DNA of 32,000 bases from positions 3,600,001-3,632,000 of the forward strand of contig NC_009925.1 in assembly GCF_000018105.1 (NCBI RefSeq). The letters are read 5' to 3'. A program made the translations under genes and the position numbers. Positions within the stretch are counted from its first letter, which is position 1. Every line of letters starts with the position of its first letter. Positions 1-32,000 of this stretch are shown piece by piece. Source of the stretch: Acaryochloris marina MBIC11017 (GTDB lineage: Bacteria > Cyanobacteriota > Cyanobacteriia > Thermosynechococcales > Thermosynechococcaceae). The notes beneath the pieces were generated by a model. That model saw nothing but the letters and a program-made list of their open reading frames with translations, had not been told where the DNA came from and made no database searches.

Positions 1-251
1 GTCCGTTGCTCTGTCATGCCCCGGATCAGGCCGCGCTGCCCATTGTGATGGCAGCGCTAGACCCAGAGGCCCAAGGGGGAGAATATTTTGGCCCTCAAGG
101 GTTTATGGAAATGAAAGGTCAGCCCGGACGGGCTACGCAGTCTGACTATGCCCAAAATCAAGCGGCTGCTGCCCAGCTCTGGGATGTTTCAGAAGAATTA
201 ACAGGGTGCACCTTTGCCATACCTCAAGTTCAAGTCGTCACAACGTCATAG
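1..251 (+). CDS. C-terminal fragment of a short-chain dehydrogenase/reductase (SDR) family oxidoreductase; 5' end lies off the window
   Basis: The open frame runs from the left edge (frame of position 3) to TAG at 249-251. The tail ...GEYFGPQGFMEMKG.P....S.YA.N...A.QLWDVSEELTG resembles the C-termini of retinol-dehydrogenase-like classical SDRs. The N-terminal Rossmann part is not in the window. Confidence 0.55.
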   Translation, partial: PLLCHAPDQAALPIVMAALDPEAQGGEYFGPQGFMEMKGQPGRATQSDYAQNQAAAAQLWDVSEELTGCTFAIPQVQVVTTS

Positions 252-1297
252 TCAATCAACTGCTGAAACATATCAGTGAGGGATGTGGCCAAGGGACGAT
301 AGGTGAGTCCTAGCTTCTGAATGCTCTTGCTGTTATCGACACCAAAAGGAACACCCACGTTTCTAGCTATGATTTTGCGCGTCATGCTGCTATCTAATAA
401 CGGTCCCACCAGCCAAATCAATGCTTTGGGCAGCACACTTTTGGGGAAGGGATAAGCCTCGCCAAAATGAGCCCGCAAAATCTCAGCCATTTGAGGGAAA
501 TTTGTGTTGTATCCAGAGGTGATATGGCGGCCTTGGGCATTGGGAGTAAATCCTGCAGCCAGATGCGCTTCTGCGACATCCCGAACGTCCACAACCCCCA
601 TCTGATAGTTTGGTACGCCCATTTTCATCGTGCCATCTCCCAGCTGTTTGATCAGCGAGAAAGACTCTGAGGTGGCAAAAGGGTTAATCCCAGGTCCTAA
701 AACGAGGGAGGGATTGATGGTGACTAAGTTCCAGCGGTCCTGGGTCTTGGCAATTTTCCAAGCTTCTTGCTCAGCTAAGGTTTTGGAATAGGAATAGGGC
801 TGATGGGTGAGGGAGGAGGTGGTATTCCAGTCTGCTTCAGTAAATAAATCGCCTGGAACCATTTCTAAGTCTGCACTATCGCCATAAATGGCGGCACAAC
901 TGCTGGTGACCACCACCCGCTTCACAGACTCAGTTTGATTGGCTTGTTCTAAAACATTGCGGGTGCCGAGCTGGGCGGGTTCAATCAGATCTTTTTGTGG
1001 ATTATCAACGGCAATAGTGAAAGGAGAAGCCGTGTGAAACACTACGGTACAGCCCTGCATGGCCTCGGCGTAAGATCCTAGCGTCAGTAAATCTGACTGG
1101 AAATATTGGAGCTGCCCTGGAGACTGATCTGCCAAAGCATTAAGGTATTTAAGCTTCTCAGTATTGCTGGGATTGCGAACAGCTGCGTGAACGGTAAAGC
1201 CTTCTTCCAGTAAACGCTTGACGAGCCATCCGGCGACATAACCGGTCGCTCCAGTGACGAGAACGGGGGCTGATGTATCGTAGGTGGGGTTGGTCAT
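230..1297 (-). CDS. Extended-SDR NAD(P)-dependent epimerase/dehydratase-family reductase (aldehyde / cinnamoyl-CoA / dihydroflavonol-reductase-like)
   Basis: 355-aa ORF. It has an N-terminal Rossmann motif VLVTGATGYVAGWLVKRLLEEG and a catalytic YxxxK (PYSYSK). The length and layout are typical of aldehyde-reductase-like extended SDRs. Its 3' end overlaps the convergent SDR fragment by 22 bp. Confidence 0.8.
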   Translation of the reverse strand: MTNPTYDTSAPVLVTGATGYVAGWLVKRLLEEGFTVHAAVRNPSNTEKLKYLNALADQSPGQLQYFQSDLLTLGSYAEAMQGCTVVFHTASPFTIAVDNPQKDLIEPAQLGTRNVLEQANQTESVKRVVVTSSCAAIYGDSADLEMVPGDLFTEADWNTTSSLTHQPYSYSKTLAEQEAWKIAKTQDRWNLVTINPSLVLGPGINPFATSESFSLIKQLGDGTMKMGVPNYQMGVVDVRDVAEAHLAAGFTPNAQGRHITSGYNTNFPQMAEILRAHFGEAYPFPKSVLPKALIWLVGPLLDSSMTRKIIARNVGVPFGVDNSKSIQKLGLTYRPLATSLTDMFQQLIDYDVVTT

Positions 1298-1400
1298 ACT
1301 GCTTCCCTAATTCTGCAGAATTGGTCGAAATACCGTTATCCCGTAGAGTAGCGTATTCGCTGGGTGGATGCTGGAGCTAGAGGTTCTGGGTCACTTGAAA

Positions 1401-1438
1401 GTGCGCAAGGAGGTTGCGATCGCAACCCCCTTGCACAC
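1401..1438. repeat. 38-nt near-perfect palindrome centred on a HIP1 site, in the divergent promoter region between the SDR gene and the orphan ORF
   Basis: The sequence is GTGCGCAAGGAGGTTGCGATCGCAACCCCCTTGCACAC. Pairing base i with base 39-i gives 17 of 19 Watson-Crick pairs, with mismatches at positions 4/35 and 11/28. The centre is GCGATCGC at 1416-1423. Confidence 0.7.
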
Positions 1439-1572
1439 TACCTAATTCATTGGTGCTGTCCTTCAAGTTCTCTGATTGGTGAGCTAAGTTCGATCATCTG
1501 AGTTGCACCTGTACGAGATTGCTTCTTTCATATGAAAAGCTAGACCCCTGCACTGCAACAGTTACTTTGATC

Positions 1573-1914
1573 ATGGCTGAACATTATCTCTTGATATCTG
1601 ATGACGTGCCTTTGGCACAATTCGAAAATGAAGAATCAGACATGTGGTATCTCTTCGGAGAAATTGCACCTATCCCATCGGGTAAAGTTGCTATTCATAA
1701 GATTTTCTCAGTTACAAAGCATCTAGAATTCAAAGTTGTATTGTGTGATTGGTCCCAAGGTTATCGATGCGATCTACAAGCTGGAACAAGCATCATTCCA
1801 TGTGTATTGATGGAATGTAATCCACAACAAGTCATCCTCAGAATGCTCACTGCCTCTGAAACAATCGCTTGGTCAAAACAACACCTTCGGCCATTGTCCA
1901 TCAGTGAATTTTGA
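1573..1914 (+). CDS. Hypothetical protein (113 aa from the ATG; the ORF track starts at an upstream TTG at 1519)
   Basis: This is an open frame only, with no motif I recognise. It is noticeably AT-rich compared with the housekeeping genes in the window (about 33-43% GC in the 60-nt lines I counted). Confidence 0.35.
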   Translation: MAEHYLLISDDVPLAQFENEESDMWYLFGEIAPIPSGKVAIHKIFSVTKHLEFKVVLCDWSQGYRCDLQAGTSIIPCVLMECNPQQVILRMLTASETIAWSKQHLRPLSISEF

Positions 1915-1967
1915 ATCGGTCTTAACTGTCCCTTGCTGGGAGTATCTGGTGTTGGCAGCCCTTACCG

Positions 1968-2261
1968 TTACTCTGGAGTAGTTTGCTGAGCGGTTACCAA
2001 ATATAGGAGAGGACCAAAAGATCCCATCAATATCGTTGCCAGAATCCAAGGCCATGGATTGCGATTATTTTTCTTTGCCTCTGGAATCAACCAGCTTAAC
2101 ACTAGTCCTAGCGCAATCACCAAGTCTGTAAGCACTTGCCAACCGGCTGGGCTATAGCGGTTGTAATCTAAAATGCCCAGATAGCCGACCTGGGCCATGG
2201 CATACCCCGACAAAAGGGTAAAGGGAACCAGAATGATGAGCGCTATTTGTTTGTTGATCAT
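1968..2261 (-). CDS. Small integral membrane protein (about 97 aa, three predicted hydrophobic helices; DUF2834-like from memory)
   Basis: Hydrophobic segments are IALIILVPFTLLSGYAMA, WQVLTDLVIALGLVLSWLI and WPWILATILMGSFGPLLYLV, separated by short polar loops. I prefer the ATG at 2261 (MINKQ...) over the track start at 2288. It is divergent from the MmyB-like regulator. Confidence 0.5.
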   Translation of the reverse strand: MINKQIALIILVPFTLLSGYAMAQVGYLGILDYNRYSPAGWQVLTDLVIALGLVLSWLIPEAKKNNRNPWPWILATILMGSFGPLLYLVTAQQTTPE

Positions 2262-2386
2262 AACTAACTCCTTGCAAGTGATCTGCATCTAGCCTGACCG
2301 CTCTGTTGGATAGCCGCAATAACCTCATAGGTCATTGAATTCATGATCGGTCTCGGTTGAGAATAGAGAGCAGAGTGGAGATATGC

Positions 2387-3223
2387 ATGACCTCTGCCGA
2401 CCCACAAAACTTTCAACATATTTGTCGCCATTGGCGTAAATTTAGGAAGCTATCGCAACTGGATTTAGCCCTGGCGGCTAATGTGTCACAACGCCATGTC
2501 AGTTGGCTGGAAACCGGGCGTAGTCATCCTAGCCGTGCTATGGTAGAGCGACTTTCAGAGGCCATGAATATCCCTTTACGGGAACGGAATGTGCTGTTAC
2601 AAGCCGCTGGGTATGCAACAACCTATCGCGAAACGGCCTTGGATAAGCCTGTGATGAGGCCAGTGCTAGACGCACTGAATCATGTCTTGCAATACCATGC
2701 CCCCTTGCCAGCTATCGTGGTCGATCGCGGCTGGAACGTTAAAAAAGCCAATCAGGCCGCAGAACTACTGCTCAGCCTTGGGGGAGACCTGCCAGCATTT
2801 CAGAACAATGTAGGAGCAGATGAACCCCTCAATTTAGCCTTGCTAACGGTTCATCCCGAGGGGCTCAGGCAATATATAACCAATTGGGATCAGGTCTGGC
2901 CTTCGATTATCCGCCGACTGAGGCGTGAATCTCTGGCCTCGGGGGATCGAGCCTTGCAAGAGCAATTTGCCCAATATATCGAATTAGCTGGTCCAGAAGG
3001 TTATAGCGAGCTAGATAGTGCTAGTTTATTGCCCGTTTTACCCTTGGAACTGGATATTAAGGGGTTGGAACTGAGTCTATTTTCGATTATTGCGACCTTT
3101 GGTACACCCCAGGACATTACGACTGATGAACTTCGGATTGAAACCTTTTATCCTACCGATGCTAAAACCGAACAGTTTTTTCGGAACCATTATTTTGAGA
3201 AGTCCGTTGTAGGTGAAATGTAG
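2387..3223 (+). CDS. MmyB-like helix-turn-helix transcriptional regulator (XRE-type HTH plus C-terminal MmyB-like ligand-binding domain)
   Basis: The N-terminal HTH is RKLSQLDLALAANVSQRHVSWLETGRSHPSRAMVERLSEAMNIPLRERNVLLQAAGY. It is followed by about 190 aa with the ...YPTD... tail typical of MmyB-family regulators. I prefer the ATG at 2387; the track uses a TTG at 2357. Confidence 0.8.
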   Translation: MTSADPQNFQHICRHWRKFRKLSQLDLALAANVSQRHVSWLETGRSHPSRAMVERLSEAMNIPLRERNVLLQAAGYATTYRETALDKPVMRPVLDALNHVLQYHAPLPAIVVDRGWNVKKANQAAELLLSLGGDLPAFQNNVGADEPLNLALLTVHPEGLRQYITNWDQVWPSIIRRLRRESLASGDRALQEQFAQYIELAGPEGYSELDSASLLPVLPLELDIKGLELSLFSIIATFGTPQDITTDELRIETFYPTDAKTEQFFRNHYFEKSVVGEM

Positions 3224-3373
3224 TGGGGAATGACCCACGGATCACCTAGAGCCATCTTGCACAAAGCTCGGCCAAGGTTTGCCTACAACTATTGGATGTA
3301 CTCCATCAAGAGCGCTATGATTGCCCTCCTGCGATGTGATTGCCTGCTGGATGACCTCAAGATGGCAGCGGTT

Positions 3374-3736
3374 TTATTCCCCCACAATTGTGAGCTTTGC
3401 CCATTGTTGAGGGTCGTTGCTGGTAAATAGCTGTAGAGCATCACCTGCAAAATCTGGATGGGGTGTCCCCAGTTCATAGATGGAATTTTTGGTGGTTACA
3501 TACACCCGTCCTGCTTTGGTTAGGCATCCTTTGATGGGAGAAGATTTCAGCTTTTTCCCAGCCGGATACTTGGAGTGGTTAAAGATTTGCCCCTGAATAA
3601 CGACTTGATTGCCGATATCAACGCAAAGCCACGATTCGATAATCGGTAGGCTGAGAGATGCAGTATTGGATGCAGTTAACGTGGGTTGAGAATGTTCTAA
3701 ATAATAGTCCGTGATGTCATCAGCAATCATGATCAA
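3374..3736 (-). CDS. Hypothetical protein (120 aa)
   Basis: This is an open frame with an ATG start and no recognisable motif. It lies on the same strand as the sulfotransferase and 270 bp downstream of it. Confidence 0.4.
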   Translation of the reverse strand: MIMIADDITDYYLEHSQPTLTASNTASLSLPIIESWLCVDIGNQVVIQGQIFNHSKYPAGKKLKSSPIKGCLTKAGRVYVTTKNSIYELGTPHPDFAGDALQLFTSNDPQQWAKLTIVGE

Positions 3737-4006
3737 GCTTGGTAGGGTTGATGCTCAGTCAGGGGAGGAGTTCTGTGGGCAAAGAACAACACAGCAGTGA
3801 TGGGTTCAGATGTCTCTAGTCTAAGCAGAATCTCCCGCAGAAAGTACAGTAAGAATGCGGAAATCTATGCTGCCTGTCAGGCAGGATTGGAGTAGACTGA
3901 CTAGTTAAATATTCGGAGTGATTGCGATAGCATTAATAAAATTGTTGCTGTTATTCGGCGTAGCTGTACTGAAGCTAGTAACGTTGGCTTTGATAAGTCT
4001 TTTAAA

Positions 4007-4900
4007 TTAATTTTTGGTGTCGTAGAGAGTCTTCCAGTCTGGAAAAGTCATACCTAATAGATTGCTGAGATCTGCGGTTTGTTTGAGTTGAATGGGCCGG
4101 AGAAATTGAATTGCTTCCTGTAGATCTTCAGCATCCTTGTCTCGGTCCACTTCCCGAACTGCTAATTTGAGGCCAGAAGAGCGAATCTTTTTGGGGAGTA
4201 ACGAGGCCAGTTGGTTGAAAGGCCATGTGTATCGCAGACGAAATAAAGCACTCTTTTGGTAGAACTGCTTTGGCGTTGCATGAAATTTTTCCGAGAGATT
4301 CTCAGGCGCAAAGGAGGCATCGACCCCCAGCCACTCAAACGTCTTGGTCATGCAGGCTTCCGCATTATTACAAAGTTCTTCAAAGGTGAGAAACAGAAAT
4401 TGATCGGGCGAAAAATATTGAAAGTAATGGTTGAGCTGCTTGGGATAATTACTAACATCTTGATAAAGCGGATTATTCTGTACGGCTGTGAGTAGGCTTT
4501 GATTTTCGTTCCCTTGGCGAGTTTCATGCCAATAGTGACTCACCGTGCGCTCAATGGGGTCCCTCATGATGTAAATAAAGCGAGCTTGAGGGTTGAACTG
4601 GGCGATGCGTTCGGCCACATCTGTAATATGGGGCTCTTTGGCATACAGCGTACTCGATTCACCCAAAATTGTTGCCTCACCAGCACCCTCAAAGAGGCGG
4701 AGATATTTCTCTTCATTTCCCCACAGGCCGAGCTTTTTCATATTGGGCCAGTTCAACTGTTTGGGATGCACAAAATAGCAGGGCTCTTTGGGCTCACACA
4801 TGAAAATAGACGGGTGATTATTGAGATATTGGTGCAAGGATGAGGTGCCCGATTTCATCGCACCAATAATAAACAGATTCGGTTTTCTTAAATCGCTCAT
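4007..4900 (-). CDS. PAPS-dependent sulfotransferase
   Basis: The 5'-phosphosulfate-binding loop is IIGAMKSGTSSLHQYL (PKxGTT-type). The 3'-phosphate-binding motif is IMRDPIERTVSHYWH (RDPxxRxxS). The 297-aa size is typical of soluble sulfotransferases. Confidence 0.85.
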   Translation of the reverse strand: MSDLRKPNLFIIGAMKSGTSSLHQYLNNHPSIFMCEPKEPCYFVHPKQLNWPNMKKLGLWGNEEKYLRLFEGAGEATILGESSTLYAKEPHITDVAERIAQFNPQARFIYIMRDPIERTVSHYWHETRQGNENQSLLTAVQNNPLYQDVSNYPKQLNHYFQYFSPDQFLFLTFEELCNNAEACMTKTFEWLGVDASFAPENLSEKFHATPKQFYQKSALFRLRYTWPFNQLASLLPKKIRSSGLKLAVREVDRDKDAEDLQEAIQFLRPIQLKQTADLSNLLGMTFPDWKTLYDTKN

Positions 4901-4987
4901 GGTATTAATGTGGAGGCCGCCTTAGCTTCACTTCTTTCTACAGTAGCAGTTGGTTCTAGTCAATCTGCACGGTGAAAAATGGAAGGT

Positions 4988-6520
4988 TTATGACCGCAAG
5001 ATAAATCGAGCTTTTAGCTGTCTAGGCACAGAGACGCCAAAATAAAATTCTTGGTCATGGGGCTGATCGCCAAATTCGATCTCTACTTTTGCTAACAAGG
5101 TGGCTAAGGTTAAGCGCATAAAGAATTTGGCAAAATCTTGACCAATGCAAGCTCGCTCACCTCGACCAAACGGGAAAAAGTAATCGCTACCATAGTCATT
5201 TTCGGCCAACGTTTTGGTATCCCAGCGTTCTGGCTGAAAAGAGTCTGAATCGTGCCAGTGGGGTGAGAGGCGATGGAGAAACCAGTTATTGATAAAAATT
5301 TGGGTATTCGCGGGAATCTCGTGACCAGCTAGATGGGTAGCGCCAACCGTATTGCGCGTAAAAAAGGGCACGGGCGGCCAGAGTCGCAGGGACTCTCGCA
5401 ATACTTGTTCCACTGGGATACAGTTTTCCAGTCGTTCCAAGGTGAGGGGTTCTTTGAATAACCCGTCCAAATCGTGTTGAAGCGCTGATAGGGCTTGAGG
5501 ATGCTGAAATAGCAAATGAAGTGTAGAGGTAATACCGCTGGGCGCAGAAACCGCTCCGCCTGGATAGACACCAGCGCAGAAGTTTCGCATTTGTTCAGGG
5601 GTAAAGGCAGAGCCTCCTCGTTTCAGAACCCAATCCAAGAGCGAACCACCAGCAGGATCGGCTTGAGTAGTTTCTAGCACTTCGCTAAAGCGTTGAAACC
5701 ATTGGCGACTTGCTTCTTTATAATGCTTACCTTTGGGTTCTTCCGGAATCATCCAGTTGGCAATGGAGGATCGGTTCATGCGATCAGTGCCCGTTGCACA
5801 GAGGGTATTGAATTGTTCAAAGACATGATCGGGAAAGACTTGGCCTACGGTTGCCAGGGAAAAGCCGTCGAAGGCGAGCTTCTGAATGACCTCATAAGCG
5901 GGGAGCATTTCGGTCTCAGACTGTTTGACCAATGCCTCCGCCCGACTTTCGATAAAAACCTGCAAGGGCTGAATTTGAGTCTCCATCCACTCGCGGAAGT
6001 AGGTCATATTAAATGGATTATTTTTGACCAGATGCTGCCATTTCGATCCAGCAGTTTTGGCTACAAAAGGATGACTATCTGTCAGGATGGGGCGAAGGGC
6101 TTTGCGGGGGATATCTTTATAAAAATCAGCTTGGTTGGCCCGATGTTCATGGGAATGTGGGTTAGTCTGCTGCTGGGCCGTGAGCAGGACTTGTTGGATT
6201 AAATCGGGGTCGTTGAGAACTAAGGATGGCCGGGCCAAAATCCAGAATAAGGACAAGCCACCATATTGCTGCCCCTGTTCTCCTAGCACCTGCCAAATAG
6301 GTTTCCCTTGCTGCAGAGCCCAGACATTACCAATGGGGAATAGAGGCTGAGGGCCTGGAATCTGGCTGAATGCTTGGGTCTGTTTGCTAAAGATCCGCTG
6401 AAATAAGGTCTGGGAATAGGACTGTAACTTTGATTCTACCCACTGTCGGGGTTTGGCCTCTAGCTGTTTGAGGGTATTGTGCAGTCCTGCAGTGAGGGAT
6501 CCGGCTGATAGACCTGTCAT
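4988..6520 (-). CDS. Cytochrome P450 (510 aa)
   Basis: The canonical Cys-ligand loop is FPFGRGERACIGQDFA (Cys codon 5147-5149). The K-helix ExxR is ESLRLWPP, and the PERF-type motif is FQPERW. The I-helix motif reads GGAVSA (5543-5560) where (A/G)Gx(D/E)T(T/S) is expected. Confidence 0.9.
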   Translation of the reverse strand: MTGLSAGSLTAGLHNTLKQLEAKPRQWVESKLQSYSQTLFQRIFSKQTQAFSQIPGPQPLFPIGNVWALQQGKPIWQVLGEQGQQYGGLSLFWILARPSLVLNDPDLIQQVLLTAQQQTNPHSHEHRANQADFYKDIPRKALRPILTDSHPFVAKTAGSKWQHLVKNNPFNMTYFREWMETQIQPLQVFIESRAEALVKQSETEMLPAYEVIQKLAFDGFSLATVGQVFPDHVFEQFNTLCATGTDRMNRSSIANWMIPEEPKGKHYKEASRQWFQRFSEVLETTQADPAGGSLLDWVLKRGGSAFTPEQMRNFCAGVYPGGAVSAPSGITSTLHLLFQHPQALSALQHDLDGLFKEPLTLERLENCIPVEQVLRESLRLWPPVPFFTRNTVGATHLAGHEIPANTQIFINNWFLHRLSPHWHDSDSFQPERWDTKTLAENDYGSDYFFPFGRGERACIGQDFAKFFMRLTLATLLAKVEIEFGDQPHDQEFYFGVSVPRQLKARFILRS

Positions 6521-6627
6521 GGGAGTATATCCTCTTATGCTGATTATGCTGAATGGTTGCGGTTGCCACGAGGTAACCTGCCAGGGCCCATCGCGTTGGC
6601 AAGTGCATTTTTGATGGCGAGTAGACT

Positions 6628-8640
6628 TTAGATATTGATGCTCTGGGGAATGTTGGACGGCTGTAGGTAGCGGTAAGGGTAGGGGCGATGGCGGTTTCGT
6701 TCTGCGATCGCAGTTTCGATATCCAGTAAATTGGCTTGAAACCGATGCAGCGGAGCTTGCACTCGCTGATCAGAGAACCAAGACTTTTCGTATTGACCGA
6801 GTTGCGTATGGTAAATCTGCCCGAGCAAATACGTTAACTCCAGCTGATTTAAGGCCTGGTGTAAGGAGGGCAGTTGGTTGAGCCGATCCTGGGAAGACAT
6901 AGCTGTCGAGTTGGGAGCGGGCTGGTAGCCTGCTAATGGCATCCCTGGGGTATAGACCATGATGTCGCCCTGGGGAAAATTCACAGCGGCATGTTGGGCA
7001 CTCGCGGTAAAGATGATCAGCGTGAGGGCTTGAATCAAGTAGGCCTGGGTTCGCAATTGTCCATCCTCACCAAAATCTGGGACTCGGCCACCCTCTTCAG
7101 CCTGTAGCTCCTGCGCCCAAGCCTGAAGGGCCGCATCTGTTTGCACGGAGTCATCTGTTGGGTAGTACAAGCTCACATAATCAGTGACCCAAGTTTCGAT
7201 GGCCTGCCAAATCAGCAATGCATCGTCTCGATAGGGGTGGATGGGAAGCGCCTCTGCATTATCCAAACCCAGTTGCCGCAATTGTTGGGGCAGCATGGCC
7301 TGATTAAAGGAATAGCTTTGTACTCCCTTTACGGCTAAGACCCTGGCACAGTCGATAGTGGCAGCCAAGACCGTATCCACTCCACCTTCTGGCGCCATTA
7401 ACATGCTTTGAGCACCGTTGTTGATACTTAAGGTGCCTTCAAAGTGAGGCCGAAGCAGGACACTCACGGGATGAGACGGCAGTAGTTGGCGATGGGTGGC
7501 AATTACAAACGGGCTAATAAACAGATGGGTTCGACCCAAATGGGTGACGGCCTCATGGTAATTGCTGTCTGCAACTTGCACGCAGGTCTTCGCCATGTCC
7601 CAGGCCTGTTTTTGGTCTGGATTCTGATCCGTAGGCGGCGTCAGAATCGGTGTTTCAGGCCCTGGAGATTGGCGGCATTGAATAGCGATGGGCTGGAGAT
7701 TTCGGCAGGGGGCATCAGCTGAGGGAACGGCAAAAAGGGCGATGGGAGCCGAAATATATTTTTGCTGATCGGGGTAGTTACCATTGATCGCACCAGCCAA
7801 AATAGCATAATCGGCGATGTATAGACGGCCTTCGGTGATTGCTATTTGCAGAGAATCGTCTTCTCCCATTACGGTCTGATAATGCTGATTGGTAACTGGG
7901 AAATGAGAGCAGAGGATGTCTCCCGATAAATGGCGGACTTGTTGCAGCAAAACAGGATTAGGACCGGCTACTCGCAAGTAAGCAAAAAACTCATCTTCTT
8001 GAAAGTATTCGGCACACTCCGGTAACGGAATCGTTGCAAACTGCTGATTAAAGTCTGCTATTGAGGTAGGGCGATCTTGTCCACATTCATGGGCTAGATG
8101 TTCTTTTAAGTTCAAGTGCAGAATCCGTAATAGATCATGCTCTAAATGGGCGGCTAAACTGTGCAGCAAGCTTTCGGCATCAGAAAACGACAACCGTAAA
8201 CCGTTAAGCAAAGTCGTTGGCGCTGTTTTCAGCAGATGCCAGATGAGACGCCACCGCACCTCGGGGCGTTGTCTCAAGATATCCACCAAGGTTTTGCGAA
8301 TGAGGCGAGAAGCATGCTGCTCTGCTTCATGCTCATGGTGGTGATTATGGGCGCCAACAATGGCATTCGAGAGAATCTTGAACATGGTACGGATCAACTT
8401 TGACCACCAAGCCCTAGAGGGGAGTTCCTCTTTGGGTAAGCGATCCACCATGGCCACAGGGGCAATGTGACTATAGTTGTATTGATATTTGCGTCGAGCT
8501 GCTTTTAGCGCTGCGGGGATAGGCTCCGGCTGGGTCGGATTAGGACGAGTGGGGGCCAGAGTGGGTTGATGTTTGTCCTGTTGAATTTCTACAGGTGTGA
8601 TTTGGGTCGGCAGGCCAGTGAGGGAGTACTGATGCGTCAT
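6628..8640 (-). CDS. Lipoxygenase (670 aa, iron type)
   Basis: The His cluster is YHEAVTHLGRTHLFISPF (H-x4-H), and the second ligand block is SAQHAAVNFPQGD (His/Asn). The C-terminal ...PQSINI ends in Ile, the carboxylate iron ligand. LRVAGPNPVLL marks the start of the catalytic domain at about aa 220. Confidence 0.9.
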   Translation of the reverse strand: MTHQYSLTGLPTQITPVEIQQDKHQPTLAPTRPNPTQPEPIPAALKAARRKYQYNYSHIAPVAMVDRLPKEELPSRAWWSKLIRTMFKILSNAIVGAHNHHHEHEAEQHASRLIRKTLVDILRQRPEVRWRLIWHLLKTAPTTLLNGLRLSFSDAESLLHSLAAHLEHDLLRILHLNLKEHLAHECGQDRPTSIADFNQQFATIPLPECAEYFQEDEFFAYLRVAGPNPVLLQQVRHLSGDILCSHFPVTNQHYQTVMGEDDSLQIAITEGRLYIADYAILAGAINGNYPDQQKYISAPIALFAVPSADAPCRNLQPIAIQCRQSPGPETPILTPPTDQNPDQKQAWDMAKTCVQVADSNYHEAVTHLGRTHLFISPFVIATHRQLLPSHPVSVLLRPHFEGTLSINNGAQSMLMAPEGGVDTVLAATIDCARVLAVKGVQSYSFNQAMLPQQLRQLGLDNAEALPIHPYRDDALLIWQAIETWVTDYVSLYYPTDDSVQTDAALQAWAQELQAEEGGRVPDFGEDGQLRTQAYLIQALTLIIFTASAQHAAVNFPQGDIMVYTPGMPLAGYQPAPNSTAMSSQDRLNQLPSLHQALNQLELTYLLGQIYHTQLGQYEKSWFSDQRVQAPLHRFQANLLDIETAIAERNRHRPYPYRYLQPSNIPQSINI

Positions 8641-8982
8641 TGTTGATCCGGTCTATGTGTGTTCTGACGTAAATGGCAACTGCCTGTGATCAGGGGTGTA
8701 GGGATAATCCGTAGCAGCTACCGATTCAGCTCTAGTGTTCCCAAGTCTGGCCTAGATTTTACTGTCGAAATAGCTTGAAGTCTGGGCAAGCTTGTACTAT
8801 CTAGATTGATAACTATTTAGTCTCTAAATGAGAAATGTTTGTATTAAAACCGATGTCAATTGAATTGTGATAAATCGAGTTATAGACTTATTCTTAATGG
8901 TTAGCTAAAAGTGAGGCGACTGAGTGCCGCTGACGCTTCATTAAGCTTAGTATTGCTAGGCATTTATTGATTAATGCTGATA

Positions 8983-8998
8983 TCGATTTTTAAATCGA
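8983..8998. promoter_or_regulatory. Perfect inverted repeat TCGATTT-TT-AAATCGA inside the 680-bp AT-rich divergent intergenic region
   Basis: Read directly from the sequence: arms at 8983-8989 and 8992-8998. The half-site TAAATCGAG recurs at 8871-8879, and an inverted CTCGATT lies at 9079-9085. Its function is not established. Confidence 0.4.
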
Positions 8999-9321
8999 GA
9001 GAGATGCAAAGAATGGACTATTCAAATGTAAAATATCTAATTTTCCGTTTTTATCAAGATTTTTTGGGTTTGTGACGGCTCGATTAAAAAGCAGTCTTAG
9101 AAGGCTGATATAAATATTACAGTTACAACTATGCCTCATTAATTTGGTATCTATCCATCGTGGTCCTTGTTTGCTGAATAGTCTTGAAACCATAACAAAG
9201 AAATTTCTGAGATCTTGCAAGTTTTAGGTGCGTTTGGGGAACATCTAGATTGAAGCAATTGCTTATATTTTTCTTTTAAGAAAAGTTAGTTATTCTATTT
9301 CCTGGCTTGGAGCAATAATTG

Positions 9322-12300
9322 ATGTTGGGGACAATCGCGGACTGTCGTCTGGTTGAGCATCTCTATGAGAGTGAGAATTCTATTGTGTATCGGGGCCAAC
9401 GACAGGCTCAGCCACATCAGGTCATTCTGAAAGTCTTGAAAGAAGATTACCCAACCGCTTCAGAACTGACTCGGTATCGTCAAGAATATGAGATTACCCG
9501 CAGCCTCGAACTCGAAGGGGTGATCAAAGTGTTGGGGCTAGAACCCTATCAACGAACCCTAGCCATTATTTTGGAAGATGTTGAAGGGGTGTCCCTGAAG
9601 TCTTATTACCAGGGAAAGGTGGTGCCGTTGGTAGAGTTTCTACCCTTAGCCATCAGTATTACCGAAGTTTTAGGTCGGATTCATGGACATAATGTCATCC
9701 ATAAAGATCTGAATCCTAGCAACATCATTTTGAATCCAGATACGCATCAGTTACGGATCATTGATTTTGGCATTTCTACCCAACTCAGCCGGGAAACAAC
9801 CATCCTTAAAAACCCCCAAGTTCTCGAAGGGACGCTGCCCTATATTGCGCCTGAACAGACGGGGCGCATGAATCGCTCTCTGGATTATCGGACGGACTTT
9901 TATGCATTGGGGGTGATGTTTTACGAGCTACTGACGGGACAGTTACCTTTTACGGCTGAGGATCCGCTGAAATTAGTCCATTGTCATTTAGCGCAACAGC
10001 CCACCCCTCCCCATCAAGTCAATTTCGACATCCCTAGGGTGTTATCTGACTTGGTGATGATCTTGATGTCGAAAACCGCCGAAGAACGGTATCAGAGCGC
10101 ATTCGGAATCCAAGCTGATTTGGCGACCTGTTGGCAACAACTGAAGCAAACAGGGGAAATTCGAGCCTTTCCGCTTCGGACCCAGGACCATTCGGATAAG
10201 TTTCATATTCCGCAAAAGCTCTATGGGCGGTCCCAAGAAATTGCGGCCTTATTAACGGCCTTTGAGCGGGTCAATCACCCCCAAAATCCAACCAAAGGGA
10301 GTGAGATGATGCTGGTGGCGGGGTATTCCGGGATTGGCAAATCGGCGCTAGTCGCAGAAGTCCATAAACCGATTACCGAAAAACGAGGATATTTTATCTC
10401 GGGGAAATACGATCAATTTCAGCGAGATGTGCCTTACTCGGCTGTTATCAGTGCGTTTCAAGATTTAGTCAAGCAACTCCTGACTGAAAGTGAAACCCAA
10501 TTACTCCAATGGCGACGACAATTGCTGGCAGCTTTGGGACCGAATGGCCAAGTCATCATTGATGTCATCCCTGAAATTGAGTTGATTACAGGGGCTCAGC
10601 CTCCAGTGCCTGAATTGGGACCTGCAGAAGCTTTGAACCGATTTAACCTGGTATTTCAAAATTTTATTCGGGTGTTTTGTACCCCAGCCCATCCCTTAGT
10701 GGTGTTCTTAGATGATTTGCAATGGGCTGATTCCGCCAGCTTAAAGTTGATCAAGTTGATGATGACGGATCGGCAAATGCGATCTCTGTTGCTCATCGGT
10801 GCTTACCGTGATAACGAAGTCGATGCGACTCATCCCTTGATGACCTTGGTGAAGCAGCTCTGGCAAGAAAAAGTCAACATCAATACGATTACGCTACAGC
10901 CTCTCTCTCAGCTGCATTTGTGCCAGCTGATTGCGGATACCGTTCACCATAATTTAGAGACCACCCTCTCCTTAGCGGAGTTAGTCCTCAATAAAACGGA
11001 AGGAAATCCCTTTTTCGTCAATGAGTTTCTGAAGAATCTCTATGGGGAAGAGCTGTTGCAGTTTAATCCCCGCGCTCAACAGTGGGAATGGGATATGGCC
11101 CAAATTCAGTCTCAGGATCTCACGGATAACGTGATTGAACTGTTGATTAGCAAACTGAAAAAATTACCCCCTGCCACCCAAGATGTTTTGCGGTTGGCTG
11201 CTTGTGTGGGGGCTGAATTTGATCTGCAGACCCTGAGCCTAATTCGTCAGCAATCCCATGCCGAGGTATTTTCGGATTTGAAAGTCGCGATTCAGCTTGG
11301 GTTGATCTTTGCCCAGTCTGAGCTCAATGATGCATTAGTGATTACGGATTTTCGCTTTGGTCACGATCGAATTCAACAAGCCGCTTATGCCTTAATTGAT
11401 ACCGATAGCCGTTCTGCAGTGCACTTGAGAATTGGCCGTTTGTTATGGCATAACATGGAAACGGAACAACTGGCAGAGCGCATTTTTGAGGTGGTGGACC
11501 ATCTCAATCAGGCCCTCCCCCTGATTACGGATCTAGACGAACAAGATCAGGTCGCTCAACTTAACCTCAAAGCGGGCCAGAAAGCAAAATCAGCGACGGC
11601 TTACGGTGCTGCCGTCCGGTATCTGCAAACGGGATTGAGTTTGGTGGGAGAGACGGGATGGCAAAATGCCTATCCCTTAACCCTCCAGCTCCATCAAGAA
11701 GCAGTTGAAGCGGCGTATCTACACCAAGATTATCCCCAGCAAGAACAGCTAACGACCGTGGTGCTGCAGCAGGCCAGAACCGTGTTGGATATGGTGAAAG
11801 TCTACCGGGTCAAAATTTTAGCCCGTTCTGCTCAGAATCGCCATCTAGAGGCAACGGATATTGGCTTTGAGATTTTGGAGCGGCTAGGGGTCACCTTTGT
11901 AGACCCCACCCCTGAGAACTTGCAGCAAGAGTTGGAGCAAACCAAGCAGCTCTGTGCGGACCGCTCGATCCAAGATTTGATCCGTTTGTCTCCTATGACT
12001 GCAGAGGACAAACTAGCAGCCATGCAGATTCTCTCGGATATCTTGTCCTCTGGCTATCAAGCCTCTTTTGAACGCTTTATCCTCAGTAATCTGAAGCAAA
12101 TTCACTTATCTCTCACCTATGGCAATACGGCCCCTTCCGCGTTTGCCTACGACTGTTATGGCATTACCCTCTGTGGAGTCGTCGGAGATAGTGAAGCAGG
12201 TTATCAGTTTGGCCGGTTGGCCTTACAGGTGGTTGATAAGTTTCAGGCGAAAAAGACCAAGAGTCGGGTGGTTTTTGTGTTCAATGCGTTTGTACGCCAC

Positions 12301-14835
12301 TGGACAGAGCCCCTGAATTTGACGATTCCCGATTTGCATGAAGGGTATCAAATTGGTTTAGAAACCGGGGATTTAGAATATGCCAGCTATTCCCTCTGTT
12401 GGGAGGCAATGCATTCTTTATTAACGGGGGAGCAACTGTCAGATTTGGCGCTGCGAATGCTGGAGTTTCAGCAAGCCATTGCCGGTTTTCAACAGGCCGC
12501 TTGCCTCCTTTATCTCCAAATTTTTCAACAGGTCACTGCTCATTTAACTGAGCCCAACTTGGATCCGACCCGCTTGTCTGGGACGTACCTACAAGAACGA
12601 CAGGTCCTTGTGGACAGTGCGGATAATAAGCTAGCCTTAGCATTCTTTTATACCTTGAAAGCTCAGGTGGCTTACCTGTTGGAACAGCCTAAGACGGCTT
12701 TAGAGAGTACCAAACAAGCGGCGGCCTATGTGGACGGTATGACGGCTGCAGCGACGGTTGCCAGCCTCAATTTTTACGATTCTCTGGCCCGGTTAGCTCT
12801 CTATGATGGGCTACCCCCTGTAGAGCAAGAGCAGATGTTAGCAGTCGTCGCTACGAATCAAGATCAACTGCAGAAATGGGCTAACCATGCACCTGCCAAC
12901 CATCAGCATAAATATTGCTTAGTAGAAGCAGAGCGGTATCGCGTCTTGCGGCAGCTACCGCAGGCGGGGGAGGCTTATGATCGAGCGATTGCCCTGGCAC
13001 AATCCCACCATTACCCTAATGAAGCCGCCTTAGCTAATGAGCTGGCAGCGAAGTGTTTTCTGCAGCAAGAGCGAGATAACTTTGCTCGGGTGTATCTGAA
13101 TGAAGCTTATTACGGGTACTACTGCTGGGGGGCCACGGCTAAACTACGTCAATTAGAAGCCTCCTACCCTTACCTCCTGGCCCAGCAGGTAATCCATTCC
13201 CAACAGGGTACTATTCCCACTACACCTCTAGCCGCGGCAGCATCAACGAGTACCATTCGCACGGGGCAAGCTTTGGATCTGAATACGGTCTTGCAGGCTT
13301 CACAGGCGATTGCAGGGGAAATTGTCCTCGATAAGCTATTGATGACCCTGATCAAAATCCTTGTGCGTAATGCGGGGGCCCAAGTAGGGCATTTAATTTT
13401 AAATGTGGAAGGCAGCCTTGTTATTGAGGCATCGTTTAATTCTCAATCTGACCAGGGTCAGGTGCTGCAGTCTCAGCCTATTGCGGATCAGCTTCCCGAC
13501 AGTATCATCAACTACGTGCTTCGAACCCAGGAGAGTGTTGTCCTTCGACAGGCCACCCAAGACAGTAACTTTGGCTTGGATACTTATATTACGACCCATC
13601 AGCCCAAATCGATTCTTTGTGCGCCGCTTCTGAATCAAGGACAGTTGAGCGGGATTCTTTATTTAGAAAATAATCTGACGACGGGAGCCTTTACGGCGGA
13701 TCGCCTAGAAATTTTGCAGCTCCTGTCAGGACAGGCTGCGATCGCAATCGACAATGCCCGCCTGTATACCAACCTGGAAGAGAAGGTCGATGAACGGACT
13801 CAGGAACTCTCCCAAGCCTTAGAAGATCTACAGCTTGCTCAAGAAGGACTGATTCAGTCAGAAAAAATGGCGGCATTGGGACAATTGATCGCGGGCGTGG
13901 CCCACGAAATTAATACTCCTCTGGGGGCGATTCGGTCTTCGATTGAATATATTGCTAATTTTCTCGATCAGCATCTGACCACCCTGCCGCAATTTTTTCG
14001 AGAGTTACCCATCGAGCAAGCCGAGCAATTTCAATCCCTGTTGTTACGCGCCTTAACCCCTTCACCGACTCTGTCTGGTCGTGAACGACGCCATACCCGT
14101 AAGGCAATCGCCAAGCAACTCACCGAGCAGAAGATTTCATCGGCGGAGTCTTTAGCCAGTTTATTGCTGGATTTAGGGATTTGCGATGACATCCATGATC
14201 TCCTTCCTCTCCTGTCTGAACCCGGGAGTGAACCCTTATTAAAGATGGTGCGACAGTTTACGCGGGTGCGTGAAAGTACACGGGATATTGCGACCGCTAG
14301 CGATCGTTCTGCCAAAATTGTGTTTGCTCTGAAAACTTATGCCCGCTATGACCATAGCGGAGACAAGATTGAAGCCAACATCACGGACGGCATTGATGCG
14401 GTCTTAACCCTCTATCACAACCAAATCAAACATGGGGTAACGGTCCATCGCTCTTTTGCCGAGATTCCCCCCATTGCTTGCTATTTTGATGAACTGAATC
14501 AGGTGTGGACCAACCTCCTTCATAATGCCCTCCAGGCCATGGACCATCAAGGCACCCTTGATATTGATGTCAGTCAACAGGCAGATCAAGTCTGCGTCAA
14601 GATTACTGATAGCGGGCCTGGCGTTCCCCTGGAGTTAAAAGGGAAAATTTTTGAGCCCTTTTTCACCACTAAACCCCCTGGCGAAGGCAGTGGCTTAGGT
14701 CTTGACATTGTCCGCAAAATAATTGACAAGCATCAGGGTACTCTAAGCTTGGACTCCGTTCCTGGTCGCACAACCTTTACGGTGACCTTGCCCATGTCTG
14801 CCAATCTGACCCCTCAACCGACTCCAGCCCTATGA
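9322..14835 (+). CDS. Multi-domain sensor kinase: Ser/Thr protein kinase, AAA/STAND ATPase, TPR-like helical repeats, GAF and histidine kinase (HstK-type dual kinase)
   Basis: The kinase domain has VILKVLK (beta3 Lys), HKDLNPSN (9700-9708), IIDFGIS and YIAPEQ. The ATPase has Walker A VAGYSGIGKSALV and Walker B LVVFLDDLQWAD. The GAF region is ...ILCAPLLNQGQLSGILYLEN.... The DHp H-box is SEKMAALGQLIAGVAHEINTPLG (His codon 13903-13905), and the HATPase motifs are HNALQAM, DSGPGV and GEGSGLGLDIV. The ATG at 9322 immediately follows the TTG at 9319. Confidence 0.9.
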   Translation: MLGTIADCRLVEHLYESENSIVYRGQRQAQPHQVILKVLKEDYPTASELTRYRQEYEITRSLELEGVIKVLGLEPYQRTLAIILEDVEGVSLKSYYQGKVVPLVEFLPLAISITEVLGRIHGHNVIHKDLNPSNIILNPDTHQLRIIDFGISTQLSRETTILKNPQVLEGTLPYIAPEQTGRMNRSLDYRTDFYALGVMFYELLTGQLPFTAEDPLKLVHCHLAQQPTPPHQVNFDIPRVLSDLVMILMSKTAEERYQSAFGIQADLATCWQQLKQTGEIRAFPLRTQDHSDKFHIPQKLYGRSQEIAALLTAFERVNHPQNPTKGSEMMLVAGYSGIGKSALVAEVHKPITEKRGYFISGKYDQFQRDVPYSAVISAFQDLVKQLLTESETQLLQWRRQLLAALGPNGQVIIDVIPEIELITGAQPPVPELGPAEALNRFNLVFQNFIRVFCTPAHPLVVFLDDLQWADSASLKLIKLMMTDRQMRSLLLIGAYRDNEVDATHPLMTLVKQLWQEKVNINTITLQPLSQLHLCQLIADTVHHNLETTLSLAELVLNKTEGNPFFVNEFLKNLYGEELLQFNPRAQQWEWDMAQIQSQDLTDNVIELLISKLKKLPPATQDVLRLAACVGAEFDLQTLSLIRQQSHAEVFSDLKVAIQLGLIFAQSELNDALVITDFRFGHDRIQQAAYALIDTDSRSAVHLRIGRLLWHNMETEQLAERIFEVVDHLNQALPLITDLDEQDQVAQLNLKAGQKAKSATAYGAAVRYLQTGLSLVGETGWQNAYPLTLQLHQEAVEAAYLHQDYPQQEQLTTVVLQQARTVLDMVKVYRVKILARSAQNRHLEATDIGFEILERLGVTFVDPTPENLQQELEQTKQLCADRSIQDLIRLSPMTAEDKLAAMQILSDILSSGYQASFERFILSNLKQIHLSLTYGNTAPSAFAYDCYGITLCGVVGDSEAGYQFGRLALQVVDKFQAKKTKSRVVFVFNAFVRHWTEPLNLTIPDLHEGYQIGLETGDLEYASYSLCWEAMHSLLTGEQLSDLALRMLEFQQAIAGFQQAACLLYLQIFQQVTAHLTEPNLDPTRLSGTYLQERQVLVDSADNKLALAFFYTLKAQVAYLLEQPKTALESTKQAAAYVDGMTAAATVASLNFYDSLARLALYDGLPPVEQEQMLAVVATNQDQLQKWANHAPANHQHKYCLVEAERYRVLRQLPQAGEAYDRAIALAQSHHYPNEAALANELAAKCFLQQERDNFARVYLNEAYYGYYCWGATAKLRQLEASYPYLLAQQVIHSQQGTIPTTPLAAAASTSTIRTGQALDLNTVLQASQAIAGEIVLDKLLMTLIKILVRNAGAQVGHLILNVEGSLVIEASFNSQSDQGQVLQSQPIADQLPDSIINYVLRTQESVVLRQATQDSNFGLDTYITTHQPKSILCAPLLNQGQLSGILYLENNLTTGAFTADRLEILQLLSGQAAIAIDNARLYTNLEEKVDERTQELSQALEDLQLAQEGLIQSEKMAALGQLIAGVAHEINTPLGAIRSSIEYIANFLDQHLTTLPQFFRELPIEQAEQFQSLLLRALTPSPTLSGRERRHTRKAIAKQLTEQKISSAESLASLLLDLGICDDIHDLLPLLSEPGSEPLLKMVRQFTRVRESTRDIATASDRSAKIVFALKTYARYDHSGDKIEANITDGIDAVLTLYHNQIKHGVTVHRSFAEIPPIACYFDELNQVWTNLLHNALQAMDHQGTLDIDVSQQADQVCVKITDSGPGVPLELKGKIFEPFFTTKPPGEGSGLGLDIVRKIIDKHQGTLSLDSVPGRTTFTVTLPMSANLTPQPTPAL

Positions 14836-15227
14836 CTAAACTGGCTATTCTTTGTGTTGACGATGAAGTCATTATTCTCAACAGTCTCCTACGACAGCTG
14901 CAAACTGCTTTTGACGATCACTACATCTATGAAACGGCTGAAAATGCCAGCGAAGCCTTGGAGCTGATTGAAGAACTTCAGGAAGAAAATACAGATCTGT
15001 TAGTGATTGTGTCGGATTGGTTAATGCCTGGGGCAAAAGGAGATGAATTCCTGATTCAAGTCCACCAGCAGTTCCCAGGGGTCGTCAAGATTTTGCTGAC
15101 TGGTCAAGCTGATGAAGCAGCAGTAGAACGAGCGCAGTCCCAAGCCAATCTGTTTAATTGTTTACGCAAACCCTGGAATGAAAGTGATCTGATCCAATGT
15201 ATTCAATCAGCCTTAGGAACAGTGTAA
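14832..15227 (+). CDS. Stand-alone response-regulator receiver (CheY-like)
   Basis: Receiver motifs are CVDDE, the phospho-acceptor region LLVIVSDWLMPG, LLTGQAD and LRKPW. The ATG overlaps the upstream TGA (ATGA at 14832-14835), which suggests translational coupling. Confidence 0.9.
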   Translation: MTKLAILCVDDEVIILNSLLRQLQTAFDDHYIYETAENASEALELIEELQEENTDLLVIVSDWLMPGAKGDEFLIQVHQQFPGVVKILLTGQADEAAVERAQSQANLFNCLRKPWNESDLIQCIQSALGTV

Positions 15228-15242
15228 AGACTAATCAGGACG

Positions 15243-16517
15243 ATGCCTAAACCCATAATTGTTTGTGTGGATGATGAAATCGCAGTCCTAGATAGCCTCA
15301 GACGTGAGCTATCTGAAGTGTTTGAAGATACCTGCGAAATAGAAACTGCTATGGGGGGCAAGGATGCCATTGCCCTGGTCCATGACCTGATCGAAGATGA
15401 ATGCGATTTATCGGTCATCATTGCTGATTATCTGATGCCAGACATCAAAGGAGACGCAGTCTTACAACAAGTCCATCAGCTCTCTCCCCAAACTTTGACC
15501 ATTATGTTGACGGGGCAAGCGAATGTTGATGGTATTTCCAATGCCATCAATACGGCCCAGCTGTATCACTACATTGCCAAACCCTGGCAACCTGAAGCGT
15601 TACAGTTAACGGTGCGAGAGGCTCTCAATCGCTATCAACTCTCTAAAAAAATTAAAGACTATCAACAAACCCTCGAACGTAAAGTTGAAGAGCGTACCCA
15701 GGAATTATCCGAAACGTTGCATACCCTGCAAACCACCCAATCAGAACTGATTCAGGCGGAAAAAATGGCTGCCCTAGGCCAGTTAGTGGCGGGCGTAGCC
15801 CATGAAATTAATACCCCTGTGGGCAATGCCCTGTTAGCCGCCTCGGTATTGAATAATGAAACCAGTTCTTTAACTCAAGCCTTTGAGCAAGGAGCGTTAA
15901 AACGATCGGCCTTAGTGGGTTATTTGCAGACTGCTCAAGAGAGTAGTGATCTGATCTTGCAAAATCTGCATGGGGCGGCGGCCCTCATTCAAAACTTCAA
16001 GCAAGTTGCGGTGGATCAAACCAGTCATGAGCAACGAGAGTTTCAGATCATCCCGTATATTGAGAGTGTATTGACCAATTTGGAACCGAAATTAAAACGG
16101 ACTCGCCATACGGTGACGGTTTCAGGGGATGCTGCTCTAAAAACCACTAGTTATCCAGGAGCACTGTCACAAGTTGTGACTAATTTTGTCATGAATTCCC
16201 TTATGCATGCCTACCAACCTGGAGAGGCAGGGCAATTAAAATTTGAAGTGACTCAACAACAAGATCGGATTATTCTCGAATATACCGATGATGGTTGTGG
16301 CATTCCAGCAGAACATCAGCCTAAGATTTATGAACCTTTTTTTACCACGGGTCGAGATCGGGGCGGCAGTGGTTTAGGTCTGCATATTGTTCACAATCTG
16401 GTCACCCAGTCCCTTGGAGGAACCTTGTCTTGCCAGAGTGAGGTTTCCGTAGGAACTCAGTTTATGCTGCAGTTACCCTTGACCTTAAGGAAGGGGGAGG
16501 CTCATGCCCGAGGATAA
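15243..16517 (+). CDS. Hybrid receiver-histidine kinase (N-terminal REC, then DHp and HATPase)
   Basis: The REC has CVDDE, [17 protein letters not shown] and IAKPW. The H-box is [23 protein letters not shown]. The ATPase motifs are NSLMHA, DDGCGIP and [11 protein letters not shown]. Confidence 0.9.
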   Translation: [424 protein letters not shown]

Positions 16518-17766
16518 ATCCTTGCTTTCTGCAGGAACTCTAGAAGCCGATGATGAACTCCAGTTTTTGGAAGAGTTAGCCTGCCATTCCCAGAGGGAGG
16601 TGATTCCAGGAGGATGGAAAGTCATTGTAGTGGACGATGAAGAACAGGTTCATGAGGTGACGCGTCTCGCCCTGAAAAACTTCAAATTTGCTGATAAGCC
16701 CCTGGAAATTATTTCGGCTTATTCCAGTGAAGAAGCTCAGCAGTTATTGAATCAAAACCCAGATACAGCGGTGTTGCTGTTAGATGTGGTGATGGAGACG
16801 GATGAAGCTGGCCTAGAGCTGGTCAAGCATATCCGTGATCATTTACACAACATCTTTGTGCGGATTATTTTACGCACTGGTCAGCCGGGTATCGCTCCCG
16901 AAAAATCGGTGATTGAAGGGTATGACATTAATGACTACAAAACTAAAACCGAACTCACCCAACAAAAACTTTTTTCCACGTTAATTACGGCTATTCGATC
17001 GTATCGAGATTTACTGACTGTTGAAGAGAGCCGTCAACAGATTGCGTATTTAAATCAACAGTTAGAAGATGCCAAACTCAGTTTGGAGAATAAGGTTAAA
17101 GAACGCACCCAAGCGCTGCAGCAGCAAACCTTAGCCTTAGCAGCTAAAAACAAGCAGCTAGAAGAAGAGATTCAGGCCAAGCTCTATGCCCAGCAGGCTT
17201 TAGAAGCGACCAATAAGAAGTTGGATGAAGCCAATAAGCAGCTGTCTCTGATTGCGAATCATGATGCCCTCACGGGGTTGGCGAACCGCCGTCGTTTTGA
17301 TGAGTATTTACAACAAATTTGGAAGCAAACTCAGCGGGAACAACAGCCCTTAAGCCTTTTAATTTGCGATATTGATTTTTTCAAGCAGTATAACGATACC
17401 TATGGTCACCTAGAGGGAGATATTTGCCTCCGAACGGTGGCCCAAAAGATTCACCAAACCATTGTGCGTCCTTTGGATTTAGTGGCCCGCTTTGGAGGGG
17501 AAGAATTTGCGATTGTGTTGCCCAATACCGATTTAGAGGGAGGGCAAGTGGTGGCGGAGCGCCTGAGAATGATCATCCAGAAGTCTCAACTTCCCCATCG
17601 TGGATCTTCTGTGAGCGAATTTGTGACCGTTAGCATTGGGGCCGCTACGGTGCGATCACATCCCCATACCTCCGTATCGAGCTTAATCAGCCGAGCCGAT
17701 CAGGCCCTCTATCAAGCGAAACAATCTGGACGAGACCAGGTGGTTGCTCTATCGATAACGGAGTAG
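16504..17766 (+). CDS. Response regulator with coiled-coil linker and GGDEF diguanylate cyclase domain
   Basis: The REC has VVDDEE, LLLDVVMETDEAG, ILRTGQPG and DYKTK. A long Q/E/K-rich helix follows. The GGDEF domain has DALTGLANRR, an I-site RPLD and an active-site RFGGEEFAI. It overlaps the upstream gene by 14 nt. Confidence 0.9.
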   Translation: MPEDKSLLSAGTLEADDELQFLEELACHSQREVIPGGWKVIVVDDEEQVHEVTRLALKNFKFADKPLEIISAYSSEEAQQLLNQNPDTAVLLLDVVMETDEAGLELVKHIRDHLHNIFVRIILRTGQPGIAPEKSVIEGYDINDYKTKTELTQQKLFSTLITAIRSYRDLLTVEESRQQIAYLNQQLEDAKLSLENKVKERTQALQQQTLALAAKNKQLEEEIQAKLYAQQALEATNKKLDEANKQLSLIANHDALTGLANRRRFDEYLQQIWKQTQREQQPLSLLICDIDFFKQYNDTYGHLEGDICLRTVAQKIHQTIVRPLDLVARFGGEEFAIVLPNTDLEGGQVVAERLRMIIQKSQLPHRGSSVSEFVTVSIGAATVRSHPHTSVSSLISRADQALYQAKQSGRDQVVALSITE

Positions 17767-17845
17767 GTTTTTCAGCAGGAGAAGAGTGCGATTTACAGAC
17801 AGCCGGGGAACACTGGATGTAATTCGCGAGATCAGCCGAACGGCC

Positions 17846-18892
17846 ATGCAAGACGTCAATGCTCCAACATCTCCATTTCCGGAAGTTTCCAGAACATCAT
17901 CCTTAGGGAGCTCTGATCAGGATCGACCCGTTATTCTGATTGCTGAAGATGATCGGATGACGCGAGCCATGATCAGTCATATTCTCACGAATGATGGATA
18001 TCGGGTCGTGGAAGCCGAGGATGGAGAAACCTGTTTGGCCGCTTACCAAAAGAGTCCTCCTAACCTAGTGCTACTAGACGCCATGATGCCAGGCATGAAT
18101 GGCTTTGAGTGCTGTGGTGAACTGATGAAGTTCCCTGAGAGTGCCTATACCCCCATTTTGATGATCACGGGATTAGAAGATCAGACCTCTGTTGATTGGG
18201 CCTTTGATGTGGGAGCATCAGACTACATTACGAAACCGATCCATTGGCCTGTTTTGCGACAGCGGGTTCGTATTCAGCTAGAAAGAACCCAACTCCATAA
18301 ACAGCTGGAAGAAGCTAACAAGCGCTTAACCTACCTAGCTTCAGTTGATGAATTGACCCAACTTCCGAATCGCCGGGCTTTTACAGAAGCCCTTAACCGG
18401 GAATGGCGAAGGATGGCTCGGGAGAAATCTAGCCTAGCCTTAATCATGATCGATATTGACTATTTCAAAGTCTATAACGATACCTATGGACACCCGGTTG
18501 GGGATAGTTGCTTATTTCAGGTGGCCCGGGTTATCCATACTTGTGTTAGGCGTCCTGCCGATCTACCGTCTCGATATGGGGGGGAAGAATTTGCAGTAAT
18601 TTTGCCGAATACTACTTTATCAGGAGCAATTCATGTTGCCGAAAATATGCGGTTGTCCGTACAAAGACTCATGATTCCCCATAAAAACTCGGCAAATGGT
18701 CCCTATGTCTCTCTCAGTTTGGGGGTGGCCAGTGTCATTCCTGATATCCAGGAAATGGAATCAGAGACTCCTTTGCTGTTGGCCGCAGACCAAGCGCTAT
18801 ACAAAGCCAAGGCCGAAGGCAGAAATCGTGTGTGTGTCGATCAAACATTGTCAACGATAGAAAGCGAACAACTCATCGTCGATTCTGTGTAA
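17846..18892 (+). CDS. Response regulator-GGDEF diguanylate cyclase (PleD/WspR-like)
   Basis: The REC has IAEDD, LVLLDAMMPGMNG, MITGLED and ITKPI. The GGDEF domain has DELTQLPNRR, an I-site RPAD and RYGGEEFAV. I prefer the ATG at 17846; the track begins at a GTG at 17786. Confidence 0.9.
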   Translation: MQDVNAPTSPFPEVSRTSSLGSSDQDRPVILIAEDDRMTRAMISHILTNDGYRVVEAEDGETCLAAYQKSPPNLVLLDAMMPGMNGFECCGELMKFPESAYTPILMITGLEDQTSVDWAFDVGASDYITKPIHWPVLRQRVRIQLERTQLHKQLEEANKRLTYLASVDELTQLPNRRAFTEALNREWRRMAREKSSLALIMIDIDYFKVYNDTYGHPVGDSCLFQVARVIHTCVRRPADLPSRYGGEEFAVILPNTTLSGAIHVAENMRLSVQRLMIPHKNSANGPYVSLSLGVASVIPDIQEMESETPLLLAADQALYKAKAEGRNRVCVDQTLSTIESEQLIVDSV

Positions 18893-18897
18893 ACCAC

Positions 18898-20025
18898 CTA
18901 ATACAGCTCATACTTCAAGAACTGACAGGCAATGGAGCCATTGTTGATCGCCTTGCGCTGACAAGATTTGAGGCCAATCGATTGAGATAAGGCTTTATTC
19001 CCACTTAAAACAAAGGCGGTCCAGCCTTTGAAGCGCTGTTTGAGGATTTGACCCAATTGACGATAGAAATCCCCCAGTTCCCGAGGATTCCCTAAGCGCT
19101 CGCCATAGGGCGGGTTGCAGATGAGGATGCCGCTATCGGTGGGCGGTTCAACATCCTGTAAGTCGATAGCTTCAAACCAGATATAGTCTGCGACATGGCA
19201 ATTCTGGGCATTGAGCTGGGCTTGGTCAATCACCTCGGCATTTTGGTCACTGCCCCAAATGGGCATGGGAAGGTGTGAGCGTTGTTGCTCTCTCGCTTTA
19301 GTTTGCAGAGATTGCCATAGAGCCGCATCAAAATCTGGCCAGGTTTGAAAGCCAAAGCCTTGTCGAAAAGTACCCGGTGCAATTCTGAGACCCTGTAAGC
19401 AGGCTTCCAACGGTAGGGTGCCGGAGCCACAGAGGGGATCCATAAATGCTAAATCGGATTGCCAGCCCGATAAGCGAATCAGAGCAGCAGCCAAGGATTC
19501 TTTTAAGGGAGCAGCCCCTACCGCCGGACGATAGCCCCGTCGATGGAGGCTGCTGCCGGAACTATCCAGGTTAACCACACAGCGAGCTTGATGGAGGTGA
19601 ACGTTGATCCGCACGTCTGGAGTTTGGGTATCGATGTGCGATCGCGTTCCGAATTGTTGGCGCTGTTGATCAACAATGGCATTTTTAACCTGCAGAGCCG
19701 TGAAGTGACTATGGTTCAGCTGAGGTGTCTTCCCCGTGGCATCAACGGCGAAGGTATAGTCTGGGGTCAAATACTCCTGCCAAGGCAAGGTTTGAATGCC
19801 CTGATAAAGAGCCTCGGCATCTTGGCAAGGAAACGCTTCTAATCGCAGCAGAATCCGAAATGGCAGTCTGGCCCAGAGATTCACCTGGTATAGCAATGGG
19901 CGATCTCCCTGAAAAGCCACTCCACAAAATCCAGGCTCAACGGATTGCGCCCCTAATTCTGTCAGTTCTTGGGCGGCTAAAGATTCTAGTCCTCGGGCAA
20001 CGGTGGCAAAATATTGTCTGGGCAT
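18898..20025 (-). CDS. THUMP-domain class I SAM-dependent RNA methyltransferase (RlmL/YpsC-like, COG0116 type)
   Basis: The THUMP-like region is ...INVHL....VNLDSSGSSLHRRGYR. The SAM-binding motif is MDPLCGSGT and the catalytic motif is CNPPYGERLG. I prefer the ATG at 20025; the track GTG is at 20067. Confidence 0.8.
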   Translation of the reverse strand: MPRQYFATVARGLESLAAQELTELGAQSVEPGFCGVAFQGDRPLLYQVNLWARLPFRILLRLEAFPCQDAEALYQGIQTLPWQEYLTPDYTFAVDATGKTPQLNHSHFTALQVKNAIVDQQRQQFGTRSHIDTQTPDVRINVHLHQARCVVNLDSSGSSLHRRGYRPAVGAAPLKESLAAALIRLSGWQSDLAFMDPLCGSGTLPLEACLQGLRIAPGTFRQGFGFQTWPDFDAALWQSLQTKAREQQRSHLPMPIWGSDQNAEVIDQAQLNAQNCHVADYIWFEAIDLQDVEPPTDSGILICNPPYGERLGNPRELGDFYRQLGQILKQRFKGWTAFVLSGNKALSQSIGLKSCQRKAINNGSIACQFLKYELY

Positions 20026-20223
20026 GACAGGGACCTCATGAGAGTGGGTGGGAGAATCCCCAGCCACGACATCGCTTTGCTTATTGAAGCATTTTGATTC
20101 CCTAACTGGATGGATGCCGTGACTTTCTCGGTAAAGGAGATAGTGTGGATAGCCCTGAACAGGATAAAATTCAAACTGGATAGGCTTTGGTTTATCTTGC
20201 TATTCGTTTCGGAAAACTAACCC

Positions 20224-21564
20224 ATGATTCATGAAGTGTTTATGCCTGCCCTCAGCTCCACGATGGAGGAGGGAAAAATTGTCTCTTGGTCTAAGGAGCC
20301 AGGTGACAAGGTCGAAAAGGGTGAAACGGTTCTGGTGGTTGAATCCGACAAGGCAGATATGGATGTGGAGTCCTTCCATGAGGGATATCTAGCAGCCATC
20401 GCGGTGCCTGCGGGTGGGGTGGCCAAGGTCGGTGCGGCCATTGGCTATGTTGCCGAAACGGAAGCTGAAATTGCTGAAGCACAAAAGAAAGCATCTGCCG
20501 CTGAGTCTGCGGCCCCTGCACCTGCAGCTCCGGCCCCTGCACCTGCAGCTCCAGCCCCTGCTGCAGTAGCTCCGGCTCCTCCGGCTGCGGCCCCGGCCCC
20601 TGTTGCTACTATTCCAGTAGCCCCAGCAGCTACCTTAAATGGAGGCAGTGCACCGGCTGCTCCATCTAACGGTCGAGTGGTGGTTTCACCTCGGGCGCGG
20701 AAGCTTGCTAAGCAATTCAAAGTCGATCTCAATACCCTAACGGGCAGTGGTCCCCATGGTCGAATCGTGGCTGCAGATATAGAAGCAGCCTCTGGCCAAA
20801 CGTCGACCACTGCTACGGCTCCAGCCGCCAGCAGTGCTGCGCCTCAGCCATCCCTACCTGCCTCCGCTCCCTTACCCGCTGGAGCAGCAGCCGGTGAAGT
20901 AGTTCCCTTCAATACCTTGCAGCAGGCTGTGGTGAACAACATGGTGGCTAGTCTAGCTGTGCCCACCTTCCATGTGGAATATTCCATTGTTACAGATGCC
21001 CTGGACCAGCTGTATAAGCAAGTCAAGACCAAAGGTGTCACTATGACGGCCCTCTTGGCCAAAGCTGTGGCGGTTACCCTGCGCCAGCATCCCCTGGTCA
21101 ATGCCAGCTGTGCCCCACAAGGAATCCAGTACAGCAGCGCCATCAATATTGCTGTGGCGGTTGCCATGCCTGGGGGCGGTTTGATTACGCCAGTTCTGCA
21201 ACAGGCGGATCAGATGGATTTATATTCCCTCTCTCGCACTTGGAGAGATTTAGTTGCTCGCGCCCGTAGCAAACAGCTGCAGCCGGATGAATACAGTACC
21301 GGCACCTTTACCCTTTCCAATCTGGGAATGTTTGGGGTCAACAGCTTTGATGCCATTCTGCCCCCAGGGCAAGGGTCCATTCTGGCGATTGGTGGGTCTA
21401 AGCCCCAAGTCGTGGCGGATGATCAGGGCATGATGGGGGTGAAGCGACTGATGAATGTCAACATTACCTGCGATCACCGGGTGATCTATGGTGCCGATGC
21501 CGCTGCCTTTTTGAAGGATTTAGCGGAGTTGATTGAAACCAATCCCCAATCCTTGACCCTGTAA
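20224..21564 (+). CDS. pdhC: Dihydrolipoamide acetyltransferase, E2 component of pyruvate dehydrogenase
   Basis: The lipoyl domain is MPALSSTMEEGKIVSW...VVESDKADMDVES. An Ala/Pro-rich linker follows, then the E3-binding domain VSPRARKLA...GSGPHGRIVAADIE. The catalytic motif is CDHRVIYGADAAAFL. Confidence 0.9.
   Translation: MIHEVFMPALSSTMEEGKIVSWSKEPGDKVEKGETVLVVESDKADMDVESFHEGYLAAIAVPAGGVAKVGAAIGYVAETEAEIAEAQKKASAAESAAPAPAAPAPAPAAPAPAAVAPAPPAAAPAPVATIPVAPAATLNGGSAPAAPSNGRVVVSPRARKLAKQFKVDLNTLTGSGPHGRIVAADIEAASGQTSTTATAPAASSAAPQPSLPASAPLPAGAAAGEVVPFNTLQQAVVNNMVASLAVPTFHVEYSIVTDALDQLYKQVKTKGVTMTALLAKAVAVTLRQHPLVNASCAPQGIQYSSAINIAVAVAMPGGGLITPVLQQADQMDLYSLSRTWRDLVARARSKQLQPDEYSTGTFTLSNLGMFGVNSFDAILPPGQGSILAIGGSKPQVVADDQGMMGVKRLMNVNITCDHRVIYGADAAAFLKDLAELIETNPQSLTL
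20512..20574 (+). repeat. Three tandem 21-bp units encoding the APAPAAP-type flexible linker of E2
   Basis: The units are gcccctgcacctgcagctccg (20512-20532), gcccctgcacctgcagctcca (20533-20553) and gcccctgctgcagtagctccg (20554-20574). All are in frame within pdhC. Confidence 0.8.
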
Positions 21565-21635
21565 TCCATAGACGGGAGCTTCATCATGAAGGCTTCTCCT
21601 TTTGTGAAGCTTCTGATTACAACGCATTTCCACAT

Positions 21636-21670
21636 CACACCTAAAAATTGATCCGCTTATTGTAGGTGTG
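21636..21670 (-). terminator. Candidate stem-loop just downstream of the FIST gene stop (weak; no U-tract)
   Basis: CACACCTA (21636-21643) pairs with TAGGTGTG (21663-21670), giving an 8-bp perfect stem and a 19-nt loop. It sits in the 108-bp convergent spacer between pdhC and the FIST gene. The lack of a following T-run makes intrinsic terminator function uncertain. Confidence 0.25.
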
Positions 21671-21672
21671 AA

Positions 21673-22926
21673 TTAATCGTCTTGGCTGCGAAAAATACCA
21701 AAGGCGGCGGTGTAGCCATGAAGAAACGTTGTGCCAGCAATGGGACCAATTTCGCCATTACAGAAAAAACCGCTGACCGGAATATTGTGAAAATAGCGTC
21801 TAAAGAGTTGAGAGTCGAAGTCGGGCTCTCCATAGAACCGCTCTCCTCGCCCTAAGCAATCAAACAGCAGGGCGGCTATGGGCTGAGATTGATCTGGGGG
21901 CGATTTTTGAAAATAGTGTTGGAGCAGTTCTTCCAGTTCATCGGCAGAGGCTTGGGCATCTCGTAAGTGAAATTGAATCCGTTGACCGGGACGGATGCGA
22001 TCGCCAATGGCAATCGCCCCAATGCGGGGGTCCACCCCAATTAAGTTGCGAATCAAAAAATCGCCCGGTTCCAAATTTTGCTTAAACTCATTACAGACAA
22101 TGCCCACCGAGAGGGAATGCTGGGCTAACTCCCGTTCATCCTCGTCCAAATCCTGGACCAAGGTTTGCAGGGCTTCCAAGGGCGTCTGTAGCTCGACTTC
22201 ATCGGCATTAAATGTGGCTTCCACTGGAACGGTTTGTTCTTCCACCTGCAGCACAACGTTACGCTCAGCTTCGGCTACCCGATAGGGTTGACCAATGGGG
22301 CGACAGCCTTGAGCTACAATTGTTTCGACCATAATATTGCCACTCAGGGCAACGCCCACTGTGCCCTCGCGATAGAGCTGGTCGTCACAGAACAGACCAC
22401 TTCCACTCCAAGAAGAACGACCACTGGCAAGACCGCCAATTTTGACGGCACCTGGGTAGGCATAATCTAGCCCTTGCAGTAGATCACTAATTTTTGAGCT
22501 AGAGGGATCGGCAAACAGGATGAAATGGGGCTGATGGGCTGGATCCACTTCTAGTAATTCAGTCCAGGTTAAAGGGGCACTATCTGGATCCGGTAGCTCG
22601 TCTTCATAGATATGAAAGGTCTGAATGTCGACACCGGGCAATGAGGCTAGGGTGAGGGTAATACCGGGTTCTTCTTCAACTTCCGCGGTAGATCCCCCCT
22701 GGGTTGGCCCAATCACACCATTCCCCCCACATCCAATAAAATGCTGGACCGGCAACTTATCTGCCAGCAGGGGCTGTAATCGAGGAAATTCGCTGGCAAA
22801 GGTGGTTGAAATAAATAAAATGGCCAAATCTGCAGGGGCGTCTAAGGATTGCATTGCCGTTGCAATCACTTCATCCAGTGCAGCTTCTAGAGAGGGTTGT
22901 GTTGATAGTGCACTAGCCCACTTCAT
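21673..22926 (-). CDS. FIST-domain signal-transduction protein (FIST_N plus FIST_C)
   Basis: The 417-aa ORF begins MKWASALSTQPSLEAALDEV. It has a central GGLASG motif and a C-terminal PVSGFFCNGEIGP motif, as in FIST_C domains. This assignment is from memory of the family pattern. Confidence 0.65.
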   Translation of the reverse strand: MKWASALSTQPSLEAALDEVIATAMQSLDAPADLAILFISTTFASEFPRLQPLLADKLPVQHFIGCGGNGVIGPTQGGSTAEVEEEPGITLTLASLPGVDIQTFHIYEDELPDPDSAPLTWTELLEVDPAHQPHFILFADPSSSKISDLLQGLDYAYPGAVKIGGLASGRSSWSGSGLFCDDQLYREGTVGVALSGNIMVETIVAQGCRPIGQPYRVAEAERNVVLQVEEQTVPVEATFNADEVELQTPLEALQTLVQDLDEDERELAQHSLSVGIVCNEFKQNLEPGDFLIRNLIGVDPRIGAIAIGDRIRPGQRIQFHLRDAQASADELEELLQHYFQKSPPDQSQPIAALLFDCLGRGERFYGEPDFDSQLFRRYFHNIPVSGFFCNGEIGPIAGTTFLHGYTAAFGIFRSQDD

Positions 22927-23182
22927 TTTTGCTCCTTCGGAGGATTCCCTGACATCATGTCTGCTTTATTCCAGAACATTGACTGGCCTGATCGACGGAA
23001 GAGCGGCAACCCCAAATGGGGTAATCCCAAGAACACTCTAATATGTCTGTTGATGCTTTGACAGTGATCCACTGGGGATAGCTGCCTTTCGTTAAGATCG
23101 AAGGGGCAACAGCCAGTATCCTAGATACATTCCCTTGATTCATCCTCGATTGTGGAGAGCGATTCCTCACTGTCTTCAGATT

Positions 23183-23662
23183 ATGGCCCTGGACAATCTC
23201 CGAAAACTGTATCAACAAGTCATATTAGAACATGACAAAAAGCTTCGTCATCGCGGCATGACGGATCCAGTCCATCGTCACCAATGGGGACATAATCCTT
23301 CCTATGGCGATACGATTGAGCTGACGGTTCAGTTGGAAGCGCTAGAAGAGCGGATTGCGGCTGTTAAATTTGAAGGTGAGGGATGTGCGATCGCAATGGC
23401 GTCTGCTGACTTAATGGCAGATGCGATGCAGGGAAAACCCCTCCCTGAAGCCTTGCAAATGGTCCAAGCATTCCAAAATATGATGAAAGGCGAAGGAGAA
23501 TTCCCGCGAGAGCATCGTAAGCTCAACGTCATGCAGGGGGTGGCCCAATTGCCCGTTCGGATTAAATGTGCCACCCTAGCCTGGCACACCCTTAAGGCCG
23601 CCTTAGAGCATCAGAGTGTAGAATCAGCGGATGAGTTTGTCAGCAACGAGGAGAATGATTAA
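23183..23662 (+). CDS. SufU/IscU-like NifU-family Fe-S cluster assembly protein, with Tyr at the first conserved Cys position
   Basis: Family blocks are MALDNLRKLYQQVILEH, GHNPSYGD (canonical is NPxCGD), FEGEGCAIAMASADLM and PVRIKCATLAWHTL. I prefer the ATG at 23183; the track TTG is at 23135. Confidence 0.75.
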   Translation: MALDNLRKLYQQVILEHDKKLRHRGMTDPVHRHQWGHNPSYGDTIELTVQLEALEERIAAVKFEGEGCAIAMASADLMADAMQGKPLPEALQMVQAFQNMMKGEGEFPREHRKLNVMQGVAQLPVRIKCATLAWHTLKAALEHQSVESADEFVSNEEND

Positions 23663-24195
23663 TGCCCACCCCCGAGTTTTTTCAGCAGGCTTGTCAGTGG
23701 TGTGCGATCTTGATGCTCGCCAGTGGTGTTTTTACAGGTCTAGCCTATGTCTTTAAATGGGGTATCCGCTTCCGTTTTGTCGGTGTTACCAGTCTATTAG
23801 GGGTGCTGACGGGCAGTTTACTGGCCTTAAGCTTTTTCCCTTTGAGTAAAGCTGTGATTCCAGGGGCTGACAAGTACAACTTGGTTTATGATGTCGCAGG
23901 TCCTGAGGTGGTGATTTCAGTTTCCCCTATGATCACCCCTACCGCACTTGAGGCGACTCTTCTGCAAGCTTCAGAGAATCTGTTCTCACCGGGGCGCATC
24001 GGCCGAGGCACCAATGATATGACTATCAAAGCTCGCACTATTTTGCATCAGAAATCAGGCATGTCTCAGCTCATTCCCCTGGGGCAAATTCAGCGCTCTT
24101 TGACTGTTCGTGACGACCCTAACGCTAAAATCACTTTGAATCAGGATAATTTAGCGGCTCTCGCCACCACGATTTTTGATCCCTCCTCTAGTTAA
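23662..24195 (+). CDS. ycf51: Ycf51-like (DUF2518) membrane protein
   Basis: Two N-terminal hydrophobic helices carry KWGIRFRFVGVTSLLGVLTGSLLAL, and LFSPGRIG lies downstream, as I recall for cyanobacterial and plastid Ycf51. The ATG shares one base with the upstream TAA (TAATG). Confidence 0.55.
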   Translation: MPTPEFFQQACQWCAILMLASGVFTGLAYVFKWGIRFRFVGVTSLLGVLTGSLLALSFFPLSKAVIPGADKYNLVYDVAGPEVVISVSPMITPTALEATLLQASENLFSPGRIGRGTNDMTIKARTILHQKSGMSQLIPLGQIQRSLTVRDDPNAKITLNQDNLAALATTIFDPSSS

Positions 24196-24275
24196 AATCA
24201 ATATTGGAAGTCAGCTTCCCTAGCCAAATGGATATCAGGAGAGGACTGACTTAATTGCTCCGTACCGTCCCACCT

Positions 24276-25445
24276 ATGTCTAAGTTCTCATCACCCTCTG
24301 TCTCCTCCTCGGTTGAGTGCGCCAGTCAAGCCATTGCACCCCAATGTGTCGTTCGAGCTGAGCAAAGTCTGGCTCAATTAGAATCTCTGATCCAGCCCTA
24401 TGGCCAACGACCGCTAGTGGTCGCTGGAGAGCATAGCTTAGCAGTCTTGCAGCCTTACTTGGCTGCAATTTCAACTTTAACTTTGGAGCTGGCGGTTGCC
24501 CATTATGGTCAAGATTGCAGTGAAGCCAGTCTCAAGGCTTTAGGAGAGGCGATGACCTGTCATCGTGCAGACGTCATTGTTGGGGTGGGCGGTGGAAAAG
24601 CGTTAGATGCAGCCAAACTCTTGGCCCATCAAAACCGCTGTCCCGTGATTACGATTCCCACCTCTGCCGCGACCTGTGCGGCCTGGACGGCGTTATCGAA
24701 TTTATATTCGGAGACAGGAGCATTTCAGTATGATGTCGGCTTACCTCGATGTCCTGATTTACTAATCCTGGATTATGAGGTGATCCAAACTGCTCCCCAG
24801 CGAACGCTGATTGCTGGCATTGGGGATGCGTTAGCGAAGTGGTACGAAGCGTCTGTGAGTAGCGGCCATTCCCAGGAAACCCTAACGATTGCTGCTGTGC
24901 AACAGGCCCGCGTGCTCAGAGATATTCTGTTTCAGAAATCCATGAAGGCCATTACCCAACCGGGCAGTGATGAGTGGCGACAAGTAGTGGATGCCACGGT
25001 GTTAATGGCAGGGGTTGTGGGAGGATTGGGTGGAGCTCAATGCCGTACTGTGGCTGCCCATGCCGTCCATAATGGGCTGACCCATCTCTCGCCGACCCGC
25101 GCCAGCTTACATGGGGAAAAAGTGGCCTATGGTATTTTGGTGCAATTGCGTTTAGAAGAACTGGTCCAGAATAACCACCTCGCGACAACGGCTCGCCATC
25201 AGCTGCTCAAATTCTATAAAGAGATTGGCTTACCGATGACCCTGGCCGATTTAGGGATGGAGGATGTGTCTCTGAAGAACTTACAAATGGCGGCGCAAGT
25301 GGCTTGCCAGCCAGATTCAGATCTCCACCATTTACCCTTTACGGTGATGCCAGATCAGCTGCTAGCGGCGATGGTCTCTACGGCTAGTCTCATGGCGGAC
25401 GGTAGTGCTAATCCAAGCTCTCCATCGGAAGAGGTTTGCCCATGA
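24276..25445 (+). CDS. Iron-containing (group III) alcohol dehydrogenase / glycerol-dehydrogenase-like oxidoreductase
   Basis: Motifs are VGVGGGKALDAAKLLA, ITIPTSAATCAAW and the metal-His block HAVHNGLTH...HGEKVAYG. I prefer the ATG at 24276; the track TTG is at 24255. Confidence 0.8.
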   Translation: MSKFSSPSVSSSVECASQAIAPQCVVRAEQSLAQLESLIQPYGQRPLVVAGEHSLAVLQPYLAAISTLTLELAVAHYGQDCSEASLKALGEAMTCHRADVIVGVGGGKALDAAKLLAHQNRCPVITIPTSAATCAAWTALSNLYSETGAFQYDVGLPRCPDLLILDYEVIQTAPQRTLIAGIGDALAKWYEASVSSGHSQETLTIAAVQQARVLRDILFQKSMKAITQPGSDEWRQVVDATVLMAGVVGGLGGAQCRTVAAHAVHNGLTHLSPTRASLHGEKVAYGILVQLRLEELVQNNHLATTARHQLLKFYKEIGLPMTLADLGMEDVSLKNLQMAAQVACQPDSDLHHLPFTVMPDQLLAAMVSTASLMADGSANPSSPSEEVCP

Positions 25446-26653
25446 GTTTGGATTGGATCAAACCGGCTGACCGGTTGAGTGCATTGCCACCCTATGTATT
25501 TGCCCGTTTAGATGAACTCAAAACCTCGGCTCGTCAGCAAGGGCTGGATCTGATTGATTTGGGTATGGGAAACCCGGATGGTCCGCCGCCCGAACCGGTG
25601 ATAGAAGCTGCGATCGCAGCCCTCAAATCCCCCAATACTCATGGCTATCCTCCCTTTGAAGGCCATGCAGACTTCCGTCATACCATTACCGATTGGTATC
25701 ACCGCCGATATGACGTATTGCTCGATCCGGAGATTGAGGCTCTACCGTTACTTGGCTCTAAAGAAGGCTTAACCCACCTCGCTTTAGCCTATATCAATCC
25801 GGGGGATGTGGTGTTAGTCCCCAATCCAGCCTATCCACCCCACTTTCGAGGCCCAGCCCTAGCCGGAGCCGAAATTTACGGTTTGCCCTTAAAGGCAGAA
25901 AATGACTGGCTGATTGACTTAGGCAGCATTCCTGATCAGGTGGCAGAACGGGCCAAAATCCTCTACTTCAATTACCCCAGTAATCCAACGACGGCTGTGG
26001 CCCCCCGAGAGCTGTTTACAGAAATTGTCGCCTTTGCGCGTAAACATCAAATTTTGCTGGTTCATGACCTCTGCTATGCCGAGCTAGCGTTTGATGGCTA
26101 TCAGCCGGTCAGTCTGCTGGAAATTCCAGGGGCAAAGGAGATTGGCGTTGAGTTTCATACCCTGTCCAAAACCTACAATATGGCCGGTTGGCGGGTGGGG
26201 TTTGTGGTAGGCAATCCCCAAATTATTCAAGGGCTGCGAACTTTGAAAACTAACTTAGACTATGGCATTTTTGCTGTGGTTCAGGCGGCCGCCCAAACTG
26301 CACTGCAACTCCCCGATAGCCATTTGCAAGGGGTGCAGCAGCGCTACCGAGAGCGACGAGATTTTGTCATTGCCGGATTGGGTGAGCTGGGCTGGCACAT
26401 CCCCAAAACGAAAGCAACCATGTATTTATGGGCACCCTGTCCTGTAGAGATGTCCTCCGCAGACTTTGCCTTAAAGCTGATCCAAGAAACCGGAATTGTG
26501 ATGACGCCGGGGAGTGCCTTTGGTCATCATGGCGAAGGCTATTTGCGGATTAGCTTGATCGCAGACTGCGATCGCCTCGGTGAAGCCATTCATCGTATTC
26601 GTCAATCTCAGATTTGTGGTACTCCTACCAGCAACGTTATCAGCCCATCATGA
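25442..26653 (+). CDS. Class I/II PLP-dependent aminotransferase (AspC / alternative-DapL-like)
   Basis: Motifs are LPPYVFARLDELK, IDLGMGNPDGPPP, LGSKEGLTHL, NYPSNPT and the PLP-Lys block HTLSKTYNMAGWRVGF. The ATG at 25442 overlaps the upstream TGA (ATGA). Confidence 0.85.
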   Translation: MSLDWIKPADRLSALPPYVFARLDELKTSARQQGLDLIDLGMGNPDGPPPEPVIEAAIAALKSPNTHGYPPFEGHADFRHTITDWYHRRYDVLLDPEIEALPLLGSKEGLTHLALAYINPGDVVLVPNPAYPPHFRGPALAGAEIYGLPLKAENDWLIDLGSIPDQVAERAKILYFNYPSNPTTAVAPRELFTEIVAFARKHQILLVHDLCYAELAFDGYQPVSLLEIPGAKEIGVEFHTLSKTYNMAGWRVGFVVGNPQIIQGLRTLKTNLDYGIFAVVQAAAQTALQLPDSHLQGVQQRYRERRDFVIAGLGELGWHIPKTKATMYLWAPCPVEMSSADFALKLIQETGIVMTPGSAFGHHGEGYLRISLIADCDRLGEAIHRIRQSQICGTPTSNVISPS

Positions 26654-26731
26654 AGGGAAGGTTTCTAATATCTGTGATCATTTGTTGTTTCTCAAGTCAG
26701 AGCGGCTTCCCCCTGCTATGTGGGAGGAGCC

Positions 26732-28066
26732 ATGACCGTTTCTAGAAGCATCTGTTTAGGATTTTTAGTCGCCATTTTAGTCGGTGCAGGTTTACTGCTG
26801 CTCCCCATCTCAACGGCCAGTGGAGACTGGAATAGTCCTGTGATTGCCCTGTTTACGGCCACGTCTGCTGTCTGTGTCACAGGCCATGTGGTGGTGGATA
26901 CGGGATCCTACTTTTCCCCTGTGGGACAGGTCTTTATCCTCACTCTGATCCAGTTGGGAGGGTTGGGCTATATGGTGTCCACCACGTTTTTGCTGTTGTT
27001 ACTGGGACGAAAATTTGGCCTCAGAGATAAGATTGCCCTCCAGCAGGCCTTAGATCGCTCTAAATTACAGGGGTCTAACCAGGTAGTGGTATCTATCATT
27101 GCCACCATCCTGGTCTTTGAGCTGATGGGCATGATCTTCCTATTTGGGGTGTTTAGTCAGCAGTATCCTACCCCCCTTGCTCTTTGGTATGCCGTGTTTC
27201 ACAGTATCAGCGCTTGGAATAATGCAGGATTTAGCTTATTCCCGGATAGCCTGAGCAGTTATCAGTTTTCCTGGATCGTCAATCTCACCATCTCTGGTCT
27301 AGTTATTATTGGCGGCATTGGCTATGAAGCTATTTTTGAAGTGTATCTATGGCTGCGTGACCGTCTAGCAGGGAAGCAAAAGCGAACCCTGTTCTCTCTT
27401 AATTTTCGAGTGGTGACGAGTACCACGGCGATGCTATTGACGTTAGGTACCATTGCCTTTTACCTGACGGAATCTCGTAATCCAGACACGTTACAAGCTC
27501 TCAGCTGGAATGATCAGTTGATCTCGGCTTGGTTTCAGTCCATGACAACCCGTACCGCTGGGTTTAACACCATTGATATTGGCAGTATGACCAATGCAGG
27601 ACTCTTCCTGGCCATTGCCTTTATGTATGTGGGCGGCAGTCCGGGTGGAACGGGGGGTGGGGTGAAGACGACCACCATCCGCGTCCTGAGTAGCTGTACC
27701 AAAGCGATTCTTCGGGGTAAAGAATCCGTCACCATGTATGAACGCCAAATCCCCTTATCCTTGATTTTGAAAGCGGTGGGGGTCGTGGTGGGTTCAATCA
27801 CCACGATTGTCTCGGCGACAACGTTAATGTCGATCGCTGATCCAGGGGTGGAGTTCATCAATATTTTGTTTGAAGTGGTGTCTGCTTATGCCACGGTTGG
27901 TTTATCGACTGGGATTACGGCGGCTTTAACCGGAAGTTCGAAACTTATTTTGGCCGCCACCATGTATATGGGGCGAGTCGGTGTCTTACTCTTGATGGCA
28001 GCCTTATTGGGTGATCCTCGCCCCAGTACTGTTCGGTATCCAGAAGAATCTTTATTGGTCGGATAA
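26732..28066 (+). CDS. ktrB: TrkH/KtrB-family potassium uptake membrane subunit
   Basis: This is a roughly 444-aa polytopic protein with repeated pore-loop-type segments: TATSAVCVTG, SAWNNAGFSL, TTRTAGFNT and YATVGLSTG. The ATG at 26732 sits 4 nt after a GGAGG at 26723-26727. Confidence 0.85.
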   Translation: MTVSRSICLGFLVAILVGAGLLLLPISTASGDWNSPVIALFTATSAVCVTGHVVVDTGSYFSPVGQVFILTLIQLGGLGYMVSTTFLLLLLGRKFGLRDKIALQQALDRSKLQGSNQVVVSIIATILVFELMGMIFLFGVFSQQYPTPLALWYAVFHSISAWNNAGFSLFPDSLSSYQFSWIVNLTISGLVIIGGIGYEAIFEVYLWLRDRLAGKQKRTLFSLNFRVVTSTTAMLLTLGTIAFYLTESRNPDTLQALSWNDQLISAWFQSMTTRTAGFNTIDIGSMTNAGLFLAIAFMYVGGSPGGTGGGVKTTTIRVLSSCTKAILRGKESVTMYERQIPLSLILKAVGVVVGSITTIVSATTLMSIADPGVEFINILFEVVSAYATVGLSTGITAALTGSSKLILAATMYMGRVGVLLLMAALLGDPRPSTVRYPEESLLVG

Positions 28067-28108
28067 ATTGCTTTTAGGATAAAAAACTAGCATTATGGAT
28101 ATATACCC

Positions 28109-28804
28109 GTGAATTTATCATCATTGAGTTTATTCCCAGGTCTTAACAAGAAAAAGCAGCAGTTTGCTGTGATTGGCTTAGGGCGTTTTGGTCGGGCAGC
28201 CTGTCAGGCATTACACCAAGCCGGCCAAGAAGTGTTAGGGACGGATATTGATGAAAAACGCGTGACCGAAGTCGTCAATAATCACTGGGCGGCTCATGCG
28301 TTGCAGCTCGATTCCACGGATCCCTTGGCCCTGAAGGAAGCAGGGATTTACGAGTTTGATACGGTGATTATTGCCATCGGTAACTATCTGCAAGAAAGCA
28401 TTATTACAACTCTAAATGTCAAAGAAGCAGGTGTTGCCAAAGTCGTGGCTAAAGCGTCTTCGGAAGTGCATGGTAAGCTGCTCAAACGAGTCGGGGCTGA
28501 CCAGGTAGTCTTTCCTGAAAATGAAGCGGGGTACGCCTTGGCCCGGACGCTGACGAAGCCTTCTATCCTGGATCACTTTGAACTAGATCCGCAGCATAGC
28601 ATCGTTGAAATTGTGGTGCCTGATGAGTTTCACAATAAATCGATTGGAGAATTGCAGCTTCGAAGTCGTTATGGCCTCAACGTTTTAGCGATTTGTCGCG
28701 ATCAGAAATTTAATATCAATCCCAGCCCCGATCTCAATTTGCAAAAAGGATCCGTGATGGTGGTGATTGGGGAAACCAAAGCGATTGATGAGCTGCCTCT
28801 TTAA
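28109..28804 (+). CDS. ktrA: KtrA/TrkA-type NAD-binding (RCK) peripheral subunit of the K+ transporter
   Basis: It has the Rossmann motif FAVIGLGRFGRA, an RCK_N domain and a short RCK_C (VVPDEFHNKSIGELQLRSRYGLNVLAI). The 231-aa length fits KtrA rather than the double-length TrkA. The GTG start is tentative. Confidence 0.85.
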   Translation: MNLSSLSLFPGLNKKKQQFAVIGLGRFGRAACQALHQAGQEVLGTDIDEKRVTEVVNNHWAAHALQLDSTDPLALKEAGIYEFDTVIIAIGNYLQESIITTLNVKEAGVAKVVAKASSEVHGKLLKRVGADQVVFPENEAGYALARTLTKPSILDHFELDPQHSIVEIVVPDEFHNKSIGELQLRSRYGLNVLAICRDQKFNINPSPDLNLQKGSVMVVIGETKAIDELPL

Positions 28805-28851
28805 CAGGTGATAATGTTAATAGCCTGCAGCTTGAGGAATAAGTCCTAGCT

Positions 28852-29799
28852 TTGTCTGATCTCTCGTCTTTAACTTCTATCCCCCAAGCCTCTCCTGAGT
28901 TTAAGTCAGGCTTTGTTGCCATTGTCGGTCGGCCCAACGTGGGGAAGTCGACGTTGATGAATCAACTGATTGGGCAGAAAATCGCGATTACGTCTCCAGT
29001 TGCCCAAACCACCCGCAATCGCCTCCGGGGGATTTTAACTACCCCCACAGCCCAAATGATTTTTGTGGATACTCCTGGTATCCATAAGCCGCATCATCAA
29101 TTGGGGGAAATCTTAGTCAAGAATGCGCGCATGGCCATCCATGCAGTGGATGTGGTGTTATTTGTGGTGGATTGCTCAGAGCCGTTAGGGGGTGGAGACC
29201 GATTTATTGCTCAATTACTGGCCCAAACCAACACGCCCGTTATTTTGGGACTGAATAAGCTTGATATACAGCGGAAAACAGCCCAGCAGGCCTTGACCTT
29301 AGACCAAGCCTATAAAGCCCTGGCAAAAGAACACCATTGGCCCGTTTGTAAATTTTCGGCGTTGACGACGGCCAAATTAAAGTCGCTGCAGCGCCAACTG
29401 ATTGAAAAGCTGGTCCCTGGTCCCTACTATTACCCCCCTGACTTGGTAACCGATCAGCCGGAACGGTTCATTATGGGAGAGTTGATTCGAGAACAGATTT
29501 TGCTGCTGACCCGGCAAGAAGTCCCCCATTCCGTGGCCATTGTGATTGAGCGCGTCGATGAATCGCCCAAAATCACCCGCATTTTAGCCACCATTCATGT
29601 GGAACGCCCCTCTCAAAAGCAGATTCTTATTGGCAAAAAGGGCAGTATGCTCAAAGCCATTGGCACCGAAGCTCGCCAACAAATTCAAAAACTGATTGCA
29701 GGTAAAGTTTATTTGGAGCTGTTTGTTAAGGTGCAACCCAAATGGCGACAGTCCAGAATGCAGTTGGCGGAACTGGGATATCAGGTGGAATCAAATTAG
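28852..29799 (+). CDS. era: GTPase Era
   Basis: GTPase motifs are G1 GRPNVGKSTL, G3 DTPG and G4 NKLD. The C-terminal KH domain is ...ILIGKKGSMLKAIG.... The only in-frame start ahead of G1 is the TTG at 28852, with GAGGAA 13 nt upstream. Confidence 0.9.
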   Translation: MSDLSSLTSIPQASPEFKSGFVAIVGRPNVGKSTLMNQLIGQKIAITSPVAQTTRNRLRGILTTPTAQMIFVDTPGIHKPHHQLGEILVKNARMAIHAVDVVLFVVDCSEPLGGGDRFIAQLLAQTNTPVILGLNKLDIQRKTAQQALTLDQAYKALAKEHHWPVCKFSALTTAKLKSLQRQLIEKLVPGPYYYPPDLVTDQPERFIMGELIREQILLLTRQEVPHSVAIVIERVDESPKITRILATIHVERPSQKQILIGKKGSMLKAIGTEARQQIQKLIAGKVYLELFVKVQPKWRQSRMQLAELGYQVESN

Positions 29800-29840
29800 G
29801 TCTGTCCGATCAATCTCGTGGATTCCTGTTGAGTGCTGCG

Positions 29841-30089
29841 CTAGGTGGGCACTAGTTCTCCCGGTCTGAGCCGTGCCCATTTACCTGCATCCTCGGAAAA
29901 GCTGGCACATCCGACCACATCCCATTCCATTTCGATCTCTTCCCCACGATTGCGAATATTGACATTAATCGTCGGTTGTTCGGGTTCAAACTTGGGATGA
30001 TCGGTGAGATGAGGCTGTAGATGCTGGGTTTCTACCGCATGATAGGTGATGCATTGATCAACGAATTGGCAATTGATGCAAATACACAT
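29841..30089 (-). CDS. ycf34: Ycf34-family small Cys-rich (Fe-S) protein
   Basis: The N-terminus is MCICINCQFVDQCITYHAVE, the characteristic Ycf34 start. The 82-aa length fits the family. Confidence 0.75.
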   Translation of the reverse strand: MCICINCQFVDQCITYHAVETQHLQPHLTDHPKFEPEQPTINVNIRNRGEEIEMEWDVVGCASFSEDAGKWARLRPGELVPT

Positions 30090-30160
30090 GGTTCACGCCC
30101 TCATCGAATTGGCTAGAGGTCCGTCGTCCCAGGATAACCGTCTAGCCCCTTACCGACACT

Positions 30161-31435
30161 TTAACGGATTTGCGATGGGGGATGCCAGGTTTGTATCACC
30201 CGACCTGTCAGGGACTGTCCATACCAGGGGGTATTCTGACTCAGGGATTTTAAGGTGTGGGCGTCAGCGGACCAGGACTGTTGAGGATCAAAGAGCACCA
30301 TTTCTGCGGGCTGACCCACTTCCACTCTAGGAGGTGCTTGTCCTAAACAGTGGCTAGGAGCAGTACTGAGCCGTTGCCATAGGGTGAGGGGTGACCAGCG
30401 CTTGCTGGCGACCAAGGACTGCCACAGTAAGGATAATGCCAGCTCTAAACCAATTGCGCCCGGAGGAGCCGCACTAAAGGCAACGGTTTTTTCTTCATAA
30501 GTATAGGCATGGTGATCAATTGCGATCGCATCGATGATGCCCGTTTCTAATCCCTGTATCAAAGCCTGTTGATCTTGGAGATTGCCAACAGGAGGATCTA
30601 ATCGCCAGTTGACATCATAGGTACTGAGAGACTGGCTATTGCCTAACACATGCATCCAGGTGGTACTGGCTGTGATCGGTAGTCCACGAGCCTTGGCAGC
30701 TTGAATTAGTTCGACACTTCGAGCCGTAGACACCCTCATAATATGGACAGGCACCTGAGTTGCAGAGATGATTTCTAACAGGGCAGCCAGGACCGATGTC
30801 TCAGCCATGGTGGGGGACTCTGATAGCCCTAATCGCAGGGCATCGAGGCCTTCGCGGATAACGCCACAACCCGCTAAGGCAGGATCGCAAGGCCAAAGGG
30901 CGATAGGGTAAGACTCTGCCGCTAGATATTCACAGAGTCGCCGCAGCAAGATGGCGTTCTGAAGCGATCGGCCATCACTAAACCCGACCACCCCAGCCTG
31001 AATCAAATCTGCATATTCAACGAGCTGTTTGCCTTCTAGGTTTTGGGTCATGGCCCCCCAAGCTTGGACTTGCAGGGGTAACCCGGGGGGAAGCTGAGCT
31101 TGGATCCGGGCTAAACCATCGCCATTATCCAGTGGCGGATGGGTATCGGGGAGAAGGGTGAGGCGCGTGAAACCGCCTGCGATCGCAGATGCAGTCAAAG
31201 ACGCCAAGGTCTCCCGCGTTTCAAACCCTGGATCATCGGAATGGCTATAGAGATCGACCAGCCCCGGCCCCAAAATCAGCCCTGAGCAATCTCGTTCTTG
31301 ACTGCCTGAAACCGTGCTGACACCCGGCTCTGAAATCTCTATGATTTTGCCATTGTCAATCAGGACATCAGCCACCCGATCAACTTGTGACGGTGGATCT
31401 AACACGCGCACTTGTTTGAGCTGTTCTTGTGTCAT
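30161..31435 (-). CDS. Dihydroorotase-family amidohydrolase (type I DHOase-like; metal-ligand positions look degenerate, PyrC'-like)
   Basis: The fold-typical blocks are present: GPGLVDLYSHSDDPGFE.RETL, AAIAGGFTRL, GFSDG, PVHIMRVST...ELIQAAKARG and IAIDHHAY. However, the canonical HxH reads YSH (Tyr codon 31247-31249). Confidence 0.75.
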   Translation of the reverse strand: MTQEQLKQVRVLDPPSQVDRVADVLIDNGKIIEISEPGVSTVSGSQERDCSGLILGPGLVDLYSHSDDPGFETRETLASLTASAIAGGFTRLTLLPDTHPPLDNGDGLARIQAQLPPGLPLQVQAWGAMTQNLEGKQLVEYADLIQAGVVGFSDGRSLQNAILLRRLCEYLAAESYPIALWPCDPALAGCGVIREGLDALRLGLSESPTMAETSVLAALLEIISATQVPVHIMRVSTARSVELIQAAKARGLPITASTTWMHVLGNSQSLSTYDVNWRLDPPVGNLQDQQALIQGLETGIIDAIAIDHHAYTYEEKTVAFSAAPPGAIGLELALSLLWQSLVASKRWSPLTLWQRLSTAPSHCLGQAPPRVEVGQPAEMVLFDPQQSWSADAHTLKSLSQNTPWYGQSLTGRVIQTWHPPSQIR

Positions 31436-31485
31436 ACCCGATCCGTCGTGGGTTCTCCTAGATCAAGACTAAAGATGGATGCCGG

Positions 31486-32000
31486 TTATAGCGCCCCTGC
31501 TGCTGTTTGGTCTAAGACGCCGCCTGCTAAATGGGTGGTGATATTCATCGCCTGCAAAATGGGGTGACCGTCCGTATCATAATCGATGACGCTGACGGCG
31601 CCATTGCCCTGTTTGAAGCACCAAAAGTGTTCCGGCCCTAACCCGGCAACATGACAGAGCACCACTTTGTTAATGGCATCATGGGCTACCACTAATCCCG
31701 TCTGTTCTGTTTTGCCGGTGGCTAAGGCTTGGGCCACAATATCATCCCAAGCAGCAATGGCTCGATCCCAAACCTGTTGCAAATTTTCACCTTCCGGCAT
31801 TTGCACGGTTTCTGGGGCCGTACGCCACCGATCAAGCTCACCGGGATAGCGGTCTTCAATTTCAGATTCTAAACAGCCTTCCCAGGTCCCATGGCTAATT
31901 TCCCAGAGGGGTTCTGAAAGATCGAGCTGCACCTGAGGGTGATTCTGGAGAATTAGTTCTGCGGTTTCTTTGGGGCGAGCCAGAGAGCTGCTGATGGCAA
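31486..32000 (-). CDS. Histidine phosphatase (phosphoglycerate-mutase-like) family protein; N-terminus lies off the right edge
   Basis: The frame stays open upstream of the track GTG at 31932 to the window end (...AISSSLARPKETAELILQNHPQVQLDLSEPLWEISHGTWEG...). The SSLxR...TA, E...G.WEG and VVAHDAINKV blocks match the family. The RHG catalytic motif would lie outside the window. Confidence 0.6.
   Translation of the reverse strand, partial: AISSSLARPKETAELILQNHPQVQLDLSEPLWEISHGTWEGCLESEIEDRYPGELDRWRTAPETVQMPEGENLQQVWDRAIAAWDDIVAQALATGKTEQTGLVVAHDAINKVVLCHVAGLGPEHFWCFKQGNGAVSVIDYDTDGHPILQAMNITTHLAGGVLDQTAAGAL

What the first reader, a model, noticed from the sequence alone, without database searches (positions are those of the whole stretch)
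4007..8640. Lipoxygenase -> cytochrome P450 -> sulfotransferase cluster: candidate pathway to a modified, possibly sulfated, oxylipin
Three minus-strand genes lie head-to-tail, with gaps of 107 bp (LOX/P450) and 87 bp (P450/sulfotransferase). I could find no convincing hairpin plus U-tract in either gap, so co-transcription is plausible. All three proteins carry intact catalytic signatures. The LOX has its His/His/His/Asn blocks and a C-terminal Ile. The P450 has its Cys loop. The sulfotransferase has both PAPS-binding motifs. In known systems, lipoxygenases are partnered with CYP74 P450s (plants) or catalase-related haem domains (corals, some cyanobacteria) that transform the fatty-acid hydroperoxide. 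A canonical-loop P450 followed by a PAPS sulfotransferase is a different arrangement, and I do not know of a characterised example. The simplest reading is PUFA -> hydroperoxide (LOX) -> epoxy-alcohol, allene oxide, hydroxy or cleaved product (P450) -> O-sulfate ester (sulfotransferase). By eye the cluster is more AT-rich than the housekeeping genes: about 40-43% GC in sulfotransferase lines I counted, against about 48% elsewhere. That would be consistent with accessory or horizontally acquired status.
Basis: partly seen in the sequence, partly recalled or inferred. Interest (0 to 1): 0.85.

Follow-up and report, generated by a model that had tools for sequence, protein, structure and literature searches.

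The report
Bacterial lipoxygenase–P450 oxylipin cassette
The lipoxygenase and P450 genes form a two-gene unit that recurs, sometimes fused into one protein, in five bacterial phyla and usually sits beside a large signalling kinase, whereas the sulfotransferase is a local add-on from a sugar-sulfating family, so a sulfated lipid product is unproven.

Summary
The three minus-strand genes are real, intact and spaced as reported: LOX 6628-8640, P450 4988-6520, sulfotransferase 4007-4900. The organism is an Acaryochloris cyanobacterium.

The LOX-P450 pair is strongly supported as a functional unit.
- Relatives of this P450 lie next to a lipoxygenase in 29 of 44 non-redundant loci from five phyla.
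- LOX and P450 divergence is tightly correlated (Mantel r = 0.93).
- Natural P450-LOX fusion proteins exist.
- All 40 family members examined lack the I-helix acid that oxygen-activating P450s use (V/F/Y/I, then an invariant Ser). The haem loop is canonical, so this is not CYP74.
- I infer a self-sufficient P450 that converts fatty-acid hydroperoxides. No biochemistry exists for it.

A giant Ser/Thr-kinase/AAA_16 protein lies beside the P450 in 24 of 44 loci. Here it is a hybrid Ser/Thr-histidine kinase heading an operon with two diguanylate cyclases.

The sulfotransferase link is weak. It follows the P450 only in two Acaryochloris lineages and is absent in a third and everywhere else. Its closest outside relatives sit in glycosyltransferase clusters, never beside a LOX or P450.

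Only the sulfotransferase and orf120 have below-average GC.

Verdict: a new variant of a known kind; the sulfated-oxylipin idea is possible but unsupported.

The parts
6628..8640 (-). Lipoxygenase, 670 aa. It is of the P. aeruginosa LoxA type, with no PLAT domain and no signal peptide.
   Evidence: Pfam PF00305, 2.3e-65. The best solved relatives are 4RPE and 4G32, at E about 1e-115 over residues 53-670. Iron ligands H367, H372, H550, N554 and I670 are conserved.
6521..6627 (-). LOX-P450 intergenic gap, 107 bp
   Evidence: No terminator-like site on the minus strand. The predicted fold has no hairpin followed by a U-tract, and an AAGAGGA Shine-Dalgarno-like motif precedes the P450 ATG. The gap aligns continuously with L051.
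4988..6520 (-). Cytochrome P450, 510 aa, from a small family that is usually next to a LOX. Its I-helix reads G321-G322-A-V324-S325 where ordinary P450s have A-G-x-E/D-T. The Cys loop is canonical (C458).
   Evidence: Pfam PF00067, 3.2e-45. The I-helix aligns to A-G-H-E-T of CYP97A3. In 40 family members the acid position is V, F, Y or I and the Thr position is Ser in all 40. AlphaFold2 model pLDDT is 88.5. The nearest folds are CYP97, CYP3A4 and P450 BM3. Only 102 representatives score E <= 1e-30 among 1.84 billion.
4901..4987 (-). P450-sulfotransferase intergenic gap, 87 bp
   Evidence: No minus-strand terminator-like or promoter-like site, and no hairpin with a U-tract in the fold.
4007..4900 (-). 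PAPS-type sulfotransferase, 297 aa. It is a lineage-specific addition from a family otherwise found in glycan clusters.
   Evidence: Pfam Sulfotransfer_3 2.5e-21 and Sulfotransfer_1 2.6e-15. Best PDB match is 3RNL (2.4e-23), followed by heparan-sulfate 3-O-sulfotransferases; E81 aligns with their catalytic-Glu region. It follows the P450 only in L049, L050 and L051. Relatives in L052 and L081 lie among GT2/GT4 genes, dTDP-rhamnose genes and a second sulfotransferase. GC is 45.3%.
3374..3736 (-). orf120, a small protein restricted to Acaryochloris that travels with the sulfotransferase
   Evidence: No Pfam or NCBIfam match. All 32 homologous clusters that carry a name are from Acaryochloris. 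It follows the sulfotransferase in L049-L051. dN/dS is 0.06 against L051. Paralogous DNA lies on Acaryochloris plasmids.
8641..9318 (.). Divergent intergenic region of 678 bp and 36% GC, between the LOX and the kinase operon
   Evidence: One promoter-like site lies on the minus strand at 9057-9030, though such sites are no more frequent here than in shuffled sequence. The flanks are conserved in L051 and L007.
9319..14835 (+). Giant hybrid Ser/Thr-histidine kinase (HstK-like), 1838 aa: Pkinase, AAA_16, GAF, HisKA, HATPase_c
   Evidence: Pfam. It is adjacent to the P450 in all Acaryochloris, Acaryochloridaceae and Synechococcus-MAG loci (58-90% identity) and in one Leptospirales locus (34% over 1509 aa). 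Planctomycete loci have Pkinase-AAA_16 homologues beside the P450.
14832..18892 (+). Signalling genes downstream of the kinase: response regulator (14832-15227), RR-histidine kinase (15243-16517), RR-GGDEF (16504-17766), RR-GGDEF (17786-18892)
   Evidence: Pfam. Start and stop codons overlap or abut. The same order is seen in L001 and L047.

Best explanation
The core of this locus is a conserved bacterial two-gene oxylipin cassette.

Step 1 (inferred from family membership): the LoxA-type iron lipoxygenase dioxygenates a polyunsaturated fatty acid, free or lipid-bound, to a hydroperoxide.

Step 2 (inferred): the adjacent P450 takes that hydroperoxide directly. It would need neither O2 nor NAD(P)H nor a redox partner, and would rearrange or cleave the substrate to an epoxy-alcohol, allene oxide, diol or aldehyde type of product. 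This parallels what CYP74, CYP5A1/CYP8A1 and the fungal DOX-linked CYPs do. The P450 belongs to a small family that lacks the I-helix acid used for O2 activation.

Step 3 (association shown, direction unknown): the cassette is genetically tied to a giant Ser/Thr-kinase/STAND-type signalling protein. Here that protein is a hybrid Ser/Thr-histidine kinase heading an operon that ends in two diguanylate cyclases. The product is therefore most likely a signal sensed by, or an output controlled by, that pathway.

Step 4 (weakly supported): in one Acaryochloris sub-lineage a PAPS sulfotransferase recruited from a glycan-sulfating family, plus a small ORF, was appended downstream of the P450. It may O-sulfate a hydroxyl of the product, or it may have an unrelated acceptor.
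For: Gene identities and intact catalytic residues.

Adjacency. Among 44 non-redundant loci holding a relative of this P450, a LOX lies next to it in 29. They span Cyanobacteriota, Planctomycetota, Leptospiraceae, Myxococcota and an alphaproteobacterium. Two different LOX clades are involved and both gene orders occur. LOX genes are rare in bacteria, under 0.5% of species (PMC6612559).

Co-inheritance. LOX and P450 pairwise identities correlate at Mantel r = 0.93, with 0 of 2000 permutations reaching that value.

Fusions. P0338 is P450-PLAT-LOX and carries the same acid-less I-helix (FFGGALS). P0362 is P450-LOX, in a bacterial operon with a second LOX upstream.

Substitution of the partner. 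Three planctomycete-type loci carry a RoxA-like di-haem cytochrome next to or near the P450; two of these lack a LOX. Di-haem enzymes make and isomerise fatty-acid hydroperoxides in P. aeruginosa (PMC4496055).

P450 chemistry. The acid position is V, F, Y or I in 40 of 40 members and the Thr position is always Ser. Self-sufficient hydroperoxide- or endoperoxide-converting CYPs likewise depart from the acid-alcohol pair (PMC13049297). No ferredoxin or reductase gene lies in the 32-kb window.

Accessory genes in other lineages fit lipid-peroxide metabolism: a Tle1-like phospholipase, a thioredoxin/AhpC-like protein and an FAD oxidoreductase.

Signalling link. A Pkinase-AAA_16 giant is adjacent in 24 of 44 loci, 11 of which lack a LOX. 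Leptospiraceae have a chemoreceptor gene two genes after the LOX. One family member is fused to cNMP-binding domains.

Sulfotransferase. It is retained with LOX-P450 in two lineages with dS above 1 and dN/dS of 0.05.
Against: No enzyme of this P450 family has been assayed, and nothing here measures activity.

The haem loop is fully canonical (FxxGxRxCxG) and Ser is kept at the Thr position, so an ordinary redox-partner-dependent monooxygenase with an unlinked ferredoxin cannot be excluded.

The nearest sequence and fold relatives are true monooxygenases: CYP97, CYP46, CYP3A and P450 BM3.

Fifteen of 44 loci have no LOX beside the P450, though some of those contigs are short. The P450 can therefore work without an adjacent LOX.

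The LOX-P450 identity correlation is partly expected from shared species history.

Ser/Thr kinases are numerous in planctomycetes and cyanobacteria, and the planctomycete kinases share only the N-terminal 800 residues with the cyanobacterial one.

Co-transcription is not shown.

For the sulfotransferase, all outside context points to glycan acceptors.
Confidence: 0.6

Rival explanations
1. One reading: LOX, P450 and sulfotransferase act in sequence in one operon and produce an O-sulfated oxylipin.
For: All three genes are on the same strand, with gaps of 107 and 87 bp and no terminator. The block LOX-P450-sulfotransferase-orf120 is collinear in a second Acaryochloris lineage at 77% nucleotide identity, and synteny ends right after orf120. 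All four genes are under strong purifying selection, with dN/dS of 0.05-0.08 and dS of 1.3-2.1. No glycan-synthesis genes lie nearby in the window to supply another acceptor. Cyanobacterial sulfotransferases that act on hydroxy-acyl chains exist; the CurM sulfotransferase 4GOX is a weak hit at E = 0.008.
Against: No sulfotransferase lies near the P450 in any of the 46 loci first fetched. That set includes the 81%-identical Acaryochloris bin.137, which has 1.9 kb downstream of the P450, and A. thomasi. Relatives at 43-66% identity lie among GT2/GT4 genes, dTDP-rhamnose genes and a second sulfotransferase. No sulfotransferase-centred locus outside Acaryochloris (30 examined) has a LOX or P450. 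The best PDB matches after 3RNL, whose function I do not know, are heparan-sulfate 3-O-sulfotransferases.
Confidence: 0.25
2. The P450 is a conventional O2- and NAD(P)H-dependent monooxygenase served by an unlinked ferredoxin system. It hydroxylates or epoxidises the fatty acid or the reduced LOX product, rather than rearranging the hydroperoxide.
For: The Cys loop, ExxR and PERW motifs are canonical. Ser is retained at the Thr position. The closest sequence and fold relatives are monooxygenases, including the fatty-acid hydroxylase P450 BM3. Cyanobacteria have abundant ferredoxins encoded elsewhere (general knowledge).
Against: The I-helix acid is hydrophobic or aromatic in 40 of 40 members across five phyla. 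No redox partner is adjacent in the window. In the other loci I checked only the conserved neighbour families and a few Pfam-annotated loci, and saw none there. The known fusions are to a LOX, not to a reductase. The partner dioxygenase is swapped for a different hydroperoxide-forming type of enzyme in two loci.
Confidence: 0.2
3. This is a lipid-peroxide stress module. The P450 removes or converts lipid hydroperoxides however they arise, including photo-oxidative non-enzymatic peroxidation. The giant kinase senses the damage, and the LOX is an optional extra.
For: Eleven loci keep the P450 next to the kinase without any LOX, in the Synechococcus MAGs, one Acaryochloridaceae genome, Schlesneria and Zavarzinella. 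Leptospiraceae loci add a thioredoxin/AhpC-like gene.
Against: A LOX deliberately makes hydroperoxides, which is the opposite of detoxification, yet it is the commonest neighbour (29 of 44 loci) and is even fused to the P450. Whether the loci without a LOX encode one elsewhere in the genome is unknown.
Confidence: 0.12

Closest known systems
Plant, algal and some bacterial LOX-CYP74 pathways (allene oxide synthase, hydroperoxide lyase, divinyl-ether synthase, epoxy-alcohol synthase)
   Same: A lipoxygenase is paired with a P450 that departs from the I-helix acid-alcohol pair. The expected substrate is the LOX hydroperoxide.
   Different: This P450 is not in the CYP74 clan. Its haem loop is canonical and lacks the nine-residue insertion. 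It has V-S where CYP74 has the catalytic Asn region. Its best sequence and fold matches are CYP97, CYP46, CYP3A and CYP102. The genes form a bacterial operon rather than being dispersed.
Catalase-related allene oxide synthase-LOX fusions (Plexaura and other corals, Acaryochloris marina, Anabaena PCC 7120)
   Same: A LOX is coupled to a haem enzyme that consumes its hydroperoxide. The same genus, Acaryochloris, has one (Gao et al. 2009 and 2010, cited). Fusion proteins exist for both systems.
   Different: There the partner is a catalase-fold haemoprotein, here a P450. In the window the two are separate genes. The window LOX is LoxA-like and 670 aa, not a mini-LOX domain.
COX to CYP5A1/CYP8A1, and fungal DOX-CYP fusions (linoleate diol synthase, AOS, EAS)
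   Same: A dioxygenase is followed by a self-sufficient P450 with a non-canonical I-helix residue facing the haem (PMC13049297). CYP5A1 belongs to the CYP3 clan (general knowledge), and CYP3A enzymes are among the nearest structural relatives here.
   Different: Those dioxygenases are haem peroxidase-type, not iron lipoxygenases. They are eukaryotic. No sequence-level orthology is shown.
Pseudomonas aeruginosa oleate-diol synthase operon PA2077-PA2078 and its oxylipin quorum sensing
   Same: A bacterial operon encodes a hydroperoxide-forming dioxygenase followed by a hydroperoxide isomerase, and the products act as signals (PMC4496055, PMC6377657). RoxA-like di-haem proteins take the place of the LOX next to this P450 in Zavarzinella.
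   Different: Both Pseudomonas enzymes are di-haem cytochrome c peroxidase-like, with no LOX or P450. The sensor there is a transcription factor, not a giant kinase.
P. aeruginosa LoxA (PDB 4G32, 4RPE)
   Same: It is the closest solved relative of the window LOX, at E about 1e-115. The iron ligands, the N-terminal helical region and the absence of a PLAT domain are shared.
   Different: LoxA is secreted. The window LOX has no signal peptide, and it has a P450 partner.
Glycan sulfotransferases of cyanobacterial exopolysaccharide clusters, and heparan-sulfate 3-O-sulfotransferases
   Same: The PAPS motifs and a Glu in the catalytic-base region are shared. Relatives at 56-66% identity lie in glycosyltransferase clusters.
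   Different: Here the gene lies after a P450 with no glycan genes nearby. The acceptor is unknown.

Membership tests
Lipoxygenase (PF00305) | A profile match above the curated threshold over the catalytic domain | tested here: met
   221.8 bits against a cut-off of 23.6, covering residues 201-654.
Lipoxygenase (PF00305) | Iron ligands: two His in helix 9, then His and Asn, then the C-terminal Ile carboxylate | tested here: met
   H367, H372, H550, N554 and I670 align with the LoxA ligand motifs.
Cytochrome P450 superfamily | Cys-ligand loop FxxGxRxCxG, ExxR and PERF/W motifs, and the P450 fold | tested here: met
   FPFGRGERAC458IG, ESLR 376-379 and PERW 430-433. Pfam 155 bits. The AlphaFold2 model has TM 0.7-0.8 to CYP97, CYP3A4 and BM3.
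CYP74 clan | A nine-residue insertion in the haem-binding loop (stated in PMC10813956) | tested here: not met
   The loop has canonical spacing in all 40 family members.
CYP74 clan | Closest sequence and structure relatives are CYP74 enzymes | tested here: not met
   No CYP74 appears among the best 60 PDB sequence matches or the best 50 fold matches. The top hits are CYP24, CYP46, CYP3A, CYP97 and CYP102.
Self-sufficient hydroperoxide- or endoperoxide-converting P450s (a functional class) | The I-helix acid-alcohol pair used for O2 activation is lost | tested here: inconclusive
   The acid is replaced by V, F, Y or I in 40 of 40 members, but the alcohol position keeps Ser in all 40.
Self-sufficient hydroperoxide- or endoperoxide-converting P450s (a functional class) | Turnover of a fatty-acid hydroperoxide without O2, NAD(P)H or a redox partner | not testable with these tools
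   This needs enzyme assays. The only indirect evidence is that no redox-partner gene lies in the window and that fusions are to a LOX, not to a reductase.
PAPS-dependent sulfotransferase (PF13469 / PF00685) | 5'-phosphosulfate-binding loop and 3'-phosphate-binding motif | tested here: met
   GAMKSGTSS at 13-21 and RDPIERTVS at 113-121. Pfam scores are 77 and 57 bits, above the cut-offs.
Small-molecule (cytosolic SULT-type) sulfotransferases | Closest relatives act on small hydroxylated molecules | tested here: not met
   After 3RNL, the best PDB relatives are heparan-sulfate 3-O-sulfotransferases, with a Glu aligned in the catalytic region. The genomic context of relatives is glycan synthesis.
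Operon (single transcript LOX-P450-sulfotransferase) | Read-through transcription across both gaps | not testable with these tools
   Only negative evidence is available: no terminator-like or promoter-like site on the minus strand in either gap.
Hybrid Ser/Thr-histidine kinases of cyanobacteria (HstK-like) | An N-terminal Pkinase domain and a C-terminal HisKA-HATPase_c in one protein | tested here: met
   Pkinase 20-258, AAA_16 300-493, GAF 1337-1477, HisKA 1520-1574 and HATPase_c 1724-1827. The family name comes from my own knowledge, not from a tool.

The most novel reading that the evidence does not exclude
LOX-P450 is the biosynthetic half of a cross-phylum bacterial oxylipin signalling system. 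The cassette, sometimes a single fused protein, makes a lipid mediator. The adjacent STAND-type Ser/Thr kinase senses it; in Acaryochloris this is the hybrid kinase feeding two diguanylate cyclases, and in Leptospiraceae the sensor would be a chemoreceptor. In one Acaryochloris lineage a recruited glycan-type sulfotransferase O-sulfates the mediator, either to tune it or to activate a hydroxyl as a leaving group.
Probability: 0.2. Interest if true: 0.85.

Novelty: new variant of a known kind. Interest (0 to 1): 0.62.

Why it matters
What bacterial lipoxygenases are for is still an open question. Recent reviews treat them as stand-alone enzymes: a 2026 review of bacterial LOXs mentions P450s only as a general class of fatty-acid-oxygenating enzymes and in its reference list, never as a LOX partner or neighbour.

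A dedicated, non-CYP74 P450 partner would give bacteria their own equivalent of the plant LOX-CYP74 and animal COX-CYP5/8 cascades. Here that partner is conserved next to LOX genes in five phyla, fused to a LOX in some organisms, and tied to large signalling proteins.

The finding also points to concrete experiments in tractable hosts such as Myxococcus, Corallococcus and Leptospira. It offers a new family of possibly cofactor-free P450 catalysts for fatty-acid hydroperoxide conversion. Finally, it corrects the emphasis of the original finding: the sulfotransferase is the least secure part.

Tried and rejected
- **Antisense ORF artefact.** A 19-locus "family" from the neighbour clustering proved to be antisense ORFs overlapping LOX and P450 genes in high-GC genomes. 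I discarded it.
- **Catalase-related guess.** From motifs, I guessed that the 422-aa protein after the LOX in Anabaena 4-3 was catalase-related. It has no Pfam match and no PDB sequence match at E <= 10, so the guess is not supported.
- **NCBIfam.** No curated family reaches its cut-off for the LOX, the P450, the sulfotransferase or orf120.
- **Fold search.** The P450 model matches generic P450s (CYP97, CYP3A4, BM3) at about 20% identity. This does not separate a monooxygenase from a hydroperoxide isomerase.
- **Plasmid search.** The cluster is on no PLSDB plasmid. Only orf120 paralogues and one distant Nostoc LOX match, so this gives no support for plasmid-borne acquisition.
- **Compositional argument for horizontal transfer.** The LOX and P450 have average GC. 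Only the sulfotransferase and orf120 are 4-5 points lower, with average GC3.
- **Literature.** Eight full-text searches and six papers read found no report of a bacterial LOX-P450 pairing or of a P450-LOX fusion. The library holds only open-access papers and preprints, so this is not proof of absence. The M. xanthus study tested two other P450s (MXAN_0683 and MXAN_2304) as candidate thromboxane synthases and found no activity. It does not mention the LOX-adjacent P450.
- **MmyB-like regulator (2357-3223).** It is kept only in near-identical strains and is replaced by TetR and SnoaL genes in L051. I do not treat it as part of the unit.

Full report
**1. Observation**

The gaps are 107 and 87 bp.

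Pfam assigns them to Lipoxygenase (2.3e-65), p450 (3.2e-45) and Sulfotransfer_3/Sulfotransfer_1 (2.5e-21 and 2.6e-15).

The catalytic residues are intact.
- The LOX aligns over residues 53-670 with P. aeruginosa LoxA (4RPE/4G32, E about 1e-115). H367, H372, H550, N554 and the C-terminal I670 are conserved. It has no PLAT domain and no signal peptide.
- The P450 has ExxR, PERW and a canonical Cys loop, FPFGRGERAC458IG.
- The sulfotransferase has both PAPS-binding motifs.

Neither gap holds a terminator-like or promoter-like site on the coding strand. Folding the gaps shows no hairpin followed by a U-tract.

The compositional remark is only partly right. LOX is 51.3% GC and the P450 49.2%, which equals the window mean of 49.2%. 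Only the sulfotransferase (45.3%) and the following orf120 (44.6%) are lower, and the sulfotransferase GC3 is average.

The organism is an Acaryochloris. The best P450 hits are 79-91% identical, and those that carry a name are from Acaryochloris assemblies.

**2. The LOX-P450 pair is a conserved unit**

I aligned 27 P450 relatives (A1) and scanned one genome per GTDB species, which returned 40 loci. Protein look-ups added further loci.

After removing duplicates there are 44 loci, counting the window.
- A lipoxygenase lies beside the P450 in 29 of them.
- These come from Acaryochloris and other Acaryochloridaceae, Anabaena 4-3 and Cyanothece BG0011, Gemmatales and Kuenenia (Planctomycetota), Leptospiraceae, Myxococcota, and the alphaproteobacterium Qipengyuania.
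- Two distinct LOX clades are used, and both gene orders occur.
- One Leptospirales locus has the tandem arrangement P450-LOX-P450-LOX.

Bacterial LOX genes are rare, under 0.5% of species (PMC6612559), so this adjacency is far beyond chance.

Across 25 complete pairs, LOX and P450 pairwise identities correlate at Mantel r = 0.93, and none of 2000 permutations reached that value. This fits inheritance as a unit, although shared species history contributes to the correlation.

An exhaustive phmmer search of 1.84 billion representatives found 31,693 P450s at E <= 1e-3 but only 102 at E <= 1e-30, so the family is small.

That list contains natural fusion proteins.
- P0338 (1200 aa) is P450-PLAT-Lipoxygenase.
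- P0362 (935 aa) is P450-Lipoxygenase. It was found on four contigs, in an operon-like bacterial context with a second LOX gene upstream.

Gene fusion is the classical indicator that two proteins work together.

**3. What kind of P450**

Aligned to CYP97A3 and CYP46A1, the I-helix motif A-G-x-E/D-T corresponds to G321-G322-A-V324-S325.

In 40 family members from five phyla, the acid position is V (15), F (13), Y (8) or I (4). It is never D or E. The Thr position is Ser in all 40. The fusion protein P0338 has the same pattern, FFGGALS.

The acid-alcohol pair delivers protons for O2 activation. Self-sufficient CYPs that isomerise hydroperoxides or endoperoxides (CYP74, CYP5A1, CYP8A1, fungal LDS/AOS/EAS) all depart from it (PMC13049297).

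No ferredoxin or reductase gene lies anywhere in the 32-kb window.

Three planctomycete-type loci carry a RoxA-like di-haem cytochrome near the P450, and in the two Zavarzinella loci it stands where the LOX would be. Di-haem enzymes form and isomerise fatty-acid hydroperoxides in P. aeruginosa (PMC4496055).

Other lineages add genes that fit lipid-peroxide metabolism.
- Anabaena 4-3 and Cyanothece have a Tle1-like phospholipase upstream.
- Four Leptospiraceae loci have a thioredoxin/AhpC-like protein.
- Kuenenia and Schlesneria have an FAD-binding oxidoreductase.

From this I infer that the P450 acts directly on the LOX hydroperoxide.

The inference is not proven. The Cys loop is canonical, with none of the CYP74 insertion. 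Ser is retained at the Thr position. The nearest sequence and fold relatives are genuine monooxygenases: CYP24, CYP46, CYP3A, CYP97 and CYP102 (model pLDDT 88.5).

**4.

A 1838-aa protein is transcribed divergently from the LOX across a 678-bp, 36%-GC spacer. Its domains are Pkinase, AAA_16, GAF, HisKA and HATPase_c. It is followed by a response regulator, an RR-histidine kinase and two RR-GGDEF diguanylate cyclases.

A Pkinase-AAA_16 giant is adjacent to the P450 in 24 of 44 loci.
- It is present in all the Acaryochloridaceae loci.
- It is present in two Synechococcus MAGs that have no LOX, at 58-62% identity over the full length.
- One Leptospirales locus has it at 34% identity over about 1500 residues.
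- The planctomycete loci have it in four different local arrangements. Those proteins share the kinase domain and the AAA_16/helical region, residues 1-800.

In all, 40 of 44 loci have a LOX, such a kinase, or both beside the P450.

Leptospiraceae lack the kinase but have a methyl-accepting chemoreceptor gene two genes after the LOX. One family member is fused to two cNMP-binding domains.

The association with signalling proteins is therefore recurrent. Whether the oxylipin is the input or the output of that signalling is unknown.

**5. The sulfotransferase**

tblastn found no sulfotransferase in any of the 46 P450-centred loci first fetched.

The 81%-identical Acaryochloris bin.137 has 1.9 kb downstream of its P450 with unrelated ORFs. 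Collinearity with the window stops at the P450 stop codon.

The sulfotransferase follows the P450 in near-identical strains (L049, L050). It also does so in one diverged lineage (L051).
- There the block from kinase through LOX, P450, sulfotransferase and orf120 is collinear at 77% nucleotide identity. Synteny breaks immediately after orf120.
- All four genes are under purifying selection, with dN/dS of 0.05-0.08, at saturated dS of 1.3-2.1.

The association is therefore old within that sub-lineage, not a one-strain accident.

Against a role in the pathway:
- The closest relatives outside Acaryochloris, at 66% and 56% identity, sit among GT2/GT4 glycosyltransferases, dTDP-rhamnose genes and a second sulfotransferase.
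- Nine sulfotransferase-centred loci outside Acaryochloris have GT2 or GT4 genes nearby (seven metagenomic loci plus L052/L053 and L081). None of the 30 such loci has a LOX or P450.
- After 3RNL, whose function I do not know, the best solved relatives are heparan-sulfate 3-O-sulfotransferases. A Glu aligns with their catalytic region.

Four independent assemblies break within 31-174 bp after the P450 stop. This would fit strain-level presence or absence of the sulfotransferase-orf120 segment.

orf120 belongs to a small family whose named members are all from Acaryochloris, and paralogues lie on Acaryochloris plasmids.

I put the chance that the sulfotransferase acts on the LOX/P450 product at about one in four.

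**6. Comparison with what is known, and novelty**

Functionally the cassette resembles several known systems: plant LOX-CYP74, coral and cyanobacterial catalase-AOS-LOX, animal COX-CYP5/8, fungal DOX-CYP, and the P. aeruginosa di-haem diol-synthase operon.

It fails the CYP74 membership tests on both the haem-loop insertion and the nearest relatives. It matches no curated NCBIfam family.

Eight literature searches and six papers, including a 2026 review of bacterial LOXs, gave no mention of a bacterial LOX-P450 pairing or of a P450-LOX fusion. The searched library holds only open-access papers and preprints, so this is not proof that the pairing is unpublished.

I classify the finding as a new variant of a known kind: a dioxygenase plus a haem enzyme that consumes its hydroperoxide. 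What is new is the P450 family and the link to signalling proteins.

**7. Verdict**

The LOX-P450 coupling is strong. The sulfation step is weak. The kinase partner was overlooked.
- Confidence in the best explanation is 0.6, and interest is 0.62.

Noticed in passing
window 9319-18892: A five-gene signalling operon is transcribed divergently from the LOX. It encodes a giant Pkinase-AAA_16-GAF-HisKA-HATPase protein, a response regulator, an RR-histidine kinase and two RR-GGDEF diguanylate cyclases. Start and stop codons overlap or abut.
   Followed up: partly
P0338 and P0362 (proteins); L082 8001-10808, L083 5523-8330: Natural P450-LOX fusion proteins occur in the same P450 family. P0338 is P450-PLAT-LOX. 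P0362 is P450-LOX in a bacterial operon, with a second LOX and an FGE-sulfatase-domain gene upstream.
   Followed up: partly
P0344 and P0315: Two other family members are fused to different modules: two cyclic-nucleotide-binding domains in P0344, and a multi-pass membrane region plus an unassigned C-terminal domain in P0315.
   Followed up: no
L003 11382-13052, L016 1665-3257, L021 15583-17124: In the two Zavarzinella loci (L003, L016) a RoxA-like di-haem cytochrome c gene lies beside the P450 where a LOX would be, between the P450 and the Ser/Thr kinase. A third, unclassified locus (L021) has both a LOX and this gene. The di-haem protein may be an alternative hydroperoxide-forming dioxygenase.
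   Followed up: partly
L018, L019, L023, L024 (downstream of the LOX): In Leptospiraceae the order is FecR-like gene, P450, LOX, thioredoxin/AhpC-like gene, then a methyl-accepting chemotaxis protein. This arrangement is conserved in four loci. L020 has a tandem P450-LOX-P450-LOX duplication after a 1793-aa kinase.
   Followed up: partly
L006 8716-14859, L038: Anabaena 4-3 and Cyanothece BG0011 share the order Tle1-like phospholipase, P450, second-clade LOX. In Anabaena 4-3 a 422-aa protein with no Pfam or PDB match follows the LOX. My guess that it is catalase-related was not supported.
   Followed up: yes
window 3374-3736: orf120 belongs to a small protein family whose named members are all from Acaryochloris (32 clusters). 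Paralogous DNA at 67-78% identity lies on several Acaryochloris plasmids. The gene always follows the sulfotransferase where the latter is present.
   Followed up: partly
L004, L013, L047, L048 (contig ends): Contigs from four independent assemblies end 31-174 bp after the P450 stop codon. This suggests an assembly break caused by strain heterogeneity at the boundary between the P450 and the sulfotransferase.
   Followed up: no
window 2357-3223: An MmyB-like transcription regulator (HTH_3 plus the MLTR ligand-binding domain) lies just beyond orf120 on the opposite strand. It is conserved only in near-identical strains and is replaced by TetR and SnoaL-like genes in L051.
   Followed up: partly
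window 23662-24195; L002 2270-2833; L005 2772-3329: A DUF2518 gene lies a few kb from the kinase-P450 locus both in this window and in the two Synechococcus MAGs. This hints at an old, vertically inherited chromosomal neighbourhood for the kinase-P450 pair.
   Followed up: no
L052 5685-6809 and L081 8494-9633: An unannotated protein of about 375 aa, 48% identical between the two loci, lies next to the sulfotransferase relative in both glycan clusters. It may be a dedicated partner in polysaccharide sulfation.
   Followed up: no

What the first reader, a model, noticed from the sequence alone, without database searches (positions are those of the whole stretch)
4988..6520. P450 next to the lipoxygenase lacks the I-helix acid-alcohol pair and has no redox partner nearby: a possible hydroperoxide-rearranging P450 that is not CYP74
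A gapless by-eye alignment places FTPEQMRNFCAGVYPGGAVSAPSGITSTLHLLFQHP against the generic I-helix pattern ...(A/G)G-x-(D/E)-T-(T/S)...HP. This puts GGAVSA (aa 321-326, nt 5543-5560) at the oxygen-activation motif. The conserved acidic residue is Val and the Thr is Ser. Established P450 biochemistry says this pair serves proton delivery during O2 activation. It is dispensable or degenerate in P450s that use a pre-formed peroxide (CYP74 allene oxide synthase and hydroperoxide lyase, prostacyclin synthase, thromboxane synthase). No ferredoxin, flavodoxin or reductase gene is present anywhere in the 32 kb. The Cys loop FPFGRGERACIG is fully canonical, whereas CYP74 enzymes have an atypical, extended loop. 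If this enzyme acts on hydroperoxides, it would therefore represent an independent recruitment of a P450 to that chemistry.
Basis: partly seen in the sequence, partly recalled or inferred. Interest (0 to 1): 0.65.

Follow-up and report, generated by a model that had tools for sequence, protein, structure and literature searches.

The report
Lipoxygenase-partnered bacterial P450 lacking oxygen-activation residues
The gene encodes a cytochrome P450 from an unstudied bacterial family that almost always sits beside, and is sometimes fused to, a lipoxygenase and has lost a residue P450s normally need to activate oxygen, so it most likely reworks the lipoxygenase's fatty-acid hydroperoxide directly, as plant and fungal enzymes of separate origin do.

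Summary
The ORF at 4988-6520 (-) is a complete P450. Its I-helix reads GGAVSA where its nearest outgroup P450s read AGHETT, so the acid is Val and the Thr is Ser. The Cys loop is canonical, and no redox-partner gene lies in the 32 kb.

This is a family trait. None of 92 family domains carries Asp/Glu at the acid position, against 92 of 111 generic P450 domains.

The P450 is tied to lipoxygenase (LOX). In 57 of 80 related genomic loci, a LOX gene lies within 500 bp, nearly always on the same strand. These loci span Cyanobacteria, Planctomycetota, Leptospiraceae, Myxococcota and Alphaproteobacteria.

Natural fusions exist:
- P450-PLAT-LOX.
- P450-LOX.

By sequence and fold the family is nearest CYP3A4, CYP102 and CYP97, not CYP74. 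I found no paper describing it.

Best reading (confidence about 0.6): a redox-partner-independent enzyme that isomerises or dehydrates the LOX's fatty-acid hydroperoxide. This would be a separate recruitment of a P450 to CYP74-like chemistry. The reaction itself is untested.

A large Ser/Thr-kinase/AAA_16 protein is a third recurrent neighbour. This suggests an oxylipin signalling module.

The parts
4988..6520 (-). Cytochrome P450 gene (510 aa), founding member here of a LOX-associated P450 family
   Evidence: PF00067 at E 3e-45. AlphaFold2 model with pLDDT 90.4 and pTM 0.89. The identical sequence is in NCBI, without a name in the look-up. Other members of its 90% cluster are named only 'cytochrome P450' from Acaryochloris.
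5543..5560 (-). I-helix oxygen-activation position: GGAVSA (aa 321-326). The acid is Val324 and the Thr is Ser325.
   Evidence: Translation. Aligned opposite AGHETS of CYP97A3 and AGHETT-type motifs of 14 outgroup P450s. Ser325 is invariant in 38 of 38 aligned family members. None of 92 family domains has Asp/Glu at the acid position.
5141..5176 (-). Canonical haem-thiolate Cys loop FPFGRGERACIG (Cys458)
   Evidence: Translation. P450, G452, R453, G454, R456 and C458 are invariant in the family. There is no 9-residue CYP74-type insertion.
5384..5395 (-). EXXR motif (ESLR, Glu376/Arg379) of the ERR triad
   Evidence: Translation. Invariant in alignments A1 and A2.
6628..8640 (-). Lipoxygenase gene (670 aa), 107 bp upstream of the P450 on the same strand. 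It is the presumed source of the P450's substrate.
   Evidence: PF00305 at E 2e-65. P. aeruginosa LOX structures 4G32 and 4RPE at E 1e-114 over residues 53-670; the protein ends in ...SINI. A LOX lies within 500 bp of the P450 in 57 of 80 related loci.
9319..14835 (+). 1838-aa Ser/Thr kinase + AAA_16 + GAF + His-kinase protein, divergently transcribed from the LOX-P450 pair. It is a recurrent third neighbour of this P450 family.
   Evidence: Pfam domains. Homologues lie within 10 kb of the P450 in 25 of 80 loci from several phyla, including loci with no LOX.
14832..18892 (+). Signalling genes downstream of the kinase: a response regulator, a response-regulator/His-kinase hybrid and two response-regulator/GGDEF proteins. 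Possibly the output of the module.
   Evidence: Pfam. In the Acaryochloridaceae locus L004, ORFs of matching size and order (131, 421 and 413 aa after a homologous 1828-aa kinase) sit directly upstream of the P450 on the same strand. Their domains were not scanned.
4007..4900 (-). Sulfotransferase gene (297 aa), 87 bp downstream of the P450 on the same strand. It is not found in any of the 80 related loci, so it is not a conserved part of the module.
   Evidence: PF13469 and PF00685. No tblastn hit in any of the 80 related loci, including the 81-82% identical Acaryochloris loci L001 and L007.

Best explanation
The gene encodes a soluble or peripherally bound haem-thiolate P450. It belongs to a discrete, previously uncharacterised bacterial family whose dedicated partner is a lipoxygenase.

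Proposed mechanism, in steps:
1. The LOX encoded 107 bp upstream oxygenates a polyunsaturated fatty acid to a hydroperoxide. This step is inferred from established LOX chemistry.
2. The P450 binds that hydroperoxide at its ferric haem and cleaves the O-O bond directly. It needs no O2, NAD(P)H or ferredoxin.
3. The resulting alkoxyl or epoxyallylic intermediate collapses to an allene oxide, epoxy alcohol, divinyl ether or chain-cleavage product. The sequence does not tell which.

Because the peroxide is pre-formed, the proton-relay acid of the I helix is not needed, and it has been replaced by a hydrophobic residue (Val, Phe, Tyr or Ile). The invariant Ser at the Thr position, next to the Gly-Gly, is proposed to position or hydrogen-bond the peroxide.

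What is shown: the P450 fold and motifs, the family-wide loss of the acid, the conserved LOX adjacency, and the natural fusions. What is inferred: the substrate, the independence from a redox partner, and the type of product.
For: 1. **Intact P450 with the acid lost.** The EXXR motif, PERW motif and Cys loop are intact and the structure model is confident. The I helix reads GG-x-(V/F/Y/I)-S where the nearest outgroup P450s, including CYP102-like reductase fusions, read AG-H-(E/D)-T-T.
2. **Family-wide trait.** A family profile was searched against 1.84 billion representative proteins. None of 92 domains scoring 230 bits or more has Asp/Glu at the acid position (FS 48, YS 11, IS 7 and others). 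Among lower-scoring generic P450 domains, 92 of 111 do.
3. **Synteny.** LOX lies within 500 bp of the P450 in 57 of 80 genome loci. It is upstream on the same strand in 46 and downstream on the same strand in 10. Gaps mostly run from -9 to about 140 bp. The loci come from Cyanobacteria, Planctomycetota, Leptospiraceae, Myxococcota (including M. xanthus), an alphaproteobacterium and others.
4. **Other dioxygenase neighbours.** A further 3 loci without LOX carry a RoxA-like di-haem protein instead, and 2 loci carry both.
5. **Rosetta-stone fusions.**
   - P0181 is a family P450 (311 bits, motif FFGGALS) + PLAT + LOX in one 1200-aa protein.
   - P0209 is a P450 + LOX fusion on a bacterial contig that also has a stand-alone LOX.
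   - P0182 is a P450 fused to a domain homologous to the catalase-related allene oxide synthase of coral AOS-LOX (PDB 1U5U, E 4e-19). A LOX gene overlaps its stop codon.
6. **No reductase link.** Among the single-domain family-level hits in the top 150, the four with extra length whose added regions were examined are joined to LOX (two), a catalase-related AOS-like domain and cNMP-binding domains. The tandem-P450 hits checked by Pfam showed no reductase domains. Clustering of neighbours found no conserved ferredoxin or reductase in the 80 loci.
7. **Fatty-acid context elsewhere.** A fatty-acid desaturase follows the P450 directly in 9 Myxococcus-type loci. Locus L087 carries a FadL-like transporter, a desaturase and an OYE/OPR-family reductase.
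8. **Precedent.** Self-sufficient peroxide-isomerising P450s (CYP74, CYP5A1, CYP8A1, fungal DOX-CYP) depart from the acid-alcohol pair in varied ways. The residue at the distal axial position can be Asn, Ile or Thr (PMC13049297; PMC10813956).
Against: - There are no biochemical data for any member of the family.
- The fold and Cys loop are those of ordinary monooxygenases (CYP3A4, CYP102, CYP97).
- Ser can stand in for Thr. From my own knowledge, a few genuine monooxygenases work without the acid.
- About a fifth of the loci with full flanks have no LOX or RoxA-like gene within 10 kb. Some keep only the kinase neighbour.
- The P450-cAOS-like fusion could mean that the catalase-related domain consumes the hydroperoxide there, and the P450 does a different step.
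- In M. xanthus, hepoxilin and trioxilin formation was explained by a LOX plus an epoxide hydrolase, with no P450 invoked. The LOX-adjacent P450 was not tested in that work (PMC5760719).
- The family lacks the I-helix Asn used by plant AOS and PGIS.
Confidence: 0.6

Rival explanations
1. It is a conventional O2- and NAD(P)H-dependent monooxygenase. It hydroxylates or epoxidises a fatty acid or the reduced LOX product (a hydroxy fatty acid), using a ferredoxin and reductase encoded elsewhere in the genome. The missing acid would be compensated by Ser325, ordered water or a substrate hydroxyl or carboxyl group.
For: The Cys loop is the canonical FxxGxRxCxG, the ERR triad is intact, and the nearest structures are monooxygenases, including the fatty-acid hydroxylase CYP102A1. 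Ser is retained at the Thr position in most members. Bacterial P450 genes commonly lack an adjacent redox partner (own knowledge). The LOX adjacency fits any step downstream of LOX.
Against: None of 92 family domains keeps the acid, whereas 83% of generic domains in the same search do. The family fusions examined are to LOX or a catalase-related domain, none to a reductase. No ferredoxin or reductase is conserved in the 80 loci.
Confidence: 0.22
2. It is a peroxygenase-type P450. It uses the LOX-derived hydroperoxide (or H2O2) as the oxygen donor to epoxidise or hydroxylate a second molecule, rather than rearranging the hydroperoxide itself.
For: The same features favour any peroxide-driven chemistry: loss of the acid, LOX linkage and no reductase. 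A sister subgroup carries H-P, R-N or K-N at these positions. This resembles the Arg-Pro of CYP152 peroxygenases (own knowledge for CYP152; motifs), and one such member, P0162, is also next to a LOX.
Against: The window protein has V-S, not R-P. The fusions to LOX point to channelling of a single substrate. There is no evidence for a second substrate.
Confidence: 0.1
3. The LOX adjacency reflects co-regulation or a role unrelated to LOX products. Examples are a haem-based sensor or accessory of the neighbouring kinase pathway, or an enzyme acting before the LOX.
For: Several loci keep the P450 next to the large kinase with no LOX within 10 kb: L003-L005, the Schlesneria loci, and L004, where the P450 follows the kinase and three further ORFs on the same strand. 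One family member is fused to cNMP-binding domains.
Against: Translationally coupled LOX-P450 pairs and covalent P450-LOX fusions are hard to explain without shared chemistry. All catalytic P450 motifs are under strong conservation.
Confidence: 0.08

Closest known systems
CYP74 clan (plant, algal, metazoan and Methylobacterium allene oxide synthase, hydroperoxide lyase, divinyl ether synthase, epoxyalcohol synthase)
   Same: Both are P450s that work directly downstream of a lipoxygenase. In both, the I-helix oxygen-activation motif is degenerate. The proposed use of the fatty-acid hydroperoxide as both substrate and oxygen source, without O2 or a redox partner, is the same (PMC10813956).
   Different: This protein has no 9-residue insertion in the haem-binding loop; its loop is the canonical FPFGRGERACIG. 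It has no I-helix Asn of the FN-TwGG type. No CYP74 structure appears among the 50 best Foldseek matches, which are CYP3A4, CYP102A1 and CYP97 at 18-21% identity. By these criteria it is an independent lineage.
Catalase-related allene oxide synthase-lipoxygenase fusion proteins (coral Plexaura; also Acaryochloris marina itself)
   Same: Both show the same logic: a haem enzyme that consumes the hydroperoxide is physically or genetically coupled to the LOX that makes it. In the fusions found here (P0181, P0209) the P450 is N-terminal and the LOX C-terminal, as in cAOS-LOX (PDB 3DY5 hit). One family member (P0182) is itself fused to a cAOS-like domain.
   Different: The haem protein here is a thiolate-ligated P450, not a tyrosinate-ligated catalase fold. 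In the window the two enzymes are separate genes.
Fungal dioxygenase-P450 fusion enzymes (linoleate diol synthases, 8/9-AOS, 10R-EAS)
   Same: Both are self-sufficient P450 domains coupled to the fatty-acid dioxygenase that supplies the hydroperoxide. In the fungal enzymes the distal axial residue can be Thr or non-polar, so a Ser or hydrophobic pair is compatible with this class (PMC13049297).
   Different: The dioxygenase partner here is a non-haem-iron LOX (or a RoxA-like di-haem protein), not a COX-like haem peroxidase. None of the long proteins among the top 150 profile hits that I examined was a DOX-CYP fusion.
Thromboxane synthase CYP5A1 and prostacyclin synthase CYP8A1
   Same: Both rearrange peroxides without a redox partner. 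CYP5A1 keeps a canonical Cys loop and belongs to the CYP3 clan (own knowledge), and CYP3A4 is the best structural match here. This shows that ordinary-looking P450 scaffolds can be recruited to such chemistry.
   Different: Those enzymes act on an endoperoxide from cyclooxygenase. TXS keeps the Glu and loses the Thr (IAGYEI), while PGIS has an Asn. This family loses the acid and keeps a Ser.
CYP102A1 (P450 BM3), CYP3A4 and CYP97A3/C1
   Same: These are the closest solved structures and sequences (TM-score 0.7-0.83; phmmer E 1e-13 to 3e-23). CYP102A1 is a fatty-acid-binding P450.
   Different: These are O2-activating monooxygenases with an intact acid-alcohol pair and dedicated reductases. The residues corresponding to Glu267 and Thr268 of BM3 (numbering from own knowledge) are Val324 and Ser325 here.

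Membership tests
Cytochrome P450 superfamily (PF00067) | Haem-thiolate Cys loop FxxGxRxCxG | tested here: met
   FPFGRGERACIG at aa 449-460. Cys458 is invariant in the family.
Cytochrome P450 superfamily (PF00067) | EXXR and PERF-type motifs (ERR triad) and the P450 fold | tested here: met
   ESLR at 376-379 and PERW at 430-433 are conserved. Pfam E 3e-45. The AlphaFold2 model (pLDDT 90.4) matches P450 structures at TM 0.7-0.83.
Conventional O2-activating P450 monooxygenase | I-helix acid-alcohol pair (A/G)Gx(D/E)T(T/S) | tested here: not met
   The motif is GGAVSA: the acid is Val and the Thr is Ser. None of 92 family domains has the acid, against 92 of 111 generic domains.
Conventional O2-activating P450 monooxygenase | Dependence on a ferredoxin/flavodoxin/reductase electron supply | not testable with these tools
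   No partner gene is in the window or conserved in the 80 loci. Partners can be encoded elsewhere, so an assay is needed.
CYP74 clan | Nine-residue insertion in the haem-binding loop (non-canonical Cys loop) | tested here: not met
   The loop has the canonical length and sequence. The feature is described in PMC10813956.
CYP74 clan | Closest sequence or structure relatives are CYP74 members; I-helix groove of the FN(T/S)wGG type with a catalytic Asn | tested here: not met
   The top 50 Foldseek hits and top 60 phmmer PDB hits are CYP3A, CYP102, CYP97, CYP46, CYP17 and similar, with no CYP74. There is no Asn in the groove.
CYP74 clan | Turnover of fatty-acid hydroperoxides without O2 or a redox partner | not testable with these tools
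   This needs an enzyme assay.
Functional class: self-sufficient peroxide-isomerising P450 partnered with a fatty-acid dioxygenase | Genetic or physical coupling to the dioxygenase that makes the peroxide | tested here: met
   LOX lies within 500 bp in 57 of 80 loci. LOX or a RoxA-like gene is present in 62 of 80. P450-LOX fusions P0181 and P0209 exist.
Functional class: self-sufficient peroxide-isomerising P450 partnered with a fatty-acid dioxygenase | Departure from the acid-alcohol pair at the distal haem face | tested here: met
   The class has no single replacement motif, so this is permissive evidence, not diagnostic.
CYP152 peroxygenases | Arg-Pro in place of the acid-alcohol pair, with Arg binding the fatty-acid carboxylate (own knowledge) | tested here: not met
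   The window protein has Val-Ser. Only a sister subgroup has H-P, R-N or K-N.

The most novel reading that the evidence does not exclude
The LOX, the acid-less P450 and the divergently encoded 1838-aa Ser/Thr-kinase/AAA_16/GAF/His-kinase protein, with its response-regulator and GGDEF relay, form an ancient bacterial oxylipin signalling module shared across phyla. In this reading the LOX-P450 pair makes a specific oxylipin, by a P450 lineage that acquired CYP74-like, redox-partner-free chemistry independently. That oxylipin is sensed by, or produced under the control of, the kinase, which feeds into c-di-GMP output. This would be a prokaryotic counterpart of jasmonate or eicosanoid signalling.
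Probability: 0.25. Interest if true: 0.85.

Novelty: new variant of a known kind. Interest (0 to 1): 0.68.

Why it matters
Bacterial lipoxygenases have been cloned and used as biocatalysts, including those of Myxococcus xanthus and Cyanothece. Their physiological role and downstream enzymes remain largely unknown. A 2026 review of bacterial LOXs does not mention a P450 partner.

This analysis identifies a dedicated P450 partner present in at least five bacterial lineages. It names a model organism, M. xanthus, in which the LOXs were characterised but the adjacent P450 was not tested. It also supplies natural fusion proteins as ready-made test constructs.

If the P450 proves to be a cofactor-free hydroperoxide isomerase, dehydratase or lyase, three things follow:
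- It would be another independent origin of this chemistry on the P450 scaffold, alongside CYP74, CYP5A/8A and the fungal DOX-CYPs.
- It would open a route to the real bacterial oxylipins.
- It would give a soluble, redox-partner-free catalyst for making allene oxides, epoxy alcohols or short-chain aldehydes.

The recurrent kinase neighbour raises the possibility of oxylipin signalling in bacteria.

Tried and rejected
- **Out-of-register alignment.** Rejected. Two independent alignments give the same columns. The CYP46A1 alignment has a one-residue gap but also yields no acid.
- **CYP74-clan membership.** Rejected on the Cys-loop length, the I-helix groove and the nearest structures.
- **Sulfotransferase (4007-4900) as part of the conserved module.** Rejected. 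It has no homologue in any of the 80 loci, including the 81-82% identical Acaryochloris loci.
- **A conserved redox partner in related loci.** ORF clustering found none. The high-GC myxobacterial loci produced many spurious shadow-ORF clusters that had to be filtered out.
- **Long hits as reductase or DOX fusions.** Most long proteins (about 1000-1600 aa) in the profile search turned out to be tandem canonical P450 domains with D/E-T motifs and per-domain scores of 60-165 bits. They are not family members.
- **Literature.** Seven full-text searches found no description of a LOX-adjacent bacterial P450 or a P450-LOX fusion. One search was too unspecific to be informative.
- **Promoter and terminator scan of 3200-9400.** It gave no more sites than shuffled sequence.
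- **NCBIfam.** It has no model for this family; hits were far below the cut-offs.
Full report
**1. What is in the window**

The minus strand carries three closely spaced genes:
- a lipoxygenase (LOX; 6628-8640, 670 aa, PF00305 E 2e-65);
- a cytochrome P450 107 bp downstream (4988-6520, 510 aa, PF00067 E 3e-45);
- a sulfotransferase a further 87 bp downstream (4007-4900).

The LOX is a full-length bacterial enzyme of the Pseudomonas aeruginosa type. It matches 4G32 and 4RPE at E 1e-114 over residues 53-670 and ends in ...SINI.

Divergently upstream of the LOX lies an 1838-aa protein with Pkinase, AAA_16, GAF, HisKA and HATPase_c domains. It is followed by a response regulator, a response-regulator/His-kinase hybrid and two response-regulator/GGDEF proteins.

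The exact P450 sequence is in NCBI, without a name in the look-up. Other members of its 90% cluster are named only "cytochrome P450" from Acaryochloris. The longest contig carrying the exact sequence is 6.50 Mb. The window is therefore from an Acaryochloris chromosome.

**2. Check of the observation**

Translation confirms GGAVSA at 5543-5560 (-), FPFGRGERACIG at 5141-5176 (-) and ESLR at 5384-5395 (-).

- phmmer against CYP97A3 puts GGAVSA opposite AGHETS.
- A MAFFT alignment with 14 of the nearest non-family P450s, including CYP102-like P450-reductase fusions, puts AGHETT, AGYETV or AGHDTT in the same columns.

Val324 thus replaces the conserved acid and Ser325 replaces the Thr.

The AlphaFold2 model built from a 38-sequence family alignment is confident (pLDDT 90.4, pTM 0.89). 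It places these residues in the centre of the I helix, which spans 308-339.

No ferredoxin, flavodoxin or reductase domain was found in the Pfam scans of the window's candidate genes. No ferredoxin-type Cys motif occurs in any stop-to-stop segment of 45 aa or more.

**3. The motif is a family trait**

A database search found a discrete family:
- 79-91% identity in Acaryochloris;
- 45-55% in other marine cyanobacteria;
- 30-38% in planctomycetes and others;
- then an abrupt drop to about 25% identity and 90 bits or less for generic P450s.

In the 38-sequence alignment Ser325 is invariant and Gly321 and Gly322 are at least 90% conserved. The acid position is always hydrophobic. The Cys loop, EXXR and PERW motifs are invariant.

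The same G-G-x-(V/F/Y/I)-S pattern appears in the P450s of nearly all of the 80 genome loci retrieved.

A profile search of 1.84 billion representative proteins separates the family cleanly at about 230 bits per domain:
- Above that score, none of 92 domains has Asp/Glu at the acid position. The pairs are FS 48, YS 11, IS 7 and VS 2. A sister subgroup has H-P, R-N or K-N.
- Below that score, 92 of 111 generic P450 domains have Asp/Glu there.

The loss is therefore a derived, strongly conserved feature of this lineage.

**4. The lipoxygenase link is conserved across phyla**

The 80 loci were searched by tblastn with the window LOX and a second cyanobacterial LOX.
- A LOX gene lies within 500 bp of the P450 in 57 of 80 loci.
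- It is upstream on the same strand in 46, downstream on the same strand in 10, and divergent in one.
- Gaps mostly run from -9 to about 140 bp, so many pairs are probably translationally coupled.

The loci come from:
- Cyanobacteria (Acaryochloris, Anabaena, Cyanothece);
- Planctomycetota (Gemmatales, Ca. Kuenenia and others);
- Leptospiraceae;
- about forty Myxococcota, including Myxococcus xanthus, Archangium, Corallococcus and Cystobacter;
- the alphaproteobacterium Qipengyuania.

Three further loci without a LOX carry a RoxA-like di-haem cytochrome c instead, and two carry both (Zavarzinella, Gemmata; PF21419; the only PDB match is rubber oxygenase RoxA, 4B2N, E 3e-12).

Counting only the 65 loci with at least 3 kb on both sides, 52 have a LOX or RoxA-like gene.

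A member of the H-P sister subgroup is also directly downstream of a LOX.

From my own knowledge, LOX genes are rare in bacteria. This degree of adjacency cannot be chance.

**5. Natural fusions**

Among the long proteins recovered by the profile search, most are tandem canonical P450s and are irrelevant. Four are true family members joined to other domains.
- **P0181** (1200 aa, one uninterrupted ORF on a metagenome contig). It is a family P450 (residues 44-496, 311 bits, I-helix FFGGALS) + PLAT + lipoxygenase (755-1183, ending SSIAI).
- **P0209** (935 aa). It is a P450 + LOX fusion on a bacterial-type contig that also has a stand-alone LOX two genes upstream.
- **P0182** (1019 aa, on a 4.3-Mb bacterial contig). 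It is a P450 (LPGGMFS), then a stretch that looks hydrophobic by eye and was not analysed, then a domain homologous to the catalase-related allene oxide synthase of the coral AOS-LOX protein (1U5U, E 4e-19). Its stop codon overlaps the start of a LOX gene. The neighbourhood also holds a Pkinase/AAA_16 gene, an Old-Yellow-Enzyme/OPR-family reductase, a fatty-acid desaturase and a FadL-like porin.
- **P0188**. It carries two cNMP-binding domains.

None of these fusions, and none of the tandem-P450 hits checked by Pfam, carries a reductase domain.

Unbiased clustering of neighbouring ORFs found no conserved ferredoxin or reductase in the 80 loci. It did find clade-specific fatty-acid genes:
- a fatty-acid desaturase whose start overlaps the P450 stop codon in 9 Myxococcus-type loci;
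- an enoyl-CoA hydratase in 12 loci.

**6. How it most likely works**

The shown facts are:
- an intact haem-thiolate P450;
- family-wide replacement of the proton-relay acid by a hydrophobic residue;
- an invariant Ser beside a Gly-Gly;
- obligatory-looking coupling to a hydroperoxide-forming dioxygenase.

The most economical inference is that the P450 takes the LOX's fatty-acid hydroperoxide as substrate. It would cleave the O-O bond at ferric haem without O2 activation or external electrons. CYP74 enzymes, thromboxane and prostacyclin synthases and the fungal DOX-linked P450s all work this way (PMC10813956; PMC13049297).

The same reviews show that this class has no single replacement motif. 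The distal axial residue is Asn in plant AOS and PGIS, Ile in TXS, and Thr or non-polar in fungal AOSs. A Val-Ser pair is therefore compatible with the class.

The sequence cannot tell which product is formed (allene oxide, epoxy alcohol, divinyl ether or hemiacetal/aldehyde). I put about 0.6 on this mechanism.

The main rival, at about 0.22, is an ordinary monooxygenase acting on a LOX product with a redox partner encoded elsewhere. Three points favour it: the scaffold is of the CYP3A4/CYP102/CYP97 type, Ser can replace Thr, and the cAOS-like fusion hints that another haem domain may consume the hydroperoxide in at least one organism.

**7. Comparison with what is known**

The enzyme would work like a CYP74, but it is not one:
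- It lacks the nine-residue insertion in the haem loop.
- It lacks the Asn-containing I-helix groove.
- Its closest structures are CYP3A4, CYP102A1 and CYP97 at 18-21% identity.

It is also unrelated to the catalase-type AOS that Acaryochloris marina is known to fuse to a different LOX (cited).

NCBIfam has no model for the family.

Seven full-text searches found no description of a LOX-adjacent bacterial P450 or a P450-LOX fusion:
- A 2026 review of bacterial LOXs does not mention a P450 partner.
- A 2024 review of octadecanoids contains no mention of bacterial P450s or of Myxococcus.
- A direct term search returned zero papers.

The M. xanthus study that characterised LOXs MXAN_1744 and MXAN_1745 tested two other P450s as "thromboxane synthases" and found them inactive. 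It did not test the P450 next to the LOX genes. Subscription-only literature could not be searched, so earlier work cannot be fully excluded.

**8. Verdict**

I classify this as a new variant of a known kind. It is an independent, bacterial lineage of dioxygenase-partnered, probably self-sufficient P450s.

Interest is moderately high (0.68). The family is widespread, sits next to enzymes already in biotechnological use, is immediately testable, and comes with a recurrent kinase neighbour that hints at bacterial oxylipin signalling. The score is held down because the chemistry is still inferred and the concept has clear precedents in plants, fungi and animals.

Noticed in passing
window 9319-14835 (+), with 14832-18892 (+): A Pkinase + AAA_16 + GAF + HisKA/HATPase_c protein is a recurrent neighbour of this P450 family. 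It is followed here by a response regulator, a response-regulator/His-kinase hybrid and two response-regulator/GGDEF genes. Homologues lie within 10 kb of the P450 in 25 of 80 loci: Acaryochloridaceae, Synechococcus MAGs, Zavarzinella/Gemmata, Schlesneria, Ca. Kuenenia, Leptospirales, and also L087. This holds even where no LOX is present. In L004 a homologous kinase and three ORFs of matching size and order (domains not scanned) sit directly upstream of the P450 on the same strand.
   Followed up: partly
L009/L082 11385-13067, L011 11367-13019, L012, L014, L019: In planctomycete loci the P450 is flanked by a RoxA-like di-haem cytochrome c (PF21419; the only PDB relative is rubber oxygenase 4B2N). 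It occurs either instead of LOX or in addition to it, which suggests an alternative dioxygenase partner.
   Followed up: partly
window 4007-4900 (-): A sulfotransferase gene lies 87 bp downstream of the P450 on the same strand, with no terminator-like site between them. It has no counterpart in any of the 80 related loci, including the closest Acaryochloris ones. It could modify the pathway product, for example by sulfating a hydroxy-oxylipin.
   Followed up: partly
window 2357-3223 (+): An MmyB-like HTH regulator (PF17765 ligand-binding domain plus HTH_3) lies about 1.8 kb from the P450 end of the cluster. From my own knowledge, a solved member of this family had a fatty acid bound, so it is a candidate lipid-responsive regulator of the locus.
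   Followed up: no
L087 8001-11060 (protein P0182) and flanks: [quoted passage not shown] It sits in a locus with a LOX, an Old-Yellow-Enzyme/OPR-family reductase, a fatty-acid desaturase, a FadL-like porin and a Pkinase/AAA_16 gene. This looks like a complete oxylipin pathway on a 4.3-Mb bacterial contig.
   Followed up: partly
L065 11419-12261 (M. xanthus) and 8 other Myxococcus-type loci: A membrane fatty-acid desaturase (PF00487, E 1.5e-25) starts at the stop codon of the P450, giving a LOX-LOX-P450-desaturase arrangement. The published M. xanthus LOX work did not examine the P450 or the desaturase.
   Followed up: partly
proteins P0162, P0163, P0166, P0172, P0177, P0184, P0185 and others; L088 6001-7407: A sister subgroup of the family has H-P, R-N or K-N in place of the acid-alcohol pair (for example AGAHPVAT and AGTRNVA). 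This resembles the Arg-Pro of CYP152 peroxygenases. One member (P0162) is also directly downstream of a LOX, which is split into two ORFs.
   Followed up: partly
protein P0188 (1239 aa, from the profile search): A family-level P450 domain (263 bits, I-helix TRGVLQ) is fused to two cyclic-nucleotide-binding domains. This is another hint of a signalling connection.
   Followed up: no
window 6370-6520 (-), aa 1-50 of the P450: The Acaryochloris proteins carry an extra N-terminal stretch of about 50 residues, modelled as one long helix (residues 8-43). It precedes the Pro-rich IPGPxP hinge and is absent from most other family members. It may be a membrane-association or docking element.
   Followed up: no
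window 3374-3736 (-): A 120-aa ORF downstream of the sulfotransferase on the same strand has no Pfam or NCBIfam match. Its status as a gene is unknown.
   Followed up: no
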